A stretch of DNA of 64,000 bases from Alphaproteobacteria bacterium (lineage in GTDB: Bacteria > Pseudomonadota > Alphaproteobacteria > JAGOMX01), in NCBI GenBank assembly GCA_017993335.1, contig JAGOMX010000001.1, positions 4,863-68,862 of the forward strand. The letters run 5' to 3'. The translations under genes were made by a program, and so were the position numbers. The notes beneath the pieces are model-generated. The model was not told the origin of the DNA. It saw nothing but the letters and a program-made list of their open reading frames with translations, and did not search any database. This document shows positions 1-64,000 of this stretch, piece after piece (positions within the stretch are counted from its first letter, which is position 1; each line of letters opens with the position of its first letter).

Positions 1-160
1 ACGGTAACTGGAATATCCGTATACTTTTTGTAAAACACGAAAGGCATCGGTTTGCATCATCAACCTAAAGAAAAATTATATAGATTTAAAGATGTACCAG
101 AAAACTATATAGAATCCTACCCACCCAAAAATATAAATTTGGGTGGATAGGCGTTTAAAC

Positions 161-1342
161 CTAGATCATTTCCACAGCCAAACTTAAACCTTCTCCACCA
201 CCAATGCAAATAGCCGCAACACCTTTTTTTCCTCCCGTGCGTTGTAAAGCATGCAAAAGAGTTGTTAAAATTCTGGCGCCACTTCCGCCAATAGGATGAC
301 CCAAAGCACAAGCACCACCGTGTATATTCACTTTATTGTGATCTAAATTTAAATCTTTCATCGCCGCCATCGTAACCACAGCAAAAGCTTCATTGATCTC
401 GAAGAGATCCACATCTTCAGCTTTCCACCCTGTCTTGTGGAAAAGTTTTTCAATCGCTTTAATGGGGGCCAACGTAAACCATTCTGGTTCACGAGAATGA
501 GAGGCTTGCGCAACAATCCTTGCCATAGGCGTTAATCCTAGCTCCGCTGCCTTAGATGCGGTCATCAGCATTAATGCGGCAGCCCCGTCTGTCAGTGGGC
601 TAGAGTTTGCCGCTGTAACAGTTCCTCCCTCACGAAAGGCGGATTTAAGAGATTTCATTTTTTCAAAGTTCAGTTTACCCAGTTGCTCATCTTCGTTTAC
701 GACGATATCTTGCCCTCTTTCTTTATAAGTAACGGGCGCTATTTCATTGTGAAAATATCCACTTTTTGTTGCCGCAATAGCTCTTTTTCCTGAGGTCGTG
801 GCAAACTCATCTTGGTCCTCCCGAGAAAAATTATACCGTAGAGCCGTATCTTCCGCGAAAGTACCCATCGCGCGTTTGTGATAGGGGTCTTCTAACCCAT
901 CCATAAGCGTATGATCGATAATGACGTCATGCCCATATCTATAACCAGATCGACCTTTCATTAAAAGATAAGGCCCCATGGTCATATTCTCCATACCACC
1001 AGCAACAACGATTTGAGAGTGTCCCATCGCTATTTGATCCGCCGCCAACATAACGGCTTTCAAGCCAGAACCACAAACTTTATTTATCGTTGAACAATAA
1101 ACCTTATCCGGTAATCCAGAACGGATACTCGCTTGCCGCGCCGGCGCTTGACCGAGCCCTGCCGGCAGAACACATCCCATAATAACTTCATCTACACTGG
1201 TTTTTTCCACACCTGTTGTTTGAATCACAGCATCAATTACACACGCCCCTAAATCAATAGTGGATACGCTCTTATACACCCCTTGAAAAGACCCCATAGG
1301 CGTACGCTTTGCCGCCACTATTACTACATCTTGATTCGTCAT
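161..1342 (-). CDS. acetyl-CoA acetyltransferase (thiolase II family)
   Basis: 393 aa ORF. Thiolase signatures include VCGSGLKA (active-site Cys region) and a C-terminal NIHGGACALGHPIGGSGARIL...ICIGGGEG motif set. Confidence 0.9.
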   Translation of the reverse strand: MTNQDVVIVAAKRTPMGSFQGVYKSVSTIDLGACVIDAVIQTTGVEKTSVDEVIMGCVLPAGLGQAPARQASIRSGLPDKVYCSTINKVCGSGLKAVMLAADQIAMGHSQIVVAGGMENMTMGPYLLMKGRSGYRYGHDVIIDHTLMDGLEDPYHKRAMGTFAEDTALRYNFSREDQDEFATTSGKRAIAATKSGYFHNEIAPVTYKERGQDIVVNEDEQLGKLNFEKMKSLKSAFREGGTVTAANSSPLTDGAAALMLMTASKAAELGLTPMARIVAQASHSREPEWFTLAPIKAIEKLFHKTGWKAEDVDLFEINEAFAVVTMAAMKDLNLDHNKVNIHGGACALGHPIGGSGARILTTLLHALQRTGGKKGVAAICIGGGEGLSLAVEMI

Positions 1343-1453
1343 GGTAGAAATCCTTTTTGTTTCTTGTTCTCGTTCTAGACTAAATCTTATTGGCTATTTT
1401 TGTAAGACAAAAAAGGAAGATTTGATGTGATTCTTATGAAACCATAAGAAAGT

Positions 1454-1496
1454 AAGTTATCTCTTTTACAAACCGAGTGGGTAAGCTGGATTTTCA
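1454..1496. repeat. 43-bp direct repeat copy 1 (aagttatctcttttacaaaccgagtgggtaagctggattttca)
   Basis: Near-identical copy at 4583..4625 (1 mismatch). The two copies bracket the 1953..4420 two-gene segment. Confidence 0.7.
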
Positions 1497-1952
1497 CCTG
1501 ACTTCTGCCATTTAGTGTAATAAATAATTCAGCCACAAAAACCGAAGAAGAAATTCAGAACGTAAGGAATGTTTTGTTCTTTCGTTTGTATTCGGGGGGC
1601 TATACCCTAAACCCGAATCTAAATCCATTAAGGGGAAAAAGCTATGGGAACAGGTTTTTGGACGTTACCTTGTGACTGGTTTCTGTGATATAGGGGTAGC
1701 CTGAATTTCCGCTGCTCGGGTGCGCCAGAAAACCCTGGTTTAGAAACAATTTTTCTAACTGCCACTCTGGTGAAACGATCTACAGTCACGAAGAAGCAAA
1801 CAAAGAGTGAGTGCGTGATCGTCTGATTAATAATAAATTAAGTGAAAAACAAGTGAAGAAATACTTGACTTATCGAAATAATATAAATATATAGTAAATT
1901 GAGTCCACACTACAGTGGCTTATTGTTATTTATTCATATTGGAGTATTAGTT

Positions 1953-2789
1953 ATGAACATTAAAAAGTTTACTGCAAAATCCCTAACCTTATGTGCTTCC
2001 TTATTATTAGCAGGAAACATATCTTCCTCAGTCGCAAGTGATTCTATTGATGAGGTAAACAGAATACCTCCTAGTGTTGCCTTTATGAAGCAACAAGCCC
2101 TAGCAAAGCAAGAAGTCCTTCTAACAAAGATCCATTCGTGGGGTGAAAGTGCAGACCCTGCATCTTGCTTGCTCGATTTTCAAGAACAACTCAAAGAATT
2201 AGTAAATATTCATACAAAGCTTGGGCCAATGCTAAATGAAATACAGATGGAGGCTTTTGTAGATGAAATTAATTCAATCAAACCTTGGAATGGATTTGAG
2301 GGTACATTTGATTTCGATAAACTAGACAGAAACATTAAAGCTATGATTGTTAGCTGGATGGACCCAAAAACTCTACTAAGCTTTTCTCTCACATGTAGAC
2401 AAGCATACGAACAGTTTGAAAAAGCAGCTATTCCTTCGCAAATATTTGCTGTAAGAGCTGTTGACGAGAAATTCAACTCTTTAATCCACCAGTTAATCAC
2501 TGTTGGTAAAACATTGTCAACCAGGGGTATGTTTACATATAATATGTCAAATGGCGCCGCCCCTAACTCCAGCTCACTCATATTAAATACATCCTACAAT
2601 ATGGCTACATTTGAGCTATTTCTTGAAAAAGAGGTACTTAATATGAAAGAAAGAAAGAAAGCATATCTGATGGCCATCGAACTATATCCTCAAATTAGAA
2701 TAGCATTAAATCTCATAAAAGAGAGTGGCTCCAGAGAATCTTCTTATTGGAATTCATATTTTAACTGTTTAGGTACGTCTAACACCTAA
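1953..2789 (+). CDS. hypothetical secreted protein (N-terminal signal peptide)
   Basis: ATG at 1953 preceded by GGAG at 1941. N-terminus MNIKKFTAKSLTLCASLLLAGNISSSVASD is signal-peptide-like. No recognisable domain. The ORF-track start at 1899 is probably too far upstream. Confidence 0.55.
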   Translation: MNIKKFTAKSLTLCASLLLAGNISSSVASDSIDEVNRIPPSVAFMKQQALAKQEVLLTKIHSWGESADPASCLLDFQEQLKELVNIHTKLGPMLNEIQMEAFVDEINSIKPWNGFEGTFDFDKLDRNIKAMIVSWMDPKTLLSFSLTCRQAYEQFEKAAIPSQIFAVRAVDEKFNSLIHQLITVGKTLSTRGMFTYNMSNGAAPNSSSLILNTSYNMATFELFLEKEVLNMKERKKAYLMAIELYPQIRIALNLIKESGSRESSYWNSYFNCLGTSNT

Positions 2790-2814
2790 ATTCTTTGCAG
2801 AATAGTTTAAATAA

Positions 2815-2847
2815 AACCTGGCCCGTATTCATGAGCCAGGTTTTATT
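2815..2847. terminator. rho-independent terminator (bidirectional candidate) between convergent genes
   Basis: Stem aacctggc / gccaggtt with a 12-nt loop, followed by TTTTATT on the + strand and a T-rich tract on the minus strand. Confidence 0.5.
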
Positions 2848-2929
2848 AGATGCTTCATGTGCATGCAATAGGAGCTCCCCAAATGCGAAAAATTCCTAAA
2901 TCATGAGTTTTTAGAATTAGGAGTAAGAT

Positions 2930-4420
2930 CTAACTAAACAGGTCCCCCAGTGTGATTTCGTTGGTTACCAGAGCGGCTGAGTAATCATTGACATTTAAGC
3001 CTTCGGGGGTGATTAACGTCACATAAATTGGCTTATTGGTCTTGCTGTGTGCCTGATACAGGGAGATTTTGCGTTGGATTTCTTCAGTAATCTTCCTAGT
3101 GAGAGTGAATTTCCCCTGATGAAACTTCATTTCGCATAAATTTATAAGTCCATCCGCTCGGTCAATGAGTAAGTCAATTTGACATCCCTCAGCGCCCTCT
3201 CCACCTTTCTCTTTTTTGGGAATCTCTCGCCAACTGCCGATTTCACTCGAAATAACGGAGATGCCCAGAGCGCTCTTAATCTGTTCAATGTGCTTGAGAC
3301 ATACAGATTCAAAGGCATATCCTGACCAACTTCTCCAGGACTGGGATTGCATTTTACTTTCCCAATAGGATTCATTTTTTAGGGTTGAGGAAAGCCGTTT
3401 AGCCACGGGTTCTATCCATCTTAAATAAAATAGAACATATTCGTCGATTACTCGAAAGAAGGTCCCCTTGTTCAGATTCCCATAGGGCGTGAAACTTAAA
3501 ATAAACCCAGCTTCCTCTAGTTCACCCAGTCGTTTTTTAAACATGCCACCGGAAGAGGAAAGGGAGGCTGCTTTTAAAATCTCATCTCTGGAGATTCCCT
3601 GGCGTGCACGTGAAATTATTCGAATTAGCTCGTTATGAGCTTCAGAAGAATCAAAAAGGGATGAGAATAGCGTTTCAAATTCTTGAAAAAGAAACCCGTC
3701 TTTCTGAAAACACAACCTGTTTAAGCTTTGAGCAACGGAGAATCCAGGAAGGATACCATTCAGGTAATGGGGAATTCCTCCGATGGCCATATAAAGCTCC
3801 ACGACTTGGCGCTTATTGTATTTAACGCCTTTATGTACCAAGTAATCTTGCGCCTCTTTGAGAGTAAAGGGCCTCAACGGCATTATGGCCGTCAATCGAT
3901 TATGCAGCCCTCCTTTGGCGTGAATGAGTGTGTCAATCATCCAAGAGGCTGCCGATCCACAGACAATTAATTTCAGAAATGGCAGGGTTGACCATCTTGT
4001 ATTCCAGTAATAATCAAGAGCCTGGATAAATCCTGACTTCGGCGTTGAAAACCATGGGATCTCGTCTATGAAAATGATGAACTTTTTGGATGATTTCGCT
4101 TCCGAAGCCGTTTTTTCAACAGCCTTCGTTAATAATTTAAAGGCATCCAACCAGGTGTGAGGAGTCTGTAGAGGCGTTCCTTCATAAAAAACCTCAGATA
4201 TCCGCTCTGTGAATAACATAAGTTGCTGGGGAAAACTTCCATCTTTCAGGCCCGTTGCTTCAAAATAGACACATTCCTGCCGCATAAAAAAATTACGGAC
4301 GAGAAAGGTTTTTCCCACACGGCGCCGCCCATAAACAGCAACAAACTCAGCCGAAGGACTCTTAAAAAGCCGCTTTAGGGTAGCTTGTTCTTCCCTTCTG
4401 CCAATGATTAAATCTGTCAT
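2930..4420 (-). CDS. AAA+ ATPase of the Arch_ATPase (PF01637) / DUF234 family
   Basis: 496 aa. N-terminus IIGRREEQATLKRLF...EFVAVYGRRRVGKTFLV is the hallmark start and Walker A of the ATPase_2/DUF234 family. A Walker B-like FIIFIDEIPW follows. Confidence 0.8.
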   Translation of the reverse strand: MTDLIIGRREEQATLKRLFKSPSAEFVAVYGRRRVGKTFLVRNFFMRQECVYFEATGLKDGSFPQQLMLFTERISEVFYEGTPLQTPHTWLDAFKLLTKAVEKTASEAKSSKKFIIFIDEIPWFSTPKSGFIQALDYYWNTRWSTLPFLKLIVCGSAASWMIDTLIHAKGGLHNRLTAIMPLRPFTLKEAQDYLVHKGVKYNKRQVVELYMAIGGIPHYLNGILPGFSVAQSLNRLCFQKDGFLFQEFETLFSSLFDSSEAHNELIRIISRARQGISRDEILKAASLSSSGGMFKKRLGELEEAGFILSFTPYGNLNKGTFFRVIDEYVLFYLRWIEPVAKRLSSTLKNESYWESKMQSQSWRSWSGYAFESVCLKHIEQIKSALGISVISSEIGSWREIPKKEKGGEGAEGCQIDLLIDRADGLINLCEMKFHQGKFTLTRKITEEIQRKISLYQAHSKTNKPIYVTLITPEGLNVNDYSAALVTNEITLGDLFS

Positions 4421-4448
4421 GCCAAGAACTTTCCGCTAGATATGGGGG

Positions 4449-4506
4449 AATCATACTCAGCGAAATCATGTTTGTAAAGATGGATTTCGCTGAGTATGAT
4501 TTTTTT
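4449..4506 (+). terminator. strong hairpin (19-bp perfect stem) followed by T7 run; orphan terminator-like structure
   Basis: aatcatactcagcgaaatc ... gatttcgctgagtatgatt followed by ttttttt. No + strand gene lies upstream. Sits in the origin-proximal intergenic region. Confidence 0.4.
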
Positions 4507-4582
4507 GGTGGCAGAATTGATTTTATTGGGTCTCAAAAACTATTCTACTAAAACTTCAAAAAAGGGCACAAGTCAGGAAATT

Positions 4583-4625
4583 AAGTTAGCTCTTTTACAA
4601 ACCGAGTGGGTAAGCTGGATTTTCA
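4583..4625. repeat. 43-bp direct repeat copy 2
   Basis: Matches 1454..1496 with one mismatch (t/g). Confidence 0.7.
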
Positions 4626-4704
4626 GTGAGTATTTATGGCTATAAAGTGTGGGAATCTTCCTATGCTAAAACATATTTGTACTTTATAGCCATAAATACT
4701 CACT
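4625..4704. repeat. perfect 24-bp inverted repeat pair separated by 32 bp
   Basis: agtgagtatttatggctataaagt (4625..4648) and actttatagccataaatactcact (4681..4704). Immediately abuts direct-repeat copy 2. Confidence 0.7.
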
Positions 4705-4719
4705 TTTATATAAACCAAA

Positions 4720-5095
4720 TATGCTCCTGTGGATAACTGGCTTAAGAAAATGTATAACTGACCGCCTTGAACTTATTTTCCCTTATTCATATTTTTACCC
4801 CTCTCTTTTCGATAGGTTATCCACAACTTTTAACATGTGGATAAAAGATGAATCATTTTTTTTATGCGTAAAATATAAATTATTTATACACAACCCATTT
4901 GTTTCCGAAACTGGCTTTTAAATTGCTTTTTAGGGGATTTCTTAATGAATTAATTGATTTATCTACAGCTGTGGATAAAATTGTGATTATTCAAATAGAC
5001 TTGCTCTGCCCTTGTGAATTAGCTATATCAACAGGTACTACTACTATAACTATCTTTTTATATATATATAATAATAGATATAAGGCTTGGGATAA
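4720..5095. other. candidate chromosomal replication origin (oriC/Cori) with four DnaA boxes
   Basis: Perfect TTATCCACA/TGTGGATAA boxes at 4728..4736, 4817..4825, 4836..4844 and 4970..4978. AT-rich tract tatatatatataataatagatat at ~5058..5080. Lies immediately upstream of hemE, the conserved alphaproteobacterial origin linkage. Confidence 0.55.
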
Positions 5096-6130
5096 ATGTC
5101 TGACCAACCGATTTTAAGAGTTTTAAATGGCGAGAGATTAAAAAAACCTCCGTGTTGGTTTATGCGTCAAGCTGGAAGATACTTACCTGAGTATCGAAAA
5201 ACACGTAGCCAGTTTAAATATTTTAAGGATTTCCTTTTTTCAACTCCGGATATTGTTGATGTAACTTTACAACCGTTAAGACGTTTTGATTTAGATGCGG
5301 CTATAATCTTTTCCGATATCCTCGTCGTTCCAATGATTTTAGGTGAAGATGTGGATGTTGTAGAAAGCAAAGGACCTCAACTTTCCAAAATTAATACACC
5401 TGAAGACATTCAGAGACTTTTCTTAAAAGGACATTTTGAAAAGTGTTTACCTATTTATGAAGCGATAAACAAAGTACGATCTCAATTGGAAAAAAATAAG
5501 TCTCTCATCGGCTTTGCTGGCGGCCCATGGACAGTAGCATCTTATATGATCGAAGGGCAAACTAGCAAAACCTTTGCGAAAACAAAAAATTTCGGGTACC
5601 AGTGGCCAGAAGCCTTCCAGAATTTATTAAATATAATCAGTGATATAACAGCAGATCATTTAATCAATCAGATAGATGCAGGTGCAGATCTCATCAAGAT
5701 TTTTGATAGCTGGGCAGGATCTATACCCTATAACCGACAAAATGAATGGCTCGTACAACCTCATAAAAGGCTCGTGGAGCGTGTAAATCTCTCTAAACCA
5801 CACATCCCTATCATTTCTTTTAATAAGGGCTTAGAAACCTCTTATAACACTTATATAGAAAATGTACCCGTTAAAGGTGTGGCAATGGGATCTCCAACGA
5901 ATATAGAATGGGCAGCAAAGAATATTTCTTCACATGTAGCCTTACAGGGTGCCATGGATCCACAATTATTAGTCGTTGGTGGAAAATCAATGATATGTGA
6001 TATTGAAAAGCACTTAATTACTTTTAAAGACAGACCTTATATTTTTAATTTAGGCCACGGTATCGTGCCGGAAACCCCCTTTGAAAATGTTAAAATAGCC
6101 TTAGATACAATAGATAGGATGTGTGCGTGA
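5096..6130 (+). CDS. hemE: uroporphyrinogen decarboxylase
   Basis: 344 aa. N-terminal PPCWFMRQAGRYLPEYR motif typical of HemE. Confidence 0.9.
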   Translation: MSDQPILRVLNGERLKKPPCWFMRQAGRYLPEYRKTRSQFKYFKDFLFSTPDIVDVTLQPLRRFDLDAAIIFSDILVVPMILGEDVDVVESKGPQLSKINTPEDIQRLFLKGHFEKCLPIYEAINKVRSQLEKNKSLIGFAGGPWTVASYMIEGQTSKTFAKTKNFGYQWPEAFQNLLNIISDITADHLINQIDAGADLIKIFDSWAGSIPYNRQNEWLVQPHKRLVERVNLSKPHIPIISFNKGLETSYNTYIENVPVKGVAMGSPTNIEWAAKNISSHVALQGAMDPQLLVVGGKSMICDIEKHLITFKDRPYIFNLGHGIVPETPFENVKIALDTIDRMCA

Positions 6131-7122
6131 AAGCGGTCGTAATTTTTAACCTAGGTGGCCCAGATAAATTAGATAATGTTAAACCTTTTTTGTTTAACCT
6201 CTTTAATGACCCTGCCATTCTATCCATCCCTCAGCCTTTTCGATATTTATTAGCTAAACTTGTGAGTTCTCGGCGAAATAAAAAGGCACAAGGTATATAT
6301 AGTTATTTAGGGGGTAGATCCCCTATCTATCCCGAAACACAAAATCAAGCCGATGCTTTGCAAAAAAAGCTTGGCTCTTCTTATAAAGTTTTTATCTGTA
6401 TGCGATATTGGCATCCGATGATGGAGGACGTCATCGAGGATGTGCTGGCTAGCAATCCTGAAGAAATTATACTTCTTCCCCTTTATCCGCACTATTCTTT
6501 TAGTACCACAGGTTCTTTTTTTGAGGCCTGGAAAAATTGTATGCGAGAGAAAAAAATTGATGTACCGGTAAAAAAAATATGCTGTTATCCTCACGAGAAT
6601 AATTTTATTCAAAGCTGTCGAGAGGTTATCTCTAAAACAGTAAAGGAATGCTCTATACCGCCTCAAGCGCGTTTTCTTTTTTCAGCCCATGGATTGCCCC
6701 AGAAAAATATAATCAATGGCGATCCTTATGAAGAGCAGATCCATATAACCGTCAATCATATATTAAAAGATTTTCCGTCTATCCAAGATCATGTGATTTG
6801 CTTTCAAAGTAAAGTAGGGCCTTTAAAATGGTTGGAGCCCTCAACAGAACAAGAGATTAAAAGAGCTAGCGAAGACGGTGTTCCCGTCGTGATTGTCCCC
6901 ATAAGCTTTGTTTCGGAAAATTCAGAGACTCTCTACGAGTTGGATTATGAATATAAAACTTATGCAGAATCTCTTGGCATAAATCAGTATTACAGAATTC
7001 CCACATTAGGTTATAATACGCATTATATTGAATCCTTGGCGAGTATGGTTTTGAGTGATTATAAAGCTTTATGTGGTGCAGATAGATGCCAGAAAATTTT
7101 TTTACAACAAAAGGCCGCATAA
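6127..7122 (+). CDS. hemH: ferrochelatase
   Basis: Begins (M)KAVVIFNLGGPD, typical ferrochelatase N-terminus. GTG at 6127 with AGGA 7 nt upstream overlaps the hemE stop (GTGA). Alternative GTG at 6121. Confidence 0.85.
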   Translation: MKAVVIFNLGGPDKLDNVKPFLFNLFNDPAILSIPQPFRYLLAKLVSSRRNKKAQGIYSYLGGRSPIYPETQNQADALQKKLGSSYKVFICMRYWHPMMEDVIEDVLASNPEEIILLPLYPHYSFSTTGSFFEAWKNCMREKKIDVPVKKICCYPHENNFIQSCREVISKTVKECSIPPQARFLFSAHGLPQKNIINGDPYEEQIHITVNHILKDFPSIQDHVICFQSKVGPLKWLEPSTEQEIKRASEDGVPVVIVPISFVSENSETLYELDYEYKTYAESLGINQYYRIPTLGYNTHYIESLASMVLSDYKALCGADRCQKIFLQQKAA

Positions 7123-7125
7123 TCT

Positions 7126-7572
7126 ATGGAAATATTTATACCTTACTATGCTTGGATAAAATCTTTTCATATAATTAGCATAATATGCTGGATGGCTGCG
7201 ATGTTTTATTTGCCTCGCCTTTATGTATATCACAGCCAGACAAAACCCCATACGGAAGCCTCAGATCTTTATACGATTATGGAGTCTAAATTAATTCGAA
7301 TTATCATGACGCCAGCGATGATTTCCAGCTATATTTTTGGCATAATGCTTTTACTTATACCGGGTGTCGTTCAATGGTCTGCGGGTTGGATTCATATAAA
7401 ACTTGCTATGGTATTTGTTATGACAGGGTTGCATGGCTTATTTGTTTCTTGGCATAAAAAATTCATCCAGGAAAAGAGAGATTTATCTCATGTGTATTTT
7501 AGGGTTGCAAATGAGATTCCTGTCGTTATAATGGTCGTTATTGTGATTATGGTTGTTGTTAAGCCTTTTTAA
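7126..7572 (+). CDS. hemJ: HemJ-family protoporphyrinogen IX oxidase (UPF0093 membrane protein)
   Basis: 148 aa four-TM protein. [27 protein letters not shown] matches the HemJ conserved N-terminal region. Clustered with hemE and hemH. Confidence 0.75.
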
Positions 7573-7621
7573 GACATCCATAAATCTTTTTCCCTCAACT
7601 TTCCAATCGGTAAATTATATC

Positions 7622-8878
7622 ATGAATATTCGAGATTTAAAAAAGAAAGCCCCGGCTGAGCTATTGCGTATGGCTGAAGAATTAGAAATAGAAAATGCCA
7701 GTACTTTACGTACGCAGGATATAATCTATGGCATATTACGTAAATCTGCTGAACAAGACGTCGCTATTTTTGGACAAGGCATTTTGGAAATTCTGCAGGA
7801 TGGCTTTGGTTTTTTAAGGTCACCTGAGGCAAATTATTTACCCGGGCCAGACGATATTTATGTTTCTCCAAGTCAAATACGCCGCTTTGGTCTGAGGACT
7901 GGCGATACAGTGGAAGGTCAAATTCGTTCTCCAAAAGAAGGGGAAAGATACTTTGCTCTATTAAAAGTTAACACCATCAATTTTGAGCCGCCAGAAAATG
8001 TTAAGAACAGGATCAACTTTGACAACCTTACACCTCTGTATCCTGACGAGAGAATACATTTAGAGTCCAAAGAGCCTACGGATAAAGATCTTACACGTCG
8101 TGTAATTGATATTATATCTCCATTAGGTAAAGGACAGCGCGCTCTTATTACCGCACCACCCCGGACCGGTAAGACAGTTATGTTGCAAAACATAGCTCAT
8201 GCCATTACAGAAAATCATCCGGAAGTCTTCTTAATTGTCTTGCTTATTGATGAGCGGCCCGAAGAAGTTACCGACATGCAACGTTCTGTTAAGGGTGAGG
8301 TCGTTAGCTCCACGTTCGATGAACCAGCCAATAGACATATTCAAGTAGCTGAAATGGTTATAGAAAAAGCTAAGCGGTTGGTGGAATATAAAAGAGATGT
8401 CGTTATTTTGCTTGATTCTATAACGCGTCTTGCCAGAGCTTACAACACCGTAATTCCATCCTCGGGTAAGGTATTAACTGGTGGTGTGGATGCCAACGCC
8501 TTACAACGCCCGAAAAGATTTTTTGGTGCGGCGCGTAATATAGAAGAAGGTGGCTCCTTAACGATTATCGCAACCGCTTTGGTTGATACTGGATCACGTA
8601 TGGATGAAGTCATTTTCGAAGAATTTAAAGGTACGGGTAACAGCGAAATTATTCTGGATCGTAAACTGTCAGATAAAAGGGTTTTCCCGGCTATTGATAT
8701 TACTAAATCAGGTACGCGTAAGGAAGATTTGTTGTTAGATAAAAATGAGCTTTCTAAAACATGGGTTCTTCGTCGTATTTTAGACCCTATGGGACCCAAT
8801 GACGGTATGGAGTTTTTAGTAGAAAAACTTCGTACCACCAAAAGCAACGAAGAATTTTATTTTTCTATGAATACGTAA
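7622..8878 (+). CDS. rho: transcription termination factor Rho
   Basis: N-terminal [27 protein letters not shown] (Rho N-terminal domain). Walker A PPRTGKT. C-terminal RecA-like region. Confidence 0.9.
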
Positions 8879-8894
8879 TGTTTCACGTGAAACA
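8879..8894. promoter_or_regulatory. parS: parS centromere-like site (TGTTTCACGTGAAACA)
   Basis: Perfect 16-bp palindrome identical to the canonical ParB-binding parS consensus. Lies between the rho stop and the rsmG start, upstream of parAB. Confidence 0.75.
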
Positions 8895-8899
8895 AATTG

Positions 8900-9478
8900 A
8901 TGGAAAATTTATCTTTAGATGATGTCCGTGGGATAGAAGCTTATTGCGAGCTTTTAATCAAATGGAATGCCAAAATCAATCTGGTTGGACGTGCCACTAT
9001 TTCCGAAATTAAGGAAAGGCACGTCCTTGATTGTATTCAATTATCTTCCTTTATAAATAAAAAAGAGAGCCTCGTAGATTTGGGATCTGGTGCTGGTTTA
9101 CCAGGAATCTTGCTTTCTATTATAGGGCATGAAGATGTGACTCTTGTGGAGTCTGATCAGAAAAAATGTGTCTTTTTACGCGAAGTGAGAAGGGCTCTCA
9201 ACCTCAAATGTAACATATTAAATATGCGTATTGAGGAAATGAAAGATTGCAAGTATGATTTAGTGGTAAGTAGAGCTTTGGCTTCGTTGAATCTGTTGTT
9301 AGATTTTAGTGAACCCATTCTTAAAGAGGGTGGGAGATGTTTATTTTTGAAGGGAAGTTCTTTTCAAGAAGAAATAGACCTTGCAAAACAATACTGGAGC
9401 TTTAAATATGAAACTATACCCAGTAAAACTGGTTGCGGTGGCGTGATTTTAGAGGTACAAAATATAATAAGGTATTAG
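8900..9478 (+). CDS. rsmG: 16S rRNA (guanine527-N7)-methyltransferase
   Basis: GidB-family SAM-binding LVDLGSGAGLPGILL motif. Conserved position upstream of parAB. Confidence 0.85.
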   Translation: MENLSLDDVRGIEAYCELLIKWNAKINLVGRATISEIKERHVLDCIQLSSFINKKESLVDLGSGAGLPGILLSIIGHEDVTLVESDQKKCVFLREVRRALNLKCNILNMRIEEMKDCKYDLVVSRALASLNLLLDFSEPILKEGGRCLFLKGSSFQEEIDLAKQYWSFKYETIPSKTGCGGVILEVQNIIRY

Positions 9479-9493
9479 CAAGGAGACAATAGC

Positions 9494-10300
9494 GTGCGAT
9501 CCCAAATTATTGCTATCGCAAATCAAAAAGGTGGAGTTGGTAAGACAACAACAGCTATAAATGTAGCCACAACACTTGCTGCGGTCAGAAAAAAAACGTT
9601 ATTAATTGATTTAGATCCACAAGGCAATGCGACGACGGGTTTGGGATATAAAATAGATAACCATTCTATGGGTATTTATGATGTCTTGTCTGGCGATGCA
9701 CATATACAACAGGCTATCGTTGAATCACATATACCTCAGCTAAGTTTGATTCGTTCTTCTATGGATTTATCGGCATCAGAAATTGAGTTGGTATCTGCAA
9801 AAAAACGGGAATTTGTTTTGAAATCAGCGCTTTCCGAAATTATTGGTAGCTATGATTATGTGGTTATAGATTGTCCACCGGCATTGGGATTGTTAACAAT
9901 CAATGCCTTTGTTGCGGCACATAAAGTTCTTATCCCTTTACAGTGTGAATATTTTGCTCTTGAGGGGTTAAGTTCTTTGATTAAGACGATCAGGCGCATA
10001 AAACACGCTTTAAACCCGCCTCTGGATATTTTAGGCATATTATTAACGATGCATGATCGCCGGAGTGCCTTATGTCAGATGATAGAGGATGATGTGCGGA
10101 AAACCCTGGGCGATTTAGTTTTCGATACAGTTATTCCACGAAATGTTAAGGTAAGCGAAGCTCCTTCCCATGGCAAGCCTGTCTTGTTGTATGATATAGC
10201 CTGTAGCGGCTCGCAAGCTTATGTTAAAGTAACGGCAGAAATTCTGAAAAGGATGAAAAATGAATATGAAAATGGCTACGAAAAAAAGTCCGTTAGGTAA
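9494..10300 (+). CDS. parA: chromosome partitioning ATPase ParA
   Basis: GTG start with AGGAGA RBS. Deviant Walker A KGGVGKTTTAIN. ParA/Soj family. Confidence 0.9.
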   Translation: MRSQIIAIANQKGGVGKTTTAINVATTLAAVRKKTLLIDLDPQGNATTGLGYKIDNHSMGIYDVLSGDAHIQQAIVESHIPQLSLIRSSMDLSASEIELVSAKKREFVLKSALSEIIGSYDYVVIDCPPALGLLTINAFVAAHKVLIPLQCEYFALEGLSSLIKTIRRIKHALNPPLDILGILLTMHDRRSALCQMIEDDVRKTLGDLVFDTVIPRNVKVSEAPSHGKPVLLYDIACSGSQAYVKVTAEILKRMKNEYENGYEKKSVR

Positions 10301-11147
10301 AGGTTTATCTGCTCTTTTAGGGCCAGATTTTGAAGATAGCCATAACGATCGCCTGATGTATATTGATTCGGATTTGATTACCATTTCAAAATATCAACCG
10401 CGCACACATTTTGATGAAAAGCAAATAAATGAACTAGCGGCTTCTATCCGCGAGGTTGGAATTTTACAACCGTTGGTTGTGCGGAGCTCGGATCATGGTA
10501 GTTTTGAGTTAATCGCGGGTGAGCGTCGTTTAAGAGCTTCTATTGTCGCTGGATTAACGCAAGTGCCGGTAATTGTTAAAGAGTTTGATAATAAGCAAAG
10601 TTTTGAAGCCGCTTTAATTGAAAATATCCAAAGAACCGATCTTTCCCCCATAGAAGAAGCTTTAGGCTATCAGCAGTTCATAGAAGAATTTAATTATACT
10701 CAAGATCAATTAAGTGAATTTGTGGGTAAAAGCCGCAGTTATCTTGCGAACACACTGCGTCTGCTCAATTTGCCGGACAAAATTAAACGGTATGTACATG
10801 AAGGATTAATTACACCTGGCCATGCCAGGGCCTTGCTTACCGCAGAAAATGCTGATGAATTAGCCGAGGCCATACTCACAAAAAAACTAAATGTGAGACA
10901 GGCAGAGGCGTTATCCAGAAAAAAAATAACAACGACGACACGAAAAACAAAAATTGAAACGTGTGAGGATGAAGATATCCTCTCGCTGCAAAGTCAGTTA
11001 TCTAATATTTTACAGTCAGACGTTTCTATTTTGATTCAAGGACATAAAGGTCAAATCAAAATCGAATTCGAATCCTTGGAACAGTTAGATGAATTGATTA
11101 CAAAACTTTCTTGTATCTCTGATTACGAAAATAGAGAGAAGAAATAA
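10260..11147 (+). CDS. parB: chromosome partitioning protein ParB
   Basis: ParB N-terminal domain with GERRLRA motif and an HTH region. Overlaps the parA end. Confidence 0.9.
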   Translation: MNMKMATKKSPLGKGLSALLGPDFEDSHNDRLMYIDSDLITISKYQPRTHFDEKQINELAASIREVGILQPLVVRSSDHGSFELIAGERRLRASIVAGLTQVPVIVKEFDNKQSFEAALIENIQRTDLSPIEEALGYQQFIEEFNYTQDQLSEFVGKSRSYLANTLRLLNLPDKIKRYVHEGLITPGHARALLTAENADELAEAILTKKLNVRQAEALSRKKITTTTRKTKIETCEDEDILSLQSQLSNILQSDVSILIQGHKGQIKIEFESLEQLDELITKLSCISDYENREKK

Positions 11148-11271
11148 GATGTATGTAAAGGAAGTTTAAGGTGGTTATCTTTACACAAGAAACGAACCTG
11201 TCTAAACCCTTAATAGGAATCGGATGTGAGAGGACGGCGGGGGGTGACCTCGCCTCCTGCTCGATTTGAGA

Positions 11272-11931
11272 TCATAAAAAATATGACTTCAAGATTACTG
11301 CAGCTAAAACTAGCGCCGTTGCATTACGATAAGTTGGTTTTCCCAGCATTCTTGTAATTAATAGTTGCGGCCCATACAGTATTAAAGCTATGACGTTTTC
11401 CCCCATGGGTAGACCCATAAAAATTTCACCTATTGATTTTCGTGTTATTTGGAAACCATAGTTTTGTTCAAGTTTTTCGAATGCAGTTATCATTTGCTTG
11501 TCCATGTTTCCATGCCTGTAGTAGAGGGAACAGAGACAATTGAGAGAGTCTAATGGTCCATATGCTCTCAAAGTATCTTCTGATACGTCATTGGAAAGAG
11601 CGGGTCTTACATAGGAGGCATATAAAATTACATTTCGGTACATATCCTCAGACCAGGGGAACCAGATATCTTCTGACAGGCAAAAGCAGGTAGGCATACG
11701 GTCCACAAAAAGTTTAGACGCTTGTTCCAGATTTTCCGGGTTTAATTTGGTAATGTACTGGGTATCCAAAGTCGCAAGTTTATTATTTAAATCAATAAAT
11801 GACGTTTGTGTATTTTCAGTAACAAATGCTTGTAATGTAGAGTTAGCTCCCTCTATGTCAGAAGCAATTGTCTGCGGACAAAAACTCCACACGAATAAAA
11901 AAACAAGTGCTTTCGTCAGAATATTTTTCAT
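11272..11931 (-). CDS. hypothetical secreted protein
   Basis: Probable start MKNILTKALVFLFVWSFCPQTIAS (signal peptide). No recognisable domain. Confidence 0.45.
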   Translation of the reverse strand: MKNILTKALVFLFVWSFCPQTIASDIEGANSTLQAFVTENTQTSFIDLNNKLATLDTQYITKLNPENLEQASKLFVDRMPTCFCLSEDIWFPWSEDMYRNVILYASYVRPALSNDVSEDTLRAYGPLDSLNCLCSLYYRHGNMDKQMITAFEKLEQNYGFQITRKSIGEIFMGLPMGENVIALILYGPQLLITRMLGKPTYRNATALVLAAVILKSYFL

Positions 11932-12427
11932 AATAATCCCCATAGTTATTGTGAGTTTTCCTATCATTACCAACCTTTATGACTCGACGCAAGTCGATAA
12001 TCTTATCAATAGGCTATTACACAATCTTAGGTTTCTAAAAAGGCTCTATTAACATGATTTCTTTGATAAGTTTCTCGTGGCGTATAAGCTGGAATTACCA
12101 TGGACTCTATGCTTTTAAATGTCTCTTTGGCCCAATCTAGGTCATCATCGTTATCAATAGCCACTGTAACGGTACATATGCTTCCTGGTGTTACTACATG
12201 GCAAACAAGTATTAATTAACCACCTTCTGATTCTGGCGCTCTTATCAAAGTTGCTTTACCTGCACATGCCCCCTTATCAAAAGCGAACACACCTATTACT
12301 TTGAATGAAAAGTCATAATAATTGCGGCCAACATTTTTTCTTGAAAGGTGGGTATCAAATGGGCTACAAATGGCAGACCCTTTGGGTAGACATGTATTTT
12401 ATTCTTTCAATCTTATTGGACTGTCAT

Positions 12428-13618
12428 ATGAAAAAACTTTTCCAAATATTCCTCTCTTTTGTCTTGTTCTTCAGCAGTTCTTTTGCTATTTCCTCCGATG
12501 GATCTGGGCTGCGGAATAGAAAAGCGCCTGTTGTGTATAATTTTATATCGGACGCTACACAACCTTTGTTGGAAGAAAGAGCTCCCCTGGTAACTTATGT
12601 GCAAGAACAGCCGGTGGAGTCAGGGTCGGATACTTTTGAAGGAATTCTCGAGGGTGTGCTTAATCCCATGCAACCAGCCAAGCCATTACATCCCTGCAGT
12701 GTATCGTTTTTAACGGCCAAGCAATCTGCAGAACAGTTTGATGCGGCTGATAAAGGGGACATAAAAGTCCAAAAAGAGATTATTCATAGAGATAATTTGA
12801 TGCTACAATCATGGCCACAGCAAGCTGTTGAAAAATCCATGCATTGGGAGGCCTTAAAAGAAGCCGGGACTGATCCGGCAATAGCTCGCTTTGTGTTCAG
12901 AAAATATAAAAGTCTACCTTGGTTGGATGACCAAAAGATTCAAAATATTTGCCAAATGATTGAGTTGAAAGCCAAAGGCCGAGATCCTCAAGCCTTGTTA
13001 ACTTATAGCAACTTAATTAGCAAGGGGATCTATTTCTCACGCAATGCCCATCTTTCTTTAAAGTGTGTTTTAGAGGCTGGGGTTTTAGGCGAAGCTATGG
13101 GGTACTATTATGCTTTTGAAACCTTAAATATAGCAGGGAAGACTCAAGCGGCTGTCCGATGCGTTCTGATGGCTGCGGAGGCTGGACTTGCTATTGCCCA
13201 GTATGCTGTTTTTATAGCGCATGCGAAGGCATGTGGAAAAATTAAAGACAAACCTAATCTTGTGGAGATAATTGAGCCAACAAAGGAATGGAGCAACTTT
13301 TTAATTGGGAATAGAACCATACGTTTGCATCCTGAGTATGGCTTCATCGGGAAAGAAAATACGGGTATTGTAATGGAGTATCTAGAAAAATCTGCGAATC
13401 AAGGGTTCGTTTTGGCTTTGATGGGACTTGGAGGTTATCAACTCTCGAAGTTTAAACGCCTTCGTCAACAAAAATCCTTGATGACGGCTATGAACGCTTT
13501 TACGAAAGCGGCTGAACTGGGATCTGCCGAGGCTGTGGATTACATTAAAGATATCGAGCTGAACTTTTCCGATAGGAACGAGCCTGTTCAAAAGAGTGTG
13601 ACAAAAGCAATCGAATGA
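12428..13618 (+). CDS. hypothetical secreted protein with Sel1-like helical repeats
   Basis: Signal-peptide start MKKLFQIFLSFVLFFSSSFAISS. C-terminal AAELGSAEA and AAEAGLAIAQY are Sel1/TPR-like segments. Confidence 0.5.
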   Translation: MKKLFQIFLSFVLFFSSSFAISSDGSGLRNRKAPVVYNFISDATQPLLEERAPLVTYVQEQPVESGSDTFEGILEGVLNPMQPAKPLHPCSVSFLTAKQSAEQFDAADKGDIKVQKEIIHRDNLMLQSWPQQAVEKSMHWEALKEAGTDPAIARFVFRKYKSLPWLDDQKIQNICQMIELKAKGRDPQALLTYSNLISKGIYFSRNAHLSLKCVLEAGVLGEAMGYYYAFETLNIAGKTQAAVRCVLMAAEAGLAIAQYAVFIAHAKACGKIKDKPNLVEIIEPTKEWSNFLIGNRTIRLHPEYGFIGKENTGIVMEYLEKSANQGFVLALMGLGGYQLSKFKRLRQQKSLMTAMNAFTKAAELGSAEAVDYIKDIELNFSDRNEPVQKSVTKAIE

Positions 13619-13673
13619 TATGGAAGGGTAGCCTAATTCAGAGACTGTAGCTAATTTCTTCGTAAATAAGTAC

Positions 13674-13718
13674 AGCAAGAAGACTCTTAAAAGGGGCATT
13701 ATCAAATTGCGCTAACAT
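13674..13718. repeat. 45-bp direct repeat copy A flanking SNF2-SWIM cassette
   Basis: agcaagaagactcttaaaaggggcattatcaaattgcgctaacat. Second copy at 17429..17473 (2 mismatches). Confidence 0.7.
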
Positions 13719-13801
13719 AATGATGAATAACCTTGACCAACAAACACCAGAATGTCATTGTCTAACGCAAAACATTGATAATCTTATGAAAAGTAAGGGC
13801 T

Positions 13802-16585
13802 ATGACACTTCCTGCGAAAGTCGAAACTACCTATACTCCACTTAGCATGGCTATTTCGCCAGAGGGAAAGCTGTATTTGAGTCAGAACGAGTTAGCGGGG
13901 GAGTATGTTTCTTATGCTGATATGGAACGGATTAAGGCACTTTTTGTTGAGGGGGATGAGATTGGCCTGTTGCGTTTTGGTTTGACAGAGCTTTCCGAAA
14001 AACTGCCCTTAAGTTTGGACTATTTCTATCAGATCTCCAAAAGTTTCTTCACTGAGGTGTGTAAACTTTCAGGTCTTGACCATTTGTCGGAGAAACAGCT
14101 CAAAGACATCGTCCCTCCACCACAAGAGTTGGAGGAACTGGCCTTGCAGGCCCCTTTTATCGTTGGGGGTGAGTATCTGAATGACTCTTATCTAGCACAG
14201 CTTTGGAAGAAAATGATTAAAGCACTGCTGGTGGAGCTTAACCATTTTGATCATAAACTTGAAAATTATCTGACCGCCCATAATCCCTCTTGGAACAAAG
14301 TGGGACGTGTTTGTTTTCACTTGGCTGAGAATAAAAACAATCCACAACTACCTTTTGCATTTCTAGCGACATACATCAATCGAATGTCCGGGATGGATAC
14401 CCTCAAACATATGACTTTAGGCAAGGCCATGAGGGAGTATGGGGCTGATGGTAAGAATGCGAATCTTCTTTCGATGCTGCTGCCCGTTCAGGGTGTTGCA
14501 GAAAAAAGCCCATTTATTAAAAACCTCGTGGAGACCGGCGCTATTTATCACCCTCAAGGTTGGGATGCAGGGCAAGCTTATCATTTCTTGAAGGCCATTC
14601 CCCTGATTGAAGCAGCAGGGGTGATGGTTAAGGTCCCTAATTGGTGGAATGCAAAGAAACCGCCACGACCTCAAGTCAAGATTTCCGTTGGAAATGAAGA
14701 AGGCCCAACTGTTGGCATGAATGCTTTGCTTGATTTTGAAATGGGCTTTGCGCTTCCTGATGGCGAATCTCTGAGTCGCGCAGAATTCAAGGAACTTCTG
14801 CAAACTCAAGGCAACCTAGTGCAGATTCGTGGTCAGTGGATTGAACTGGATGCCGATAGACTCAATCAGGTGCTATCTTACTGGAAGGATGTCGAAGGCA
14901 AGGTCCAAAAAGAAGGATTGTCGTTTGCACAAGGTCTTCGCCTTATCAATGGCCTGCACAAGAGCTCCCAGCAAAATCCGCTAGAAGAAAATGTTGCAGA
15001 TTGGACCGCCATTTCAGAAGGTCCATGGCTTAAAGAGGCTTTAACAGCTTTGCGTCATCCTGAAAAGGATGAGCTGAACCAACAGATTCAAAGCAAGCTG
15101 AAGTCCTATCTGAAGGCAGATCTCAGACCCTATCAACAGCTGGGTGTGCAATGGCTATGGCATCTCTACTGCCTTCGATTGGGTGGTTGTTTAGCAGATG
15201 ATATGGGGTTGGGTAAAACGATCCAGGTCCTGTCGTTATTCTTGCTAGCCAAGCATATGAATGAAAGTGACAGCCCTCAGCTCAACTTGTTGGTGTTGCC
15301 GGCGTCATTACTGGGGAACTGGGTGGCCGAGGCCAAAAAGTTTGCCCCTGATTTGAAGCTATTGGTTGTTCATAGTTCTTCCGATGGTGTGGATCCTGTT
15401 CAGCTGAAGACGCAACCGGCGTTATCTGGTGTCGATGTTGTTATTACATCTTACGGGTATGTACAACGTTTGCCATGGTTGACGGATGTTCAGTGGAATA
15501 TCATCGTTCTGGATGAAGCCCAAAGCATCAAAAATCCCGGCACCAAGCAAACCCAGCATGTTAAAAAGCTCAAGGCTCATGTGCGCTTTGTCCTGACTGG
15601 TACACCTATCGAAAATCGGTTGCAGGACATCTGGTCTTTGTTCGATTTCACGCTGCCGGGTCTTTTAGGCTCCAGCTCATCGTTTTCCGATTATGGCAAG
15701 AAAATAGCCAAGAAAAACGAAGCTACAGATGGAAAACAAAAGTTTTACGCCGCCATTCGCCATCTGATTAGCCCTTATATATTAAGAAGGCTTAAGACAG
15801 ATAAAAAGATCATTGCTGATCTGCCGGATAAGACTGAAATTAAGGCTTATTGCCCCCTTACAAAACAACAGGCGGCTCTTTATCAGCATGCCGTGGATGA
15901 GCTCAAACGCAGCCTAGAACAAGACATAGACGACATGAAACGGCGAGGGCTTGTGTTATCCTACCTCATGCGATTTAAGCAAATCTGCAATCATCCGAGC
16001 CAATCCCTTGGTCATGGTCAATATGATGGCAACGAAAGTGGTAAATTCATGCGACTTAAGGATATCTGTGAAACGATCGCCTCGAAGCAAGAAAAAGTGT
16101 TGGTGTTTACTCAATATCAGGAGATCATCCCTGCTCTTAGTGAATTTCTCATGGGCATCTTTGGTAAACCTGGTCTGGTGCTCCATGGTGGAACGCCAAT
16201 CAAAAGTCGCCAAAAGTTAGTGGAGACCTTCCAGCAGGATCATGAGTTTCCGTATTTTGTTTTATCTCTCAAAGCGGGCGGAACGGGCTTGAACTTGACG
16301 CGGGCTTCTCATGTGATTCACTTTGACCGTTGGTGGAATCCTGCAGTGGAAAACCAAGCCACAGACAGGGCTTTTCGCATAGGACAAAAGAAAAATGTGT
16401 TGGTCCATAAATTTATATGCCAGGGCACCATTGAAGAAAAGATTGATTATATGCTCGAAACCAAGAAAAATTTGTCCGATCAAATATTGATTCAGGGAGG
16501 GGAAGCTAATCTGACGGAAATGAGCAATGATGAACTGATGAAGCTGGTTCAGCTCGATATCCATCGTGCATTAGGTGAAATGTAA
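13802..16585 (+). CDS. SNF2/RAD54-family helicase (DEAD/DEAH-like ATPase plus helicase C domain)
   Basis: 927 aa with a large N-terminal non-catalytic region. DMGLGKT (motif I), DEAQSIKN (motif II), LTGTPIEN. Helicase-C region LKAGGTGLNLT...FDRWWNPAVENQATDRAFRIGQ. Confidence 0.9.
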   Translation: MTLPAKVETTYTPLSMAISPEGKLYLSQNELAGEYVSYADMERIKALFVEGDEIGLLRFGLTELSEKLPLSLDYFYQISKSFFTEVCKLSGLDHLSEKQLKDIVPPPQELEELALQAPFIVGGEYLNDSYLAQLWKKMIKALLVELNHFDHKLENYLTAHNPSWNKVGRVCFHLAENKNNPQLPFAFLATYINRMSGMDTLKHMTLGKAMREYGADGKNANLLSMLLPVQGVAEKSPFIKNLVETGAIYHPQGWDAGQAYHFLKAIPLIEAAGVMVKVPNWWNAKKPPRPQVKISVGNEEGPTVGMNALLDFEMGFALPDGESLSRAEFKELLQTQGNLVQIRGQWIELDADRLNQVLSYWKDVEGKVQKEGLSFAQGLRLINGLHKSSQQNPLEENVADWTAISEGPWLKEALTALRHPEKDELNQQIQSKLKSYLKADLRPYQQLGVQWLWHLYCLRLGGCLADDMGLGKTIQVLSLFLLAKHMNESDSPQLNLLVLPASLLGNWVAEAKKFAPDLKLLVVHSSSDGVDPVQLKTQPALSGVDVVITSYGYVQRLPWLTDVQWNIIVLDEAQSIKNPGTKQTQHVKKLKAHVRFVLTGTPIENRLQDIWSLFDFTLPGLLGSSSSFSDYGKKIAKKNEATDGKQKFYAAIRHLISPYILRRLKTDKKIIADLPDKTEIKAYCPLTKQQAALYQHAVDELKRSLEQDIDDMKRRGLVLSYLMRFKQICNHPSQSLGHGQYDGNESGKFMRLKDICETIASKQEKVLVFTQYQEIIPALSEFLMGIFGKPGLVLHGGTPIKSRQKLVETFQQDHEFPYFVLSLKAGGTGLNLTRASHVIHFDRWWNPAVENQATDRAFRIGQKKNVLVHKFICQGTIEEKIDYMLETKKNLSDQILIQGGEANLTEMSNDELMKLVQLDIHRALGEM

Positions 16586-16604
16586 GTAAGTAAGGAAAGA
16601 ATTT

Positions 16605-17420
16605 ATGGGGCGTTATGATAACTTTTATCCGGAATATGTACCTGTGGCTGAAAAGAAGAAGCAAGCCGAGAAAAAGATTGCTGCTTTGCGAAAAAAAGGA
16701 ATGGATATTCAACCGGTGGTTATTGAAGGCCAGGCAATCGCGAAAACCTATTGGGGCAAAGCATGGTGCAAGCATTTGGAAACCTACAAGGATTATGCTT
16801 ATCGTTTGGACCGTGGTCGCTCCTATGTGCGACATGGTGCGGTGATCGATTTAAAACTTGAACCTTGTGCCATTCATGCGCAAGTCAATGGTTCATCGCT
16901 TTATAAGGTCAAGATCAAGATAGATCCCGTTCAATCTGCCCGTTGGCAGAGCATTCTGGATTCTTGTTCTGGCAAGATTGGCTCACTTATTGAGTTGTTG
17001 CAAGGTAAGTTTTCTGCGAATGTTATGGAAATTATGACCAATGCAGAGACAGGATTGTTTCCAGGCCAAAAAGAAATCAAATTCGAATGCGACTGTCCAG
17101 ATTATGCGCTCATGTGTAAGCATGTGGCTGCCGTGCTATACGGCATTGGCGCACGTATTGATAACAATCCAGAGGATCTGTTTTCCCTGCGTAAAGCTGA
17201 TTACGCAGATCTTGTTGCCAAGGCAGGAGCAATGACCGCAATTCAACATGAGCTAGATCCCGGCCTTGCGGATGGTGACATTTCTGCCCTCTTCGGCATC
17301 GAAATGGATGCACCCGTGCCTAAAACGAAAGTGGCTGCTAAACCCAAGTTGGTTGCAAAAGCCAAAAAGGCAGTTAAGACAAAAGCGAAGACTGTGAAAA
17401 AGACAGCAAAGAAAGGGTAA
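16605..17420 (+). CDS. SWIM zinc-finger protein with C-terminal Lys/Ala-rich histone-H1-like tail
   Basis: CDCPDYALMCKHVAAVLYG is a CxCx(n)CxH SWIM signature. The last ~45 aa are KTKVAAKPKLVAKAKKAVKTKAKTVKKTAKKG. Starts 20 nt after the SNF2 stop with an AAGGAAAG RBS. Confidence 0.85.
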   Translation: MGRYDNFYPEYVPVAEKKKQAEKKIAALRKKGMDIQPVVIEGQAIAKTYWGKAWCKHLETYKDYAYRLDRGRSYVRHGAVIDLKLEPCAIHAQVNGSSLYKVKIKIDPVQSARWQSILDSCSGKIGSLIELLQGKFSANVMEIMTNAETGLFPGQKEIKFECDCPDYALMCKHVAAVLYGIGARIDNNPEDLFSLRKADYADLVAKAGAMTAIQHELDPGLADGDISALFGIEMDAPVPKTKVAAKPKLVAKAKKAVKTKAKTVKKTAKKG

Positions 17421-17428
17421 TAGGTATA

Positions 17429-17473
17429 GCAAGAAGGCTCTTAAAAGGGGCATTATCAAATTGCGCAAACATA
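17429..17473. repeat. 45-bp direct repeat copy B
   Basis: agcaagaaggctcttaaaaggggcattatcaaattgcgcaaacat. Located 9 nt after the SWIM stop. Confidence 0.7.
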
Positions 17474-17503
17474 CTGGCTTCCAAGGCTTTACATGAGAGA
17501 CAC

Positions 17504-17944
17504 TCATTCCCCTCTTAATCCTTTAAAAAAATCTTGAAGCAATTGTGCGCATAGGGTTTCTTCGATACCGCCATGAACTTCTGGTTTATGGTGACAGGAT
17601 TCTTGTTCATAAATTCTTGGCCCATGTTCAACGCCGCCGCCTTTTGGGTCGTAGGCGCCAAAATAGAGTCTGCGGATACGTGCAAAAGATATAGCTTGGG
17701 CGCACATGGGGCAGGGCTCTAGGGTTACGTACATATCGCATTCTTCTAAACGCATGTTTTGGAAATATTGTGCGGCCAGACGTATAGCTTGAATCTCCGC
17801 ATGGGCTGTTGGGTCTTTGTGTATTTCTACTTCATTGCCGGCGGAGGCAATGATTTGGTTTTTGTGCACGATAACTGCGCCTATGGGGACATCATTATGT
17901 TCTAAAGCTTTTTCGGCTTGAAGGCGTGCAAAGTGCATATACAT
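17504..17944 (-). CDS. tadA: tRNA-specific adenosine deaminase
   Basis: HAEIQAIR and PCPMCAQAI zinc-binding CDA motifs. 146 aa. Confidence 0.85.
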   Translation of the reverse strand: MYMHFARLQAEKALEHNDVPIGAVIVHKNQIIASAGNEVEIHKDPTAHAEIQAIRLAAQYFQNMRLEECDMYVTLEPCPMCAQAISFARIRRLYFGAYDPKGGGVEHGPRIYEQESCHHKPEVHGGIEETLCAQLLQDFFKGLRGE

Positions 17945-18684
17945 TAGGATCTCCCTTTTACGGCTCTAGCAAAAGCCAGTACATCGATGGATTCAACTCC
18001 GGCCATATGTAAGGCTTTACAGCATTCATCGATCGTGGCCCCTGTGGTGTAAACATCGTCAATAAGCAAAATATGTTTTCCGGCTAGTTGGGTACGAAAA
18101 TCTGGATGCACTTCAATAGAGGACTGAATATTTTTTACTCGTTCCTTATGATTTTTTTTGCCTTGTGATTCTGTATAGCGAATGCGCACGAGGGCTTCAT
18201 TTTCTTTAGGAATTCCTGCAGACTTTGCTATGTGATTGGCAAGGAGTGCGGCTTGATTATACTGCCGCTTAAGCAATCGTTTTTTATGTAAAGGAACGGG
18301 GATAATTAAGTGGTTCGGATGGATTATGTTTTGACCGGCAAGAAACATCCATTTCGAGAGTAATGGGACTAACTGCAGCATATCGCCATGCTTAAAATTC
18401 ATAATTAATTGCCTTGAGGCATCATTGTATATAACGGCTGAGCGCATCTTTCGGAATCGTGGGGGAAAATCTAAACAGGTTACGCATGAAAAAGATTCGC
18501 CCATTTGATAATCAAAAGGTATGCCGCAGGTCATACACAAAGGATCTGAAATAAAATTTAAATCTTTCCAGCAATTTGCACAGACACTTGTCGGATCTAA
18601 AGAGCGCTCGTAACACAATAAGCATCGTGGCGGTAACAGGAAATCAACTGTGTACTGTAAAATGGATTTTATAAATGCTAACAT
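17944..18684 (-). CDS. ComF-family phosphoribosyltransferase-domain protein
   Basis: N-terminal Cys-rich [11 protein letters not shown]...CANCW and C-terminal PRTase motif [16 protein letters not shown] at 18684; the ORF-track TTG at 18720 is a less likely start. Confidence 0.75.
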
Positions 18685-18719
18685 TTGACGTAGTGAACCA
18701 TATTGAGAGAAAAAAAACA

Positions 18720-20111
18720 ATGATCAATACACGTAAAGAATCTGATACGATGGGTGAAGTCTGCGTTCAAGCGGACCGCTATTGGGGCGCGCAAACGCAA
18801 CGATCGATTGAAAATTTTCCCATAGGCCAAGAAAAAATGCCAAAAACACTTATCCGTGCTTTTGGACAGCAAAAATATGCTTGCGCAAAGGCCAATATGG
18901 CGATGAACAATTTAGATAAAAAAATAGGAGAAGCCATCTTATTGGCGGCTCAGGAAGTGATAGATGGAAAATTAGACGAGCATTTCCCGTTAGTTGTCTG
19001 GCAAACAGGATCCGGAACGCAAACAAATATGAATGCGAATGAAGTTATTTCTAACCGGGCTATCGAGATACTTGGCGGTGTTATAGGGTCTAAAGATCCT
19101 GTGCATCCCAACGATCATGTGAATCGTGGACAGAGTTCTAATGACAGCTTTCCAACAGTGATGCATATGGCTTCAGCAGAACAAGTGGTGCGGCATTTAA
19201 TCCCTGCTCTGGATAAATTACATGGGTCATTTTTACAAAAACAGCAAGAATTTGCCGCAATTGTTAAAATTGGCAGAACCCACTTACAAGATGCGACCCC
19301 ATTAACTTTAGGACAAGAATTTTCAGGATATGCAACACAGGTTAAATATTGTCTTGAGCAAATCCAGAAAGTTCTCCCGCGGCTTTATAAATTAGCACAA
19401 GGTGGAACAGCCGTTGGAACAGGATTAAATACCAAGGTTGGTTTTGATGTTATGTTTGCACAAGAAGCCTCAAACTTAACGGGTTTACCCTTTCAAACGG
19501 CTGAAAACAAATTTGAGGTCCTTGCCGCCCATAATGCCATGGTGGAGCTCTCGGGCTGCTTGAATACATGTGCTGTGGCGTTGATGAAGATTGCCAATGA
19601 TATCCGATTATTAGGTTCAGGACCCCGTTGTGGTTTAGGAGAAATTGAGCTGCCTGCTAATGAGCCAGGATCTTCTATTATGCCCGGAAAAGTGAATCCA
19701 ACCCAAGTGGAGTCCTTAACCATGATTGCGGCTCAAGTCATGGGGAATCACGTGACGGTTTCTGTGGCCGACTCTCATAGTCATCTGGAACTAAATGTAT
19801 TTAAGCCCGTCATCATTTTGAACATTTTGCAGTCTATTCAATTATTAGCGGACGGCTGTAATAGCTTCCGCACCCGTTGTTTGGATGGAATTAAAGCAAA
19901 TGAAAAGAAAATCCGACAATCTTTGTATGATTCTTTGATGTTGGTGACGGCATTAAATCCTCATATTGGGTATGACAATGCAGCTAAAATAGCCAAGAAG
20001 GCCTATAAAGATGGCTCAACCCTTAAAGAGGCGGCTCATGAATTAGGATTAGTGAACGATGACGACTTTGATCGTTGGGTTCGTCCAGAAAACATGGTGC
20101 AACCAGGATAA
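18720..20111 (+). CDS. fumC: fumarate hydratase class II
   Basis: [13 protein letters not shown] lyase-family signature. 463 aa from [14 protein letters not shown]. Confidence 0.9.
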
Positions 20112-20120
20112 GGAATTCGG

Positions 20121-21311
20121 CTAGAAAGCTTGGAGAATATGGCTCAATTCAAGGAATATAACCCATGAAAAGAAGGCTATGTTTATCCATAATAATCCAC
20201 GGTGCAGAGGGTTTAAGGGCGCTGCGCGGGCGGTATAAGCCTTTGACAGGACCATGCAAGACGGTAATATGCCCAATATTGTCGCTACAAATATACCAGC
20301 AAATCCCAATATAGAGGATATGCCGGATGGATAAATATTGATGATGATGATGGGCGTTAAAAATCCGGAAAATATGGCCACGAGTGAATTCACTCGTCCA
20401 TGACGTATAGGCAGGACATCTTTTAAATAGCTAAACAAACAGTGTCCAACGCCTAAAAATGAGGTCATGATCGCTGTAATAATGACGCCGATGCCATAGG
20501 TGTGAAAAGCTGAATTGTTAACGATCTCGCTTAATGCATGGATCACTTCCGTGCCTTTGTCTTGACTGTTTGCGATGGTTTGAAGGCCATGACTTCCCAC
20601 CACACCAAACACCACATATTCCCATAGGATGTAACAGACTAAAATTATAATACTGCCAATCAAAACAGAGCTTTCTAGTTGCTTTTTTGAATTGTTTAAA
20701 TGCGTGGCGAGAGAGGGAAGAATACTCGCAAAACCGAATATGGCTAATAACATACTGAGAGTTTTTGGGATCGTTTCAAAGGTGTAAGGCTCTAATTCCT
20801 TTACTTCAACAAAAGAAAAACTGGTCATTATGATCATAAACAGAAAAAAGAGCTTAGCTGAGGTTATGTATTGGTTTATGTTGGCTAAGTTTCCCATCCC
20901 TTGATAGATAATGAAAGCAATTATAAACGTAAAAGAAATTTGTGCTAAAAAAGGAGGGATAAGAAGGCCGCTATAAGAAAAAATTAAATCGGAAACCCAT
21001 GAAGATCCGGTTGTAATATATAGGGATACGAGGGATAAAAGTAAGGATAAATAAGCCAGCTCAATAAGGATATTTACCCGGCGCCCCAGAAGTTCCGTCG
21101 TCATGGTGGCGATATCAATATCTTCCGAAAAGCATAGACGAGCTTTTACCAGCTGAAGAGCCGAAAACGTCATGAAGCACCACGTGATAAGCAACCCTAC
21201 GGTAGAGCCGAGAAAACCAGCGTCTACGGTTGAAATAGGAAGAGCTAATATCCCCGCACCAATGGCCGTACCCACGATAAGGAATATACTTTGAAACAAG
21301 CGACCTGACAT
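20121..21311 (-). CDS. HAAAP-family amino acid permease (tyrosine/tryptophan/serine-type)
   Basis: N-terminal IVGTAIGAGILALP motif of the aromatic/hydroxy amino acid permease family. ~11 TM. Strong AAGGAGA RBS. Confidence 0.75.
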   Translation of the reverse strand: MSGRLFQSIFLIVGTAIGAGILALPISTVDAGFLGSTVGLLITWCFMTFSALQLVKARLCFSEDIDIATMTTELLGRRVNILIELAYLSLLLSLVSLYITTGSSWVSDLIFSYSGLLIPPFLAQISFTFIIAFIIYQGMGNLANINQYITSAKLFFLFMIIMTSFSFVEVKELEPYTFETIPKTLSMLLAIFGFASILPSLATHLNNSKKQLESSVLIGSIIILVCYILWEYVVFGVVGSHGLQTIANSQDKGTEVIHALSEIVNNSAFHTYGIGVIITAIMTSFLGVGHCLFSYLKDVLPIRHGRVNSLVAIFSGFLTPIIIINIYPSGISSILGFAGIFVATILGILPSCMVLSKAYTARAAPLNPLHRGLLWINIAFFSWVIFLELSHILQAF

Positions 21312-21377
21312 ACCATTCTCCTTATGAAGGACTATTCTTTGACTTTACAACAAAACAGATAATAAGCCGAGAATATC

Positions 21378-22745
21378 TTAAGCGACTTCTTTTTCAACAG
21401 AGGAACTTTCGTCTGCTTTTAACAAGTTTTCGAGCCAATGGATATCATAATTACCTTCGATAATATCGGGTTCATTGACGAGTCTTTTGTGTAAAGGAAT
21501 CGTTGTTTGAACACCGCTTATGACAAATTCATCCAGAGCTCGACGTAGTCTTTTCAAACAGTCTTGGCGTGTCGGACCGTGCACGATAAGCTTAGCAATC
21601 AGGCTATCGTAATAGGGAGGTATTTGGTATCCCGTATAAATAGCGCTATCCAATCGTACCCCTGGTCCACCTGGTGGGTGATAGGTTGTGATTGTACCAG
21701 GGCTCGGGATAAACGTTTCTGGGTGTTCCGCATTGATACGGCATTCAATGGCATGACCATTAAATTGAATATCTTCCTGTTTATAGGAGAGCGGATATCC
21801 CATAGCAATACGGATTTGCTCACGGACAATATCAACCCCTGTAATGGCTTCAGTTATAGGGTGCTCGACTTGAACACGTGTATTCATTTCAATAAAATAA
21901 AATTTGCCATTTTCCCACAAAAACTCGAGAGTTCCGGCACCGCGATACCCTAATTTTTCTATAGCTGTACGAACGATTTCTCCCAGTTCTGCACGAGATT
22001 CAGGATCAAGTACGTGAGCTGGCGCTTCTTCAAAAACTTTTTGGTGTCGGCGTTGCAATGAGCAGTCTCTCTCTCCCAAATGAATAACGTTACCATGCGT
22101 ATCCGCCAATATTTGGATTTCGATATGGCGTGGCTTTTCCAAGTATTTTTCAAAATAAACCATATCATTGCCAAAGTTTGCTTTGGCTTCATTGCGTGCA
22201 ATATGAAAGGCCTCTTCAAGGCGGTTTGCGTCTCTTACAACTTGCATACCTTTACCGCCACCACCGCTGGTGGCCTTAATTAAAATAGGGTATCCAATTT
22301 CAAGGGCTATGCGGCGTGCATCTTCTACGCTTTCCACGGCACCATCAGATCCTGGGACAACAGGGATGCCTAATTTTTTGACGGTATCCTTTGCGGATAT
22401 TTTGTCGCCCATAATTTGGATATGCTCGGCGGTTGGTCCGATAAAAGTCATTCCATGCTCTTCTGTCATGGAAACAAAGTCAGCATTTTCGGATAAGAAA
22501 CCATAGCCTGGATGGATGGCGTCGGCGCCGGAAACGATAGCTGCGGATAGGATGGAAGGGATGTTCAGATAGCTATCTTTTGCTGAGTTTGGGCCTATGC
22601 AAACACTTTCATCGGCTAAAACCACATGTTTTGCTTTCGCATCAGCAGTGGAGTGAACAGCGACAGTTTGCAAGTCTAATTCTTTACATGCACGATGGAT
22701 GCGCAAAGCAATCTCACCTCGATTGGCTATAAGAACTTTTTTCAT
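21378..22745 (-). CDS. accC: acetyl-CoA carboxylase biotin carboxylase subunit
   Basis: ATP-grasp biotin carboxylase, 455 aa. [13 protein letters not shown] start, GGGGKGM loop. Confidence 0.9.
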
Positions 22746-22775
22746 ATGGAATACACCTTTTTCGTGGGTTTAAGA

Positions 22776-23237
22776 TTACTCAATGATGAGTAAAACTTCA
22801 TCAAACTCAACAGGCTGAGCATTGGAGAATAAAATTTTTGTCACTTTACCTGCACGAGGAGCCTTTATCGGGTTCATAACTTTCATGGCCTCGATAATCA
22901 GCAATGTTTGGCCTTGGCTCACTGAATCTCCAACTTTAACAAAAGGCGGAGAGCTAGGGTCTGAAGCCTCATACGCATTTCCAACCATAGGCGACTTAAC
23001 AGCGCCTGGATTTTTGCTATCATCCTGAACATCAGAAACCACACTCAGCGTAGGCGCCGAAACAGGTGCAGGCGAAGGCATAGAATAATGAGGGGCAACA
23101 ACAGTTTCCTGACGATGACGAACAACCCGAATACGATGGTCATTCACTTCATATTCAATTTCATTCAGATCTGTTTCATTCAACAACTCAGCAAGTTGTC
23201 TTACCATATCTGCATCAAAAGTAAATTTATCGGCCAT
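22776..23237 (-). CDS. accB: acetyl-CoA carboxylase biotin carboxyl carrier protein
   Basis: C-terminal biotinyl domain with EAMKVMN biotinylation motif. Confidence 0.85.
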   Translation of the reverse strand: MADKFTFDADMVRQLAELLNETDLNEIEYEVNDHRIRVVRHRQETVVAPHYSMPSPAPVSAPTLSVVSDVQDDSKNPGAVKSPMVGNAYEASDPSSPPFVKVGDSVSQGQTLLIIEAMKVMNPIKAPRAGKVTKILFSNAQPVEFDEVLLIIE

Positions 23238-23457
23238 ATTTATAATCTCACCCTACAATTTATCTTTGGTCTTTATACCAATTCTAATGAAAAAGGCAAG
23301 TGTTCTATGATCTTATGTAAAATGAGGACAAAGCAAAAAAGTATAAAGCAGATCATTAAGAGAAACATCAATGCTTTATTTTTATTGCAATTTGCCACCA
23401 TGAAGTATAAAAATAAGGGACTTTTTTTCTCTACCGCACAAGAGTTTATAAAACCTA

Positions 23458-24849
23458 ATGCAAAATATATTATTTGTAGATTTAGATGAATCTTTAGTGA
23501 GAACAGATGTTTTTCATGAGCAATTTTTTCGCTATTTACTTTTATCCCCAATTAAGGCATTGCGATTAATTTTTCGCTCTAAATTATCCCCTGAAACGAT
23601 TAAATCATCTTTGAGTGATCTCGTCGATACGGATGCAACTACATTACCTTATAATAAGGAGGTGATGAAACAAATTGAGCAAGCAAAGGATGCCGGCTAC
23701 AAAATTGTTCTGGCAACGGCGGCTCATGAGAAAATAGCGGGTAAGGTTGCTCAATACTTAGGTGTTTTTGATGACGTTATCGCAACCACCGATACTTATA
23801 ATTGCAAAGGATTAAACAAACTTAAAAAAATGCAAGAGTATGCTCAAGGTAATCCTTTTGAGTATATCGGTGATAGCCAGGCAGATATCGCTATATTTAA
23901 TCAGGCCAAAAAGAGCTATGTTGTTGGCAGTTTGAACTATGATAATGCGGTGAGAATAAAAGGGCGCCCGCCTATACCAAAATCAATTTTAAAAGCTATG
24001 CGTCCGCACCAGTGGGCTAAGAACAGCTTGATTTTTCTGCCTTTGCTTACGAGTCATACGTTCAATGCCTCTGAAGTTTTGATTAGTTTATTCGGCTTTG
24101 TCTGTTTTTCTTTGGCGGCGTCGGCTGTGTATATTATAAATGACATGCTCGATATAGAAGATGATCGGCGACATTTGTCGAAGAGAAACAGGCCTTTTGC
24201 AAAGGGGATGTTGTCAATAAAACAAGGGATCTTCATAAGCGGGATATTATTTTTAGCAACTTTATTCCTATCGTATATATTGTTGTACCATGGCATAGTG
24301 GTCTTGTGTGTGTATATTGCTCTTACTTTTTTCTACTCTTCATATCTCAAATCTCAACCTATGATGGATGTTTTTTGTTTAAGCCTTTTGTATTCCATCC
24401 GTGTTTTTTATGGCCATGTGATTAATGGCATTGATCAATCCTCTTGGCTGCTGGCTTTTTGTTCTTTCTTCTTTTTAAGCTTGGCATTTATGAAGAGGTC
24501 TGCAGAAATAGAAAAAGTTGCGACGAAAGCAGAAAGCCTAGCGCAGAGGCGTGGATATGGGCAGAAAGATGAGTTTTTGCTTAAAACGGCGGGTATTTGC
24601 TCCGGTCTTATATCTATTTTGGTGCTATGTTTGTATATAAGCTCTGAAAAAGTATCTATACTCTATGCAAATCCTGATTTTCTTTGGGCTGCAGCTTATG
24701 TTTTATTGTTTTGGAAATTAAGGATGTGGCTTATTACAACGAGAGGAAAAATGGATCAAGATCCTGTTTTATATACGTTAAAGGACCCTGTTTCTTACGT
24801 TGTGGCGGGTTTAGTTATTATTTTTGGCCTTTTTGCAAAGGTTTTTTAA
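23458..24849 (+). CDS. fusion protein: HAD-superfamily phosphatase domain plus UbiA-family polyprenyl-phosphate phosphoribosyl/prenyl transferase domain
   Basis: N-terminal VDLDESLVRTD (HAD motif I), later GDSQAD (motif IV-like). C-terminal half has 8-9 TM with NDMLDIEDD (NDxxDxxxD UbiA motif). Confidence 0.75.
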   Translation: MQNILFVDLDESLVRTDVFHEQFFRYLLLSPIKALRLIFRSKLSPETIKSSLSDLVDTDATTLPYNKEVMKQIEQAKDAGYKIVLATAAHEKIAGKVAQYLGVFDDVIATTDTYNCKGLNKLKKMQEYAQGNPFEYIGDSQADIAIFNQAKKSYVVGSLNYDNAVRIKGRPPIPKSILKAMRPHQWAKNSLIFLPLLTSHTFNASEVLISLFGFVCFSLAASAVYIINDMLDIEDDRRHLSKRNRPFAKGMLSIKQGIFISGILFLATLFLSYILLYHGIVVLCVYIALTFFYSSYLKSQPMMDVFCLSLLYSIRVFYGHVINGIDQSSWLLAFCSFFFLSLAFMKRSAEIEKVATKAESLAQRRGYGQKDEFLLKTAGICSGLISILVLCLYISSEKVSILYANPDFLWAAAYVLLFWKLRMWLITTRGKMDQDPVLYTLKDPVSYVVAGLVIIFGLFAKVF

Positions 24850-26678
24850 TGAGATCTAATTATTTAAAATTAGTTTTCCTTGTAGGAATTTATTTATTAC
24901 ATGGAAAACCATTCGTTGGTGTGTCTAGCTATATTTATATTTTATTGCTGATAACCCTTGTCTTGTTTGGAAGCCAAAGGAAAAAAATCCAGCCACTTTT
25001 GATTGGGGCGGGTGCGTTCTTTTTTGCATGCACGTTTGTAATTCCACAACTTGCCATCCCAGAGCAATATCGATTGCTCGTGGATCAAAATAAGGTGATA
25101 ACCTCCCCCGATTGTTTTATGGAAAACGAAGAATTATATCCTTATTTTCCCAGTGCGGATGGGTATTTACAAGGACAGACAGATAAAAGATTTGTTTCCT
25201 CCATAGATATCGATGGCTCAGTTTTATCCTTACGTAGCGGATGGGTTAATCGGCAGGAATATAATTTTTATGGCGAAGACAATACGGTTATTCGAGCAGA
25301 AATGCCATATGTTGTAACATACGAAATTATTCCTGATATGGTTGGAATGGAGCTTTTCTATAGCGGGCAAGTGTATCTAGAAAAAGAAAATATTTTTCTT
25401 CCCTTGGATAAGGGGTCGCTAATTATAGAATCTCACCATGTGGGGAGTAAAATAACTGGCTTTTCTACAAAGCAAAATATGGATATTTTGAGTTTATGTT
25501 TGAAAAAAACACTTGATTACAGAATCTACGATATCCTTGATGTGGTGAGTTTGTATTTAGGGCTTCTGGGGTTGTTTTTCGGTCTTTTTTCGATACATCT
25601 TACAAAAGCAGTAACTTTTCAGATTTCTAGCCTTGGGGTTTTTACTTTTCTTCTTTTGCTTGAGCACATGGATGTATTTCAAAAAGGTATCCTGGTTGGC
25701 GGTGGATCTGATGGAATTGTGCACGGTGGATTCCCCTACTGGATGTTAGAAAAATGGATTGATGGGGATTGGCTTTCGGCTTTGATTTCGCCGGAAAAGA
25801 TTTTTTATTTCATGCCAGGTATGCGTTATGTCCGTTTTGTAGAAATGCTTTTATTTGGGGATGCATATATTTTACAAGTAGGCCTTTTATGTTTTATGCC
25901 GATAATTTTATACCGTTTTTTTTCTGTTTTCCTGAGTCAGAATGCAGCTATGATGCTTTCGGCTATAGCCTTTGTTCTTCCTCGAAACGCTATGGGTTTC
26001 AGTTATAGCTTTTACACAAAATATGTATACTCTCTATATGGTGAAGCCTTTGCGTATGGATTGTTCTTTATAAGCCTTACCCTACTTGCAAAAAGAATAC
26101 GTTCAATGGGCTGGGGATTTTTAGCCTTTTTCTTGGCGGCTGTATGCCTTTCTATCCGTCCAAATTTAGCCGTATTTTTTGCCGTGATTGCATGTGCACA
26201 TCTTTTTTCCGAGACGTTTACAGATTTGAAGTGGACGTCTAGATTTTGGATGCTATTTGGTTTTGTTCCTGTGTTTTTAATACCTTTGCATAACATTTAC
26301 GGTGGGGAGTTTGTCCTTTTAACCTCAGCGTCAAATATACCTGAAAACTTACCCCTAACACCCATGTCTTATTGGAACACAATACTTTACCTATTGGGAG
26401 ATGAAAATAACATCGAATCGGCAAGCAAGGTATTAAAGCATTTAAAAAGTTATCACCCCCATTATGTTTTTGCGTGGTTGTTTATGTTATGGGTGAGTAT
26501 AAAAGGCCGAGATGCGATTCTGCGCGTATACTCTTTTGCCGTTTTTTTAGGCTTAGGACTGCACTTTTTCTTTAAACCCAGTATGAGATATATCGCGCCA
26601 TATCTTGTCATTTTTATAATTTTTGGCCTCCATCAAATTTTTTCAAAAAAAATATTAAAAAAAGTGAAAGGCGCATGA
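24849..26678 (+). CDS. large polytopic membrane protein, possible GT-C-type glycosyltransferase
   Basis: ATG overlaps the upstream stop (TAATG), so translationally coupled. ~14 predicted TM segments with a ~180-aa extracytoplasmic loop. No firm family assignment from sequence alone. Confidence 0.55.
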   Translation: MRSNYLKLVFLVGIYLLHGKPFVGVSSYIYILLLITLVLFGSQRKKIQPLLIGAGAFFFACTFVIPQLAIPEQYRLLVDQNKVITSPDCFMENEELYPYFPSADGYLQGQTDKRFVSSIDIDGSVLSLRSGWVNRQEYNFYGEDNTVIRAEMPYVVTYEIIPDMVGMELFYSGQVYLEKENIFLPLDKGSLIIESHHVGSKITGFSTKQNMDILSLCLKKTLDYRIYDILDVVSLYLGLLGLFFGLFSIHLTKAVTFQISSLGVFTFLLLLEHMDVFQKGILVGGGSDGIVHGGFPYWMLEKWIDGDWLSALISPEKIFYFMPGMRYVRFVEMLLFGDAYILQVGLLCFMPIILYRFFSVFLSQNAAMMLSAIAFVLPRNAMGFSYSFYTKYVYSLYGEAFAYGLFFISLTLLAKRIRSMGWGFLAFFLAAVCLSIRPNLAVFFAVIACAHLFSETFTDLKWTSRFWMLFGFVPVFLIPLHNIYGGEFVLLTSASNIPENLPLTPMSYWNTILYLLGDENNIESASKVLKHLKSYHPHYVFAWLFMLWVSIKGRDAILRVYSFAVFLGLGLHFFFKPSMRYIAPYLVIFIIFGLHQIFSKKILKKVKGA

Positions 26679-26679
26679 C

Positions 26680-27171
26680 ATGTTAAGTCTTCTCGATAAA
26701 TTGAAAATAAAATTCCGCCATATCATTTCCCCTCATAACGAATTGGTTGATTTAGCTGAAAACTTTCAATCTGTTTGCGATATTGGGTGTGGGTTGGGAG
26801 TTTTTTTATCGGCTCTTTCCGGAAAAGGAAAAATTCTTCACGGGGTTGAGATATCTCAATCTCTTGTAGAAAAAGCGAATAAACACATGCAAATGAATAA
26901 AATTTTGGATGTGACTGTCTCTCATTTCAACGGTAGCCCTTTAACGATTCCTTCCTTAAAAGAAAGTGATGTTTGTTTTTTAAATGACGTCTTGCATCAT
27001 GTTCCTGAACAATTACAAAAAATTTTTTTAAATGAAATTTATAATCAAATGAAGTCCGGAAGTAAATTTATCCTTAAGGATATTGATGCGGCCAGTAAAC
27101 TTGTATATTTTAATAAAATTCATGATCTTGTGTTAAGTCAGGAATACCCGCATGAAATGCCTTTGAATTAG
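26680..27171 (+). CDS. small class I SAM-dependent methyltransferase
   Basis: VCDIGCGLGVF glycine-rich SAM-binding motif I and acidic motif II (CFLNDVLHH). Start 1 nt after the upstream stop. Confidence 0.7.
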   Translation: MLSLLDKLKIKFRHIISPHNELVDLAENFQSVCDIGCGLGVFLSALSGKGKILHGVEISQSLVEKANKHMQMNKILDVTVSHFNGSPLTIPSLKESDVCFLNDVLHHVPEQLQKIFLNEIYNQMKSGSKFILKDIDAASKLVYFNKIHDLVLSQEYPHEMPLN

Positions 27172-27275
27172 TGCATAGATGTTTGTAAAAATATTGGTTT
27201 TCGCGTAGACCAGGTTTTTTCTATAAGAAAATTATTTTACCCTCATTTTATTATCGTGATGACAAAACTTTAGTG

Positions 27276-28664
27276 TTACATCAGAAACAACACAGCAAGC
27301 CCTAGGAATATAGCATAACCCATGACGTCTGTGGTGCTTGTTAATAAAGGACCGGCGCCGATGGCGGGGTCCATGCCGGATTTTTCTACGATGATGGGGA
27401 GGAAGGTTCCCGCAAATCCAGCCCATAGCATATTGCAGATGATGGCGACGCCTAATACAATTCCTAGATATAAATCATGCTGCCAGATAGCTACAATACC
27501 ACCAAGTATACAGGCAAAAAGACTTCCCGTAAGGCTGGCAACGAGTATTTCCTTTAAAATAGATTTTTTTGTTTTACCGGAATCTAATTCTTTTGTGGCT
27601 AAGGCGCGGATTGTAACGGTAATGGTTTGCATGCCTGCATTGCCGCCCATGGCGGTTACAATAATCATTAAAAAGGCCAGGGCTGACTTGCCAGAAATTG
27701 CGTCTTCAAATTGAGCTACCACAAACGCAGCGATGAGCGTATTGATTAAAGCGGCAAAAAGCCATCGCGCCCGGTTATAAGCGGTCTCAACAATAGGCGC
27801 ATGAAAGTCGGATTCGGATACACCCGCTAAATGCATGATATCTTCTTCGACTTCTTCTTGAATGATATCCACGATGTCGTCCACAGTAATCATACCAACA
27901 ATTCGACCATTCGGGCTGATTACAGGTGCAGACACTAACCCATAGTGCTGAAATATACGGGCGACTTCTTCTTTTTCCATAGAAACAGATATGCTTTTAA
28001 CCGTTTTATTCATGACGTCGGCAATAGGCAGCGTTGGATCATTACGTAAGAGGGTATCCAAAGAAACGATACCAATGGGATGATGCTTGGGATCAACAAC
28101 GTTTACATCATAAAAAGTTTCGGGAAGCTCCTGAGACTCACGGATAAAATCTATCGTTTCTTGGATCGTCCAAAACGTAGGAATGCAGACAATCTCTCGC
28201 TGCATAAGACGTCCGGCGCTATCTTCTGGGAAGGTTAAGACTTCCTCAAGCATAGCTCGGTTTTTGGCTGGAATGGCTCGCAGTATGGCTCGTTGTTGGT
28301 GCTTATCCAGATCTTCAAGAACATGGATGACGTCGTCCGAATCAAGCTCCGTAATTGCAATAGCCATAATGCCTGGACCAACCCAGTTAATGACTTGGTC
28401 TTTTGTTTCATCATTTAAATGTGCCAGGACATCTGGATCAAATTGACTTTGAATACAATAAATAAACTTCTCACGCAGATCCTCGCTAAGATTATTAATG
28501 AGATCAGCAACGTCTGCCGCATGCATCGGCTTGATCACGTCCCTTACTTTTTGGGATTCGTCATTTTCTAACGCATGCGTGATATGCTCAACGAGTTCAT
28601 CCGATACACCATAGGTTGGCGCGGAGTTTTCCAGTTCTAGCATTTCTTGATCTTCTAGAGACAT
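27276..28664 (-). CDS. mgtE: magnesium transporter MgtE
   Basis: N-terminal MgtE-N domain, tandem CBS domains, and a C-terminal 5-TM MgtE domain (GNAGMQ, PLLTSTTDV motifs). Confidence 0.85.
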   Translation of the reverse strand: MSLEDQEMLELENSAPTYGVSDELVEHITHALENDESQKVRDVIKPMHAADVADLINNLSEDLREKFIYCIQSQFDPDVLAHLNDETKDQVINWVGPGIMAIAITELDSDDVIHVLEDLDKHQQRAILRAIPAKNRAMLEEVLTFPEDSAGRLMQREIVCIPTFWTIQETIDFIRESQELPETFYDVNVVDPKHHPIGIVSLDTLLRNDPTLPIADVMNKTVKSISVSMEKEEVARIFQHYGLVSAPVISPNGRIVGMITVDDIVDIIQEEVEEDIMHLAGVSESDFHAPIVETAYNRARWLFAALINTLIAAFVVAQFEDAISGKSALAFLMIIVTAMGGNAGMQTITVTIRALATKELDSGKTKKSILKEILVASLTGSLFACILGGIVAIWQHDLYLGIVLGVAIICNMLWAGFAGTFLPIIVEKSGMDPAIGAGPLLTSTTDVMGYAIFLGLAVLFLM

Positions 28665-28673
28665 CCTAAATCC

Positions 28674-30980
28674 TTATGCTGCTGTAGAGGCTGCGCCACG
28701 ATTTAACTCTTTTTTCCTTTTTTGTGCTTCGACAACAGACAAGGCTGTCATGTTCACAATTCTTCGAACTGTAGCCGACGGCGTCAATACGTGAGCTGGT
28801 TTATCTAACCCTAATATAATCGGCCCGATGGAATGCCCGCCCATAGTTGACTTGACTAAATTCAGGGCGATATTCGCAGCATCTATATTCGGCATAATGA
28901 GCAAATTCGCCATGCCTTGCAAGGTTGAGTTTGGAAATATTTTTTCGCGAATGGCTGGATCTATAGCTGCATCTGCCTGCATTTCGCCATCAATCTCGAG
29001 ATCAGGTGCCATTTCTCGAATATACTGTAGAGCTTTTTTCATTTTTACAGAAGAGTCACTATCCACAGTTCCAAAGTTAGAATGAGACAAAAGTGCAATC
29101 TTTGGTTCGATCCCAAAATCACGCATTTTTTCTGCGGCAAGCAGTGTGTTTTCTGCTATTTCTTCGGCGGTAGGATTTGCATTCACATAAGCATCACTTA
29201 AGAAAAACGTACCCTTATCTGTGATGAGAACTGACATGGAGGCGGCAGCTTGTGCCTTTTTACATAAGCCTATAATTGGCTTTACATTCTCCAGATGCAC
29301 CGGAAATTGGCCAATTGGTCCAGCAATCATAGCATCGGCTTCTTGTCGATGAACCATCAATGCGGCTATGACCGTTGTGTTGGTGCGTACAATGGTTCTG
29401 GCATATTCAGGAGATACACCATTTCGTCGCATTTGCTTGTGGTAGGTTAATGTGTAGGCCTTGTAACGCGGATCATCTTGTGGATCCACCAGGACAAAGT
29501 CTTCATCCAATTTTAATCGTAACCCTAATTTAGCAATACGATTGAGAACCACATCTTGCCTACCGATAAGAATGGGATGGGCCAATTTTTCATCAACCAC
29601 CACCTGTACCGCGCGCAGAACTTTTTCATCCTCTCCTTCCGCATAGACAACCCGTTTGGGATTTTCCATGGCCCTTATAAAAATGGGTTTCATCACCAAG
29701 ACAGAGCGGAAAACAAATTCGGATAATTTTTGCCTATAGGCGACAAAATCAGTTATGGGTCGAGTGGCAACACCTGTGTCCATGGCTGCTTTTGCTACGG
29801 CTTGAGGGATTTCAATAATCAGTCTTGGATCAAAAGGTTTTGGAATAATGTATTCAGGACCAAACTGTAATTCTTTGCCATTATAAGCGCTAGCCACCAC
29901 ATCGGAAGGTTCGGCCTGCGCCAAATTACAGATCGCCTGAACACAAGCCATCATCATTTCCTTGTTGATGCATGTGGCACCCACATCCAGGGCGCCGCGG
30001 AATATATAAGGAAAGCATAGGACGTTATTGACTTGATTGGGATGATCGGATCTTCCAGTGGCAACAATTGCATCGGGTCTGGCTTGTTTTGCAACAATTG
30101 GGTCTATTTCTGGATTCGGATTCGCCAGAGCCAGTATAATGGGTCTGTCGGCCATTTTTTTGACCATTTCAGCAGTAAGAACATTGGCTGCGGATACCCC
30201 TAAAAATAGGTCTGCGCCATCTATTGCATCATTCAATGTTCGATGGGTCGTCTTTATACAATAACGAGCTTTATATTTATCTAAAGTGCCTTCACGACCC
30301 TCATAGATCACCCCGTTTAAATCCACCATAATAATGTTTTCTTTTTGCAAGCCCAACGCAACCAGAAGGTCAACACAAGCAATAGCCGCCGCACCCGCAC
30401 CAGAACAGACAAGCTTAACCTGTTGAATCTCTTTGCCCACAAGTTTTAAACCATTGAGCATGGCGGCCGCTGTTATAATGGCTGTCCCATGTTGATCGTC
30501 GTGAAAAACAGGGATTTTTAACCTTTCTTTTAAGCGCTCCTCTACATAAAAGCATTCAGGTGCCTTAATATCTTCTAGATTTATAGCGCCAAAAGTTGGT
30601 TCAAGACTGGCAATAATATCTACAAGCTTTTCAGGGTTTTCTTCATTAATTTCAATATCAAATACGTCTATGTTCGCAAACTTCTTAAAAAGAACGGCTT
30701 TTCCTTCCATAACAGGTTTAGCTGCCAAGGGACCGATAGACCCTAGTCCTAACACAGCGGTTCCATTGGTAATAACACCAACTAAATTACCCCGTGAGGT
30801 TAAATTTATGGCCTGGGTCTCATCCTTTGTTATTTCTTCGCAAGCAGCCGCAACCCCTGGAGAATAGGCCAGCGCCAGGTCTCGTTGGGTTGCAAGTGGC
30901 TTTGTGGCTGTAATCGCCAGCTTACCCGGAGTAGGGTATCGGTGATAATCCAAAGCGCTTTCATAGAGCTGGCTGACCAT
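28674..30980 (-). CDS. maeB: NADP-dependent malic enzyme (malic enzyme domain fused to phosphotransacetylase-like domain)
   Basis: 768 aa. Malic enzyme N-terminus with VCSGAGAAAIA NAD(P) fold, plus a PTA-like C-terminal half. Confidence 0.9.
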   Translation of the reverse strand: MVSQLYESALDYHRYPTPGKLAITATKPLATQRDLALAYSPGVAAACEEITKDETQAINLTSRGNLVGVITNGTAVLGLGSIGPLAAKPVMEGKAVLFKKFANIDVFDIEINEENPEKLVDIIASLEPTFGAINLEDIKAPECFYVEERLKERLKIPVFHDDQHGTAIITAAAMLNGLKLVGKEIQQVKLVCSGAGAAAIACVDLLVALGLQKENIIMVDLNGVIYEGREGTLDKYKARYCIKTTHRTLNDAIDGADLFLGVSAANVLTAEMVKKMADRPIILALANPNPEIDPIVAKQARPDAIVATGRSDHPNQVNNVLCFPYIFRGALDVGATCINKEMMMACVQAICNLAQAEPSDVVASAYNGKELQFGPEYIIPKPFDPRLIIEIPQAVAKAAMDTGVATRPITDFVAYRQKLSEFVFRSVLVMKPIFIRAMENPKRVVYAEGEDEKVLRAVQVVVDEKLAHPILIGRQDVVLNRIAKLGLRLKLDEDFVLVDPQDDPRYKAYTLTYHKQMRRNGVSPEYARTIVRTNTTVIAALMVHRQEADAMIAGPIGQFPVHLENVKPIIGLCKKAQAAASMSVLITDKGTFFLSDAYVNANPTAEEIAENTLLAAEKMRDFGIEPKIALLSHSNFGTVDSDSSVKMKKALQYIREMAPDLEIDGEMQADAAIDPAIREKIFPNSTLQGMANLLIMPNIDAANIALNLVKSTMGGHSIGPIILGLDKPAHVLTPSATVRRIVNMTALSVVEAQKRKKELNRGAASTAA

Positions 30981-31153
30981 AGTAAATTCCAGTTTAAAAT
31001 TAAGTGTATTGAATTATAGCACGTTGCATCTGAACCTGCATAAAATTTATTGACAGATCAAGAGGCTTGTCAAAAAAAAATCGATTCTTTACAAGACGTG
31101 TAAAAAATATCATAACTTAGACTTCCGTTTAAAATAAGGGATTTTTAAGTAGA

Positions 31154-31597
31154 ATGCCTACATTTATAAACTTAAGTTGGACACAAATCGAAAACGATGC
31201 TCATGCCTTGGCGGATAAGTTAATCCAGTCTCAATTAAAATGGGATGGAATTATAGCTATAGCAAGAGGAGGACTCGTCCCGGCAACTATATTATCTCAT
31301 AGATTGAACATCCATTGGCTAGATACACTGTGCTTAAGTAGCTACAATGATGTAACAAAAAAACAAGGATCTTTGCGTGTCCTTAAAGAATTCAAAAGCG
31401 ATAGCGACAAATTATTGGTTGTTGATGATTTGGTGGATACAGGGGAAACTTTTTTAAAAGTTAGAGACATGCTGCCAAAAGCACATTTTTCCTGTCTTTA
31501 TGCTAAAAAACCCGGCATATCGACCGTTGACACATACACGTTAAAAGTCCCTTCCGATAGTTGGCTGGTGTTCCCCTGGGAGGAAAGTGACACATAG
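31154..31597 (+). CDS. gpt: xanthine-guanine phosphoribosyltransferase
   Basis: Collinear with E. coli Gpt (IIAIARGGLVPA, LVVDDLVDTGET PRPP motif, KAHF). Confidence 0.85.
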   Translation: MPTFINLSWTQIENDAHALADKLIQSQLKWDGIIAIARGGLVPATILSHRLNIHWLDTLCLSSYNDVTKKQGSLRVLKEFKSDSDKLLVVDDLVDTGETFLKVRDMLPKAHFSCLYAKKPGISTVDTYTLKVPSDSWLVFPWEESDT

Positions 31598-31600
31598 AGA

Positions 31601-31737
31601 CCATTTCAAAACGTCTTTTTTGGGTGATTTCGTCGTCAAGGTTCCGCTTCCGGTGCTCACGTACGAAGAGGTACGCTGCGCTCCGGTTCTCACCTTTCCT
31701 ATAAATCCCTCCAAAAAAGACGTTTTGAAATGGCCTC
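31601..31737. repeat. 137-bp MITE-like element copy 1 with perfect 23-bp terminal inverted repeats
   Basis: ccatttcaaaacgtcttttttgg ... ccaaaaaagacgttttgaaatgg. Second copy at 41966..42102, ~95% identical, same orientation. Confidence 0.75.
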
Positions 31738-31861
31738 ACATAAAATAAAAAAAATCAGTTTTGCAGCCATCTTCACGAAATATTTATATTTTTATGTTGA
31801 GATATTTAACTAGGCGTATAGGATTGTGATAACGTATTTAAGGTAAGGATGGATCCCACAC

Positions 31862-33163
31862 ATGCAGCATAAATTAACTTTATCTTTTATTGGTTTTGCC
31901 TTAATCCCGCTTTTAATTGTTTTGCAATGGGCGGTTACGTATATAGGCAGGGATCAAAACCAAAATCTGTCTCAAGATACAATTCAGCTGGTTGAGAAAC
32001 AAATTTTTCTACAAACTCAGGAACGGGTTCGGGATTTAGAATCTATCTCGCTATCTGAAGTTTTTTGGGAAAGCAAAAAGAATGATTTGGATTCGATGCG
32101 CTTGGATTTCAAGAAATATAGCGACGCCTTAATGTTCACACACCCAGACTATCGTTTGATCATGCTCGTTAACGAAAAAGGTCGTGTTTTAACGATTAAT
32201 AGTAAGGATAGCAAGGGGAATCCGCTGGACACAAATACACTGCTTGGCAAAAGTTTTGATCGCTCCAGCTGGTTCCAAAAAGCCTTGTCGACGAAGGGTG
32301 TTTTTATTGAGTCTCCTCGGGAATTAGAATACATAAATAGTCTATATGCACCGGCAAAATCCAAGTATTTACCTGTTGTTAAGTCCATACGCAATGAAAT
32401 GGATGAGGTAAAAGGCGTTTGGGTTATCTTCGTTGAAGCTTCATTTTTAACGGATATCCTTAATGTCGCAGCTTTGCACATCGAAACGCCTTACAAATTA
32501 GGCGTTTATGATGGGTTAGGTAATCCTTTAGCCGAAATAGATACATTCAAAAAAGAGCCCCTTGAAAATATAGATGTACAAAAAAACGATTTTAATTTCT
32601 TAGGACAAAACTGGACGGTACAAGCCTATATCCAGGAAACGCCTTTGGTGGATTATCTGTCTTTATATCTATGGCCGGCAGTAGCCGCCTTTGGCCTTAT
32701 ACTGTTATATGCATTTGTAGCGGCCAGACGTTTTGTTATTCCGCTTCAGCGCCTGGTTTGTGCAGCCGAATTGATTCTAAAAGGCAACTTTAGTTTTGGT
32801 GTTCCTTATGCAGAGAGAACAGACGAATATGGTCGTTTATCGAGAGCTCTCTCGGATCTACAAAAATTGCGCTTATGGAAAAAGAATGAAAAAGAAAAGC
32901 CTTTAAATACATCCACGGCAGTTCAGGAAACAGCACAAAAATTGGAAGATACAACGCAACTGATTCATAGCTTGTCGGCCCAAGCCAATATGTTGGCTTT
33001 GAATGCCTCTATGGAAGCCGTTAAATCTCATCATTTAGATGAAGTGGCAGAAAAAGCCAATGATCTTGCACAAAAAACTTCTTATAGCAGTCAAGAGCTA
33101 TTGAAAAAATTAAATGAAATAAAGGTCGTTTGTGATGAAATTCAAAACCAGGAAAAGTCATAA
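31862..33163 (+). CDS. MCP-like membrane sensor with HAMP and truncated methyl-accepting signalling domain
   Basis: Two TM segments flanking a ~230-aa periplasmic region and a HAMP-like linker. C-terminal QANMLALNASMEAVKS resembles the MCP signalling-domain core, but the domain is only ~90 aa. Confidence 0.6.
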   Translation: MQHKLTLSFIGFALIPLLIVLQWAVTYIGRDQNQNLSQDTIQLVEKQIFLQTQERVRDLESISLSEVFWESKKNDLDSMRLDFKKYSDALMFTHPDYRLIMLVNEKGRVLTINSKDSKGNPLDTNTLLGKSFDRSSWFQKALSTKGVFIESPRELEYINSLYAPAKSKYLPVVKSIRNEMDEVKGVWVIFVEASFLTDILNVAALHIETPYKLGVYDGLGNPLAEIDTFKKEPLENIDVQKNDFNFLGQNWTVQAYIQETPLVDYLSLYLWPAVAAFGLILLYAFVAARRFVIPLQRLVCAAELILKGNFSFGVPYAERTDEYGRLSRALSDLQKLRLWKKNEKEKPLNTSTAVQETAQKLEDTTQLIHSLSAQANMLALNASMEAVKSHHLDEVAEKANDLAQKTSYSSQELLKKLNEIKVVCDEIQNQEKS

Positions 33164-35119
33164 ACGCAACAATTTTGCATTGATGGCACAAATGATTGTG
33201 CTTAAAGACATCAAAACAGCCCCTAACGCTGGTGATAAGTGAATACCAATAGACCAGAAAACACCGGCCGCCAAAGGAATGGCTATGGCATTATAGCCCG
33301 TCGCCCAGATTAAGTTTTCTTGCATTTTTTTATAGCTGTTTTTGGCTAGCTTTAGGATGGTAACAACATCTTGTGGGTTGTTTTTTATTAGGATAATATC
33401 GGCGCTTTCCATGGCAATATCTGTGCCTGCCCCTATAGCAATGCCTAAGTCTGCTTGTGCAAGAGCAGGAGCATCATTCACGCCGTCCCCCACCATGGCG
33501 ACAAATCCTTTTTGTTCTTGTAGATCGCGAATGCGTATGGCTTTGGCCCCTGGAAGGACTTCGGCAACAAATTCATTGATCCCGATTTCTTCTGCAACGG
33601 CACGGGCAACAAATTTATTATCCCCGGTTAGCATAACGCAGTGTATCCCTTGTTTTTGTAAATCCGCGATGGCTTGTTTGGATTCTTCTCGAATACGATC
33701 CGACAGCGCAATGGCACCGATTACCTCTTGATTCAAGAGGAGGAAAACAATCGTTTTTCCCTGATTAAAAATAGAATTAATTTGCGTAATGTATTTATCT
33801 AAACCATTTTCTTGTAAGTATCCGGGGCTGACAATTTTAATGTCGTGACCATCTATTTTGCCCATAGCGCCAATGCCTGGCATGGTTGTGAACTCTTTTA
33901 CTTCAACTCGTTCTGATGTTTCTTGTGCGATGCTTTTTGCAAGAGGGTGTTCGGCATATTGTTCCAGGGAGGCTGCATAGGTTAATACCTGTTCTTTTGT
34001 ATAAGCCTCATTCAGGGAGATAATATCAGATACGCGGAAGTCTCCCTTTGTTAGGGTTCCTGTTTTGTCAAAGACAACCACATTAATTTGACGGGCTTTT
34101 TCAAAGGCGGAGCGATCTCGAATTAAAAAACCGTTTCGTGCCGCAATACTGGTGCTGACAGATACAACGAGTGGAATCGCCAAACCCAGGGCATGCGGGC
34201 AGGTAATAATCATAACGGTTACGGCTCTTTCCACGGCAAAAGAAAAGTTACTCGAAAACCATAGCCAGGCAATAAACGTCAGGATACCTGCCGTAATGGC
34301 TAAGAGGGTTAACCATTTCGCGGCACGATTGGCCAGGTCTTGTGTGAAAGATTTACTGGCTTGAGCTTGCCGAACAAGACGGATAACATTGGGAAGAAAA
34401 CCATTTTCTCCTACATGGGTAGCTTGAATGGTCAGGCTTCCTTCGTAGTTAATTGAGCCGCCCCAGACCGATTTTCCAATTTTTTTCTCTACCGGCGTAG
34501 ATTCTCCACTGAGCATGGATTCGTTTACAAAGGATTGGCCTTCAATGACCAGACCATCGGCAGGAATGCTTTCCCCTGGCTTAATCAAGAGGCGATCACC
34601 TTTTTGAATTTCATGTAAGAGTTTAAGATACATTTGGCCATCAGGTGCAATAAAGCGTGCCGTACGTGGTAATAAAGAGGCCAATTCATTTAAGGCACTT
34701 CCCGCTCCAAGTATCGACTTCATCTCAATCCAATGCCCTAAAAGCATGATATCAATAAGGGTTACAATTTCTAAAAAAAAGGATTCCCCTTCAACACCCA
34801 ATAAAACAGCAACGCTGTAGATGTAGGCTGTCGTGATCGCTAGGCCAATCAGTGTCATCATGCCGGGTTGTTTTTTCATCGTTTCGCTGTAGGTACCGGA
34901 TAAAAAAGGCCAGCCGCCATAAAAAAAGATGATTGAAGAGAGAATGAACACGCTGGAGGAAATAGCTATATTTACACTAAATAATTCATTGTATGGGGTT
35001 AAATCTAATAAATTAGGCAAGGCATGAATCAAAAAAATCCATAACGTTAAAAACATACAGATAAAGAATCTATCCTTGTATTTTTTAATACTATGGGCGT
35101 GATGATGGGAATGATCCAT
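33158..35119 (-). CDS. P1B-type heavy-metal ATPase, CopB-like (CPH motif, His-rich N-terminus)
   Basis: MDHSHHHAHS N-terminus. TM6 motif CPH (ITCPHALG). DKTGTLT phosphorylation site. GDGVNDAPAL. No CxxC metal-binding domain. Confidence 0.85.
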   Translation of the reverse strand: MDHSHHHAHSIKKYKDRFFICMFLTLWIFLIHALPNLLDLTPYNELFSVNIAISSSVFILSSIIFFYGGWPFLSGTYSETMKKQPGMMTLIGLAITTAYIYSVAVLLGVEGESFFLEIVTLIDIMLLGHWIEMKSILGAGSALNELASLLPRTARFIAPDGQMYLKLLHEIQKGDRLLIKPGESIPADGLVIEGQSFVNESMLSGESTPVEKKIGKSVWGGSINYEGSLTIQATHVGENGFLPNVIRLVRQAQASKSFTQDLANRAAKWLTLLAITAGILTFIAWLWFSSNFSFAVERAVTVMIITCPHALGLAIPLVVSVSTSIAARNGFLIRDRSAFEKARQINVVVFDKTGTLTKGDFRVSDIISLNEAYTKEQVLTYAASLEQYAEHPLAKSIAQETSERVEVKEFTTMPGIGAMGKIDGHDIKIVSPGYLQENGLDKYITQINSIFNQGKTIVFLLLNQEVIGAIALSDRIREESKQAIADLQKQGIHCVMLTGDNKFVARAVAEEIGINEFVAEVLPGAKAIRIRDLQEQKGFVAMVGDGVNDAPALAQADLGIAIGAGTDIAMESADIILIKNNPQDVVTILKLAKNSYKKMQENLIWATGYNAIAIPLAAGVFWSIGIHLSPALGAVLMSLSTIICAINAKLLRL

Positions 35120-35238
35120 AATTTATGCTTTCTTTATTATTTTTTATAAGGATAGCAATTTATTTCCTTCTTGTAAGAAGAAAATGAAAAATCGTTTCGA
35201 GCGAAGTAAAATATTTTTAAGGAACGTGAACAAAATCG

Positions 35239-35266
35239 TTGACGTGGTGAAATAGGTGACTATTAT
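35239..35266 (+). promoter_or_regulatory. sigma70-like promoter for tRNA-Leu (TTGACG-16bp-TATTAT)
   Basis: -35 TTGACG at 35239, -10 TATTAT at 35261, 9-10 nt before the mature tRNA 5' end. Confidence 0.4.
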
Positions 35267-35275
35267 GCACCTATT

Positions 35276-35362
35276 GCCCCTGTGGCGGAACTGGTAGACG
35301 CGGCAGACTCAAAATCTGTTGATTTTACGATCGTGGGAGTTCGAGTCTCCCCGGGGGCACCA
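35276..35362 (+). tRNA. tRNA-Leu (anticodon CAA)
   Basis: 87-nt cloverleaf. 7-bp acceptor stem GCCCCTG/CGGGGGC, anticodon loop CUCAAAA, long variable arm, GTTCGAGT T-loop, encoded CCA. Confidence 0.9.
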
Positions 35363-35386
35363 CCTTATTTTTCCGATAACGATTTT

Positions 35387-36565
35387 CTAACAAACTTCAA
35401 ACAAGCCAGCTGCGCCTTGTCCTCCACCGATGCACATGGTTGCCACCACATATTTAACACCTCTGCGTTTGCCTTCTATTAAGGCGTGACCAACGATACG
35501 AGAGCCTGTAACACCGTAAGGGTGGCCGACGGCAATAGACCCACCATTTACATTCAGAAGTTCATCCGGGATTCCTAGTTTATCGCGGCAATAGATGACT
35601 TGTACGGCAAAGGCTTCATTTAATTCCCATAAGCCGATATCTTTCATTTGCAGACCAGCATTTTTCAATAGCTTTGGTATAGCGAAAACAGGCCCTATGC
35701 CCATTTCATCGGGTTCACAACCAGCGACGGCAAAGCCCCGAAATATTCCTAAAGGCTCAATCCCTCTTTGTTCGGCAAGTTTTGAATTCATAATGACGCA
35801 GGCAGAAGAGCCATCAGAAAATTGGCTAGCATTTCCTGCAGAAATCACCCCACCAGGGATGGCCGGTTTAATCTTGGATACACCTTCTAATGTCGTATCT
35901 GCACGTACGCCTTCATCAGAAGATATGGTCACTTCTTTCATAAGGATTTCCCCGGTTTCTTTATCGGTGACCCCCATAATTGTGGTGACGGGAACGATTT
36001 CCGCATCAAATTTTCCCGCAGCTTGTGCGGCTGCCGTGCGGAGTTGGCTTCTGACGCCATACTCATCCATAACATCCCGTGAGATATTATAGCGTTTGGC
36101 CACTTGTTCGGCGGTTTGTAGCATGGTCCAATAGATCTCGGGCTTATGTTCACTTAAGTATGGATCCATAACCATATGGCGGTTTACCGTATTTTGTACG
36201 CATGAAATACTTTCGACGCCACCTGCAACCATTACGGGGACTTTTTCTGCTATGATTCTGCCGCTGGCAATGGCGATAGCTTGAAGACCTGAGGAACAAA
36301 AGCGATTGACGGTCATCCCGGCTGTGGTAATGGGAAGATTGGCACGTAAGGCAACTTGACGGGCTATGTTTTCTCCCGTAGAGCCTTCTGGATAGGCACA
36401 TCCCATAACCACATCATCTATTTCAGCAGGATCCACACCAGATCGCTTAACAGCCTCAGCGACGGCATAACTTCCAAGGGTTGCACCATAAGTCATATTA
36501 AAGGAACCCTTCCAGGATTTTCCTAATCCCGTACGGGCTGTTGAAACGATAACTGCATCTACCAT
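35387..36565 (-). CDS. acetyl-CoA C-acyltransferase / 3-ketoacyl-CoA thiolase
   Basis: 392 aa. Thiolase motifs [34 protein letters not shown]. Second thiolase paralog in the window. Confidence 0.9.
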
Positions 36566-36619
36566 GATTTATTCCCTCACATATATCTTTTATTTTATCT
36601 TTAAAAAGTTAATAACCCG

Positions 36620-39600
36620 TTATTTTTCCATCATATTTATAATGGCGTCCCAATTTTCTGGGATGCCTTCGCTGATGAGTTTCTGGCATCTGGTTACGAA
36701 AATATTGGCAACAGGATCTTCTTTACGAATGGCTATGCAGGCTTCAAAGATTTTTTTGGCCTTTGCAATGTCGCCTTTTGTATAAAGTGTAAGGGCTTTC
36801 TCAAAGGAATCAATGTAAGCATCATTCGTTTGTTTTTCCTCATAGGAAGTGGAGGGAAGAACTTCATAGATTGTCATCGCTTTCGTTTTACCTTTAACGC
36901 GTATTTTATCTATTTTTCGAATACTAAATCGGGATGCATCCATAAGTTTATCGTAAGTGGCATCGCTGATTAATAGTTGTGTACCATACATTTTGTTTAA
37001 TCCCTCAATACGGGAAGCGCCATTGACCATATCGCTGACGACGTTGGCTTCGATGCGTTCTTCTTCTCCCAGGGCACAAAGCATGGCTGGTCCTGTATTA
37101 ACGCCAACACCCATCAGGATGCTTGCAAATCCTGCATCGTTAATTTCTTGGTTAAATAAGGGTATAGCTTGTAGCATTTCTACCGCTGCTTGTACGGCAT
37201 CTTGGGATGGGCCGGGGAATAGGGCAAGAATACCATCGCCCAGAACACGATTAATAAATCCATTGTTTTGCCGAATGATAGGAGCCATGTATTTGAGGTA
37301 AGTATTGAGTATGTATGTTAGTTGCTCTGGCTCGATAGCTTCAGATATGGATGTAAAGTCTCGTAGATCTGCAAAAATCGCCGACATTTCAGATTTTGCG
37401 CTATCCCCTATTTGGACTTCTTCAATATTTTTTCTCCCTAAAAGCTGTAAGAACTTTTTCGGAACGAATCTCTCGGTAGCATGAAACAATTGTTGAGTAT
37501 GTTCTAGATAGCGTGCATTTTCCAGTGAAATGGCTATTTGAGTGGAAAGAGTCGAGAGAATTTGGACCCTGTCTGGAGTAAAGGCTTGTGTGGTTAGATT
37601 ATTCTCCAGGTATAAAATAGCCGTAACTTTTTTGTCGCGCAATATAGGAATGCATAGAGCGGATTTAGGTTTGTTTTTTTGTACGTACTCTAGTTTTGCA
37701 TATTTTTCATCGGCACTGATGTCTGAGATAACTTCGGGGCTGCCGGATCTTATGGTGTAGGTTATTAAACCTTCCGGCACAGAGGTGCTTTTTTGAAGAG
37801 GTTCGATAATCTGGCGTACATCGAATGTATCTTTATTCATTTCGGCAATTGTTTCTACCGTCCATACATCACGGCGAAGTCCAATAAAAATAGCTTTTTC
37901 GGCGCCTGCAGACTCGGTAACGACTTTTAATATTTTTGGCAGCAGCTTATCCAGTATGATTTCGCTGGAGATGGCCTGGTTGGCTTTTATCAACGACATT
38001 AAGTCTAATTCGCCCGTCATCATGGTGGTAGAAAAACCGACTGGTGTTCGAGGGGTATTCGAAAGTTTTTGTTTCTGCAGTAAAGTATGGCCATATTTTT
38101 CTTGAAGACGCTTAACTTTTAAATTGCATCCCCACTGTTCAAAAAAATAGATGGCTTCAGAGATGTAGTAGATGGCGGCCCCATGGTACCCCATTTCTAA
38201 ATTCATCTCGCCTAATCTTTCATTCGCTATCGCCGTCCATCGGGTATAAGCATTTTTCTGAGAGACCTGAATAGCGTTGTTATATAAATCAAAAGCTTCC
38301 AGAGTCTTTTTTTGAATACGCGCAAGTTCTGCTTGTCCAAGAAGATAAAGATGTAAAAAATTATCTGGATTGTGATCGGAGAATTTTTTCAGCAGAGAAA
38401 GATATTTATTAATTTCCTTTATAGACTCTGTTTTCTCCTCATCGGAGGCGCTTGGATACAATTGAGCCAAGATCATGATGGATAGCGCGTAATAAATTTG
38501 ATTGCCGATGGATGGATTGTTATAGGTCCTGCTCTGCATGGCCTGTTGAGCGGCATGTTTTGCGAGTTTAAATTCTTCCTCAAAATAATAATTAAATACG
38601 GAAAATAGCCCAAAATCATTTTGTGTCGCCGGAAGAGATTTGCTGACATCGTCTAATGAAAGAGTTTTTTCATCCAGCATGTGTTGTGCACAAATATAAA
38701 CATGCTGAGCCGCATCTATAATATTTTGCATGCGCAAACGATTGCCGATTCGGACATATTCGTTCGCCTTGTTTTTTAGATCTGCCAGTGGGAGATCGGA
38801 AAAGTTACAAAACTCTAAATTTGCATTTATAGACCAGGGAAGATAAGTAAAAGAACCTGTTTCGACCATAGTCTGAATACTTGGCTCAATATCTTGAATC
38901 ATATCCTTTATTTTAGAAAAATAAGCCGCTGTTCGCGTCGATCGGGAGGTGAAAAGAGCTTTTATGGATGCGGGAAAATGCCTGGTTTTTAAGACAGACA
39001 TGCCTCCTTGCCATATGGTCTCGTAACTTTTTAAACTTCCTGTCACCTGGTATTGAATGCGAGCTCTTGAATCTATTAATTGATAGAGAATGTTATCATC
39101 GACGCCATTCTTTTCAAAATAGACCGCGACTCGCATGGTTGCACAATTGGGGAATGTGATGTTACCTCTAAATATGGAGGCAGAGGCCCCTAAAAACAAG
39201 ATGTCCGCCAATACGGCTGTTCGTTCTATATCTGCAGGTTCATTGGTAATTCGCTTAAAAGAAAGAATTTTATTGACGAATGTGCTACCACTTTTGTATC
39301 TCAGGAAGTATTTCATAAACTCATAATAAAATTCTAACATGGATGGATTAAGGGAGATGTCGATGCCAATGATTTTTGTGCCCTTAACTTCCATGCTGAC
39401 AGTTTCTTGGTAATTGCCTAAAGCATTATTGATTTTCATTAAGGATCGATAAACATAGGCGCCTTGTAGGCCCCGTAGTTTTTTTTCTAACAATTTTTGC
39501 CCTTGAGTACGGGCATCTTGATAATCACCTTGTAGATATAAGCACTCTACATATTCTAAATTTAAATGAAAATGTAGTTTGTGGTTTTTATCCCAATCCA

Positions 39601-41896
39601 TATGAAGGAGCCAAAGCAAGCCAAGGGAAAGATAATCTTTCGCGGCTTGATAGGCGTTAGAACCGATAGCTTGCCGACCGGCACGCAAGGCTAACTCCGC
39701 CAGTTTTATTTTTTCTTCCTCATTATCAATAAGACCTTTGCATCGGTTAAAATGATCGAGGACTTCAAAGACATCTTCGCTGGAGCTAATTTCATCTATT
39801 TTGCTGAGTAGGAGTCTTCCGGCTTTTAAGTGGAGATACGTTTTTTCATTATCTGAAATTGTTTGATACGTCGCTTGTTGGATACGGTCGTGAATGAATT
39901 TATGTCTTAATCCTCCATCTATACGTTGGATGAGGCCTTCTTTTATGGCGGGAGATAGCTTATTAATTAAGTCTATCTCTTCAATTTTTTCTATATTACA
40001 TAAGGTCTCGCAATCGAAAGACATGCCCAAGCATGAACCTAGTTGTAAAGTTTTTTGGCTTTCGCTGGGGAGTTTATTTATTTTTTCCAACATCAGGTCG
40101 ATGACGTTGTTGGATCCGGCCATGAGTTGTATTTTTTCAAGATCCCACTCCCATGCTTTATTTTGCAGAGAAAACTTTATGTAATTCTGATGAAAGCATT
40201 CTTTCAGAAACTCTCTTGTAAAAAATGGGTTTCCGTCGGTTTTTTTATAGAGGACTTTTGCGAGGGGTTGGATTAATTTGGCATCGGCTTTAAAGGTATC
40301 TGTCAACAATCTTTCAGTATCTTTAAGGCCTAAAGCACCTAATTCGATATTTTCAATGTCCATCCCAGATTTTTTTAATTTCTCTAATAGCTTTATTAGA
40401 GGGTGGCTTTCATCCACTTCATTATTACGAAAAGCACCGATAAATAAAATGGCTTCTGCATCTTGTGTGCTTAAGATAATATCCAACAAGCGTAAGGAGC
40501 CCTGATCTATCCACTGCAAGTCGTCGATAAAAATGACTAAGGGTTCATCCCGATTGGCGATACAGCTTATAAACTTTTGAAAGAAAAATAAAAATCTATT
40601 TTGTGCTTGTTCTGGGGATAGTTTTTCTATTTCAGGTTGCTTGCCCAAGACCAGTTCAATTTCAGGAAAAAAATCAATCATGACTTGGCCAGAAGAGCCT
40701 AAGGCTAACAAAAGCCTATTCTTTCTCTCCTCAAGCCTTTCTTCTGATTCGGTCAGCCAGTTTTGAATTAATTTGGAAAAAGCAGTTGTAAACGCTGTAT
40801 AAGGCGTTGTGCGGAGTAATTGGTCAAATTTCCCACTAATATAATAACCATTTTCTTGAGTTATGGGTTTTTGTAATTCATTCACTAAGGTTGTTTTACC
40901 TATACCCGAGTACCCGCCTATCATGACACATTCTAGGTTGCCGTCTTTAACTCTATCAAAAGCGGACATGAGTTGTTTGACTTCATTCTCCCTGCCATAC
41001 ATTTCGGAGGAAATTGTTAGCTTGTTGAGTAATTCCCTGGAACCTAAATTAAAATCTTCAATTTTGTGATTATTTAGCCAGCCTTGATGACACAATTCTA
41101 AGTCATACAATAACCCTTCTGCACTTTGATATCGATCGTCTGCGGATTTAGCCATTAATTTGGCGACTATTTTTGATAACATCTGTGGTACCAAATTATA
41201 GGCTTTAGAAGCTGATTTTGGTTCTATCGCTAAATGAAAATGGACGTATTCAAGGGGGTCGTTACTGGTAAAGGGTAGGGACCCAGTTAGCATCTCATAA
41301 AATGTTATTCCTAGAGAATAATAATCGCTACGATAATCAATAGGCCGATTCATTCTCCCTGTTTGTTCAGGAGACATATAAGGCAAACTTCCTTCTAATT
41401 TTTGCACAGAAACAACTTCTTGATTTTCAACGGTTAGTTGGCTGGCAAGGCTTAAATCCAGGAGTTGAATGCCTAACGTGTTCGGGTGGATGAGCAAATT
41501 ATCAGGTTTGATGTCTTTATGAATAATGTTGTGAGCATGCAGCTGCGATAAACAATTTATTATATTCTTGGCAATCGTTAAAAAGAGATCTGGGGTCAGG
41601 GGTTTGCCGGATAAATATTTTTTTAAAGATATGCCGCCGGTATCCTCATAAATGAGGAAGTGTGAATCGGCTTCTTCTATTAATTTTTCGCAATGGACAA
41701 GGCCGGAAAATTTAATTTCATGATTGATTTGATATTCATGGCGAAAAGCTGTAAGCAAGGCCTGCGAAGGGCGTTTGGATTTAATCGCCTTTATAATGAC
41801 GTTTCCATAATCTACAGGACCATGAGCCTTGAAAACAACGATATCATTGTTCTCATAAAGAATCCCATTGTTTTTATAGCTTGCTAAACGGTCCAT
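36620..41896 (-). CDS. giant multidomain signalling protein: Ser/Thr kinase - AAA/STAND NTPase - TPR-like array - GAF - class III adenylate/guanylate cyclase
   Basis: 1758 aa. N-terminal Hanks kinase (VIIKAIK, HNIIHKDIKPDNLLI, SPE). Walker A GGYSGIGKTT near aa 325. Long helical repeat region. GAF-like region near aa 1250-1400. C-terminal cyclase with FADLRDFTSISE and a terminal TPR. Confidence 0.85.
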   Translation of the reverse strand: MDRLASYKNNGILYENNDIVVFKAHGPVDYGNVIIKAIKSKRPSQALLTAFRHEYQINHEIKFSGLVHCEKLIEEADSHFLIYEDTGGISLKKYLSGKPLTPDLFLTIAKNIINCLSQLHAHNIIHKDIKPDNLLIHPNTLGIQLLDLSLASQLTVENQEVVSVQKLEGSLPYMSPEQTGRMNRPIDYRSDYYSLGITFYEMLTGSLPFTSNDPLEYVHFHLAIEPKSASKAYNLVPQMLSKIVAKLMAKSADDRYQSAEGLLYDLELCHQGWLNNHKIEDFNLGSRELLNKLTISSEMYGRENEVKQLMSAFDRVKDGNLECVMIGGYSGIGKTTLVNELQKPITQENGYYISGKFDQLLRTTPYTAFTTAFSKLIQNWLTESEERLEERKNRLLLALGSSGQVMIDFFPEIELVLGKQPEIEKLSPEQAQNRFLFFFQKFISCIANRDEPLVIFIDDLQWIDQGSLRLLDIILSTQDAEAILFIGAFRNNEVDESHPLIKLLEKLKKSGMDIENIELGALGLKDTERLLTDTFKADAKLIQPLAKVLYKKTDGNPFFTREFLKECFHQNYIKFSLQNKAWEWDLEKIQLMAGSNNVIDLMLEKINKLPSESQKTLQLGSCLGMSFDCETLCNIEKIEEIDLINKLSPAIKEGLIQRIDGGLRHKFIHDRIQQATYQTISDNEKTYLHLKAGRLLLSKIDEISSSEDVFEVLDHFNRCKGLIDNEEEKIKLAELALRAGRQAIGSNAYQAAKDYLSLGLLWLLHMDWDKNHKLHFHLNLEYVECLYLQGDYQDARTQGQKLLEKKLRGLQGAYVYRSLMKINNALGNYQETVSMEVKGTKIIGIDISLNPSMLEFYYEFMKYFLRYKSGSTFVNKILSFKRITNEPADIERTAVLADILFLGASASIFRGNITFPNCATMRVAVYFEKNGVDDNILYQLIDSRARIQYQVTGSLKSYETIWQGGMSVLKTRHFPASIKALFTSRSTRTAAYFSKIKDMIQDIEPSIQTMVETGSFTYLPWSINANLEFCNFSDLPLADLKNKANEYVRIGNRLRMQNIIDAAQHVYICAQHMLDEKTLSLDDVSKSLPATQNDFGLFSVFNYYFEEEFKLAKHAAQQAMQSRTYNNPSIGNQIYYALSIMILAQLYPSASDEEKTESIKEINKYLSLLKKFSDHNPDNFLHLYLLGQAELARIQKKTLEAFDLYNNAIQVSQKNAYTRWTAIANERLGEMNLEMGYHGAAIYYISEAIYFFEQWGCNLKVKRLQEKYGHTLLQKQKLSNTPRTPVGFSTTMMTGELDLMSLIKANQAISSEIILDKLLPKILKVVTESAGAEKAIFIGLRRDVWTVETIAEMNKDTFDVRQIIEPLQKSTSVPEGLITYTIRSGSPEVISDISADEKYAKLEYVQKNKPKSALCIPILRDKKVTAILYLENNLTTQAFTPDRVQILSTLSTQIAISLENARYLEHTQQLFHATERFVPKKFLQLLGRKNIEEVQIGDSAKSEMSAIFADLRDFTSISEAIEPEQLTYILNTYLKYMAPIIRQNNGFINRVLGDGILALFPGPSQDAVQAAVEMLQAIPLFNQEINDAGFASILMGVGVNTGPAMLCALGEEERIEANVVSDMVNGASRIEGLNKMYGTQLLISDATYDKLMDASRFSIRKIDKIRVKGKTKAMTIYEVLPSTSYEEKQTNDAYIDSFEKALTLYTKGDIAKAKKIFEACIAIRKEDPVANIFVTRCQKLISEGIPENWDAIINMMEK

Positions 41897-41965
41897 CTGT
41901 TAACTAAACCAGAAAATCATACTTTAATAGTATAAGTCGCATGCCTTAACGTATGATTAAGAGAA

Positions 41966-42102
41966 CCATTTCAAAACGTCTTTTTTGGGTGATTTCGTCG
42001 TCAAGGTTCCGCTTCCGGTGCTCACGTACAAAGAGGTACGCTGCGCTCCGGTTCTCACCTTTCCTATAAATCCCTCCAAAAAAGCCAGTTTTGAAACGGC
42101 CT
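41966..42102. repeat. 137-bp MITE-like element copy 2 (degenerate right TIR)
   Basis: Matches 31601..31737 with ~6 substitutions. Lies between the divergent giant kinase gene and the crotonase-family gene. Confidence 0.75.
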
Positions 42103-42171
42103 CATTAACTTTATTTATTTTTATAAATTAAGTTGTTATTAGGTTTTTTTTACTAAAATATTTGTATAGAA

Positions 42172-43602
42172 ATGAATAAGTTAGAATATGTCATGGATAA
42201 TTACAGTGTCGACATACATCAAGTATATAAGGCGTTGTTAGCTTCAGGATTGGATAGAGAAAGTGTAGAGTCCTGGAAACGAGCAGAGCCTTTCTATACG
42301 TCAGATTATGAAGCGGATGTAAAACAAGCGAGCGCCTTTTTTAAACTTACCCAACACTTGTTAGAAAAATTACCAGAAAAGCCGAGTCGAAATCCGGAAC
42401 AAATTTCTGCCGCCAAGCTTTTGCTGGGTTCAGGAAGAGCCGCCAGAGAAACTTTTTTAGAAAAGCATGTGGTGGAATTATATTCGCGCATAACCCATGA
42501 CTATTCTCGCTCTGTGGTTGTTTATGACTTGCCTTATGAGGCCGAAAAGTTAGTGCCTGGGTTAACGCCAACGAGAGATATCATTGCTCAAGAAGCCACA
42601 AAAATGACAAAGCATAAAGAGGGGCATGAGTTTGACCAGGGTATATTTTTTGCCCACGTGTTGGCTCATGAAAAGTCAGGATTACATCTTTGTCATACCA
42701 TGTTATTACCGGGTGTTGAATCAGAAGATAAGTTAAAATATTTAAAAAAACATGGGAATATAGATCTGGGAACAGTCTCCGTTGAAACAAGAGAGGATCT
42801 TTCCTGGGTAACCATGAAGAATGATAAATTTCTGAATGCGGAAGACAATACAACGTTGGATCCTATGGATGAGGCGATTGATTTAGCCATTATGGACCCA
42901 AACACACAAATGGCTGTCTTGCGGGGAGATAGAGTGAGTGATCCAAAATATAACAATCGCCGGGTCTTTTGTTCAGGTATAAATTTAAGTGACCTATATC
43001 ATGGCAAAATACCTTATCTGTGGTACATGAAGCGAGACTTAGGTTTTTTACATAAAATCTTTCGGGGTCTTTCGGTGCCGGGAAAACCAGCGGATGATGT
43101 TCTGGGTATGACCCGAGAAAAGTTATGGATTTCACAGGTAGATTCTTTTGCTATTGGGAGTGGTTGTCAATTTTTGTTACCAACCGATTATATTGTGGCG
43201 GGTCACGATGCCTATCTTACTTTGCCCGCTTGTAAAGAGGGAATTGTCCCTGGTGTTGCAGAGTTACGGTTGCATCGCTTTGTTGGGGATCGCATGGCTC
43301 GTCAGCTTATTTTCTTGGCGCGAAGATTGGATTGTGCAACCCCTGAAGGACAGATGATTTGTGATGAAGTCGTCGATCCTGCATATATAGAAAAGCACGT
43401 CATTGAGGCTTATAAACGAATCACAAGCTCAGGCATGGTTGCTGTTTATGCAAATCGTCGAGCTTTTCGCGTTTCGTTGGAGCCTTTAAATCTCTTTCGC
43501 GAGTATATGTCTGTCTACGCCCGGGAACAAGCCCAGTGCCTATTTTCCCAAGAGCTTATAGACAATCTGGAAATGCAGAAAATCGCAACGAAAAGCAAAT
43601 AG
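42172..43602 (+). CDS. enoyl-CoA hydratase/isomerase (crotonase) superfamily protein with ~230-aa N-terminal extension, DpgC-like architecture
   Basis: C-terminal half has crotonase-like motifs (RVFCSGINL, SFAIGSGCQFLL). Length and N-terminal helical extension resemble cofactor-independent CoA-thioester dioxygenases/hydratases. The family call is tentative. Confidence 0.55.
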   Translation: MNKLEYVMDNYSVDIHQVYKALLASGLDRESVESWKRAEPFYTSDYEADVKQASAFFKLTQHLLEKLPEKPSRNPEQISAAKLLLGSGRAARETFLEKHVVELYSRITHDYSRSVVVYDLPYEAEKLVPGLTPTRDIIAQEATKMTKHKEGHEFDQGIFFAHVLAHEKSGLHLCHTMLLPGVESEDKLKYLKKHGNIDLGTVSVETREDLSWVTMKNDKFLNAEDNTTLDPMDEAIDLAIMDPNTQMAVLRGDRVSDPKYNNRRVFCSGINLSDLYHGKIPYLWYMKRDLGFLHKIFRGLSVPGKPADDVLGMTREKLWISQVDSFAIGSGCQFLLPTDYIVAGHDAYLTLPACKEGIVPGVAELRLHRFVGDRMARQLIFLARRLDCATPEGQMICDEVVDPAYIEKHVIEAYKRITSSGMVAVYANRRAFRVSLEPLNLFREYMSVYAREQAQCLFSQELIDNLEMQKIATKSK

Positions 43603-43611
43603 CTGGTTTTT

Positions 43612-44670
43612 TTAAACCTTAACGATAAGCTTGCCTTTGTTTTTGCCGTTGAGCAGACCAATGTAGGCTTCTGGTGTTTTTTCTAGGCCTTCACGTACGT
43701 CCTCGATGACTTTAATTTTACCGGATTCTATCAGAGATGACAGACGTTGGATGACTTCATCGTATTGATCCATGTAGTCAATAACGATAAAACTTTGGAA
43801 CTTTATGCGTTTTGGGATTTTGGCAAAATAGATTAATGCCAACAGATCTGGCCCCATGGGAATCGGATCGCTATTTTGTTGGGTCCAGGCCATCGAGCCG
43901 CAAAGGGCTACCCGGGAAAAATCATTCATGTGCTCCAAAATTTTGTAGAATACATCGCCGCCCACATTGTCATAATAAACATCGATTTTTTGTGGACATG
44001 CTTTTTTTAAATCCTCAGAAAAACTTGCTTTTTTGTAGTTTACACACGCATCAAATCCGAGTCCATCTACAGCGAGTTGACACTTTTCATCGCTTCCGAC
44101 AACACCCACAACGCGGCACCCAAACGTTTTGGCTAATTGACCCACAATAGATCCTACTGCCCCTGTCGCGGCTGTTACAACAACAGTTTCGCCGGCTTTA
44201 GGTTGGCCCACATACACCAGTCCACCGTAAGCCGTAAGGCCTGTCATGCCCAACACGCTTAAATAGTAAGAAGATTTTAAGGTAGGTGATATTTTTTTTA
44301 CCTTATGGATGTCCCAAGGCAGCCCTTGTATTAAATTGCCTTTAGAAACGGCGTATTTTTGCCACCCTGTATAGGCCAAAACCAGCTCACCTTTTTGCAA
44401 GTTAGGGTTCTTGGATTCTTCAACAATACAAACAGATGAACTTGCAATGGCGTCACTCGCCTTTGTATTTTGTATATCCGCATAGGCGGCTTGTGGCCTG
44501 AGAATTTTTTTTGTATAGGGATCTAAACTAATATAGATGGCTTTTAAAAGCACTTCCCCGTCATGGATTTCAGGGATTTCTTTTTCGATCAAACGAAAGT
44601 CAGACGCCGTCACTTCGCCTGTTTTGAGCTCATCTAAAATGATAATTTGATTAGACTTTTCCATAGGCAT
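43612..44670 (-). CDS. NADP-dependent oxidoreductase, medium-chain dehydrogenase/reductase family (zinc-independent, enone reductase-like)
   Basis: AATGAVGSIVGQLAK Rossmann motif and overall MDR layout. 352 aa. Confidence 0.8.
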   Translation of the reverse strand: MPMEKSNQIIILDELKTGEVTASDFRLIEKEIPEIHDGEVLLKAIYISLDPYTKKILRPQAAYADIQNTKASDAIASSSVCIVEESKNPNLQKGELVLAYTGWQKYAVSKGNLIQGLPWDIHKVKKISPTLKSSYYLSVLGMTGLTAYGGLVYVGQPKAGETVVVTAATGAVGSIVGQLAKTFGCRVVGVVGSDEKCQLAVDGLGFDACVNYKKASFSEDLKKACPQKIDVYYDNVGGDVFYKILEHMNDFSRVALCGSMAWTQQNSDPIPMGPDLLALIYFAKIPKRIKFQSFIVIDYMDQYDEVIQRLSSLIESGKIKVIEDVREGLEKTPEAYIGLLNGKNKGKLIVKV

Positions 44671-44776
44671 CTATTGTTTACTATTGGATATAAATAATAG
44701 TTTAACATAAATATGGAATATTTGCACACGAGTCCGTTTAAAATTTTTTGTAATAAACGGACTGTACGCGTATGGA

Positions 44777-46084
44777 TTAAAGTATAAATTTCGACAAATC
44801 TGTATCTTTAATTAATTCACCTACTTTTTCTTGAACATAATCCGCGTTTATCGTGAATTTTTCGCCAGGGTGATCTGTTGCGGTATAGCTTATCTCTTCG
44901 AGTAATCTTTCTAAAATCGTATGAAGACGACGAGCTCCAATATTTTCTACTTTTGCGTTTACGCTTTCCGCGATAACAGCAATCTTATCGATTCCGTCGT
45001 CTGTGAATTCTAGCGTGACACCTTCCGTTGCCATTAAAGCTATATATTGCTTGATAAGGCTTGATTCCGGCTCCGTCAGAATTCGTTTTAAGTCTTCCAT
45101 GGTTAACGGTTTGAGTTCAACGCGGATAGGAAGACGCCCTTGTAATTCCGGTAACAAATCGGAAGGCTTTGCCACATGAAAGGCGCCGGAGGCAATAAAC
45201 AGAATGTGATCCGTTTTAATAAGCCCATGTTTGGTCGAAACCACTGTGCCTTCAAGCAAAGGAAGCAGATCCCGTTGAACGCCTTCTCGGCTGACGTCAC
45301 CACCTTGTCTTTCCGTTCTTGCACATATTTTATCGATTTCATCTAAAAAGACGATACCATTTTGTTCCACGGAATGAAGAGCTTGCTGAATCACCGCATC
45401 CTGATCGATAAGGCTATCGCTGATTTCTTGTAACAAGACTTTTTTAGCATCGGCAATGGGGAGTTTTTTCTTTTTCATGGGCTTATTAAAGGATTTACCC
45501 AGAATATCTCCCAAATTAAACATGCCCATTTGAGCCCCCGGCATTCCAGGGATATCTATAGTCGGCATAGAGGTTGCTGTATCTTCGACTTCGATCTCTA
45601 TTTCTTTATCCTCTAACTCCCCTTCGCGAAACTTTTTACGAAACTTTTGCCGTGTTTCTTCCGAGGCGGTTTCGCCGACTAAATTATTAAGAATACGATC
45701 CTCAACCAGCTGTTCAGCCTTGACGTTGACTTCAATTCTTTTTGCATTTTTTGCTTGTTTAATGGCGATTTCAACCAAATCTCGGATGATCTGCTCCACA
45801 TCCCGGCCCACATATCCAACCTCAGTAAATTTGGTCGCCTCAATTTTTAAGAAAGGGGCTTCTGCTAGTTTGGATAGGCGACGGGAAATTTCTGTTTTAC
45901 CAATACCCGTTGGTCCAATCATGAGTATGTTTTTGGGTAAAACTTCTTCTCGCATAGCATCATCTAGTTGTAGGCGGCGCCAACGATTTCGTAAAGCAAT
46001 CGCGACGGCTCGTTTTGCATCGTTTTGACCAACGATATAGCGATCTAATTCAGAAACAATTTCTCTAGGTGTAAAGGATGTCAT
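44777..46084 (-). CDS. hslU: ATP-dependent protease ATPase subunit HslU
   Basis: N-terminal [16 protein letters not shown], Walker A GPTGIGKT, and the C-terminal HslU I-domain. Confidence 0.9.
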
Positions 46085-46630
46085 TTATAAACTCTCAATC
46101 GTCAAATTCGTATTGGTGTATACACAAATATCCGCAGCAATCGCCATAGCCTTTCTGACCTTGTCTTCCAGGGGCATGTCTTGATCTATTAAGGCTCTGG
46201 CTGCGGCCAAAGCATAGGAACCGCCAGATCCAATGCCAATAATACCGTCTTCTGGCTCTAGCACGTCCCCATTTCCAGTTAAGATTAAAGAAACATTCTT
46301 GTCGGCAACGGCCATCATAGCTTCCAGTTTACGTAAATAACGATCCGTTCGCCAATCTTTAGCAAGCTCGACGCAGGCTCTTGTTAATTGGGACGGATAT
46401 TGTTCTAGTTTGGATTCCAGGCGTTCGAATAGAGTGAACGCATCGGCGGTCGCGCCAGCAAATCCAGCAATTACGGATCCGTCTATTAATCGCCGTACTT
46501 TCCGGGCCTGATGCTTTATAACAACAGAGCCCATCGTAACCTGGCCATCACCCGCTATAATCACTTGGTTTTTTTCTCGAACACAAAGAATAGTTGTGCC
46601 ATGCCATTGAATCGTTGATGAATCACTCAT
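46085..46630 (-). CDS. hslV: ATP-dependent protease subunit HslV
   Basis: N-terminal Thr nucleophile context TTILCVR; 20S-proteasome-like fold signature GSGG. Confidence 0.9.
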
Positions 46631-46716
46631 TACCTACCTCATTCTTTTGCTTGAAAAAAAACATGGAAGCAGTCTACCATAGGAATTCCAATATTTCCAT
46701 TTTTTCAGGAGAAATC

Positions 46717-47079
46717 ATGACTTATGACGATACCAATATATTTGCAAAAATGATCCGAGGGCAAATTCCTTGCGACGCGGTCTATGAAAATGAATTTGTT
46801 TTAGCCTTTCGGGATATTGAGCCAAAAGCAAAGGTTCATATACTTGTTGTCCCGAAAAATGCGTATGTATCTATTGATGATTTTGGGGATCGAGCCACCC
46901 CCCAGGAGGCGCATGCATTTTTACAAGCGATCTCTCATATTGCCAGAGCCCAAGATTTAGAGGAGATGGGGTATCGGATCATCATGAATCACAAAACCTA
47001 TGCCGGACAGCAAGTGTTCCATTTTCATGCGCATATCTTGGGCGGCGAGCCACTAGGGCCTATGATAAGTCTGGGCTAG
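46717..47079 (+). CDS. HIT-family (histidine triad) hydrolase
   Basis: AGGAG RBS then ATG at 46717. HFHAHIL histidine triad motif. 120 aa. Confidence 0.8.
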   Translation: MTYDDTNIFAKMIRGQIPCDAVYENEFVLAFRDIEPKAKVHILVVPKNAYVSIDDFGDRATPQEAHAFLQAISHIARAQDLEEMGYRIIMNHKTYAGQQVFHFHAHILGGEPLGPMISLG

Positions 47080-48724
47080 GTGGGGTGTATTGATCAATCC
47101 AAGTCATCAATTCATCAAAAGGCATGCCGGCGGACATCAGATACCCTTGACCCAGATCGCATCCCATTTTTTTAAGGATATTCAACTGGTTTTGGGTTTC
47201 GATACCCTCGGCGACTACCGTCAAATTTAATTGATGGGCGAGGGAGACCGCGCTTTTGACAATGGCTTGTGCTGCGGAATTGATACCGAGTTCATTAACA
47301 AAAATACGGTCAATTTTTAGCCCGTCAATGGGGAGTTGAAATAAGTACTGTTGACTGGCTTGGCCCGTTCCAAAGTCGTCAATGGATATGCGAAGACCTA
47401 AAGACCTTAAATAGTTAAGTGTCTCGATCACTTCCTCCATATTGGTAGAAAAGGCTGTTTCTGTCACTTCTATTTCAATGCCTTGAGGATTTAAGGCATA
47501 TTTTTCGATGAGTTCAGAAATCTTTGAAATAATCGTATAATCATGGAAATTACGAAGAGAAAAGTTTACCGCTAAGTTTAATTCGATCCCTCGAGATTCC
47601 CAACGGGCCATATCTTTAAAAGTTTGCTCAAGCATCCATTTGGTAAATGGATTGATGAGCATCGTTCTTTCTGTCAAGGGGATGAATTGTGCCGGAGAGA
47701 TGTCTCCTCGCTCCGGATGCCTCCAACGGGCGAGGGCTTCGACCCCGTGAATTTTTCCGGTCTTCAGTTCAATCTTGGGTTGGTAGTGAATATGCAATTG
47801 CCCCTGATGAATCGCTTCATTGAGTTGGGTGAGCATAATCACGTTATCTGCGGACGGATCAATCACTGATGGATCGTAGTATGCAATTGTTTTGGCCTGT
47901 TTAGATGCATAATTTATGGCCATGCGTGCTTTACGAAATAAACCTGAAAAAGTTGAATCATTTAAAGGATAACGAGAAACACCATAAAAATCTTCTATGA
48001 AAATTGGGATGTCATCGACCATATAGGTGGACCGAAGACATTCTTTGCACGTGGTGATGATTTCATCCGCCAAACGAATATCTTCGATGAGAAGAGAAAA
48101 AACAGAAGTTTGCGTATGGCCAATCGTGACGTTTTTAGGAAGACCATTAATCAAATCGTCTTTGATGAAAACTAATAGCTTATCGATACCTGCTGGACCA
48201 ATGGCGATTTCAATTTCATTGAGATTTTTTAAATCCAGTAAAACAATGGCAATGCTTTTTGCGCTTTTCTTTTTATTCTCAAACTCAACCTCAAGACCTA
48301 AAAAGTTTGGCAAATGCGTGACTGGATTATGTAAGTACTTTTCTTTAATCTCCCTTAAATAGGCCCTGAAAACAGTCGAACCTAATCCAGAAATTATACC
48401 AATGAGTATGAAAAAAATGGTGCGGACAATCCAGGAATGTGTGGGTTGCATGGTGTGATCCGAAATAATCAGCGGCATGTAAGGCCCGACTAAAAAACCA
48501 GACATTATCGCAATAAAGGTCCCGCCTTTCAGGGCGAAAAATACACCGGAAAGAACGATGGGAACATAAAATAAATGCAGGTAAGAAAAAGATGTCCCAC
48601 CGGTATAGATGACGATATATAAGGAAATCGTCAGTAAAAAGGTAATTAAGGAGAAGAGAATTAGCTTTTCCAGTTTTCCCGGGTAAAGCCATTTTTCAAA
48701 TAGGTAAATAAGGTTTTGTTGCAT
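47060..48724 (-). CDS. membrane-anchored c-di-GMP phosphodiesterase (N-terminal TM sensor, degenerate GGDEF-like region, EAL domain)
   Basis: 5-6 N-terminal TM helices. EAL signature QPKIEL...GVEALARW and DDFGTG motifs. Confidence 0.8.
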   Translation of the reverse strand: MQQNLIYLFEKWLYPGKLEKLILFSLITFLLTISLYIVIYTGGTSFSYLHLFYVPIVLSGVFFALKGGTFIAIMSGFLVGPYMPLIISDHTMQPTHSWIVRTIFFILIGIISGLGSTVFRAYLREIKEKYLHNPVTHLPNFLGLEVEFENKKKSAKSIAIVLLDLKNLNEIEIAIGPAGIDKLLVFIKDDLINGLPKNVTIGHTQTSVFSLLIEDIRLADEIITTCKECLRSTYMVDDIPIFIEDFYGVSRYPLNDSTFSGLFRKARMAINYASKQAKTIAYYDPSVIDPSADNVIMLTQLNEAIHQGQLHIHYQPKIELKTGKIHGVEALARWRHPERGDISPAQFIPLTERTMLINPFTKWMLEQTFKDMARWESRGIELNLAVNFSLRNFHDYTIISKISELIEKYALNPQGIEIEVTETAFSTNMEEVIETLNYLRSLGLRISIDDFGTGQASQQYLFQLPIDGLKIDRIFVNELGINSAAQAIVKSAVSLAHQLNLTVVAEGIETQNQLNILKKMGCDLGQGYLMSAGMPFDELMTWIDQYTPPSPDLS

Positions 48725-48750
48725 GTTTCTGTTTCAAACAAGTTTGTATC

Positions 48751-49116
48751 TTATGATACACCAGTTTTATTGGGATCAAAGCAGAATCTCTTGCGGATTA
48801 AAATGGATCCCCATAACAAAATACATAGCGGCGCCAACCATAACAGCCAGTTATGTTTGGAATATGTAGGTTGGGTAAGGATATGTTCGCCATATTTTTC
48901 CTGATAAGCCGTTTTAATTTCTTCTGGAGAAAACCCTTCTTGTAATTTTTGATAAATTTCTTTTTTCATGGCAATGGCGACGGGGTGATTGGATTCATCT
49001 AGCACCTGACCCTGGCAAGCTGGACAATAGATGGACTTGGTTAATTCCTGATAAGGGGTGTTGGCCATGCAAATGACATTTGTTAAAAAGAAACATCCCC
49101 ATAAAAAGTACTTCAT
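48751..49116 (-). CDS. ccmH: cytochrome c-type biogenesis protein CcmH (CycL)
   Basis: Signal peptide then CPACQGQ (LRCxxC-type motif). ATG overlaps the ccmF stop (ATGA). Confidence 0.75.
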   Translation of the reverse strand: MKYFLWGCFFLTNVICMANTPYQELTKSIYCPACQGQVLDESNHPVAIAMKKEIYQKLQEGFSPEEIKTAYQEKYGEHILTQPTYSKHNWLLWLAPLCILLWGSILIRKRFCFDPNKTGVS

Positions 49117-50987
49117 GACGGCCTCCTCTTCAGCGCTGGGTAAATTCCCAGGAGACCTGCGATAATCATCATCAACGCACCTAGCCAAAGAATGTATATG
49201 GCTGGATGCCATTGCAATTTTACTAACCATTCGTTCTGGCTATTCTTCCCGCCCAGTATCATATAAAGATCTCCCAGGTCTATAGGTTGTATGGCCGTTT
49301 CTGACGTAATCATTTCATGTAAAGGGTAATATCTTTTTTCTGGGTAAGCTTGCCATTCACGATTGTTTTTTCTTATATGCAGATGAGCAATCTCTTTTTG
49401 AAAGTAGGGGGCTTGGACTTGTGAAAGACGTTCTAGCTTGAGGGTAAATGGGCCAACGCTTTGGGATTGGCCTTCGCTAAACGCTAAGGTATGTTCTTGT
49501 TTTTCAAAGGTATCAATGGCGGCCCCTAAGACCAAAACAGCAACGCCTGCATGGGCAAGGGTCATCGACGCATAACGTAACGACAATCTTTTATGCCGAA
49601 ATTTTATCCATAAATCGAAGAAACTAGAAATCAGCAATGTCGCGCTTATGGCAAATAAGAGTAAGCCAATCAGGGGCCAGGCCGTTTTGAAATAGGCCAT
49701 CGTTATCGTCGCGCCTAGAAAAAATGTGAGCACATAGGCGTAAGATTGTTTTAATCCTGAAGGTATCTTTAGATAGGGAACAGCCGTCATCAGTCCCAAC
49801 ATGATCAGAAAAAAAGGAAGGGTGGTCTCATTAAAATAAGGCGCCCCGACGGAGATTAATATGCCGGACATCTGATTTAATATTAAAGGATAAAGTGTAC
49901 CTAAAAGCACGATACCAAAAATGCTTAACAGCAAAATAGTGTTCAAAAAGATAAGGGCTTCTTTGGATAAAATCGGAATAGGATTTTTTTCAAGAACGAT
50001 TCGGTATCGCATAGAGGTGTAAATGGCATAAAGCAAATATGTAAAAAAAATAATGCCCAGGAAGCCCCCCCGTACAGGATCAACGGCAAAAGCATGAACA
50101 GAAGACAGAAATCCGGACCGCACTAAAAATAGAGTCAATAAGGCCATTAAGAATCCACCCATGCCCAGCCATGCAACCATGGTGTGCTGGGTTTGGTTTT
50201 TTTCAAAACTTGTGAGGCTGTGTATTAAGGCTGTGACAATTAACCAAGGGAGAAGGGAGAGATTTTCCACCGGATCCCAAAACCACCAACCGCCCCAACC
50301 CAATTCATAATAGGCCCACCAACTTCCCAAGGTGATGCCCGTCGTTAAAAAACACCAACAAAGAAGACTCCATGGCCGCATGATTTTTGCATAAGTTGTA
50401 TCTAAAAGATGGTGCCGTAACGATACAATCGTAAAAGCAAAAAGGACGGATAGTAAGGTCAGACCCGTATAAAGAATGGGGGGATGAATAGCGAGTGTGG
50501 GATCTTCCAACAAAGGATTTAATCCCATACCCTGACGCGGTTCTTGATGTAATTGCACAAAAGGATTCGAGGTTGTTAATATAAACATATGAAAGCAAAA
50601 ACTTATAGACCCCATAAGGGAGATAAGAGAAAACCGTATGGAGGAAGGTATAACTCGTTGGAGACAAAAAATAGAAGAGCCGGCTGTCATGAGCATGAGC
50701 CATAGCAACATCGAACCTTCATGATTGCCCCAAGTGCCGCTTATTTTGTAGATGAGTTCGGCTGCCTCGTGGGAATTTAAAGCGACATTCAGTGTCGATA
50801 AATCCGAGGCCACAAAGGCAAACATGAGAGAGAAAAAGGCTGCAGACACTAAAAATGCTGAAACCGTCATGAAGGTTTCAGATATTTGATGTCCATACTT
50901 AAAGTTTTTTATAAATGTAAGACACGGCGTAATTGTCTGTAATAAAGAAAAGAAAGCACTAAGAGAGAGAAGTGTTACACCTATCAT
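49113..50987 (-). CDS. ccmF: cytochrome c-type biogenesis heme lyase subunit CcmF
   Basis: 624 aa polytopic protein with a WGGWWFWDPVEN WWD-domain motif. Confidence 0.9.
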   Translation of the reverse strand: MIGVTLLSLSAFFSLLQTITPCLTFIKNFKYGHQISETFMTVSAFLVSAAFFSLMFAFVASDLSTLNVALNSHEAAELIYKISGTWGNHEGSMLLWLMLMTAGSSIFCLQRVIPSSIRFSLISLMGSISFCFHMFILTTSNPFVQLHQEPRQGMGLNPLLEDPTLAIHPPILYTGLTLLSVLFAFTIVSLRHHLLDTTYAKIMRPWSLLCWCFLTTGITLGSWWAYYELGWGGWWFWDPVENLSLLPWLIVTALIHSLTSFEKNQTQHTMVAWLGMGGFLMALLTLFLVRSGFLSSVHAFAVDPVRGGFLGIIFFTYLLYAIYTSMRYRIVLEKNPIPILSKEALIFLNTILLLSIFGIVLLGTLYPLILNQMSGILISVGAPYFNETTLPFFLIMLGLMTAVPYLKIPSGLKQSYAYVLTFFLGATITMAYFKTAWPLIGLLLFAISATLLISSFFDLWIKFRHKRLSLRYASMTLAHAGVAVLVLGAAIDTFEKQEHTLAFSEGQSQSVGPFTLKLERLSQVQAPYFQKEIAHLHIRKNNREWQAYPEKRYYPLHEMITSETAIQPIDLGDLYMILGGKNSQNEWLVKLQWHPAIYILWLGALMMIIAGLLGIYPALKRRPS

Positions 50988-51400
50988 GGCTTTGACTCAC
51001 GTAAAGAAGAGAGCTCTGGGGGCATATAATTTTCATCATGTTTCGCAAGCAAGGTATCGGCCTTAAATAAATCTTGCCTTATAAGTGTACCTTCCGCCAC
51101 GATTCCTTGGCCTTCCCGAAAAAGATCTGGAGCGATTCCTTGATATTCAACACCTATATCTGCTTTAAAATCGGTTAGGCGAAACATCATATGAGTGCCA
51201 TTTTTTTCAATCGAATCTTTAACAACCATTCCCCCCAACCTAATTTTTTTAAGCAACGGAGGGTTTTGATCTTGAAGCTCAGAAGGGGAATAAAAAAATG
51301 AAATATTTTCCTGAAAAGAAGTCAGTATATACGCAGATCCTATACTTAAGCAGAATAAGCTGGCCAAAAGGATTAAAAAACGCTGAGTTTTAACATTCAT
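50984..51400 (-). CDS. ccmE: cytochrome c-type biogenesis heme chaperone CcmE
   Basis: N-terminal TM anchor then an OB-fold region with FRLTD and a conserved His context. ATGA overlap with ccmF. Confidence 0.85.
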   Translation of the reverse strand: MNVKTQRFLILLASLFCLSIGSAYILTSFQENISFFYSPSELQDQNPPLLKKIRLGGMVVKDSIEKNGTHMMFRLTDFKADIGVEYQGIAPDLFREGQGIVAEGTLIRQDLFKADTLLAKHDENYMPPELSSLRESKP

Positions 51401-51530
51401 GGATTAGATTCGTCAGCTGTTGAATTTTCTTTTTTGTAAGATGATGCAGCCAAAATGTGTGCGCGATTAAAAAAAACATAAGTATAAAAGCCAAGCCATA
51501 AGCGGCAAAAATGTAAGGTTGATGGGTCAT
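51390..51530 (-). CDS. ccmD: heme exporter protein CcmD (small membrane protein, not in supplied ORF track)
   Basis: 46-aa ORF MTHQPYIFAAYGLAFILMFFLIAHTFWLHHLTKKKIQQLTNLIHEC. Single TM plus basic tail. Sits in the canonical position between ccmC and ccmE and overlaps the ccmE start. Confidence 0.55.
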   Translation of the reverse strand: MTHQPYIFAAYGLAFILMFFLIAHTFWLHHLTKKKIQQLTNLIHEC

Positions 51531-51534
51531 TGTT

Positions 51535-52260
51535 CTACCTTTGCCATGATAATTTTAACTGCATAGTTTTAAGCTTAAAGAGTAAAAGCTGGTTTTGTAG
51601 GCGATGCGCGGTGATGGCTATAAATAAGAAAAAATAAGCCGCCGCCATCCATAAGAGAGGTGTCAACATAGACGTATGGATAGAGGGTCCGCTTAGTTTG
51701 AGAACGCTGGAGGGTTGATGCAAAGTATTCCACCAATCTACGGAAAATTTGATAATCGGTAAATTTATCAACCCAATAATTGCAAGAGCCGATCCCATTT
51801 TGTAGGCTTTATCCTTATCATCTATAGATTGTATAAAGAGTATATATCCCACATACATAAAAAATAAAATGAGCATAGACGTCAATCTTGCATCCCAAAC
51901 CCACCATGTTCCCCACATGGGTTTACCCCATAAGGATCCCGTTACAAGACTAATGAAAGCATATAGCATACCGACAGGAGCCGCCGCATAAGCAAGCTGA
52001 GCCGCAATAGGAAGGCGGAATATAAAATAACTAATGCTGCAAAGGCCCATAACTCCGTAGATCATTAACGCAAACCAAGAGGCCGGAACATGTACATACA
52101 TGATACGAACGCTATCCCCCTGTTGATAATCTGCCGGCGATGCAAAAAAAGCGATGAAAATCCCAATAGAAAAACAAAATGCAGCGATAAGATAAGCCCC
52201 TGGCGTTATCCAGTTGAGTATACTCATCCATTTTTTAGGTTGCGCAAGACGATAAAACAT
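51535..52260 (-). CDS. ccmC: heme exporter protein CcmC
   Basis: WGTWWVWDARLT WWD motif. ATG at 52260 (MFYRLAQPKKWMSIL, like E. coli CcmC N-terminus). The ORF-track TTG at 52323 is less likely. Confidence 0.85.
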   Translation of the reverse strand: MFYRLAQPKKWMSILNWITPGAYLIAAFCFSIGIFIAFFASPADYQQGDSVRIMYVHVPASWFALMIYGVMGLCSISYFIFRLPIAAQLAYAAAPVGMLYAFISLVTGSLWGKPMWGTWWVWDARLTSMLILFFMYVGYILFIQSIDDKDKAYKMGSALAIIGLINLPIIKFSVDWWNTLHQPSSVLKLSGPSIHTSMLTPLLWMAAAYFFLFIAITAHRLQNQLLLFKLKTMQLKLSWQR

Positions 52261-52376
52261 CCCCTGTTTTTTTCCTTTAAAGGGTTTCTTAGGAAAGGTA
52301 CATGAATTCTTTTGCAGAACCAAGTGTAAACCTTAACGTTTTATATGGAAGAGTATTTTTTAGATGTCATTGAAAT

Positions 52377-52453
52377 GGTGCGCCCGAGAGGATTCGAACC
52401 TCCGGCCCCAGGATTAGGAATCCTGTGCTCTATCCTGCTGAGCTACGGGCGCG
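52377..52453 (-). tRNA. tRNA-Arg (anticodon CCU)
   Basis: 77-nt cloverleaf on the minus strand. Acceptor GCGCCCG/CGGGCGC, anticodon loop UUCCUAA, T-loop TTCGAAT, encoded CCA. Confidence 0.85.
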
Positions 52454-52515
52454 TTGTGCAGTGAACATAATCTATTGCAAAGATGCATGACTCTGCAAGT
52501 TAAGAATTCAGTTTT

Positions 52516-52725
52516 TTATTCTCGTTCATCCAACCAGGCCATCTGGATGGCCTCTAGGATTTTTTCATTGGATTTATTTGGATCATCGGAAAATCCAGGT
52601 AAATCTTGTACCCATTGCCATAAATCGGTAAAGCGGGTTTGCAGAATATCCGTATTTGGATAAGCGCTTTCCAGCTCAATGGCAATGTGATGTATATCCG
52701 TCCAACGAAAGTTTTTAGCTGACAT
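52516..52725 (-). CDS. iscX: Fe-S cluster assembly protein IscX (YfhJ)
   Basis: 69-aa acidic protein WTDIHHIAIELESAYPNTD, matching the IscX family. Last gene of the isc operon. Confidence 0.75.
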   Translation of the reverse strand: MSAKNFRWTDIHHIAIELESAYPNTDILQTRFTDLWQWVQDLPGFSDDPNKSNEKILEAIQMAWLDERE

Positions 52726-53064
52726 TTAGTTTGAATCAACCATCATATTACGAGTTGCAGAAGGTAGTCTGACCACTAGGCCATCTAATTCTTCTGTAAT
52801 GATAATTTGGCAGCCCAGACGAGATGTCTGCGTCAGAGCAAATGCCAGATCCAGCATGTCTTCTTCTTCCTCGCTGGGTTCGGTGAGCAGCTCAAACCAC
52901 TCTGGTTCCACAACCACATGGCAAGTTGAGCAGGCCAGTGACCCTTCGCAAGCGCCTTCTAAATCGATGTCGTGATTATGGGCGATTTCCATAACAGAAA
53001 GACCTATGGGGGCATCGACGTCTTGACGGGTTCCGTCGGGATGTATAAATGTCATTGTTGGCAT
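52726..53064 (-). CDS. fdx: [2Fe-2S] ferredoxin of the ISC system
   Basis: [11 protein letters not shown] ... C cysteine pattern of adrenodoxin-type ferredoxin. Confidence 0.85.
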
Positions 53065-53090
53065 TTTATAAACTCCTAAAAAAATGTAAG

Positions 53091-54887
53091 TTATTGTTCA
53101 GTCGCTGGATTAAGCTCTTGAATATTTTTTCCTTTAAGTGCAGCACGAATAGCTTGATTCATACGGTCTTCTGCAAAGCCCCTCGTTGATTTTTCCAGAA
53201 CTTCGCAGCTTTGTTTTATAGCACTAATATCTTTTAAAGCAATATTTTCTCGTAACAAGTGCATATTTTCTTGTATTTCAGAAAGACTAGCCTCGCTCAA
53301 CAGGCTAGCATCCCTCTTTAAGGCGCTTTCTATACTTAACAAAAGTCTTGTTGCATCGACGATGCTTTGAGCGAGTAAGCGCTCGCCCATATCTACATCC
53401 GCGTTTTCGTATCCGGATATAATCATAGAGGTGAGTTCCTCTTCGCTTAAACCATAAGAAGGATGAAGGTGAATCGTTTGTTGTGTTCCTGTGGTTGTTT
53501 CTTCCGCCGTTACAGACAGCAAACTATCTGCGTCTATGGTAAAGGTAACTCTTACGCGAGCAGAGCCAGCTACTTTAGGGGGAATGCCTGTGAGGTCAAA
53601 TTTACATAAAGACCGACACATGCCAACCATTTCTCGCTCCCCTTGAACAATATGAAAGCTCATGGCGGTTTGGCCATCTTGATACGTTGTGAATTCTTGA
53701 GATTTACAGACGGGTATGGGGGTGTTGCGATAAATAATTTTTTCAACCAGCCCACCCATCGTTTCTAAACCGATAGAAAGCGGTGTTACATCGAGCAATA
53801 AAGTGTCCGATCCACGGGTTAGAGCATGAGCTTGTAAAGCGGCGCCATAGGCAACAGCTAAATCGGGGTCCATCGTATCCAGAGGTGTTTTGCCAAACAT
53901 TTCTTTAAGTCGGGATGAGATAAAAGGTATGCGTGTGGAGCCACCGACTAAAACGATACCATCCACATCGGAGATATCTATATGCGCTTGTAAGATCACG
54001 TCACGACAAACATCTAAAGTTTGTTCTACAAATGGATGAATCAGGTGATGGTAATCCATCAAAGAAATAGGCAAGTTCGTATCTTCAGTCGCAAGGCTCA
54101 GCTGATGTTTGAGTTCTTTTGCTGCTAATTTTTTTATATGAATAGGGTCTGGAGAATTTTTAAAAAGAGAGTCTATTAACAGATTGTCGATATCGTCACC
54201 CCCTAGATGGGTATTGCCCCCTGTTGCTAGAACTTGGAAAACACCATTTTCTAGTTTGAGTACAGAGGCATCAAAAGTTCCCCCTCCCAAATCATAAATA
54301 ACGAAAGTTCCCATTTTTTCAGTATCGAGGCCATAGGCAAGAGCGGCGGCTGTGGGCTCATTTAATAAGCGCAGTACATCTAGTCCCGCAAGCTTAGCTG
54401 CATCTCGTGTAGCCATGCGAGCGGCTTCATCAAAATAAGCGGGCACCGTGATGACAGCCTGACGAACGGGTTGCTCTAGAGCCGATTCAGCGATGGATTT
54501 TAGTTTTTTTAAAATCTCCGCGGAAACTTCAATGGGCGTTACAGATTTTTTTCCGACTTGTAAGCGAATTATTTTATCCGTGTCGACGCTTTCTTTTGCC
54601 GCAGGACTTTCGCCCATTTTTCTTTTTATAGATTTGATGACGCTATCGGGAAAATTTACATAGTCGTCTTCTGCGTGTTTGCCAACGCTGGGTGTTTCAT
54701 GTTGGTAGGAAACCACAGAAGGCAACATCTTATTGCCGTGCGCATCTGTTAGAATCGTCGCTTTTCCATCCATAACCACCGCGACCAAAGAATGGGTCGT
54801 GCCTAAGTCTATGCCTACGGCTATATTTTCCGTGACGTTTTTTCGATCGATGGATCCGGGTTCAGAGATTTGAAGTAATGCGGCCAT
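53091..54887 (-). CDS. hscA: Fe-S protein assembly chaperone HscA (Hsp70 family)
   Basis: 598 aa Hsp70-like. [20 protein letters not shown] motifs. Confidence 0.9.
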
Positions 54888-54890
54888 GAT

Positions 54891-55475
54891 TTAACTAACT
54901 TTCCTCTCCATGGATTCGATACGAATTTTGTTAAAGTACCTTAAGCGATTCAGTAAACTAGCCGCTCTATCTAAGGCTTTTGTGGCAAAAGCTTGGGATA
55001 AATGGTTTTCCGTTTGTACGATTTCTTGCTGTAATTCGTCTTGAAAGGCAAAAAGCTGCGCCTGCGTTTCGATATCCACTAGCTGCTCGCGTAGTTCGAT
55101 GATGCGCATAAGCAATTCTGGATCATCCAGGGATTGTTCTTCAATGTTACCCGATTTGTGCCCGGCTATTTTTAGCATTTCTTGCGCGCGCAGATCCGAT
55201 TTCTTCAGTATCATGTAGGCATCATTAAGAGCGGCAGACTGTTGTGCCGCATAAATTTTTTCTTGTCGTGGGGCCGTGATAAAACGATCTGGGTGCACTT
55301 GCCTTTGTATGCTTTTATATTTTTCTTCTAAGGTTTGATACGGCATATCAAATTCCACAGGCATGCCAAGTCGTTCAAACGCATGGATATTGGTGACACC
55401 CTGAAGTTTATGGCAATCGCTACAAAACCAAAGGTCTTCCACTTCGAGGGAGCATGACCAGCAGGATCTAGACAT
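54891..55475 (-). CDS. hscB: Fe-S protein assembly co-chaperone HscB with N-terminal Cys4 zinc-finger
   Basis: J-domain HPD motif (VHPDRF). N-terminal CWSCS...CSDCH tetracysteine. Start chosen at MSRSCW to limit overlap with iscA; longer alternatives exist. Confidence 0.75.
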   Translation of the reverse strand: MSRSCWSCSLEVEDLWFCSDCHKLQGVTNIHAFERLGMPVEFDMPYQTLEEKYKSIQRQVHPDRFITAPRQEKIYAAQQSAALNDAYMILKKSDLRAQEMLKIAGHKSGNIEEQSLDDPELLMRIIELREQLVDIETQAQLFAFQDELQQEIVQTENHLSQAFATKALDRAASLLNRLRYFNKIRIESMERKVS

Positions 55476-55815
55476 GGAAGGATTCTCCACAACCACATCG
55501 TCCTTTCTCATTGGGGTTAATGAATTTAAAGCCGGATTCCAGTTCGGTTTCTTCAAAATCCATGGTTGTCCCAATGAGAAACATAACGGCTTTAGGATCT
55601 ACAAATACGGTCAATCCATGACTAGAGATAATTTCATCCAACGGGTTGATTTCATCCACATACTCTAATGTATAGGAAAGACCAGAACAGCCTTTTGTTC
55701 GCAGACCAATGCGGATGCCAAGGGATGTTTTTTGGCGCGCCTCGAGTAAGCGCTCAATTTGCTTGGCGGCATTTTCTGTGACTTGCAATAACGGAAGGCG
55801 TTCTGTTTTCGTCAT
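55468..55815 (-). CDS. iscA: iron-sulfur cluster insertion protein IscA
   Basis: HesB-like with C-terminal CGCGESF motif. Confidence 0.85.
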   Translation of the reverse strand: MTKTERLPLLQVTENAAKQIERLLEARQKTSLGIRIGLRTKGCSGLSYTLEYVDEINPLDEIISSHGLTVFVDPKAVMFLIGTTMDFEETELESGFKFINPNEKGRCGCGESFHV

Positions 55816-55816
55816 T

Positions 55817-56206
55817 TTATTCCGCCGTGCTGGACTGTTTGGATCTGTAATCTTTCACCGCTGCTCGTATGGCGTCTTCGGCTAAGACGGAGCAGTGTAT
55901 TTTCACCGGAGGCAGTGCCAAGTGTTGTGCAATATCCGTGTTCTTAATTTCCATAGCTTGATCAATCGTTTTGCCTTTAACCCATTCCGTTAATAAGGAA
56001 CTAGACGCAATAGCTGAACCGCAACCAAAAGTTTTAAATTTTGCATCTTCAATGACGTCATTGACAACTTTAATCTGTAGTTTCATAACGTCACCGCATG
56101 CCGGCGCGCCTACAAGACCCGTTCCCACATCTTTTTCTGATTTATCAAAGGACCCAACGTTACGTGGGTTCTCATAGTGATCGATAACTTTTTCGCTATA
56201 TGCCAT
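55817..56206 (-). CDS. iscU: Fe-S cluster scaffold IscU
   Basis: GAPACGDVMKL, LPPVKIHCSVLA conserved IscU motifs. Confidence 0.9.
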   Translation of the reverse strand: MAYSEKVIDHYENPRNVGSFDKSEKDVGTGLVGAPACGDVMKLQIKVVNDVIEDAKFKTFGCGSAIASSSLLTEWVKGKTIDQAMEIKNTDIAQHLALPPVKIHCSVLAEDAIRAAVKDYRSKQSSTAE

Positions 56207-56216
56207 TTTAAACTCC

Positions 56217-57455
56217 TTAATGTTCCGCCCATTTTATTTGTGTAATATCAATGCCTTCTTGTGCCATTTCCCATAAGGGGCTCATGTCTCGTAAGCGATT
56301 TACCTCTTGAATGATTCTTTTCGCGGCGTACTCGACTTCTTCCTTTGTGGTAAAGCGACCCAAACCAATTCTTAAAGACGTATGCGCGAGTTCTTCACCC
56401 ACACCCAGCGCTCGAAGTACATAGGAAGGTTCTAACGAGGCCGACGTACATGCAGATCCGGATGAGATCGCCAGATCTTTTAACCCCATCATTAAGCCTT
56501 CTCCTTCTACATAGGCAAAGCTGATATTAATGTTGCCAGGGAAACGTCGGGCTCTATCGCCATTAAGGTAGACCTCAGGGAGTTGGCTAAAAATAAGCTC
56601 CATGAACAGATCATGTAAAGACTTTATGTGCTGATAGTCTCGGCCCATTTCTGCAGAGGCTATCGCACAGGCTTCGCCGAAACCAACGCACAAGGGGGTT
56701 GGTAACGTACCAGATCTCATCCCACGTTCTTGGCCTCCGCCATGAATTTGTGCCAGGACTCGGACGCGAGGTTTTCTTCTTACGTATAAGGCACCAATGC
56801 CTTTTGGACCGTACATCTTATGGGAAGAAATACTCATTAGATCGATATGCATATCCTCCACATCAAGAGGAATCTTACCGGCCGCTTGAGCTGCATCCGT
56901 GTGGAAAAACACGCCTCTTTCTCGACAGATCTGTCCAATTTCTTTTATGGGTTGCTGGACGCCAATTTCATTATGGGTCGCCATGACAGAAACCAAGGCT
57001 GTTTTTTCGGTGATGGCGGAACGCAAAACATCCAAATCCAATAGGCCGGTTGAAAGTACGGGGAGGTATGTAACCTCAAACCCACTTTCCTCTAAATGAC
57101 GACAGGTGTCTAATACGCACTTATGCTCTGTCACTGTGGTGATGATATGGTTTTTAGTGTCTTTATAAAAATTCATGACGCCTTTAAGGGCGAGGTTATT
57201 GGATTCAGTTGCGCCAGATGTAAAGATAATATCTTTTTTGTCGGCACCAATCATATGGGCTATTTGTGAACGAGCCTCTTCGATAGCCGATTCAGCTTTC
57301 CAACCATAGGCATGATTGCGTGAGTGTGGGTTACCAAAATTTTCTGTGAAATGTGGAATCATTTTTTCCACAACCCGGGGGTCACAGGGCGTTGTCGCTT
57401 GATAGTCGAGATAGTACAACTTATTTTCTTGATTCGTATTCGAGGCATGTATCAT
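56217..57455 (-). CDS. iscS: cysteine desulfurase IscS
   Basis: 412 aa class V aminotransferase. [10 protein letters not shown] (PLP Lys) and SSGSACTS (active Cys loop). Confidence 0.9.
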
Positions 57456-58571
57456 TTATAATCCCTTACCCACTTTATTTTGGTTATAAAACCTTAACCA
57501 GGTTTTAGCAAAGTCTTCTATGTGTTTTTTTGAAGTTTCCCAGCCTAGGCTAACACGGATAGCTTCACCGCAGGAGTTTTCTGGTACGCCCATGGCTTTT
57601 AAAATGCGCGAACCGGCAATTTTTCCCGAGGAACATGCAGACCCGGAGCTGACAGCAAAACCGTTGAGATCTAGAAAGATCAACTGTTTTTGCGCCTCTA
57701 CCCCTGGCATCGCCATGAGCGATGTATTCGGAAGTCTTGGGACGTTCTTTCCATAAATAACAGCTTCCGGAGCGTTTTGCAGGATGATTGTCTCCAAGAG
57801 ATCCCTCAGGATAGCAACGTGCCCCCAGTCATCGGCTTCGGCTTCCAGCAGGGCTTGGCCAAACCCAATAATTCCCATCAGATTTTCAGTCCCGGCCCGC
57901 TGTCCTTTTTCTTGGCCACCACCTTGTAGCAAAGATGGGAGGTGGATGTTTTTGTTGAGAATAACAGCACCGCATCCTTTAGGCCCGCCTATTTTATGAG
58001 CGGAGACTGTTAAATAATCAACACCCATTTCTTCAAGACAAATAGGGATTTTTGTTAAGGCCGGTACCGCATCACAATGGACAACAGCTTGGTACTTTTT
58101 CGCAAGTTGCACAACTTCTTGGATAGGCTGTAGAACCCCAGTTTCATTGTTTGCCATCATAATAGAAAGAAGAATGGGCTGGCCTGAAAGGTTTTGTAAG
58201 ATGCTTTCCAGGCGAGCCAAGTCAATTTGCCCGTCAACGGTTACGGGAACATGGGAGGCGTTGTCGCTAGCACGATAGACGGATTCATGCTCAATCGAAC
58301 TGATGATAATTGCATGGTTGGGGTGGGCTCGGATCACAGCGTTATTCGCTTCTGTGCCGCCACTGGTAAAATATATTTGTTGGGGAGGAACGCGAAAATA
58401 AGCAGAAAAAATATCCCTGGTATTTTCAATGCGCGATCTATTGATACGCCCCAATTTATGAATAGAGGAGGGGTTGCCATAGTCTTCCATGGATTGGATT
58501 AAGATCTTTTTTACCCCAGGGCGTAAAGGTGTTGTGGCATTGTAGTCTAAATATACATGTGTTTCGGTCAT
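57456..58571 (-). CDS. second, NifS-like cysteine desulfurase
   Basis: 371 aa. VSAHKIGGPKG PLP-Lys motif and SSGSACSS Cys loop. Tandem with iscS. Confidence 0.85.
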   Translation of the reverse strand: MTETHVYLDYNATTPLRPGVKKILIQSMEDYGNPSSIHKLGRINRSRIENTRDIFSAYFRVPPQQIYFTSGGTEANNAVIRAHPNHAIIISSIEHESVYRASDNASHVPVTVDGQIDLARLESILQNLSGQPILLSIMMANNETGVLQPIQEVVQLAKKYQAVVHCDAVPALTKIPICLEEMGVDYLTVSAHKIGGPKGCGAVILNKNIHLPSLLQGGGQEKGQRAGTENLMGIIGFGQALLEAEADDWGHVAILRDLLETIILQNAPEAVIYGKNVPRLPNTSLMAMPGVEAQKQLIFLDLNGFAVSSGSACSSGKIAGSRILKAMGVPENSCGEAIRVSLGWETSKKHIEDFAKTWLRFYNQNKVGKGL

Positions 58572-58990
58572 GCGGCATCCTCGTCGCTCATCGCTAGATC
58601 CGCAAGGGTTTTAGAGGCTAAATAATTGGCGACATGCTGACTTAAGCCATTCCACAAGTTGTGAGTTAAGCATCTTTTTGCACCACCTTGGCATCCGTGC
58701 GACTCGCTGGGGTTGCATCGGGTTGCTTTTAAAGGTTCTTCAACAGCGTTCATAATATCCAGAACATTCGTTGCACTCGGGTCTTTTTTCAGCAGGTAAC
58801 CACCATTTTGCCCACGCGTGCTCTCCACTAAACCATGACGTCGCAATTTCATGAAAAGTTGCTCTAAATACGTAATAGATAGGCCTTGGCGCACAGAAAT
58901 ATCCATCAGCGAAACCGGAGAGTTTCTGCCGTGACTTGCTAAATCTACCATTGCCATGACGGCATAACGACCTTTTGTGCTTAGCTTCAT
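58568..58990 (-). CDS. iscR: Rrf2-family transcriptional regulator IscR
   Basis: N-terminal Rrf2 HTH (MKLSTKGRYAVMAMVDLA). Cluster-ligating Cys residues CNPSESHGCQGGAKRC. Confidence 0.85.
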   Translation of the reverse strand: MKLSTKGRYAVMAMVDLASHGRNSPVSLMDISVRQGLSITYLEQLFMKLRRHGLVESTRGQNGGYLLKKDPSATNVLDIMNAVEEPLKATRCNPSESHGCQGGAKRCLTHNLWNGLSQHVANYLASKTLADLAMSDEDAA

Positions 58991-59117
58991 GCGTTAGACC
59001 TTTTTACGTTTATTGATCGTTGCTATTTCCAAACAGGTATGCTAATCCTGGCTCGAGGGTCTTCTCGCCTTTAAGGTGTGTAGACTTAAAAACCAGCAAC
59101 AATTGAAGTCAGAATAG

Positions 59118-59144
59118 TTATCCTGACTAAATTAGTCAAGATTA
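59118..59144. promoter_or_regulatory. type-1 IscR-binding box
   Basis: ttatCCTGACTAAATTAGTCAAGatta matches the core of the type-1 consensus ATASYYGACTRWWWYAGTCRRSTAT at 19 of 19 central positions. Lies in the divergent iscR/hydrolase intergenic region. Confidence 0.5.
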
Positions 59145-59171
59145 TTGCGGAAAAAATTTAGAAAGGATGCC

Positions 59172-59834
59172 ATGCCTGAGTTTATTATCAATGGTCCAGA
59201 AGGACGTATTGAAGCCCGCTATCAGCCGCCAAGAACTCCTGATGCGCCTTTAGCTCTTATTTTGCACCCCCATCCTGAATTCGGGGGGACCATGAATAAC
59301 AAAGTAACCTATGCCTTATTCCGTAGCTTTACTGACCGCGGTTTTGGGGCTGTGCGGTTTAATTTTCGTGGTGTTGGTCGATCAGAAGGCGTTTTTGATA
59401 ACGGTGAGGGTGAGCTGAGCGATGCCGCAACAGTCATGGATTGGATGCAAAATTTAAATCCTAACTCCACTTCTTTTTGGGTGGCGGGATTTTCTTTTGG
59501 TGCGTGGATTGGTATGCAGCTTTTAATGCGTCGCCCGGAGTTAAGCGGTTACATTTCGGTGAGTCCGCCGGCAAACATGTACGACTTCACCTTTTTAGCT
59601 CCTTGTCCTGTATCCGGTTTAATGATTCAAGGGGACAGAGACGAGATTGTGCCAAAAGAATCTGTAGAAAAATTGGCAGAAAGATTAGCTATGCAAAAAG
59701 GTATTCATGTGGATTATCGTTGTATCCAGGGTGCCGATCATTTTTATACCAATAAGCTCAATTTGGTGATGCAGCATATCAATCATTATCTGGATAAAAC
59801 GGTAGAAAAAATCCCTTTAGCCGCAAGTATGTAG
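59172..59834 (+). CDS. alpha/beta-hydrolase fold protein (esterase-like)
   Basis: AAAGGA RBS then ATG at 59172. GFSFGAW (GxSxG nucleophile elbow). C-terminal Asp/His candidates. Confidence 0.7.
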   Translation: MPEFIINGPEGRIEARYQPPRTPDAPLALILHPHPEFGGTMNNKVTYALFRSFTDRGFGAVRFNFRGVGRSEGVFDNGEGELSDAATVMDWMQNLNPNSTSFWVAGFSFGAWIGMQLLMRRPELSGYISVSPPANMYDFTFLAPCPVSGLMIQGDRDEIVPKESVEKLAERLAMQKGIHVDYRCIQGADHFYTNKLNLVMQHINHYLDKTVEKIPLAASM

Positions 59835-59843
59835 GTGTTAATT

Positions 59844-61340
59844 ATGGCGGAAACGAAAATTCAAATGAACGATACCTCGAATATTTATCGAGATACCAGA
59901 TTGCAAAAGGTTGATGAGTTACGGGCTATGGGTGTTAATCCATACCCCTATCGCTTTGATAAAACTCATGATGCCTCTGACTTGCATGAAAAATATCAGC
60001 ATTTGTCCAATGGTGAGGAAACGGCTGACCGCATTCAAATTGCCGGGCGAGTTATGTCGATTCGTAACAGTGGTATGTTTATAGATTTACTGGATGCTTC
60101 TGGGCGTATCCAAATTTTTTCTCATAAAGACACCTTGCCTGAGACATATCAACCGATACTCAAGTTATTGGATCTGGGCGATATCATCGGTGTTACAGGC
60201 TTAATACGTCGTACACCCCGCGGGGAATTGACGATTAATGCCGATTCAATAGAGGTGTTATGTAAATCTCTCCAAACCTTGCCAGAAAAATATCATGGCT
60301 TGAGTGATGTGGAGATGCGCTATCGTCAGCGTTACGTAGATTTGATTATGAACGAACCCACGCGTTTAACCTTGCGGAAGCGGAGTCAAATTATCCAAGC
60401 TTTGCGTAGCTATTTGCTGAGCTTAGGTTTCTTAGAAGTCGAAACACCTATGCTGCATAGTATTCCAGGTGGTGCCGCGGCAAAACCTTTTATTACGCAT
60501 CATAACGCCTTAGATATGGAACTCTACATGCGTATCGCGCCGGAGCTTTTCTTAAAGCGCCTGGTTGTGGGTGGGTTGTCTGAAAAAGTTTTTGAGGTAA
60601 ACCGCTGTTTCCGTAATGAAGGTATTTCAACACGTCATAACCCTGAATTCACAATGGTTGAGCTGTATCAAGCTTATGCGGATTACCAGGATATGATGAA
60701 TTTAGCCGAAAAGATGATTGAGCATATAGCGGAAACGGTCCTGGGGACAACGACTATATCTTATAATGGCCATGAGATTAATTTAAAAGGGCCATGGATT
60801 CGCAAGTCTATGACAGATTTAGTGCGTGAGCACACAGGTATTGATTTTCTTGCCATTCACGATTTAGCTGAAGCTCAAGATGCCGCCAAAAAAATCGGTG
60901 TAGATGTTAAGCTTTGTGGCAGTTGGGGCAAGGTAGTTGCGGCTGTTTTTGAAGAAAAAGTCGAATCATTCCTTATTCAGCCCACCCATGTAACGGATTT
61001 GCCTTTGGATATCTCTCCCTTGGCAAAAGTTCATCGGACCGATCCACGTTTAACAGAGCGCTTTGAAAGCTTTATCAATACGTGGGAAGTTGCGAATGCG
61101 TTTTCCGAATTAACGGATCCTATAGACCAACGTGCGCGTTTAGAATCGCAAGTGGCGGATCGAGATGCGGGGGATGATGAGGCTCATCTTATGGATGAAG
61201 ATTTTATTACTGCCCTTGAGTATGGACTGCCTCCGACGGGTGGGCTAGGTATTGGGATTGACCGTATGGTGATGTTAATGACGGATTCTTCTAGTATACG
61301 AGATGTCATTGCGTTCCCAACGATGCGGAAGAGAGGTTAG
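59844..61340 (+). CDS. lysS: lysine--tRNA ligase, class II
   Basis: Class II motifs FRNEGISTRHNPEFTMVELY and GGLGIGIDRMVMLM. N-terminal OB anticodon-binding domain. Confidence 0.9.
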   Translation: MAETKIQMNDTSNIYRDTRLQKVDELRAMGVNPYPYRFDKTHDASDLHEKYQHLSNGEETADRIQIAGRVMSIRNSGMFIDLLDASGRIQIFSHKDTLPETYQPILKLLDLGDIIGVTGLIRRTPRGELTINADSIEVLCKSLQTLPEKYHGLSDVEMRYRQRYVDLIMNEPTRLTLRKRSQIIQALRSYLLSLGFLEVETPMLHSIPGGAAAKPFITHHNALDMELYMRIAPELFLKRLVVGGLSEKVFEVNRCFRNEGISTRHNPEFTMVELYQAYADYQDMMNLAEKMIEHIAETVLGTTTISYNGHEINLKGPWIRKSMTDLVREHTGIDFLAIHDLAEAQDAAKKIGVDVKLCGSWGKVVAAVFEEKVESFLIQPTHVTDLPLDISPLAKVHRTDPRLTERFESFINTWEVANAFSELTDPIDQRARLESQVADRDAGDDEAHLMDEDFITALEYGLPPTGGLGIGIDRMVMLMTDSSSIRDVIAFPTMRKRG

Positions 61341-61403
61341 TAAATCTTTTTTAATTCAGCTATACTAGCATTTGCGAACGATAGTTATAAAGGAGCAAAG
61401 CCG

Positions 61404-62261
61404 ATGAAGATTCGTTTTTCCTTGTTTAAAAAGATTTTACTTGTGCCTTTTCTTTTTGTGATGTTCAGCGAAAATACGCTTGCCACACGTTTTTCTGAAG
61501 AGATCGTAACAAAAGGGGTTCGTCGGCTTACACCTCTAGAAAGCATATCTCGGGTTCGTGGTGCAGAGAGTCGGTTTGTCTGGCGGTACTGGGATTTAGA
61601 TCAAATTCAGCTGTACGGCAAAGTTTCTGTTTTAACGTTAGTTGGAGACTTTTTTACGGATGAAAATCAGCGTATTTTAAGACAGCTATCTGCACAAAAA
61701 GGCTTGTTCTCTTCGAAAAATCAGACAGTTGATCCAAGACAAGGGTTTATTGAAAATCATAAACTGGAAGCGACGCAACAAATGCTTTTAAGTCATGCCC
61801 CTTTTGTAGATCACTCTGTTGTCGTGTCGGCAGAGATAGGACATTCCAGCGATAGCGAAAAAGAAATGGAGCATATGATTCTTTCTTTTAATTTCCCATA
61901 TAATTTTATATTTATGCATCTGCCTAAAAGGGCGAGGGCTGGTTTTCCCTCATTCGCCTTTTTTAACCAGGGCAAGTCTCTTGTTTCTTCCGAAATTCAG
62001 ACAAGTACTTTTGATCGTCCCGGTCATGATCTTTTATTACCGGAAATTATGAAAACCGCATTAGGGGCGTCTTCTCCTATCGATCTACCTCAACTTAAAG
62101 AAAATAAAAGCGGTGATGGGAGATATAGATATACAGAATTTAGTGCCAATAAAATGTCCGGAAAAATCTTGCCTGTTATCAGTGAGGGAAATGAGTCGTG
62201 GAAAATTATGTTTGAAAGACCTTGCGGAACGTATAAAGTGACAATCTGTGATCGACAATAG
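61404..62261 (+). CDS. hypothetical secreted protein (paralog A)
   Basis: Signal peptide MKIRFSLFKKILLVPFLFVMFSENTLA. Shares AFFNQG...RPGHDLLLPEI and RYWDL segments with the downstream ORF. Confidence 0.55.
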   Translation: MKIRFSLFKKILLVPFLFVMFSENTLATRFSEEIVTKGVRRLTPLESISRVRGAESRFVWRYWDLDQIQLYGKVSVLTLVGDFFTDENQRILRQLSAQKGLFSSKNQTVDPRQGFIENHKLEATQQMLLSHAPFVDHSVVVSAEIGHSSDSEKEMEHMILSFNFPYNFIFMHLPKRARAGFPSFAFFNQGKSLVSSEIQTSTFDRPGHDLLLPEIMKTALGASSPIDLPQLKENKSGDGRYRYTEFSANKMSGKILPVISEGNESWKIMFERPCGTYKVTICDRQ

Positions 62262-62289
62262 CATAAAGTTATTTTGAGTAGAGGGTAAA

Positions 62290-63186
62290 GTGAATACATA
62301 TAATTTGTTCGTAAAATCAAGCGTACTGCTTTTTTCCTTATTCGCCATTCATTCAGGCTTAAAGGCTTCAAAACTCGTAGAGTTAGTGCCAAGAGTTTCC
62401 GCGATGCGGGCAAGTCCCCATCTGGCTTATCCGAGCGAAACTATGGCGATAAGCGCTAAAAAAATATCTAAAAAGTCTCTGTTTCTGACAGTCATTCGTG
62501 TAGAGCAAGATTTTATGGCCCCATCCAATTTGGCCCTTTATGATTCTTTAAGTTCTTTATTTAATAGCGGTCCAACTGATTTAGAACGTGCGCGTGAAGC
62601 TTATAACCAGATCATAACACATAAGATCGTTTTTGGTACGACGCCGCGCAAGGCTTACGATGACTATCGGTATGCCCATCCTTATCCCATCCTTATTCAG
62701 GTGCCAGATCACGAATTCATTCATTTCAAGGAAAGATTAGCCAATTTTATGAAAGATGCGCAACTTCACCCTTGTCTGCTTTTCCACCCATATGAGAAAA
62801 AATATGAGAAAGAGTACTGCGTGAGCCATGAATTGAATGGTAGCGATTATTACTTAAGGCCTTATACGGGCCCATTCCAGATGGCTTTTTACAATAGACA
62901 AGGTGAGAACGTATTTAGCCGAGGATTTTTTTCTAGCCATCCGGATAAGCCTGCAACTGATTTATTGATTCCCGCTTTATACGGCCTTGTGAAAGAGTAC
63001 AATATCCAGGGCGCAGAGTATTTTCTGCAGGCGTTACTAAAAGGAACGTCTTTTACGAAAATGAGAGTGGACGGTAGGCGTTATTGGGATTTGTCCTGTG
63101 ATCTCCCTGAAAAGCGTCAATTCAATTGGCGTGTGTATGACGATGTGCGAGAACAGCCTTTAAGAAAAATGCGCACAAGAGATTAA
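62290..63186 (+). CDS. hypothetical secreted protein (paralog B)
   Basis: Signal peptide MNTYNLFVKSSVLLFSLFAIHSGLKA. AFYNRQGENVFS...KPATDLLIPAL and RRYWDL match paralog A. Confidence 0.55.
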   Translation: MNTYNLFVKSSVLLFSLFAIHSGLKASKLVELVPRVSAMRASPHLAYPSETMAISAKKISKKSLFLTVIRVEQDFMAPSNLALYDSLSSLFNSGPTDLERAREAYNQIITHKIVFGTTPRKAYDDYRYAHPYPILIQVPDHEFIHFKERLANFMKDAQLHPCLLFHPYEKKYEKEYCVSHELNGSDYYLRPYTGPFQMAFYNRQGENVFSRGFFSSHPDKPATDLLIPALYGLVKEYNIQGAEYFLQALLKGTSFTKMRVDGRRYWDLSCDLPEKRQFNWRVYDDVREQPLRKMRTRD

Positions 63187-63276
63187 TGCCTTTGTAACTA
63201 TAAAATTTTCTTCAGACTTAACGTTTTTTTAAACGATCTATGAGTACAATACATTAGTGTAGTATTAGGTTTTTGG

Positions 63277-64000
63277 TATGGAGAAAAAAAAGATAACGAT
63301 AGGCCTTCAAGGCGGAGGGACTCATCTCGCTTTTTCTTCAGGCGTGATTGACTGCTTGTTAGAGGATGGTCGTTTTGAGATTGAAGGGGCCAGTGGAACA
63401 AGTGCCGGCGGATTGATTTGTGCAACTCTTGCTCAAGGTTTATTAAAGAACGGTCCGCAAGGCGCTCGCGATGAATTAAAAGCCTTTTGGGACATGATCA
63501 TTTCCGAAGGCATTCGTTTAGGTTTACGCCCTAGTTATTTCGACCGATATCTATACAAAGAAAGCGTAAGTTTTTCATTATACATTGAGATGCTCAAAGG
63601 AGTGTTTCATTCCTGGCTATTGCCCGGAGATTGGAACCCTTATGGAAAAAATACATTCAAAAACGTACTAAATAATTTTTTCGATTTTGAAAAGCTTGCG
63701 CATAACGAACAGTTTAAATTATTTATAACGGCTACGAATGTATTAAATTCAAAACTAAAAGTCTTTTCCGGCAAAGATTTAACCGTAGAAGCCTTTATGG
63801 CCACGGCTTGCCTACCGTATCTTACAGAAGCCATTGAAATCAATGGCGAATATTATTGGGACGGGGCTTATATTGGAAATCCATCCCTGTTTCCCTTAAT
63901 GAATGAATGTTCTAGTCGAGACATCCTGGTTGTTCTTGTTATCCCTCATAAGGTAAGTAAATTACCACATACCTTTATGGAAGTCCGCAGCCGTCTTCAA
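63277..64000 (+). CDS. patatin-like phospholipase (partial, continues beyond window)
   Basis: GLQGGGTHLAF oxyanion-hole GGGxR/K-like motif and GASGTSAGG (GxSxG) lipase serine motif. No stop before the window end. Confidence 0.75.

Follow-up and report, generated by a model that had tools for sequence, protein, structure and literature searches.

A probable DnaA-dependent chromosomal replication origin abutting hemE in an uncultured alphaproteobacterium

Analysis of a 64-kb stretch of DNA from an uncultured alphaproteobacterium, hereafter called the window, led us to place with high confidence a DnaA-dependent chromosomal oriC at ~4715-5095, where it abuts hemE. This segment is very probably a clear and well-conserved case of a known kind of origin, the hemE-linked alphaproteobacterial oriC, and not a new type. 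The initial annotation had already read the region as an origin, and that reading is supported by a cluster of DnaA boxes, by an unstable AT-rich tract, by the proximity of parS and parAB, and by conservation in eight other species. The origin is unusually legible for alphaproteobacteria, with nine boxes at conserved spacing and a box/trio/AT-rich module in the 5' region of hemE, and the unwinding module of this hemE-linked origin appears to be of a recognisable type, the basal unwinding system (BUS) of box, spacer, trios and AT-rich tract. A hemE-linked origin of this kind does not overturn current understanding. It does set an origin coordinate for an uncultured alphaproteobacterial lineage, which can be used for genome orientation, for metagenomic peak-to-trough estimates of growth rate and for vector design.

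Nine DnaA boxes lie upstream of hemE

The intergenic spacer at 4421-5095 (675 bp) parts a leftward AAA-ATPase ORF (2930-4420) from hemE and has a GC content of 0.32, compared with 0.41 for the window. Four perfect copies of the DnaA box TTATCCACA were found in the whole 64-kb window when both strands were counted, and all of them lie in a 251-bp stretch inside this spacer. They start at 4728, 4817, 4836 and 4970, exactly as the initial annotation had listed them, and each was confirmed with zero mismatches. Box A (4728-4736, minus strand; the plus strand reads TGTGGATAA) has 0-1 mismatch in all nine species compared (see below). Box B (4817-4825, plus strand) is perfect in six of the nine species and has 1-2 mismatches in the others, and it is faced over a 10-bp gap by box C (4836-4844, minus strand). 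Box F (4970-4978, minus strand) is perfect in seven of the nine.

Five weaker sites accompany these four. Box D (4884-4892, plus strand; TTATACACA) has one mismatch in the window and 0-3 across the species, being perfect in L015. Box E (4959-4967, plus strand; TTATCTACA) likewise has one mismatch, is perfect in L007, and forms with box F the palindrome TTATCTACA-GC-TGTGGATAA. The DnaA-box-like site X (4749-4757, minus strand; AATGTATAA) is weak, with three mismatches; X shares the orientation of box A, 21 bp away, its core TGTATAA is conserved, and it has 1-3 mismatches in eight of the nine species, with just one in L007. Box X is probably a low-affinity DnaA site. Boxes G (5013-5021, minus strand; TGTGAATTA) and H (5025-5033, plus strand; ATATCAACA) have two mismatches each, and box H points toward the unwinding element. 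In box G, TGTGRA is invariant in all nine species, and L016 has TGTGGAAAC at this site; box H is replaced in L007, L015 and L016 by ATATCCACA, TTATCAACA and TTTTCCACA, respectively, each with a single mismatch. Since the distant relatives vary both sites toward the consensus, the DnaA-box reading of G and H is favoured.

Two other readings of short segments in this region were considered. The stretch 5001-5029 (CTTGCTC...GCTATATC) could be taken for a Caulobacter-type hemE promoter; the box G/H reading was preferred, with a promoter still conceivable, because the substitutions in L016, L015 and L007 bring these positions closer to a DnaA box, not to a -10 element. A box-like TTATCCCAA at 5087-5095 (minus strand) was rejected as a DnaA box, as it aligns with GGGA/AGGA located 6-8 nt before the ATG, that is, with the hemE ribosome-binding site.

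An AT-rich spacer, with the low GC content given above, might be expected to produce DnaA boxes as a chance or compositional artefact. The chance level was estimated from 100 dinucleotide-preserving shuffles of the 64-kb window, which contained on average 0.60 perfect boxes; none of the 100 reached four. When one mismatch was allowed, six of the 33 boxes in the window fell in the 675-bp spacer, which makes up 1% of the length. In addition, the individual bases of the boxes have been kept from species to species, in contrast to the diverged spacer around them. The shuffle result and the cross-species conservation together refute the artefact explanation, to which we assign a negligible probability.

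Box H, a trio array and an AT-rich tract form an oriented module

On the top strand, box H is followed by GG TA CTA CTA CTA TAA CTA TCT and then by TTTTTATATATATATAATAATAGATATAA. This stretch contains a DnaA-trio-like array at 5035-5052 on the minus strand (top strand GTA CTA CTA CTA TAA CTA), the bottom strand of which reads 3'-CAT GAT GAT GAT ATT GAT-5'. Its (CTA)3 has a single occurrence in the window on either strand, and the triplet frame of the CTA run relative to box H is kept in seven of the nine species despite a displacement of 3-6 nt. The array is followed by a candidate AT-rich DNA unwinding element (DUE) at 5053-5083 (TCTTTTTATATATATATAATAATAGATATAA). By nearest-neighbour energy, the least stable duplexes of the whole window are found at 5054-5083 for 30 bp, at 5044-5083 for 40 bp and at 5024-5083 for 60 bp, with z values of about 4.2-4.4. 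The strongly AT-rich tract that had been noticed just upstream of hemE is thus real, both in base composition and as the least stable duplex. The trio and AT-rich block together show a majority conservation of 0.79 across the nine species, compared with 0.55 for the remaining intergenic columns.

The search rules for BUS (Pelliciari et al. 2021) were used to test the box H/trio module. The rules allow up to two mismatches in a box that reads 5'-TTATCCACA-3' toward the trios, and box H has two. They allow a spacer of 0-16 bp, and here it measures 1 nt (G) before CAT, or 4 nt (GGTA) if counted to the first GAT. They call for at least three NAN trios in a row on the bottom strand, and 3'-CAT GAT GAT GAT-5' provides four, three of which are perfect GAT. 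The DnaA-trio consensus is 3'-GAT-5', and the orientation of box H agrees with the box-to-trio orientation given in the published BUS tables (Pelliciari et al. 2021). The generic BUS pattern is unspecific, with 97 matches in the window that have at least three NAN trios, and the middle-A rule is broken by the fourth and later triplets, which are ATT here and CAA in the relatives. A tandem second box, which is present in 57% of predicted BUS and is optional in the definition (Pelliciari et al. 2021), is absent upstream of box H, where the partner box G (TGTGAATTA) is inverted. BUS scores are otherwise weak in alphaproteobacteria, as in the entry for Rickettsia prowazekii, which has three trios and a score of 6; the module found here is textbook-like.

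The box plan is conserved across related species

Relatives were reached through a lookup of hemE homologues, the contigs of which were then compared, and through a scan for the origin core TGTGAATTRGNTATATCMACAGGT. The comparison set consisted of the window and eight species (L004, L005, L007, L009, L013, L014, L015 and L016), with hemE 47-73% identical; L011 is a duplicate of L005. The origin-core scan yielded one named genome, the MAG Alphaproteobacteria bacterium JTS-AC329 (L009), plus three metagenome contigs. A scan of genome contigs for peptide patterns of hemE brought up no close relative, and the window's own hemE was present in just two Logan assemblies. L010 and L012 were dropped as origin relatives, their core match being probably due to chance in unrelated DNA with a large palindrome and low coding density. 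In L012, at about 2900-3130, the 24-nt core match lies beside a nearly perfect inverted repeat, each arm of which measures about 70 nt.

The spacer upstream of hemE measures 400-710 bp in every species. It is AT-rich relative to its own locus in eight of the nine spacers and marginally so in L016, and in all species it holds about half or more of the boxes with at most one mismatch found at the locus. Measured from the hemE ATG, the box offsets in the window are 368(-), 279(+), 260(-), 212(+), 137(+) and 126(-). In L013, L004, L009, L005 and L014 the offsets depart from these by 1-5 bp at most and the distances from box to box by 1-2 bp at most, and order and orientation are the same; L007, L015 and L016 follow the same box plan with more substitutions. 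In the nine-species alignment, box columns are conserved at 0.90, compared with 0.55 for the remaining columns of the spacer. The left neighbour gene varies among the loci, being an ATPase, a thiolase, mfd, VIT1, a lactamase-like gene, a gene for a hypothetical protein or a histidine kinase gene, while hemE stays linked. These results indicate that the conserved unit is the origin together with hemE. The variable left neighbour matches the boundary-gene rearrangements described for Wolbachia and its relatives.

The gene neighbourhood fits a chromosomal origin

The right boundary gene, hemE (5096-6130, plus strand), encodes uroporphyrinogen decarboxylase (TIGR01464, E=6e-107). Its start at 5096 lies 12 bp past the DUE, which is directly followed by the ribosome-binding site GGGA (about 5090-5093). 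Rightward, the order is hemE, hemH, hemJ, rho, parS, rsmG, parA and parB. The order proposed in the initial annotation holds apart from hemJ, located between hemH and rho, which had been left out. The parS site, a single perfect palindrome (TGTTTCACGTGAAACA, 8879-8894), separates rho from rsmG at a distance of 3.8 kb from the DUE, and it also directly follows rho in L004, L005, L009, L013 and L016. The chromosome partition genes parA and parB occupy 9494-11147 on the plus strand. In alphaproteobacteria, mnmE and mnmG usually sit between rho and rsmG; both are absent from the rho-rsmG cluster here. As had been stated from the start, dnaA lies outside the window: no match to the DnaA family was found among ORFs of at least 150 aa in the 64 kb, nor any DnaA Walker-A or signature motif in the six-frame translation of the window. 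The parallel drawn earlier with Caulobacter and Rickettsia also bears out, since the hemE-linked position agrees with the mapped Cori and with the predicted origins of Rickettsia and Wolbachia.

A cluster of DnaA boxes with its own parABS could also be the origin of a secondary replicon, either a chromid or a megaplasmid. The closeness of parA, parB and parS would fit such a replicon, and several replicons are frequent in Alphaproteobacteria. On the other hand, the genes next to the cluster are core housekeeping genes in the conserved chromosomal order hemE, hemH, hemJ, rho and rsmG with parAB of the chromosomal type, a search of the 64 kb turned up neither repABC nor a plasmid initiator gene, and the same arrangement occurs in nine species on contigs of up to 160 kb. 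We therefore consider a secondary replicon highly improbable and retain the chromosomal oriC.

Cumulative GC skew reaches its window minimum at 4434 and rises from there to the right end, with only 4.4 kb covered leftward. The skew is negative on the left and positive on the right in all four loci with long flanks, over about 10 kb per side and confounded with gene strand. Pooled 1-kb bins from nine loci gave left and right averages of -0.042 and +0.066, respectively, with p about 1e-10 for bins that are not independent because the genes of the right flank are all on the plus strand and are homologous across loci. The switch in the window is seen only locally, because the left flank measures 4.4 kb, of which 3.1 kb is a recent insertion. 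As local evidence only, the GC skew agrees with an origin at hemE. Gene orientation is clearly biased over ~11 kb to the right of the origin and is mixed beyond about 20 kb, and for this reason the bias was not counted as evidence.

A consensus scan found a sigma-70-like promoter match, TTGATT-16-TAAAAT, at 4954-4981 on the plus strand, directed toward hemE. Boxes E and F fall between its hexamers, which the aligned species have roughly in common. Overall, promoter-like matches are no more numerous in the origin region than in shuffles. We infer that 4954-4981 may be a hemE-directed promoter inside the origin.

This arrangement bears on a further explanation, in which the cluster controls hemE as a promoter or operator that is regulated by DnaA, or titrates or reactivates DnaA in the manner of datA or DARS, and replication starts elsewhere, for example near dnaA, a frequent place for an origin. 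The position of boxes E and F in the sigma-70-like match fits a DnaA-regulated promoter, the most conserved block (5000-5083) falls where the promoter and 5'UTR of hemE would be expected, and the location of dnaA outside the window makes a dnaA-linked origin possible. However, nine spacing-fixed boxes with an oriented box/trio/AT-rich module exceed what a promoter needs, and the local skew minimum, the proximity of parS-parAB and the hemE linkage of mapped and predicted alphaproteobacterial origins all point to oriC. Furthermore, promoter activity and origin function are compatible, as the hemE promoter of Caulobacter is itself part of the origin. A regulatory or titration locus with replication starting elsewhere is thus unlikely, and an origin that may contain a hemE promoter is the reading that we prefer.

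A recent insertion and hairpins mark the left edge

A 49-nt direct repeat with 47 of 49 positions identical, found at 1448-1496 and 4577-4625, brackets the segment 1497-4576. Inside this 3.1-kb segment lie an ORF with an F-box domain (1899-2789, plus strand) and the AAA ATPase_2/DUF234 ORF (2930-4420, minus strand). A thiolase gene is located directly left of the origin in L005, L009, L013 and the 64-kb JGI contig of P0005, and because of this arrangement in the relatives the segment is read as a recent insertion beside the origin. The window contains two paralogues of thiolase (acetyl-CoA acetyltransferase), at 161-1342 and 35387-36565, and the one at 161-1342 represents the ancestral left neighbour of the origin. 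Two independent public assemblies from Logan break at 4596-4619 owing to the 49-nt repeat. Farther to the right, a 1758-aa ORF (36620-41896) combines Ser/Thr kinase, AAA_16, GAF and adenylate/guanylate cyclase domains; together with the F-box ORF, such eukaryote-like and signalling proteins hint at a host- or protist-associated lifestyle.

Directly right of the repeat and 24 nt left of box A is a long perfect hairpin or cruciform (4625-4704) with a 24-bp stem and a 32-nt loop. Hairpins occur at the same place in L009 (2846-2944) and L005 (9433-9558). When the hairpins of the window, L009 and L005 were compared by eye, the outer stem was found to be conserved in both relatives (GTGAGTATTT / AAATACTCAC), and the inner stems were different yet complementary. 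In L004 and L013 the hairpin is absent or present only as degenerate remnants. In 3500-6000, Rfam yielded nothing at E<=1, and its only hits across the window were two tRNAs, indicating that these hairpins belong to no RNA family described so far. The hairpin at 4625-4704 has neither a clear promoter nor a clear terminator. Whether it belongs to the origin is uncertain; possible identities are a cruciform, a MITE-like element or an origin-linked small RNA. A more far-reaching proposal, that the origin of this clade is hemE-linked, does without Caulobacter-style CtrA/IHF control, has consensus boxes at rigid spacing and a Bacillus-type module, and includes a functional hairpin at 4625-4704, is one that we regard as doubtful. 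If it were true, the hairpin could be, for instance, an origin-encoded small RNA comparable to CcnA of Caulobacter, or a cruciform boundary element.

A second perfect hairpin, with a 19-bp stem and a 15-nt loop, is found at 4449-4501, inside the inserted segment and before the ATPase gene. One arm and the loop of this hairpin are 76% identical to the loop of the hairpin at 4625-4704, and promoter-like hexamers are arranged symmetrically on its two strands.

Proposed course of initiation

What we observed is the anatomy of the sequence, and the steps of the following scheme are modelled on known origins. DnaA would bind at A, B, C and F, the four boxes that match the consensus. Cooperative binding of ATP-DnaA would then fill the weaker sites, namely X, D, E, G and H, aided by the spacing that is fixed across species. 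DnaA bound to box H, which is nearest to the DUE and points inward, could nucleate a filament on the bottom-strand trios at 5035-5046 (3'-CAT GAT GAT GAT-5'), and this filament would stretch and melt the AT-rich tract 5053-5083, which has box H on one side and the hemE ribosome-binding site on the other. The helicase would be loaded at this tract. Transcription toward hemE from a promoter around boxes E and F may assist initiation, be coupled to it or be regulated by DnaA, in line with what is reported for the hemE promoter of Cori. Finally, ParB bound to parS, 3.8 kb away, would segregate the newly copied origins.

Comparison with known origins

In common with E. coli oriC, the origin described here uses consensus TTATCCACA boxes and mixes strong and weak sites at fixed spacing. 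Its terminal box is oriented toward the DUE in the manner of R1, and neither origin adjoins dnaA. Unlike E. coli oriC, it contains no GATC, no 13-mer repeats and no IHF consensus. GATC is found zero times in the 675-bp spacer, compared with 3.8 per kb in the window, so that E. coli-style control by Dam and SeqA is not applicable; the density of GANTC in the origin is average.

The putative unwinding module is best compared with the BUS of B. subtilis (box 6/7), listed as 3'-AATAGGTGT TTAGGTGT CCGG GATGATAAT...AAAAAATAT-5'. The two share a 5'-box, a short G/C spacer, (CTA)n and an A/T-rich 3' end in the same orientation. On the trio strand, B. subtilis has 3'-...CCGG GAT GAT AAT GAA GAT GAT AAAAAA-5', and 3'-GAT-5' repeats are also present here, as they are on the trio strand of the C. 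difficile example 5'-CACCTACTACTATTACTACTATGA-3'. In contrast to the B. subtilis BUS, the proximal box here is weak, with two mismatches, the upstream partner G is inverted and not tandem, and only 3-4 consecutive consensus trios precede a non-NAN triplet. In addition, the origin here does not adjoin dnaA.

The experimentally mapped hemE-linked origin of alphaproteobacteria is Cori of Caulobacter crescentus. Both origins are located directly upstream of hemE with dnaA not adjoining, both have DnaA boxes beside an AT-rich region on the hemE side (~40 bp in Cori), and both have a parS-parAB region nearby; a hemE-directed promoter lies inside Cori and probably inside the origin described here. 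The boxes of Cori are moderate (two G-boxes) or weak (five W-boxes), whereas four consensus-perfect and five weaker boxes are present here. The left neighbour is DUF299/COG1806 in Cori; here it is the AAA ATPase_2/DUF234 ORF, and it is variable in the relatives. Cori also has five CtrA sites of the form TTAA-N7-TTAA and an IHF site, whereas no full CtrA site was found in 4421-5095 and the IHF consensus WATCAANNNNTTR was absent from both strands of the spacer. Two CtrA-like sites with one mismatch occur in 4421-5095, and the only conserved one is that at 4830 (TTAACATGTGGATAA; TTAA-N7-ATAA), which overlaps box C; its TTAA, 3 nt left of box C, is present in six of the nine species. This overlap recalls that of CtrA and the G2-box in Cori and is only a lead. 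Lacking recognisable sites for either CtrA or IHF, this origin could be used as a reference when asking how hemE-linked origins came under the control of CtrA.

In the predicted origins of Rickettsia, Wolbachia, Ehrlichia and Anaplasma, hemE is one of the boundary genes, and the COG1806/DUF299 boundary is accepted as having been lost by rearrangement in several lineages (Brassinga 2002; Ioannidis 2007). Among the features by which Cori-type origins are recognised in these studies, the hemE boundary and the raised AT content are present here, and COG1806/DUF299, CtrA and IHF are not. With these predicted origins, the one described here shares the hemE boundary, a rearranged boundary on the other side and an AT-rich spacer of 400-700 bp that contains DnaA boxes. 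The predictions comprise 2-4 boxes together with CtrA and IHF sites; here the CtrA and IHF consensus sequences are absent, whereas the box cluster and the trio array are much clearer.

Follow-up and report, generated by a model that had tools for sequence, protein, structure and literature searches.

Introduction

In replacement-type flexible genomic islets, such as O-antigen and capsule loci, one chromosomal slot takes alternative gene cassettes, which are swapped through homologous recombination in the conserved flanks. Integrase-mediated insertion typically leaves direct repeats of 45-60 bp at the borders of an island, and the target duplications known from transposition are about 2-15 bp long. 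The locus described here lies in a 64-kb stretch of DNA (the window, 64,000 nucleotides) from an uncultured Holosporales-like alphaproteobacterium, in which a small slot beside tadA varies between strains. In the sequenced strain the slot houses a gene pair for an SNF2-family helicase and a SWIM zinc-finger protein, bracketed by 58-nt direct repeats. The significance of the slot hardly reaches beyond this genome.

The locus resembles a replacement islet in having unrelated genes at one position between the same core genes, and also in its sharp breakpoints, a co-divergent neighbouring gene and incongruent sequence identity. It differs in that the slot is very small, at one or two genes, and the likeness is drawn from five short same-species contigs; moreover, such an islet needs no direct repeats, whereas one of the alleles here is bracketed by them. 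With an integrase-type genomic island the locus shares strain-specific DNA bordered on either side by direct repeats of tens of bp, but an integrase is missing, the target is neither a tRNA gene nor a gene's 3' end, and the alternative allele has no attB-like copy. A transposon or IS element is a poor match to a 58-nt repeat with no terminal inverted repeats and no transposase ORF. Integron cassettes and attC sites, including attC clusters without an integrase, are alike in the order of gene then repeat and in a repeat length within the attC range, but the attC core sites RYYYAAC and GTTRRRY are absent from the repeat on either strand, no hairpin is formed, and the unit is a 3.7-kb two-gene operon. 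Dispersed repeats of the REP or MITE kind have many copies across a genome and are usually palindromic; the element here is non-palindromic and has two copies in 64 kb. The 58-nt repeats match no known recombination-site class, and what the locus shows is an ordinary exchange of accessory genes; nothing in it points to a defence island or to a classical insertion scar.

The SNF2-SWIM gene pair

The pairing of a DUF3670-SNF2 gene with a SWIM gene is widespread in bacteria, and the same domain architecture is found here, with the SWIM gene directly downstream:

13802..16585, plus strand: SNF2-family ATPase/translocase, 927 aa, with DUF3670, an SNF2-related domain and Helicase_C
16605..17420, plus strand: SWIM zinc-finger protein, 271 aa, PF04434 (21.6 bits against a cut-off of 19.6)

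The Pfam E-values for the SNF2 protein are 7e-30 for DUF3670, 1e-63 for the SNF2-related domain and 2e-20 for Helicase_C, and the protein is 100% identical to an NCBI MAG protein named 'ATP-dependent helicase [Alphaproteobacteria bacterium]'. The nearest NCBIfam model is that of the SCO1167/SCO6262 family helicase, against which it scores 542 bits, below the equivalog cut-off of 1200. The SWIM protein is intact, with a Lys-rich C-terminal tail. As an earlier note on this DNA had stated, the interval between the repeats holds only these two linked genes, which are 19 nt apart. To our knowledge the function of the pair is uncharacterised; a literature search returned nothing specific on it, and a search for a solved structure of the SWIM partner was likewise negative.

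The helicase-SWIM pairing is kept in relatives at 59-62% identity. The SWIM partners at two such loci (L002 and L004) are 297 aa long and 53-55% identical to the protein found here, and the CxC...CxH residues are invariant between it and its partners in two relatives. The neighbourhoods of the pair differ among relatives, and the SWIM partner gene is found on 118 plasmids; at the two plasmid loci inspected, the pair adjoins IS elements, toxin-antitoxin genes and integrases. Elsewhere, then, in varied neighbourhoods and on plasmids, the pair is in the flexible gene pool, and both there and here it behaves as flexible cargo that is exchanged horizontally. Flanking repeats are missing from four further instances of the gene pair. 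A small ORF upstream of the SNF2 gene (13720-13845) shows no homology to the 69-aa ORF found ahead of SNF2 in L002.

A comparison of the composition of the cassette with that of the core, which the earlier note had proposed, gave a divided answer. The GC3 of the SNF2 gene, 0.47, is the highest of 48 ORFs (0.38 +/- 0.04), but its codon-usage distance is unremarkable; composition therefore gives weak support for a foreign origin of SNF2. The GC3 of the gene that fills the slot in other strains, encoding a GMC oxidoreductase, is 0.33.

The pair had also been taken for defence-island cargo, and this does not hold up. The helicase has its SNF2 ATPase core in common with Zorya ZorD, Dpd DpdE and DISARM DrmD (PADLOC E-values 1e-130 to 1e-30), but the matches are limited to that generic core, there is no Mrr nuclease domain, and the NCBIfam scores fall far below the cut-offs (295 against 1500 for ZorD, 104 against 950 for DrmD and 35 against 500 for DpdE). 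None of the partner genes ZorABC, DpdA-K or DrmABC/MII is found near SNF2-SWIM, and neither the SWIM protein nor the hypothetical protein encoded upstream has a meaningful PADLOC match. The flanks of the locus consist of housekeeping genes: rho, rsmG, parAB, tadA, comF, fumC and accBC.

The 58-nt direct repeats

The direct repeat that brackets SNF2-SWIM is real, and at 58 nt is longer than the 45 nt first claimed:

13665..13722, plus strand: direct repeat copy 1, 58 nt
17419..17476, plus strand: direct repeat copy 2, 58 nt, 53/58 identical to copy 1

The five mismatches fall at repeat positions 5, 9, 19, 49 and 56, a divergence between the copies of 8.6%, and enclose a perfect 29-nt core, CTCTTAAAAGGGGCATTATCAAATTGCGC, at 13684-13712 and 17438-17466. 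The previously described core, with its two mismatches, is a 46-mer at 13674-13719 and 17428-17473, so that its second copy starts at 17428 and not, as had been given, at 17429. This 46-mer has exactly two matches in the 64-kb window at three or fewer mismatches, against none in 100 shuffles. Gapped local alignment did not carry the repeat beyond 58 nt or further into the 3' ends of the genes on either side. Copy 1 starts 46 nt past the stop of the upstream ORF (13618), rather than immediately downstream of that gene as had been thought, with 79 nt between its end and the SNF2 start. Copy 2 shares 2 nt with the stop codon of SWIM (17418-17420) and leaves 27 nt to that of tadA, which places it between two convergent stop codons.

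No further copy of the 58-mer was detected by blastn and nhmmer at sensitive settings in the window and all fetched loci. The exact 22-mer AAGGGGCATTATCAAATTGCGC had no match in 185,579 species-representative genomes, JGI metagenomes and IMG/VR, and the exact 23-mer AGCAAGAAGRCTCTTAAAAGGGG none in metagenome contigs; both scans used exact matching, by which diverged copies would be missed. The self-complementarity of the 58-mer is at the level of shuffles and the element is not palindromic; a search for terminal inverted repeats gave a score of 16 against a shuffle mean of 14.4 +/- 2.1. RNA folding of both strands behaved like shuffles (z-scores -0.3 to +0.9), Rfam gave no match in the window at the gathering threshold nor at E<=1 around either copy, and a scan for promoters and terminators was negative at both copies. 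Given five mismatches in 58 nt, chance alone would produce a perfect run of 29 nt or more with P=0.16, so the pattern of mismatches on both sides of a perfect centre is not significant.

Two other identities for the repeat were considered and set aside. It might be a coding remnant: on the minus strand each copy begins with ATG and reads M(L/F)AQFDNAPFKSLLA, in ORFs of 26 and 32 codons, and on the plus strand the reading is SKK(T/A)LKRGIIKLR. These frames were put down to chance, there being no convincing ribosome-binding site and no link in frame to the neighbours, and the C-terminus of SWIM being intact by comparison with homologs. A likeness to dif/XerCD sites or DnaA boxes is only partial and by eye, and the locus adjoins parAB, not the terminus.

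Other repeat families are present in the window, among them a 127-140-nt palindromic element in two copies and a family of 49-mers, of which a third, related copy lies in the variable spacer of one same-species contig (L013). A repeat pair at 1448-1496 and 4577-4625 precedes two minus-strand genes, at distances of 106 and 157 nt. Neither the 49-mer nor the palindromic family is related to the 58-mer.

The strain-variable slot and its divergent flank

Comparison with contigs of the same species, 94-99% identical to the window in the flanks, places the repeats within a segment that these contigs lack, itself part of a larger divergent block:

11950..17486, no strand: divergent haplotype block, about 5.5 kb, delimited by identity breaks against relatives
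12053..12392, no strand: 340-nt stretch in the window only (about 28 nt in four same-species contigs), inside the divergent block
12428..13618, plus strand: hypothetical protein, 396 aa in the NCBI annotation (longest ORF from 12305, 437 aa)
13632..17486, no strand: strain-specific segment, 3855 nt (33 nt, repeat copy 1, 79 nt, SNF2, SWIM, repeat copy 2 and 10 nt)
17504..17944, minus strand: tadA, right flank, core gene, 95-98% identical in same-species contigs

Five short contigs make up this comparison, two of which (L013 and L007) cover the junction on the tadA side. In the same-species contigs the segment is replaced by a 2207-nt stretch with a gene for a GMC oxidoreductase on the opposite strand (L013:2023-4229). 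L013 carries a 219-aa ORF, a homolog of the hypothetical gene, the GMC oxidoreductase gene (minus strand) and tadA, and is homologous to the window as far as 13631 and again from 17487; L007 matches window positions 19956-17487 at 97.85% identity and is unrelated beyond. Homology to these contigs breaks at about 13632 and 17487, just outside the repeats, which bears out the earlier description of a discrete cassette. The strain-specific DNA includes both 58-mers, which are set back from the homology breakpoints by 33 nt and 10 nt. The GMC allele is present in samples from two different studies, and in its two junction contigs there is no sequence related to the 58-mer; a visual impression of a diverged 58-mer in the spacers of L013 and L007 was not significant against shuffles.

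The earlier note had read the repeats as a duplicated target and had pointed to an empty site as the check. No empty site with a single 58-mer was found among the two same-species junction contigs, a small sample; the slot in these relatives is filled by the GMC oxidoreductase gene. Target duplication is unsupported, because nothing of the 58-mer is found in the alternative allele and both copies belong to strain-specific DNA. The lesson of method is that the direct repeats were rightly read as a signal of mobility, while the target-duplication and defence readings built on them failed comparison within the species.

Nor is there support for the supposition that the pair moved in alone. The hypothetical protein encoded upstream has a signal-peptide-like N-terminus and no Pfam match even at E<=5, so that its former designation as 'Sel1-like' is not borne out. 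The allele in the window is an outlier, with 84-87% nucleotide and 73% amino acid identity to an allele common to four same-species contigs, which are mutually 98-100% identical over this gene. Over 11500-11949 the window and L010, its closest relative, are 100% identical, yet from about 11950 the window is 78-90% identical to all four relatives in alignable stretches (one 50-nt window reaches 98%); the two regions are thus phylogenetically incongruent. The right edge of the block is at 17487, where 97.9% identity to L007 resumes. Because the adjacent hypothetical gene is co-divergent, SNF2-SWIM belongs to a divergent block of about 5.5 kb. In clustering at 90% identity, SNF2, SWIM and the hypothetical-gene allele of the window are represented by the source genome only, and comF, tadA, parB and the 219-aa ORF by other samples too.

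The exchange could have run either way: SNF2-SWIM may be the ancestral content and GMC the newcomer, and the recombinant may be L010 instead of the strain of the window. A ComF search of species-representative genomes returned a single match, from Nitrospina and 32% identical, so there is no close relative among them. In a genus-level relative (L014/L015, ComF 58% identical), comF is followed by motAB and tadA is absent, and its synteny is therefore too eroded to tell which allele is ancestral.

Origin of the haplotype and of the repeats

On balance, the locus probably reflects an accessory-gene swap in which the SNF2-SWIM haplotype was imported by homologous recombination, the repeats being the scar of an older capture. 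The slot between a fast-evolving hypothetical gene and tadA holds the SNF2-SWIM operon here and, in other strains, the GMC oxidoreductase gene. Homologous recombination most likely introduced the haplotype of about 5.5 kb (about 11950-17486), or keeps it in place, acting through the conserved flanks, which would be parB and the 219-aa ORF (11272-11931, minus strand) on the left and tadA and comF on the right; no dedicated insertion mechanism need be invoked for such an exchange. The breakpoints at about 11950 and 17487 could instead be switch points of a strain-chimeric metagenome assembly and not of recombination in vivo, in which case the haplotype would move to a co-occurring relative, its structure unchanged. 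The 58-nt repeats, at the inner edges of the non-homologous segment, would be part of the SNF2-SWIM haplotype and not a duplicated target, and we infer that they are the scar of capture of the two-gene module in a donor lineage. Capture may have taken place by single-crossover integration of a circularised module bearing one copy, or by unequal crossing-over or partial tandem duplication followed by deletion; an old duplication and recombination between similar, non-identical sequences are both compatible with the 8.6% divergence of the copies.

Several other readings of the repeats deserve consideration. If they functioned in cis, for instance as an operator, insulator or protein-binding site kept similar by selection at both ends of the operon, the SNF2 and SWIM proteins or a regulator might bind the 58-mer. 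A central 29 nt that is perfect between variable edges, the position of copy 1 upstream of the operon and the regulatory look of the repeat pair at 1448-1496 and 4577-4625 are consistent with this, but an operator between convergent stop codons, where copy 2 lies, has no obvious use. Promoter-like or terminator-like sites, RNA structure and self-complementarity are all lacking, homologs at four other loci do without the repeat, and the conservation pattern has the P=0.16 given above, all of which makes such a role unlikely. The same perfect centre with mismatches on either side might be expected of attL and attR left by a tyrosine or serine recombinase that acted in trans or has since been lost, with the 58-mer or its 29-nt core as the crossover core and the imperfect arms as hybrid att arms. 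The repeats do stand at the edges of a segment missing from same-species contigs, but neither the segment nor about 5 kb around it contains a recombinase gene, no tRNA, tmRNA or Rfam RNA offers itself as a target (tRNA genes are absent for 17 kb), the repeat meets a gene end only in 2 nt of the stop codon of SWIM, and the alternative allele lacks an attB-like copy; with that P value and four other instances of the module without flanking repeats, site-specific integration is distinctly unlikely.

That the two copies are members of a dispersed family of short intergenic repeats, flanking the operon by chance or marking recombination-prone junctions, is improbable: the window does contain other such families, the 127-140-nt palindrome and the 49-mer, but the 58-mer is non-palindromic, unrelated to both and absent from the public collections searched, and its two copies in 64 kb lie exactly at the edges of the cassette. 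The duplication of a single ancestral spacer 58-mer on entry of the cassette would account for repeats that bracket just two genes, with homology to relatives resuming 10-33 nt outside; it is very improbable, given that relatives have a different gene in the slot and no trace of the 58-mer, that no empty site was found, and that terminal inverted repeats and a transposase are missing. The repeat is, besides, far too long for a target duplication made by a transposase, at 58 bp against about 2-15 bp. It is likewise very improbable that the slot is a dedicated cassette-exchange site, at which the 58-mers would be recombination sites for an unlinked, unrecognised recombinase or a RecA-independent mechanism and whole promoter-bearing cassettes, SNF2-SWIM or GMC oxidoreductase, would be swapped in integron-like fashion without attC or a linked integrase.

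The perfect 29-nt core of the repeats could still allow rare RecA-dependent loss of the operon, leaving a single copy; marking as they do the edges of the module, the 58-nt repeats provide a handle for testing excision.

The direct repeats and the genes between them

The 45-bp direct repeats that an earlier note had placed on either side of a SNF2 helicase gene and a SWIM zinc-finger gene do exist, with a core that is a 46-mer (13674-13719 and 17428-17473, 2 mismatches), and in the repeat search they formed one two-copy family of 58 nt, identical at 53 of 58 positions. The features of the locus are as follows.

12428-13618, plus strand: hypothetical gene (the upstream gene)
13665-13722: direct repeat, copy 1, 58 nt
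13802-16585, plus strand: helicase (SNF2) gene; product of 927 aa with DUF3670, SNF2-related and Helicase_C domains
16605-17420, plus strand: second gene of the interval; SWIM zinc-finger protein of 271 aa
17419-17476: direct repeat, copy 2, 58 nt
17504-17944, minus strand: tadA
Same slot in L013 (a same-species contig from another sample), minus strand: GMC oxidoreductase gene; product of 601 aa

At up to 3 mismatches the 46-mer core matched the window exactly twice and 100 shuffles not at all, and when the 450 nt around the copies were aligned locally with gaps, the repeat did not grow past 58 nt. The mismatches fall at positions 5, 9, 19, 49 and 56 and leave a perfect 29-nt core; since P=0.16 for a run of that length given five random mismatches, this pattern is not significant by itself. 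A spacer of 46 nt separates copy 1 from the stop of the upstream ORF, and one of 79 nt separates it from the SNF2 ATG. Copy 2 shares 2 nt with the SWIM stop codon, and 27 nt lie between its end and the stop codon of tadA, which is convergent with SWIM. The interval holds two genes, spaced 19 nt, in a wider neighbourhood that is housekeeping in character: rho, rsmG, parA and parB, then tadA, comF, fumC, accC and accB. The upstream gene is annotated with a product of 396 aa (437 aa in the longest ORF), and the label 'Sel1-like' formerly given to it was not confirmed, as no Pfam family was matched even at E<=5. Its product has a signal-peptide-like N-terminus, and the protein family comprises only two sequences among 5.8 billion protein clusters.

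A strain-variable slot within a divergent block

At 90% identity, the protein clusters of ComF, TadA, ParB and a 219-aa ORF (11272-11931, minus strand) include other samples, while only the source genome is represented in the clusters of SNF2, of SWIM and of the hypothetical gene in its window allele. The same-species contig L007 carries fumC', comF and tadA; it matches window 19956-17487 at 97.85% identity and is unrelated to the window from 10 nt past copy 2. L013 spans the whole slot (219-aa ORF, hypothetical-gene homologue, GMC oxidoreductase, tadA); its homology to the window stops at 13631 and restarts at 17487, so that same-species strains have 2207 unrelated nt in place of 3855 nt of the window. 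The segment is therefore a discrete strain-specific cassette, as had been supposed, and comprises in order 33 nt, a repeat, 79 nt, SNF2, SWIM, a repeat and 10 nt. No empty site of the predicted kind turned up: the slots of L013 and L007 both hold the GMC allele (99.4% identity between them), which contains no sequence related to the 58-mer and is not itself flanked by repeats. Upstream of the GMC oxidoreductase gene (L013:4059-4084) lies a perfect 26-nt palindrome, TTGGATATGATTATAATCATATCCAA, a possible operator that would overlap a -10-like TATAAT.

The divergence extends beyond the slot. Over parB and the 219-aa ORF the window is 98% identical to L010, another same-species contig (100% over 11500-11949), and each of these two shares about 94% identity with L011, L012 and L013. 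Starting at about 11950, the window is only 78-90% identical to all four relatives in every alignable stretch, one 50-nt window at 98% apart, whereas the four are 98-100% identical among themselves in the hypothetical gene. The window's allele of that gene shows 73% amino acid and 84-87% nucleotide identity to the same-species strains, against 94-100% in their flanks. In the spacer that separates the 219-aa ORF from the hypothetical gene, 340 nt (12053-12392) occur in the window only, and are represented by about 28 nt in the four same-species contigs; an open frame on their minus strand resembles a gene fragment, with no Pfam match. The drop in identity from about 11950 links SNF2-SWIM to the divergent neighbour allele in a block of about 5.5 kb (about 11950-17486), and the simplest reading is that the whole block was exchanged by homologous recombination through the conserved flanks. 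It may be that L010, not the window strain, is the recombinant, or that the MAG contig switches between co-occurring relatives at the breakpoints. Composition is weak evidence for the polarity of the exchange: GC3 of SNF2 (0.47) is the highest of 48 ORFs (mean 0.38, sd 0.04), with 0.43 for SWIM and 0.33 for the GMC gene, and codon-usage distance is unremarkable. A genus-level relative is uninformative on the direction of change because synteny at the locus is lost there.

Origin of the repeats

On balance we lean towards an account in which a small replacement-type variable slot would house SNF2-SWIM as an accessory two-gene module, swapped as a portion of the 5.5-kb block via homologous recombination. 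The 58-nt repeats would then be a scar left when the module was captured at an earlier time, through integration of a circular copy by a single crossover or through unequal crossing-over, and they could still allow its rare RecA-mediated loss. Neither this account nor any of its rivals would amount to a new kind of system.

Direct repeats bracketing two genes also invite the view, taken earlier, of a true target duplication. This we regard as very improbable, because both copies fall inside strain-specific DNA; the segment ends carry no terminal inverted repeats. That the copies are att sites for a recombinase acting in trans is quite unlikely: no tRNA was found near the repeat, and Rfam gave no match to it, whether at gathering threshold or at E<=1. 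The 58-mer contains no attC core motifs. The position of copy 1 upstream of the operon would suit a functional cis element, which is nevertheless unlikely, with no RNA structure on either strand (fold z-scores -0.3 to +0.9), no self-complementarity in the 58-mer, and no promoter- or terminator-like sites at either copy. A dispersed repeat seems improbable: sensitive blastn-short and nhmmer searches of the window and of every fetched locus turned up the two known copies only, exact 22- and 23-mers of the repeat numbered zero in species-representative genomes, JGI metagenomes and IMG/VR, and the 58-mer shows no kinship to either of the window's two other repeat families.

The SNF2-SWIM pair elsewhere and its possible role

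An NCBI MAG protein encoded on a 77.7-kb contig, 'ATP-dependent helicase [Alphaproteobacteria bacterium]', has the same sequence as the SNF2 protein, whose next-best homologues, in Holosporales-like genomes including Candidatus Bealeia, reach only 59-62% identity. In two Holosporales-like genomes a 297-aa SWIM partner (53-55% identity, Cys/His residues invariant) again lies 3' of the helicase, in neighbourhoods that differ and with no repeats flanking the pair. Altogether 118 plasmids carry the SWIM partner gene; at both plasmid loci that were inspected, flanking repeats are likewise absent and the pair sits amid IS elements, toxin-antitoxin genes and integrases. The module thus counts as flexible cargo, and bracketing by repeats is a peculiarity of the window locus. 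In a Wolbachia phage WO record (MN180251.1, 60146-60661), 31% identity to the SWIM protein inside a gene annotated as SNF2/RAD54 family helicase suggests that SWIM and SNF2 are fused in another lineage of intracellular Alphaproteobacteria.

The proposal that the pair is defence-island cargo fared less well, and it is not a demonstrated defence system: PADLOC matches to ZorD, DpdE and DrmD are confined to the SNF2 core, NCBIfam scores are far under curated cut-offs (best model, SCO1167/SCO6262 family helicase, 542 vs 1200 bits), and no defence partner genes are present in the neighbourhood. The closest solved structure for SNF2 is the Sulfolobus Rad54-like SNF2 core 1z63; no solved relative of the SWIM partner was found. 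Judged by its domains, the pair is a putative dsDNA-translocase module.

Other repeats in the window

Two copies of a MITE- or REP-like palindrome, about 127-140 nt long with arms CCATTTCAAAACGTCTTTTTTGG ... CCAAAAAAGACGTTTTGAAATGG, lie at 31597-31737 and 41965-42091. They are 97% identical, in direct orientation and 10.4 kb apart; the block between them includes tRNA-Leu(CAA) and a 1758-aa ORF. A 49-nt direct repeat (1448-1496 and 4577-4625, 96% identical) may be a shared regulatory element, since its copies lie 106 and 157 nt upstream of the minus-strand genes 161-1342 and 2930-4420. This family is dispersed, as the GMC allele has a related 24-28-nt copy in reverse orientation within its variable spacer (L013:2083-2110). 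Directly adjoining the second 49-nt copy is a perfect 24-nt inverted repeat (4625-4648 / 4681-4704, 32-nt spacing).

Follow-up and report, generated by a model that had tools for sequence, protein, structure and literature searches.

The SNF2 ATPase and its SWIM partner

Two adjacent genes are located on the plus strand of the window, which is the whole 64,000-nucleotide stretch of DNA that was analysed, and all features described here lie on this strand. As claimed in the earlier note, a gene for an SNF2-family ATPase (13802..16585, 927 aa) is followed in the same orientation by a gene for a SWIM zinc-finger protein (16605..17420, 271 aa). The operon junction between them is a 19-nt spacer (16586..16604) with a AAGGAAAG ribosome-binding site. 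The promoter of the two-gene operon presumably lies in the upstream intergenic region (13619..13801), which covers the 183 nt after the preceding ORF; a scan of 13400-17700 for the sigma-70 consensus returned no site. A protein identical to the SNF2 protein is listed at NCBI as 'ATP-dependent helicase' from an Alphaproteobacteria MAG. The pair shows an elevated GC3, with the SNF2 gene having the highest value among the 49 ORFs of the window.

The ATPase core of the SNF2 protein is complete, as had been proposed. Lobe 1 (aa 444-733, 15131..16000), containing motifs I and II, matches Pfam SNF2-rel_dom with 215 bits (E 1e-63), and lobe 2 (aa 752-861, 16055..16384), containing motif VI, matches Helicase_C with 74 bits (E 2e-20), both scores exceeding the Pfam cut-offs. 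The motifs DDMGLGKT (466-473), DEAQ (571-574) and QATDRAFRIGQ (852-862) are invariant in 26 homologs, the last of them extending one residue beyond the Helicase_C match. With two RecA-like lobes, motifs I, II and VI and both Pfam domains, the protein is a member of the Snf2 family.

The region of about 435 aa that precedes the core had been described as being of unknown function. This description is only partly right: aa 1-197 have no Pfam match, but aa 249-381 (14546-14944) correspond to Pfam DUF3670, 'SNF2 Helicase protein' (E 7e-30). DUF3670 is contained in a larger segment, aa 198-383 (14393..14950), that is common to fused SWIM-SNF2 proteins according to Pfam and hhalign (probability 97%, E 1e-10 against the fused-protein profile) and carries PNWW and GQW as invariant motifs in the 26 homologs. 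The first 197 residues (13802..14392) are conserved among the same homologs and are specific to the split, two-gene form: no PDB sequence match was obtained for them, and the profile comparison revealed no counterpart in the fused proteins. Their AlphaFold2 pLDDT is mostly 72-89.

The partner contains an extended SWIM module (aa 44-208, 16734..17228) composed of a WGKAWC…RLxRGR motif, a three-strand sheet, helices and the zinc finger. The predicted finger was confirmed as part of a true SWIM fold. Its CxCx6CxH ligands C162, C164, C171 and H173 (17088..17123) are invariant in 21 homologs, and Pfam SWIM (PF04434) matches aa 162-179. At 50% identity, the family of this partner falls into 6,989 clusters (E <= 1e-3).

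The protein ends in a disordered, polycationic tail rich in K/A/T/P/V (aa 231-271, 17295..17417; pLDDT < 50), with a net charge of +13 past the LFGIE motif (about aa 234-271). A basic tail with a net charge of at least +8 is present in 98 of 111 close homologs and in 118 of 136 family representatives, in which the median tail length is 132 aa. The composition of the tail is thus kept across the family, while its sequence is not. The likeness to histone H1 suggested earlier applies to this basic, family-wide composition only: the protein has no match to the winged-helix globular domain of linker histones (Pfam Linker_histone). Pfam identified no effector domain in either protein, and no nuclease domain was found.

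Conservation, distribution and genomic context of the pair

The assumption that SNF2-SWIM pairs recur in bacteria proved correct. Of 80 related loci from more than 10 phyla, 78 have a full-length SNF2 homolog as the immediate upstream neighbour of the SWIM gene, in the same orientation, so that the pairing far exceeds chance; this sample consists of close relatives and relies on crude ORF calling. The spacer, available for 77 related loci, has a median of 5 nt and is typically 3-5 nt long, with 68 of the 77 not exceeding 50 nt. Deviations include one short contig (L025), in which a different ORF lies upstream of the SWIM gene, and one locus (L033) with a toxin-antitoxin module apparently inserted between the two genes.

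Fused proteins of the architecture SWIM-PF26921-DUF3670-SNF2 account for approximately 39 of the best 120 matches and occur in Wolbachia, Holosporales, Verrucomicrobiota, Bacteroidota, Spirochaetes and others. They share a homologous SWIM module with the split form (BLASTP E 8e-26, 31% identity; profile comparison probability 99.9%) as well as DUF3670 and the Snf2 core (34% identity). In contrast to the pair, they are single polypeptides with SWIM at the N-terminus, and the PF26921 middle region replaces the first 197 residues of the split form. Because the adjacency is conserved, the spacing is tight and natural fusions exist, the view that the two genes form one functional module is supported. 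They are probably co-transcribed or translationally linked, and are co-inherited across phyla.

The pair is conserved across phyla with 44-57% identity to the window proteins. In the phylogeny, 34 of 61 sequences have a nearest neighbour from their own group, compared to 8.6 expected by chance, and the remaining 27 have one from another group; the closest relatives of the window copy are Gammaproteobacteria and Chlamydiae MAGs. Horizontal transfer of the pair is therefore frequent, although the taxonomic signal is also clear. The pair also persists in Candidatus Bealeia and in MAGs from groups with obligate intracellular members (Chlamydiae, Parachlamydiaceae, Legionellales).

Among 72,556 plasmids, 118 (0.16%) carry the pair, many of them large replicons; 56 of the 118 are conjugative and 38 are from Bradyrhizobium. 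On one Bradyrhizobium plasmid, genes for a RecD-like protein, SNF2 and SWIM lie in a row, with ScpB nearby. The search of 50,697 phage records gave two weak matches, and no viral fold match reached E 0.001; a fused copy is present in a Wolbachia WO phage record. In M. tuberculosis, helZ and Rv2102 are reported to be deleted together in RD178. Transfer, high GC3, plasmid carriage and the RD178 loss show that the pair is accessory and dispensable, and the same would be expected of defence or plasmid functions.

The mobile-cassette context assumed earlier was not found. The approximately 45 window ORFs scanned are housekeeping genes (hemE/H/J, rho, rsmG, parAB, tadA, comF, accBC, ccm, isc/hsc, lysS), with no integrase or transposase among them. 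The window is core chromosome without mobile-element genes, and such genes are likewise absent from most sampled loci. The 130 flanking ORFs of the related loci are heterogeneous and mostly metabolic, and no family occurs in more than three. Their PADLOC matches are sporadic, with at most two members per family in this small sample of close relatives without a background control. The proposed neighbourhood analysis revealed no recurrent defence partner in this sample. Six better-annotated contexts are mostly housekeeping.

Possible functions

No published mechanism was found for the SNF2-SWIM family, in agreement with the earlier note. The preferred reading, to which a probability of about one half is assigned, is that the pair constitutes a two-subunit, SsoRad54-like dsDNA translocase that is tethered to DNA by the polycationic tail of its SWIM subunit and probably displaces protein-DNA complexes in chromosomal housekeeping, such as transcription or repair. 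The SWIM subunit would dock on the N-terminal part of the motor, since fused proteins place SWIM directly N-terminal to the DUF3670-containing region, and the additional conserved segment of about 200 aa in the split-form SNF2 could substitute for the covalent link. The lysine-rich tail may keep the complex bound to duplex DNA in a sequence-independent manner. The motor would then track along double-stranded DNA without strand separation, as SsoRad54 does, and either pull DNA past the tether or push bound proteins, so that protein-DNA complexes would be displaced or repositioned. It could work on RNA polymerase that is stalled or trapped, and on further roadblocks, where transcription, replication and repair meet. 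Such a housekeeping role is the most likely one, ahead of immunity against phages or plasmids; it is favoured by the core-chromosome setting of the window, the mostly metabolic flanks elsewhere, the persistence of the pair in groups with obligate intracellular members, its scarcity in phages and the taxonomic signal of the phylogeny.

A more far-reaching version is possible but doubtful. Here, the pair would be a minimal prokaryotic 'remodeller', in which an SsoRad54/ERCC6-like motor is anchored on the nucleoid by the linker-histone-like tail of the SWIM subunit and ATP-driven DNA pumping evicts or slides nucleoid proteins or RNA polymerase. The 200 split-specific N-terminal residues would be a new SWIM-docking domain, and the family could be a widespread bacterial counterpart, and possibly an evolutionary precursor, of eukaryotic Snf2 remodelling complexes.

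An unlikely alternative is a DNA-repair or recombination factor, whose motor remodels stalled forks or damaged DNA, for instance through branch migration, annealing or the exposure of lesions, and whose SWIM subunit serves as an adaptor recognising damage or structure. The motor has close relatives in ERCC6 and Rad26, which serve in transcription-coupled repair, and Shu2/SWS1, SWIM proteins of eukaryotes, function within complexes of Rad51 paralogues. The SWIM partner of one lineage carries DNA-3-methyladenine glycosylase I (Tag) as a C-terminal extension, as seen in two independent samples; however, this fusion is restricted to that lineage. RecD-like helicases are occasional neighbours, namely 2 of the 130 flanking ORFs and the Bradyrhizobium plasmid described above, but no repair gene recurs among these ORFs, and no LexA-type box is evident upstream of SNF2. 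An M. tuberculosis proteomics paper counts HelZ as a DNA-repair protein, by annotation only. The radiation-induced SWIM gene of Deinococcus deserti is located in a VWA/CoxE operon rather than beside SNF2 and probably belongs to a different SWIM family. In addition, the main text of the preprint by Price et al. contains no cisplatin phenotype for such a pair.

In anti-phage or anti-plasmid defence, as had been proposed for this locus, the SNF2 motor would scan or degrade invading DNA and SWIM would act as a sensor. Zorya, DISARM, Dpd and BREX all include SNF2 ATPases, and the best PADLOC matches of the motor are indeed ZorD (E 7e-130) and DpdE (E 8e-118). However, the PADLOC and NCBIfam defence matches are confined to the ATPase core, apart from one ZorD model that reaches into the end of the DUF3670 region, and the curated NCBIfam cut-offs are far from reached. 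Type I Zorya ZorD scores 295 bits against 1500, with no flanking MotAB-like or ZorC genes and no nuclease domain; Dpd DpdE scores 35 against 500, with no dpd genes nearby; and DISARM DrmD scores 104 and 57 against 950 or 610, with drmA/B/C and the methylase absent. More broadly, ZorABC, Drm, Dpd or Brx partners, a nuclease or a methylase were found neither in the window nor recurrently at related loci. In PADLOC, the defence candidate PDC-S62 gives a weak match (E 9e-8) to residues 67-107 of the SWIM protein. Toxin-antitoxin modules adjoin the pair in two of the six annotated contexts, and one is apparently inserted at L033. Frequent transfer and elevated GC3 would also fit defence, but the housekeeping context of the window and the cross-phylum conservation with its taxonomic signal do not. 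As neither the flanks, the phage records nor the cut-offs lend support, a defence role is considered improbable.

It is very unlikely that the pair mainly benefits mobile elements, for instance by aiding plasmid establishment, counteracting restriction or remodelling DNA as it enters, with the chromosomal copies stemming from integrated elements. The plasmid records, including the conjugative and Bradyrhizobium ones and the one with the RecD-like helicase, as well as the copy in the Wolbachia phage record are in line with such a role, and Iyer et al. place SWIM-associated Snf2 ATPases in mobile systems. Against this stand the low plasmid share with its many large replicons, the near absence from phage records and the lack of mobile-element genes in the window and most sampled loci. 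Finally, that the genes are mere neighbours with independent functions, for which the different ORF at L025 could be cited, is effectively refuted by the adjacency and typical spacers across phyla, the widespread fusions and the joint deletion in M. tuberculosis.

Regardless of its exact role, the window pair is an ordinary, typical member of a known, very large and long-noticed bacterial family that spans most bacterial phyla and in which the SWIM subunit by itself accounts for about 7,000 clusters. The SWIM domain takes its name from bacterial SWI2/SNF2 ATPases, in which it occurs; its association with SNF2 has thus been published since then, and the locus itself is neither a discovery nor the undescribed system that it was taken for. 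The defence hypothesis is unsupported in this analysis. New here are the lysine-rich tail as a conserved hallmark of the split form, the split and fused forms as Rosetta-stone equivalents, and residues 1-197 of the split-form motor, which lack a counterpart in the fused form. These three points make the SNF2-SWIM family easier to test.

Comparison with known systems

Among prokaryotic proteins, the motor of the family stands nearest to the solved SsoRad54 core and to the eukaryotic ERCC6-type remodellers. The best solved relative of the window protein is the Sulfolobus SsoRad54 catalytic domain (1z63; 401 bits, E 1e-118, aa 436-920). ERCC6/CSB and Rad26 come next among the PDB entries, then chromatin remodellers including INO80, and a high score was also obtained for a Mot1-like 'Helicase-like protein'. 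Reportedly, DNA stimulates the ATPase activity of SsoRad54, and the enzyme translocates along the duplex without unwinding it. Whereas its catalytic core alone was solved and studied, the window protein adds about 435 conserved N-terminal residues and a separate, basic-tailed SWIM subunit. The literature defines the SSO1653-type Snf2 group by its SWIM association. The top PDB match to 1z63 and the SWIM linkage place the window protein in this SsoRad54/SSO1653-like subfamily, an assignment made without a curated subfamily HMM.

The nearest curated family, the actinobacterial SCO1167/SCO6262 (NF058637), reaches 542 bits against 1200 over aa 269-918 only, and the window protein is not a member. 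The pilus expression-regulating Snf2 helicase (NF053675) was rejected with 357 bits against 1100 over aa 395-915 only. RapA/HepA scores 52 bits against 576 over lobe 2 only, and the RapA-like N-terminus is absent. The Snf2 core is shared with the defence proteins ZorD, DpdE, DrmD and BrxH, but the window lacks their partners, nuclease and Mrr domain, and the NCBIfam scores stay far below the cut-offs. PDB entry 8qy7, which we take to be ZorD, matches the SNF2 protein with 235 bits.

RapA is the functional analogy most often invoked. E. coli RapA/HepA is likewise a Snf2 ATPase acting on a protein-DNA complex, that of RNA polymerase, but has no SWIM partner. YwqA of B. subtilis presumably carries a SWIM finger and an SNF2_assoc-type N-terminus rather than DUF3670. 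It is a bacterial Snf2 protein like that of the window, possibly of another Snf2 subfamily, and is likened here by description only. It is reported as a RapA/HepA homologue with a 'poorly characterized' mechanism, is counted among the RNAP interactors and showed a 19-fold enrichment in a PcrA/RNAP pull-down. By analogy, a link of the window pair to RNA polymerase may be drawn, which is weak since YwqA may belong to another subfamily and the window protein lacks a RapA-like N-terminus.

M. tuberculosis HelZ (Rv2101) and Rv2102 are encoded by adjacent genes like the window pair, a likeness by description only. HelZ presumably has a DUF3670 and SNF2 architecture, and a protein of the SWIM-module family (P0405) is named 'uncharacterized protein Rv2102' in one source. 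In eukaryotes, ERCC6/CSB-Rad26, Mot1, ZSWIM8 and other SWIM proteins all differ in their accessory domains and partners, and the similarity of the eukaryotic SWIM proteins to the window SWIM is at the fold level only (16% identity). Histone-H1-like lysine-rich tails also occur in the bacterial proteins AlgP, Hc1 and actinobacterial HupB. These are K/A/P/T-rich, disordered and strongly cationic as in the window SWIM protein, and would be expected to bind DNA non-specifically, a likeness of composition and not of homology. Unlike these, the window tail is attached to a SWIM module coupled to an ATPase.

The two genes and their products

The pair consists of an SNF2 ATPase gene at 13802-16585 (+), an open reading frame (ORF) of 927 amino acids (aa), and a SWIM zinc-finger partner gene at 16605-17420 (+), an ORF of 271 aa. 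Both lie exactly where the earlier note had placed them. The spacer between them is 19 nt long and includes a AAGGAAAG ribosome-binding site; no SOS or promoter signals were recognisable in the sequence upstream of the pair.

The complete Snf2 ATPase core that had been described for the first protein was confirmed, with both lobes matched in Pfam (SNF2-rel_dom, aa 444-733; Helicase_C, aa 752-861) and motifs I, II and VI intact. Since these motifs are also invariant, the motor should be active. Its best solved relative is the catalytic domain of Sulfolobus SsoRad54 (1z63; 401 bits, E 1e-118), followed by ERCC6/CSB, Rad26, INO80, a Mot1-like protein and other remodellers. The N-terminal region, for which no function had been proposed, is in part a recognised domain, as aa 249-381 correspond to DUF3670 ('SNF2 Helicase protein') in Pfam; for the first 197 aa, no Pfam match was found.

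In the partner protein, the Pfam match of the SWIM finger is weak, yet above threshold, and the zinc ligands C162, C164, C171 and H173 (CxCx6CxH) show no variation across 21 homologs. The last ~38 residues are rich in K, A, T, P and V (K+R 37 %, net charge +13) and disordered in the AlphaFold2 prediction. A tail net charge of at least +8 was found in 98 of 111 close homologs, with a median charge of +14 and a median length of 50 aa, and in 118 of 136 representatives at 50 % identity, where the median length is 132 aa and AKT/KPA-type repeats are frequent. Such a basic tail characterises the SWIM-partner family. Across the family its composition is kept and its sequence is not, a pattern that would be expected for non-specific binding of a polyanion such as DNA. 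The likeness to histone H1 proposed for this tail holds for its basic composition but does not extend to homology: because no linker-histone domain was matched by Pfam in the SWIM protein, the resemblance is only compositional.

A separate segment of the SWIM protein (aa 67-107, window 16803-16925) has a short significant match (E 9e-8) to PDC-S62, a defence candidate with a 566-aa profile in PADLOC, a profile set for defence genes. This suggests that PDC-S62 may carry a related SWIM-associated N-terminal module.

Pairing, family size and fused forms

Scanning one genome per species for relatives of the SWIM protein yielded at least 591 loci, the best 80 of which were analysed. These 80 are spread over Alpha-, Beta-, Gamma- and 'Delta'-proteobacteria, Acidobacteriota, Chlamydiae, Planctomycetota, Verrucomicrobiota, Myxococcota, Lentisphaerae, Nitrospirae and others. 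In 78 of them, an SNF2 homolog lies directly upstream of the SWIM gene on the same strand, which bears out the earlier proposal of a recurring pair. The upstream homologs are full-length wherever the contig permits, and full-length matches are 44-57 % identical to the SNF2 protein of the window. One of the two exceptions is a contig without room upstream, the other a short contig with another ORF in this position. The spacer does not exceed 50 nt in 68 of 77 loci (median 5 nt, mode 3 nt). The widest gap, in locus L033, holds a 1.3 kb insertion (5662-6997) with two small overlapping ORFs of 84 aa and 163 aa, which by eye look like an antitoxin and a PemK/MazF-like toxin.

None of the 10 neighbours of the pair in the window recurs beside it in the 80 loci as a conserved third gene. 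As nothing else in the neighbourhood travels with the two genes, the pair is a self-contained two-gene module. The SWIM-partner family is very large, with 6,989 clusters at an E-value of at most 1e-3 and 1,622 at most 1e-30 among 1.84 billion representatives.

The two proteins also occur as one polypeptide. A Wolbachia WO-region gene annotated as 'SNF2/RAD54 family helicase' encodes an N-terminal segment matching aa 46-208 of the SWIM protein (31 % identity, E 8e-26), followed by DUF3670 and an Snf2 core with 34 % identity to the SNF2 protein of the window from aa 262 on. With the first 540 aa of this protein as the query, SWIM, PF26921, DUF3670 and SNF2 were found combined in one protein in about 39 of the best 120 matches. 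Such fused proteins occur in Wolbachia, Holosporales, Verrucomicrobiota, Bacteroidota, Spirochaetes, Endozoicomonas and others. In profile-profile comparisons, the split SWIM partners matched the fused N-terminus (probability 99.9 %, E 5e-35), and aa 198-383 of the split SNF2 protein matched the fused DUF3670 region (probability 97 %, E 1e-10). Judged by these alignments, the split and fused forms are Rosetta-stone equivalents. The first 197 aa of the split-form SNF2 protein are conserved among orthologs; no counterpart was detected in the fused proteins, and no sequence match in the PDB.

Genomic context and inheritance

The window is core chromosome. Its gene order runs thiolase, hemE, hemH, hemJ, rho, rsmG, parA, parB, two unannotated ORFs and the pair, followed by tadA, comF/gntX, aspartase/fumarase, a permease and accC/accB; farther along lie mgtE, malic enzyme, a P-type ATPase, hslU, ccmF/ccmC, hscA/hscB, iscS and lysS. 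The mobile-cassette context suggested earlier does not agree with this gene content, and no integrase, transposase or phage genes were found in the window. As for possible island boundaries, the sole tRNA genes, at 35.3 and 52.4 kb, are at least 18 kb away from the pair. The hemE-hemH-hemJ-rho-rsmG-parA-parB block (5096-11147) corresponds to the gene set around the replication origin in Alphaproteobacteria, and for this reason the window may adjoin oriC. The cumulative GC skew climbs steadily across the window.

Between parB and the SNF2 gene lie two orphan-like ORFs of 233 aa (11272-11973, -) and 437 aa (12305-13618, +). Neither matched a Pfam or NCBIfam family, and neither lies beside the pair in the 80 related loci; they may be lineage-specific orphans. 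Elsewhere in the window, a giant ORF of 1,758 aa (36620-41896, -) brings together four domains: Ser/Thr protein kinase (aa 21-259), AAA_16/STAND-like NTPase (aa 299-486), GAF (aa 1315-1458) and adenylate/guanylate cyclase (aa 1501-1675). A multidomain signalling protein of this kind is unusual for a genome of ~41 % GC, which may be that of an intracellular bacterium. An orphan ATPase of the ATPase_2/AAA_16 type (496 aa) is encoded at 2930-4420 (-). In locus L085, the pair is closely followed by a gene that matches ATPase_2 and, faintly, DUF234, probably by coincidence.

The 130 flanking ORFs of related loci are mostly metabolic, and no Pfam family occurs in more than three of them. Six contexts with precomputed Pfam annotation contain gltA, trx, thrS, parA, purB, topoisomerase IV and proAB, and in two of the six (L085 and L089) the pair has toxin-antitoxin modules beside it.

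The GC3 of the SNF2 gene (0.47) is the highest among the 49 ORFs of the window (mean 0.38, SD 0.04; z ~ +2.1), and that of the SWIM gene is 0.43 (z ~ +1.2). This is a weak compositional hint of horizontal acquisition of the pair and on its own is not decisive. For 34 of 61 SNF2 sequences, the nearest neighbour comes from their own phylum-level group, compared with 8.6 expected by chance; the remaining 44 % are cross-group. The closest relatives of the SNF2 protein of the window come from Gammaproteobacteria MAGs, Chlamydiae MAGs and Candidatus Bealeia, which would fit exchange among intracellular or amoeba-associated bacteria. In addition, strains of M. tuberculosis can lose helZ and Rv2102 jointly. 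Given the cross-group neighbours, the high GC3 and this loss, the pair is read as a widely retained but dispensable, transferable accessory module and not as a strictly vertical core gene.

Possible mechanism and relation to known systems

The pair as described earlier was confirmed and is real; the locus is typical of a family that is very large, has long been recognised and is functionally uncharacterised. It can therefore not be called an undescribed system, for which the earlier note saw it as a candidate: the SWIM domain owes its name to its discovery in SWI2/SNF2 ATPases of bacteria and in MuDR transposases (summary in PMC10236294). According to Iyer et al., Snf2 ATPases associated with SWIM are found in mobile systems. 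No account of the mechanism of SNF2-SWIM pairs was found in the literature searched, and the main text of the preprint by Price et al. gives no cisplatin phenotype for such a pair. A radiation-induced SWIM gene of Deinococcus deserti was considered as a counterpart and rejected, as it sits in a different type of operon.

The locus encodes a complete SsoRad54-like Snf2 motor and a partner with a SWIM fold and a disordered polycationic tail, and the genes are coupled here and fused elsewhere. In the proposed mechanism, the SWIM subunit would bind the N-terminal part of the motor, as suggested by where the SWIM module sits in the fused polypeptides and by the 197 additional conserved aa at the N-terminus of the split form. 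The tail would tether the complex non-specifically to duplex DNA. By analogy with SsoRad54cd, which according to Dürr et al. 2005 reportedly tracks on double-stranded DNA without unwinding it, the motor would move along the duplex and generate force or torsion, so that DNA-bound proteins could be displaced or repositioned. The favoured role is one at transcription complexes that have stalled and at other roadblocks. It is suggested by the housekeeping contexts, by what looks like retention in intracellular lineages, by the closeness of the motor to ERCC6/Rad26 and by the RNA polymerase data on YwqA.

The main rival is a dedicated role in DNA repair. It draws on a 462-aa SWIM partner with a C-terminal DNA-3-methyladenine glycosylase I (Tag, PF03352), encoded in two independent JGI samples (L083:3021-4409 and L084:662-2050). 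In L083 this gene immediately follows the SNF2 gene; the contig of L084 ends within the gene upstream. Such a domain combination is a hint of a connection with base-excision repair.

A defence role is less likely. The strong PADLOC matches to ZorD and DpdE, SNF2 proteins of known defence systems, cover essentially the ATPase core only. The scores for the nearest curated families, taken from NCBIfam, all fall below their cut-offs: SCO1167/SCO6262 helicase (542 bits, cut-off 1200), pilus-regulating Snf2 (357, 1100), ZorD (295, 1500), DrmD (104, 950), RapA (52, 576) and DpdE (35, 500). PADLOC matches among the 130 flanking ORFs are sporadic, and phages nearly lack the SWIM partner (two weak matches in 50,697 records). 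Together with the core-chromosome setting, this argues against the suggested anti-phage role; the mobile context and defence-like SNF2 protein that once pointed to a new defence system do not hold up.

A benefit to plasmids is also less likely. The SWIM partner is present on 118 of 72,556 plasmids (56 typed conjugative), many being large replicons of Bradyrhizobium, Streptomyces and Cupriavidus; 38 of the plasmid records are from Bradyrhizobium. The conjugative Bradyrhizobium japonicum plasmid pBjCNPSo31a (L081) carries a RecD-like helicase, a small hypothetical gene, SNF2 and SWIM in a row on one strand (4599-10975), with ScpB and a DUF1403 gene nearby.

The value of the locus lies in regularities that hold across the family and offer handles for experiments: a basic tail is conserved, split and fused forms are equivalent, and one N-terminal region is specific to the split form. 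For the favoured role at stalled transcription complexes, the known system for comparison is B. subtilis YwqA, regarded as a RapA-like, 'poorly characterized' factor. YwqA is among the listed RNA-polymerase interactors, and its enrichment was 19-fold in a pull-down with PcrA in which RpoA, RpoB and RpoC were recovered as well. The comparison of YwqA with the SNF2 protein of the window is by analogy, drawn from this RapA-like and RNA polymerase literature.

Follow-up and report, generated by a model that had tools for sequence, protein, structure and literature searches.

The DNA analysed here, a stretch of 64,000 nucleotides that we call the window, carries two copies of a short palindromic repeat in the same orientation, at the places where a preliminary description had located them (Table 1). 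Copy 1 runs in the same direction as gpt and directly adjoins the stop of that gene. Copy 2 lies between the divergent starts of a gene for a 1758-aa kinase-cyclase (minus strand) and a crotonase/DpgC-like gene (plus strand). The copies are 10,364 bp apart, and the 10.2 kb between them holds genes for a dCache sensor, a Cu-ATPase, tRNA-Leu, a thiolase and the kinase-cyclase, which is essentially the content first listed for the segment. They are alike at 138 of 143 positions (96.5% identity, 5 differences), close to an initial estimate of ~95%; the size of 137 bp given with that estimate was too small and is corrected to 141 bp and 143 bp. With the ends redrawn as GAGRCC...GGCCTC in both copies (element end sequence GAGRCCATTTCAAAACG), the first base of copy 1 is the G of the gpt TAG at 31595-31597, and the copy does not begin 3 nt after that stop, as had been thought.

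Copy 1 is bounded by 27-nt terminal inverted repeats (GAGRCCATTTCAAAACGTCTTTTTTGG). Perfect terminal repeats of 23 bp had been described for this copy, and we recovered the 23-mer CCATTTCAAAACGTCTTTTTTGG at both of its ends. With ≤3 mismatches allowed, the left end of copy 2 was the only further site in the window (3 sites in all, 0 expected by chance). A repeat search of the window returned a single two-copy direct family, plus inverted arms. Folding predicted one long end-to-end hairpin on either strand (z-scores against shuffles, -9.5 and -9.9), with a GC-rich, asymmetric core at its centre. Three of the six reading frames are open through the element, but the longest open reading frames across the copies reach ≤78 aa and are frame artefacts, and no transposase gene lies inside. 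Neither copy contains GANTC, as read from its sequence. A profile HMM search for further diverged copies found none in the window or in the related loci L001 and L011-L015.

Table 1 Coordinates of the two repeat copies, their parts and their insertion sites within the window
Feature	Position	Strand	Description
gpt (xanthine-guanine phosphoribosyltransferase)	31154..31597	+	Pfam PF00156; identical to MBP6984987.1
Left target-site duplication, copy 1	31592..31596	.	ACATA; overlaps last gpt codons
MITE copy 1	31597..31737	+	141 bp, GAGACC...GGCCTC; first base completes gpt stop TAG
Left terminal inverted repeat, copy 1	31597..31623	+	27 nt, 26/27 complementary to 31711-31737
Core hairpin, copy 1	31645..31691	+	GC-rich, asymmetric, CCGCTTCCGGTGCTCACGTAC-GAAGAG-GTACGCTGCGCTCCGGTTCT
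Right terminal inverted repeat, copy 1	31711..31737	-	27 nt
Right target-site duplication, copy 1	31738..31742	.	ACATA, identical to left 5-mer
Left target-site duplication, copy 2	41956..41960	.	ATTAA
MITE copy 2	41961..42103	+	143 bp, GAGAACC...GGCCTC; right terminal repeat degraded
Core hairpin, copy 2	42010..42056	+	one G-to-A difference, apical loop region
Right target-site duplication, copy 2	42104..42108	.	ATTAA, identical to left 5-mer

Separate target-site duplications and empty sites

Looking for target-site duplications, as the preliminary description had advised, we found a pair at each copy: ACATA/ACATA at copy 1 and ATTAA/ATTAA at copy 2. Both sites are empty in relatives that are ~94-95% identical in DNA, seen on three Logan contigs with flank identities of 93-96%. 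Copy 1 is absent from the orthologous site on contigs SRR14092379 and SRR36615402, and copy 2 from that on SRR14092378. At the copy 1 site, loci L012 and L011 align with the window up to 31596 and resume at 31739 with overlapping query ends; both carry a single 5-mer, GCATA, one SNP away from ACATA. At the copy 2 site, L025 aligns with the window over 40606-41960 and 42104-43701 (95.3-95.6% identity), and its two BLAST segments overlap by exactly 5 nt, the single ATTAA of the empty site. Relatives read ...GACGCATAAAAT at the gpt stop position; the insertion turned this stop from TAA into TAG and left the protein unchanged.

The neighbouring genes stayed in place. In relatives without copy 1, the dCache gene still directly follows gpt. 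In relatives without copy 2, the kinase-cyclase gene still adjoins the crotonase-like gene, and the N-terminus of the kinase-cyclase is 99% identical. A comparison of synteny from gpt to the crotonase gene, suggested at the outset, found the outermost genes of the segment beside gpt and the crotonase-like gene where the repeats are lacking. Because each copy has its own target-site duplication, the empty sites are clean and the neighbours are retained, we conclude with high confidence that a non-autonomous transposon (MITE) inserted here twice, independently, and that the intervening 10.2 kb is ordinary chromosome and not cargo. The original label, 'MITE-like', is strongly supported: the element is short, lacks a transposase, and has 27-nt terminal inverted repeats, a 5-bp duplication at each copy and precise empty sites. 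The target was in each case AT-rich and intergenic, at the gpt stop for one copy and in the kinase-cyclase/crotonase-like spacer for the other, and 5 bp of it were duplicated; both insertions postdate the split from the empty-site relatives.

The segment had earlier been put forward as a candidate composite, recombination-prone island; on such a reading the direct copies mobilized the enclosed 10.2 kb or mark its limits. The direct orientation of the copies and the tRNA gene within the segment favour that reading, as does a gpt downstream region that differs in distant relatives (lepA-pheTS at L013, a UbiA-family gene at L015). However, a composite transposon is expected to carry one target-site duplication, which brackets the entire unit and is missing from its inner ends, whereas here each copy has a matching pair of its own and the ACATA and ATTAA pairs differ. 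The borders, gpt-dCache and kinase-cyclase-crotonase-like, are intact in relatives that lack the element at the border concerned. Segment GC (0.37-0.44) is the same as that of the flanks, which leaves no deviant composition of the kind used to recognize genomic islands; no integrase or transposase domain occurs in the segment, and its tRNA-Leu gene is internal and not at a border. We consider a composite transposon or recombination-bounded island highly improbable. Homologous recombination between the two direct copies is physically possible, and they would offer it a 141-bp substrate.

The window is part of a metagenome-assembled genome in which contigs from short reads are interrupted at the element, as might be seen if the arrangement were an assembly artefact or a chance similarity. 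Yet contigs from three other samples independently confirm that the flanks of each copy adjoin one another, 0 matches are expected by chance, and homologous elements occur in dozens of finished replicons. An artefact or a chance similarity is exceedingly improbable.

Copy number and the source of mobility

For both copies, Logan contigs assembled from short reads of this strain end within the element, which is what a multi-copy repeat should produce. We document 3 copies in all, two in the window and a third known only as the ORF artefact P0121 on another, 65-kb NCBI contig, probably from a genome of the lineage. Translations of the three open frames were searched against 5.8 billion proteins, and a profile was then run against 1.84 billion representatives. 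From these searches came a single genuine further copy, P0121, and a diverged variant, P0129 (locus L091); the remaining matches were FG-GAP-like repeat proteins, rejected as chance similarity. The exact terminal 20-mer gave 9, 6 and 2 matches in collections of genome, metagenome and viral contigs, respectively, which evidently do not include the source genome. These matches extend over only 20-27 nt with the core absent and are therefore attributed to chance.

Pfam and NCBIfam scans detected no transposase in the segment or in the other window ORFs at 28.7-58.6 kb. Neither the window nor, by means of the terminal 20-mer, the three contig collections yielded an autonomous insertion sequence whose ends match. 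We infer that mobilization is in trans, by a DDE-type transposase that has its gene at another place in the genome and makes staggered 5-bp cuts. Hairpin architecture and a conserved imperfect core could also suit a palindrome moved as single-stranded DNA by an HUH transposase, of the REP/RAYT type or the IS200/IS605 type (PATE). Consistent with this, the two window copies point the same way, on what is, to judge from the positive GC skew, the leading strand. HUH elements of the IS200/IS605 type insert beside a fixed tetra- or pentanucleotide and are not known to duplicate the target. Here, by contrast, two different 5-mers were duplicated, with a single copy of each at the empty sites, and the palindrome runs end to end over the whole element instead of being subterminal. 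Movement by an HUH transposase is thus very improbable.

A core shared with a wider alphaproteobacterial family

It was unexpected that the core should be shared with palindromes of other Alphaproteobacteria.

The 47-nt GC-rich core is ~90% identical to 120-150-nt palindromes in replicons of Rhizobiaceae, Phyllobacteriaceae, Bosea and Sphingomonadaceae and in gene-transfer-agent (GTA) operons. BLAST identities to intergenic palindromes on 32 alphaproteobacterial plasmids and chromids ranged from 87 to 91%; among these 32 matched records, which come from plasmid searches only, there was no Sinorhizobium meliloti plasmid. An exact 17-mer of the core occurs in 49 IMG/VR contigs. In an alignment of 59 sequences (A6), the core columns are near-invariant. 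We defined the family by a profile built from alignments A5 and A6, comprising the core CTGCGCTTCCGGTGCTCACGTAC-loop-GTACGCTGCGCKCCGGTTCTCG and the inner arms TGCAAA and TTTTCG in one long hairpin. Both window copies match this definition (nhmmer; copy 1, E=2.4e-18; copy 2, E=3e-20), and the window element is an AT-shifted member with ~20 extra nt per arm. Family members are intergenic palindromes of 120-150 nt in which the arms covary and the asymmetric core hairpin hardly varies at all, and they range from Rhizobiaceae and Sphingomonadaceae to Thalassospira and the genome studied here.

Position and orientation are strongly patterned. On GTA-bearing contigs, 41 of 42 copies are co-oriented with transcription, as are the elements in 6 of the 7 co-directional gene pairs on plasmids. 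Family elements begin 0-50 nt past stop codons and repeatedly occupy the spacers of GTA operons; an example from another operon is the etfB-etfA spacer of Ensifer or Rhizobium. Among the GC-rich members in these spacers there are many cases of presence and absence, with flanks too diverged for a target-site duplication to be read. The best pair, L072 and L045, proved to be a deletion remnant with no readable duplication.

In the wider family the outer arms vary between genera and the core is conserved, the opposite of what simple recognition of the termini by a transposase predicts. Many GC-rich members show TA or no obvious duplication, not 5 bp, so the transposition mechanism may differ between subfamilies.

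Relation to described repeats

The family is apparently undescribed, on a comparison with CIR, Bru-RS1/2, RIME1/2 and Sm-repeats made by description. We found no account of it in the searchable literature, where strings of the core and arm motifs matched only a Thalassospira table.

The closest general likeness is to bacterial MITEs such as Correia/NEMIS of Neisseria, RUP of S. pneumoniae, MITEAba12 and the QMITEs of Coxiella, which are likewise non-coding, 100-200 bp long and equipped with terminal inverted repeats and target-site duplications. They also form a hairpin over their whole length, lie in intergenic regions (often just past stop codons), have open reading frames running through them and show insertion polymorphism between strains. 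Unlike them, the window element has no identified partner insertion sequence and a copy number that appears low, and the present family is most conserved at the centre instead of the termini. The duplication also differs from that of IS630-linked MITEs, typically TA as against a variable AT-rich 5-mer here. The 127-bp enterobacterial ERIC/IRU repeats are imperfect palindromes of similar size, conserved over a class- or order-level group, found in transcribed intergenic regions, variable in copy number and present or absent at orthologous sites. They are set apart by host class, by an apparently unrelated sequence, which is what defines ERIC membership, and by the nearly absolute orientation bias of the present family in operons.

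Several repeats of Alphaproteobacteria invite comparison. In CIR1-4 of Caulobacter and Brucella (Chen & Shapiro 2003, as summarized in PMC2229807), a linker connects two separate hairpin arms, and a terminal loop contains a GANTC site for CcrM. As portrayed there, CIR1-4 resemble the present family in being intergenic, ~110 bp long, highly conserved among Alphaproteobacteria and terminated by TA in many copies (PMC2229807). The present family differs from that portrayal, with which it was compared by description, in forming one end-to-end hairpin and, in the window copies, in lacking GANTC. Bru-RS1 and Bru-RS2 of Brucella and RIME1/2 and the Sm-repeats of Sinorhizobium, again compared by description, are palindromic intergenic repeats of ~100-110 bp from Hyphomicrobiales. 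According to PMC3163539, insertions of IS711, whose target is YTAR, concentrate in Bru-RS1; the CTAG or TAGG ends of several members of the present family may be compared with this.

Possible function at the RNA level

Transcription of the element as a structured RNA is plausible: copy 1 follows on from the gpt stop in the direction of that gene, and family members nearly always point along with transcription. The gpt transcript would gain from copy 1 a highly stable 3'-terminal hairpin, and copy 2 would lengthen a divergent promoter region by 148 bp. The element might be primarily a functional structured RNA or a cis-acting transcript signal that is mobile only incidentally, with a functional core and arms that serve as carrier; candidate roles are a 3'-UTR stabilizer, a processing site, or a pause or termination signal. 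Near-invariance of the core across orders, together with arms that covary, points in this direction. The RNAalifold consensus of A6 has double changes in 14 of 22 predicted pairs, and the apical stem shows compensatory variants (CGTAC/GTACG to CCTAC/GTAGG and to CGGAC/GTCCG). The orientation bias and the starts shortly after stop codons are in keeping with such a role. Small-RNA reads have been reported from both arms of the core at two loci of Thalassospira lucentensis (PMC6413936).

An analogy comes from the Caulobacter crescentus GTA operon, which contains terGTA, a GC-rich 150-bp repeat with imperfect inverted repeats that is co-oriented with transcription and was shown experimentally to terminate it unless GafZ anti-termination acts (PMC11150451). 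We considered terGTA as a family member and rejected it, since primer sequences inside it lack the core and arm motifs. terGTA is a different repeat, and the parallel is one of functional analogy only.

Other observations weigh against a primary RNA role. Rfam returned only two tRNAs at gathering score in the window, nothing meaningful for the element at E<=10, and nothing meaningful at E<=0.1 for 16 family loci. Promoter- and terminator-like signals in or after the elements do not exceed shuffled expectation, and no T-tract follows them. G-T and A-C mismatches number 50 versus 58, with no wobble excess on the transcribed strand, and for 17 of 18 elements the better fold is that of the reverse strand. 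Covarying arms are also expected from inverted repeats homogenized at the DNA level. Both window insertions are dispensable, because they are absent in close relatives. We consider it unlikely that the element is primarily an RNA signal.

Also unlikely, though a little less so, is the proposal that the near-invariant core is a functional nucleic-acid module in itself, either a hairpin bound by protein or a signal for transcript pausing, termination or processing. MITE-like arms that vary by lineage and in their target-site duplication (5 bp here, TA-like elsewhere) would carry this core, which would be kept in one orientation in alphaproteobacterial operons, notably in GTA clusters expressed through anti-termination. 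If true, several orders of Alphaproteobacteria would share a conserved, mobile cis-regulatory element that is at present absent from Rfam.

Implications

Reading the two copies as separate insertions removes a false lead, in that the block of dCache, Cu-ATPase, tRNA-Leu, thiolase and kinase-cyclase genes is not a mobile island. It also provides a textbook-clean case of a MITE that was active recently, in an alphaproteobacterial lineage of which few genomes have been sampled, with two filled sites, two empty ones and a rebuilt stop codon. The insertions explain why short-read assemblies of this organism fragment at these points. The wider value lies in a by-product, a palindromic family with a core ~90% conserved, oriented almost strictly with transcription, found in GTA spacers and without an Rfam entry. 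If its core is functional, the family would bear on the punctuation of long GTA operons and of other operons, and on reports of bacterial 'miRNAs', which are probably fragments of the family hairpin.

Two independent insertions

The two repeats reported in the preliminary description are present in the window. The 23-mer CCATTTCAAAACGTCTTTTTTGG occurs at 31601 (+), 31733 (-) and 41966 (+), with no other window site at <=3 mismatches and 0 matches expected in shuffled sequence, and a repeat search returned a single two-copy direct family (10,365 bp start to start) plus its inverted arms. The length first assigned to the element was too short: the flanks show slightly longer ends. The copies share 138/143 positions (96.5%). 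Copy 1 has ends complementary at 26/27, and copy 2 has a degraded right end. On either strand the element folds end to end into a single hairpin (-64.7 and -70.4 kcal/mol; z-scores -9.5 and -9.9). Two other two-copy direct repeats in the window, of 58 and 49 nt, may lie inside paralogous genes.

Coordinates of elements, duplications and associated features
Feature	Sequence	Position	Details
MITE copy 1	window	31597-31737	141 bp; GAGACC...GGCCTC
Copy 1 target-site duplication	window	31592-96 and 31738-42	ACATA
MITE copy 2	window	41961-42103	143 bp; GAGAACC...GGCCTC
Copy 2 target-site duplication	window	41956-60 and 42104-08	ATTAA
Other direct repeat	window	13665-13722 / 17419-17476	58 nt, 91% identity
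Other direct repeat	window	1448-1496 / 4577-4625	49 nt, 96% identity
dCache gene	window	31862-33163	433 aa
Cu-ATPase gene	window	33158-35119	convergent with dCache gene
Tandem full and partial copy	L091 (GCA_031257795.1, 47% GC)	4999-5240	annotated as 85-aa ORF (P0129)
etfB-etfA spacer element	L026 (Ensifer adhaerens)	1460-1585	
etfB-etfA spacer element	L028 (Rhizobium sp. WSM1274)	401-528	
etfB-etfA spacer element	L033 (Aminobacter sp. SR38)	399-535	
GTA-spacer element	L079	8660-8787	
GTA-spacer element	L054	1043-1153	
GTA-spacer element	L064	3096-3226	
Orthologous GTA spacer	L045	8353-8475	compared with L072
Orthologous GTA spacer	L072	8380-8600	compared with L045

Target-site duplications, which the preliminary description proposed looking for, flank each copy and are 5 bp long. 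We retrieved relatives through proteins encoded beside the elements. The window Gpt is identical to MBP6984987.1 (a MAG labelled 'Alphaproteobacteria bacterium'). Its next-closest relatives share 97, 74, 69, 66 and 59% identity, and only four among 5.8 billion proteins exceed 60%, all from Logan assemblies; the source lineage is therefore poorly sampled. At the copy 1 site, two Logan contigs of relatives with 97% Gpt identity (L011 and L012) read ...GACGCATAAAATAAAAAAATCA... without the element, and the window reads ...GACACATA, the element, then ACATAAAATAAAAAAAATCA.... By BLAST, L012 covers 30841-31596 and 31739-32570 of the window (94.4-94.7% identity), and the query ends overlap. At the copy 2 site, a Logan contig from SRR14092378 (L025) encodes 430 N-terminal residues of the kinase-cyclase (99% identity) and bears the divergent crotonase-like gene. 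It aligns to 40606-41960 and 42104-43701 (95.3-95.6% identity) with a query overlap of exactly 5 nt, and its empty site reads GTATGATTAA directly followed by ATTTATTT. Both sites are textbook filled and empty pairs with 5-bp duplications, and the two copies are best read as recent, independent MITE insertions in a setting of ordinary local biology.

In the gpt stop codon, TAG at 31595-31597, the TA comes from the target and the G is where the element begins. The corresponding codon is TAA in relatives that lack the element, and the insertion thus leaves the Gpt protein and its length unaltered. With copy 2 and its duplication, 148 bp are inserted into the divergent promoter region, 127 bp long, that separates the 1758-aa kinase-cyclase gene from the crotonase/DpgC-like gene. 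The insertion lies 68 nt upstream of the crotonase/DpgC-like start codon and could change the expression of either gene.

The DNA between the copies

The preliminary description had named the 10.2 kb between the copies a candidate composite island, and the island reading does not hold. Insertion of a composite transposon would leave a single duplication, at the outermost ends, but the two copies have a matching pair each. The segment borders, which are what the short contigs of close relatives allow to be compared, both keep their synteny in relatives that lack the elements. Segment GC (0.37-0.44) is the same as in the surroundings. The genes encode a dCache/partial-MCP protein, a P1B Cu-ATPase, tRNA-Leu(CAA), a thiolase and a kinase-AAA16-TPR-GAF-cyclase, with no integrase or transposase among them. 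Scanned genes downstream are housekeeping (hslUV, ccm, hscAB, iscS), and upstream of gpt lie genes for acetyl-CoA carboxylase subunits, mgtE and a malic enzyme gene, also ordinary for a chromosome. Deeper relatives have different gene content downstream of gpt; this variation has no relation to the repeats. The 10.2 kb is not cargo bounded by the copies.

The dCache protein looks like a truncated chemoreceptor: its MCP signalling domain is partial, and both domains fall below Pfam cut-offs. The 3' end of its gene overlaps the Cu-ATPase gene by 6 nt. The dCache gene is also found in the close relative L012, directly after gpt.

Copy number and classification

Two same-strain short-read contigs (SRR11088487) break within the element, one ending at 31624 and one starting at 42077, as would be expected where a repeat exceeds the assembly k-mer. 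The terminal 20-mer had chance matches only in species-representative genomes (185,579 species, source genome not included), JGI metagenomes and IMG/VR; the source genome is therefore missing from those three collections. Three of the six frames of the element are open throughout, and a translated-frame search found P0121, an 89-aa ORF on a 65-kb NCBI contig containing ...GHFKTGFFGGIYRKGENRSAAYLFVREHRERNLDDEITQKRRFEMAS..., which by its sequence we regard as a third element copy. An HMMER scan of 1.84 billion representative proteins added only a diverged variant, P0129. Its locus, flanked by a pseudouridine-synthase gene and bamA, holds a full and a partial copy in tandem; the arms (TTCAAAATCAG..TTTTGGG) resemble the window terminal repeat, and there is an insertion in the core.

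The element is correctly read as a MITE, the defining features being present apart from a partner IS, for which our search found no candidate, and a firm genome-wide copy count. No transposase (among ORFs scanned across 28.7-58.6 kb) and no matching ends occur within the window, and the mobilising enzyme is therefore one that we can only infer. The element behaves as Correia, RUP and ERIC-type elements do. Composite transposon, genomic island and HUH-type palindromic element were rejected on their defining features.

A wider alphaproteobacterial family

Against plasmids, only the centre of the 141-mer (nt 49-95) matched by BLAST, at 87-91% identity, in 32 alphaproteobacterial chromids/megaplasmids and at <=5 places per record. 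The genera were Ensifer, Rhizobium, Shinella, Agrobacterium/Allorhizobium, Phyllobacterium, Aminobacter, Bosea, Mesorhizobium, Sphingobium and Novosphingobium. Fifteen of 16 fetched loci form an end-to-end palindrome of 120-160 nt (MFE -53 to -104 kcal/mol); the other (Shinella sp. PSBB067, L041) is degraded, its left arm partly lost. The family centre is TTTCTGCGCTTCCGGTGCTCACGTAC, a loop of 4-7 nt, then GTACGCTGCGCKCCGGTTCTCGAAA, within inner arms ...CCTGCAAAYGG... and ...CCATTTTCGSC... and genus-specific outer arms. The window copies align with this plan right from their termini (GAGACCATTTCAAAACG vs GAGGCCCGCCTGCAAACGG), are AT-shifted with ~20 nt extra per arm, and score E=2e-18 and 3e-20 with a family profile HMM. 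An exact match to the core 17-mer is present in 49 IMG/VR contigs, in which the profile locates 57 places.

No Rfam model matches the element or the family loci. A table of putative 'miRNAs' with 5p and 3p reads from Thalassospira lucentensis (PMC6413936 Table 5) includes TTCGGTGCTCACGTACTTTTAG (5p) and TGCGCTCCGATGCGCGTGAACC (3p), the arms of the core, at two loci, which points to transcription of the elements and to these 'miRNAs' being hairpin fragments; we found no other trace of the family in the literature. A published account of the CIR repeats in Caulobacter and Brucella gives them two arms joined by a linker and a GANTC site in a loop (PMC2229807); by that description they differ from the family, which is one hairpin, and from the window copies, which lack GANTC. 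As far as checked, the family is undescribed, CIR being set apart by description and the Bru-RS1/2 and RIME consensus sequences lying outside the comparison. The Caulobacter terGTA repeats, palindromic and 150 bp long, are transcription terminators that GafZ overrides (PMC11150451). They are a functional analogue; they were rejected as members, since primer sequences inside terGTA lack the family motifs.

In a 59-sequence alignment the core is near-invariant and arm positions change together with their pairing partners (columns 26/188: CG 27, UA 15, GC 6; columns 35/179: CG 26, GC 12, AU 6); double changes are rare in the apical stem. Family elements lie 0-50 nt past stop codons and on plasmids are co-oriented with transcription in 6/7 independent co-directional gene pairs. 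Three genomes hold a member in the short etfB-etfA spacer, apparently an orthologous, retained intra-operon position.

Of the IMG/VR contigs, around 35 are gene-transfer-agent (GTA) clusters, as indicated by a megatron equivalog (1675 bits), a distal tail protein of the Rcc01695 family, a tail protein of the TP901-1 type and a capsid protein of the HK97 type. Elements occupy differing spacers (3' of the capsid gene, 5' or 3' of the major tail gene), and 41/42 copies in these clusters share the operon orientation. The element may also be transcribed as a structured RNA, as the preliminary description suggested, but three results limit that reading. No T-tract was found after the elements, transcribed-strand mismatches are G-T in 50 cases vs A-C in 58, and the opposite strand folds more stably in 17/18 elements; the covariation is therefore not specific to selection on transcribed-strand RNA. 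One reading is that intra-operon elements may be tolerated only in the orientation with the weaker RNA hairpin.

TA flanks many of the members that end in GG...CC; in others no duplication is obvious. Among these members our search for clean empty sites obtained none. The best pair, L072 and L045, was rejected: this GTA spacer, orthologous in the two, holds a complete element in one contig and in the other only a left arm running up to GGCCGGCC, an internal deletion remnant.

The family context is moderately interesting for its core conserved across orders, its near-absolute co-orientation with transcription and its recurrent occupancy of GTA spacers.
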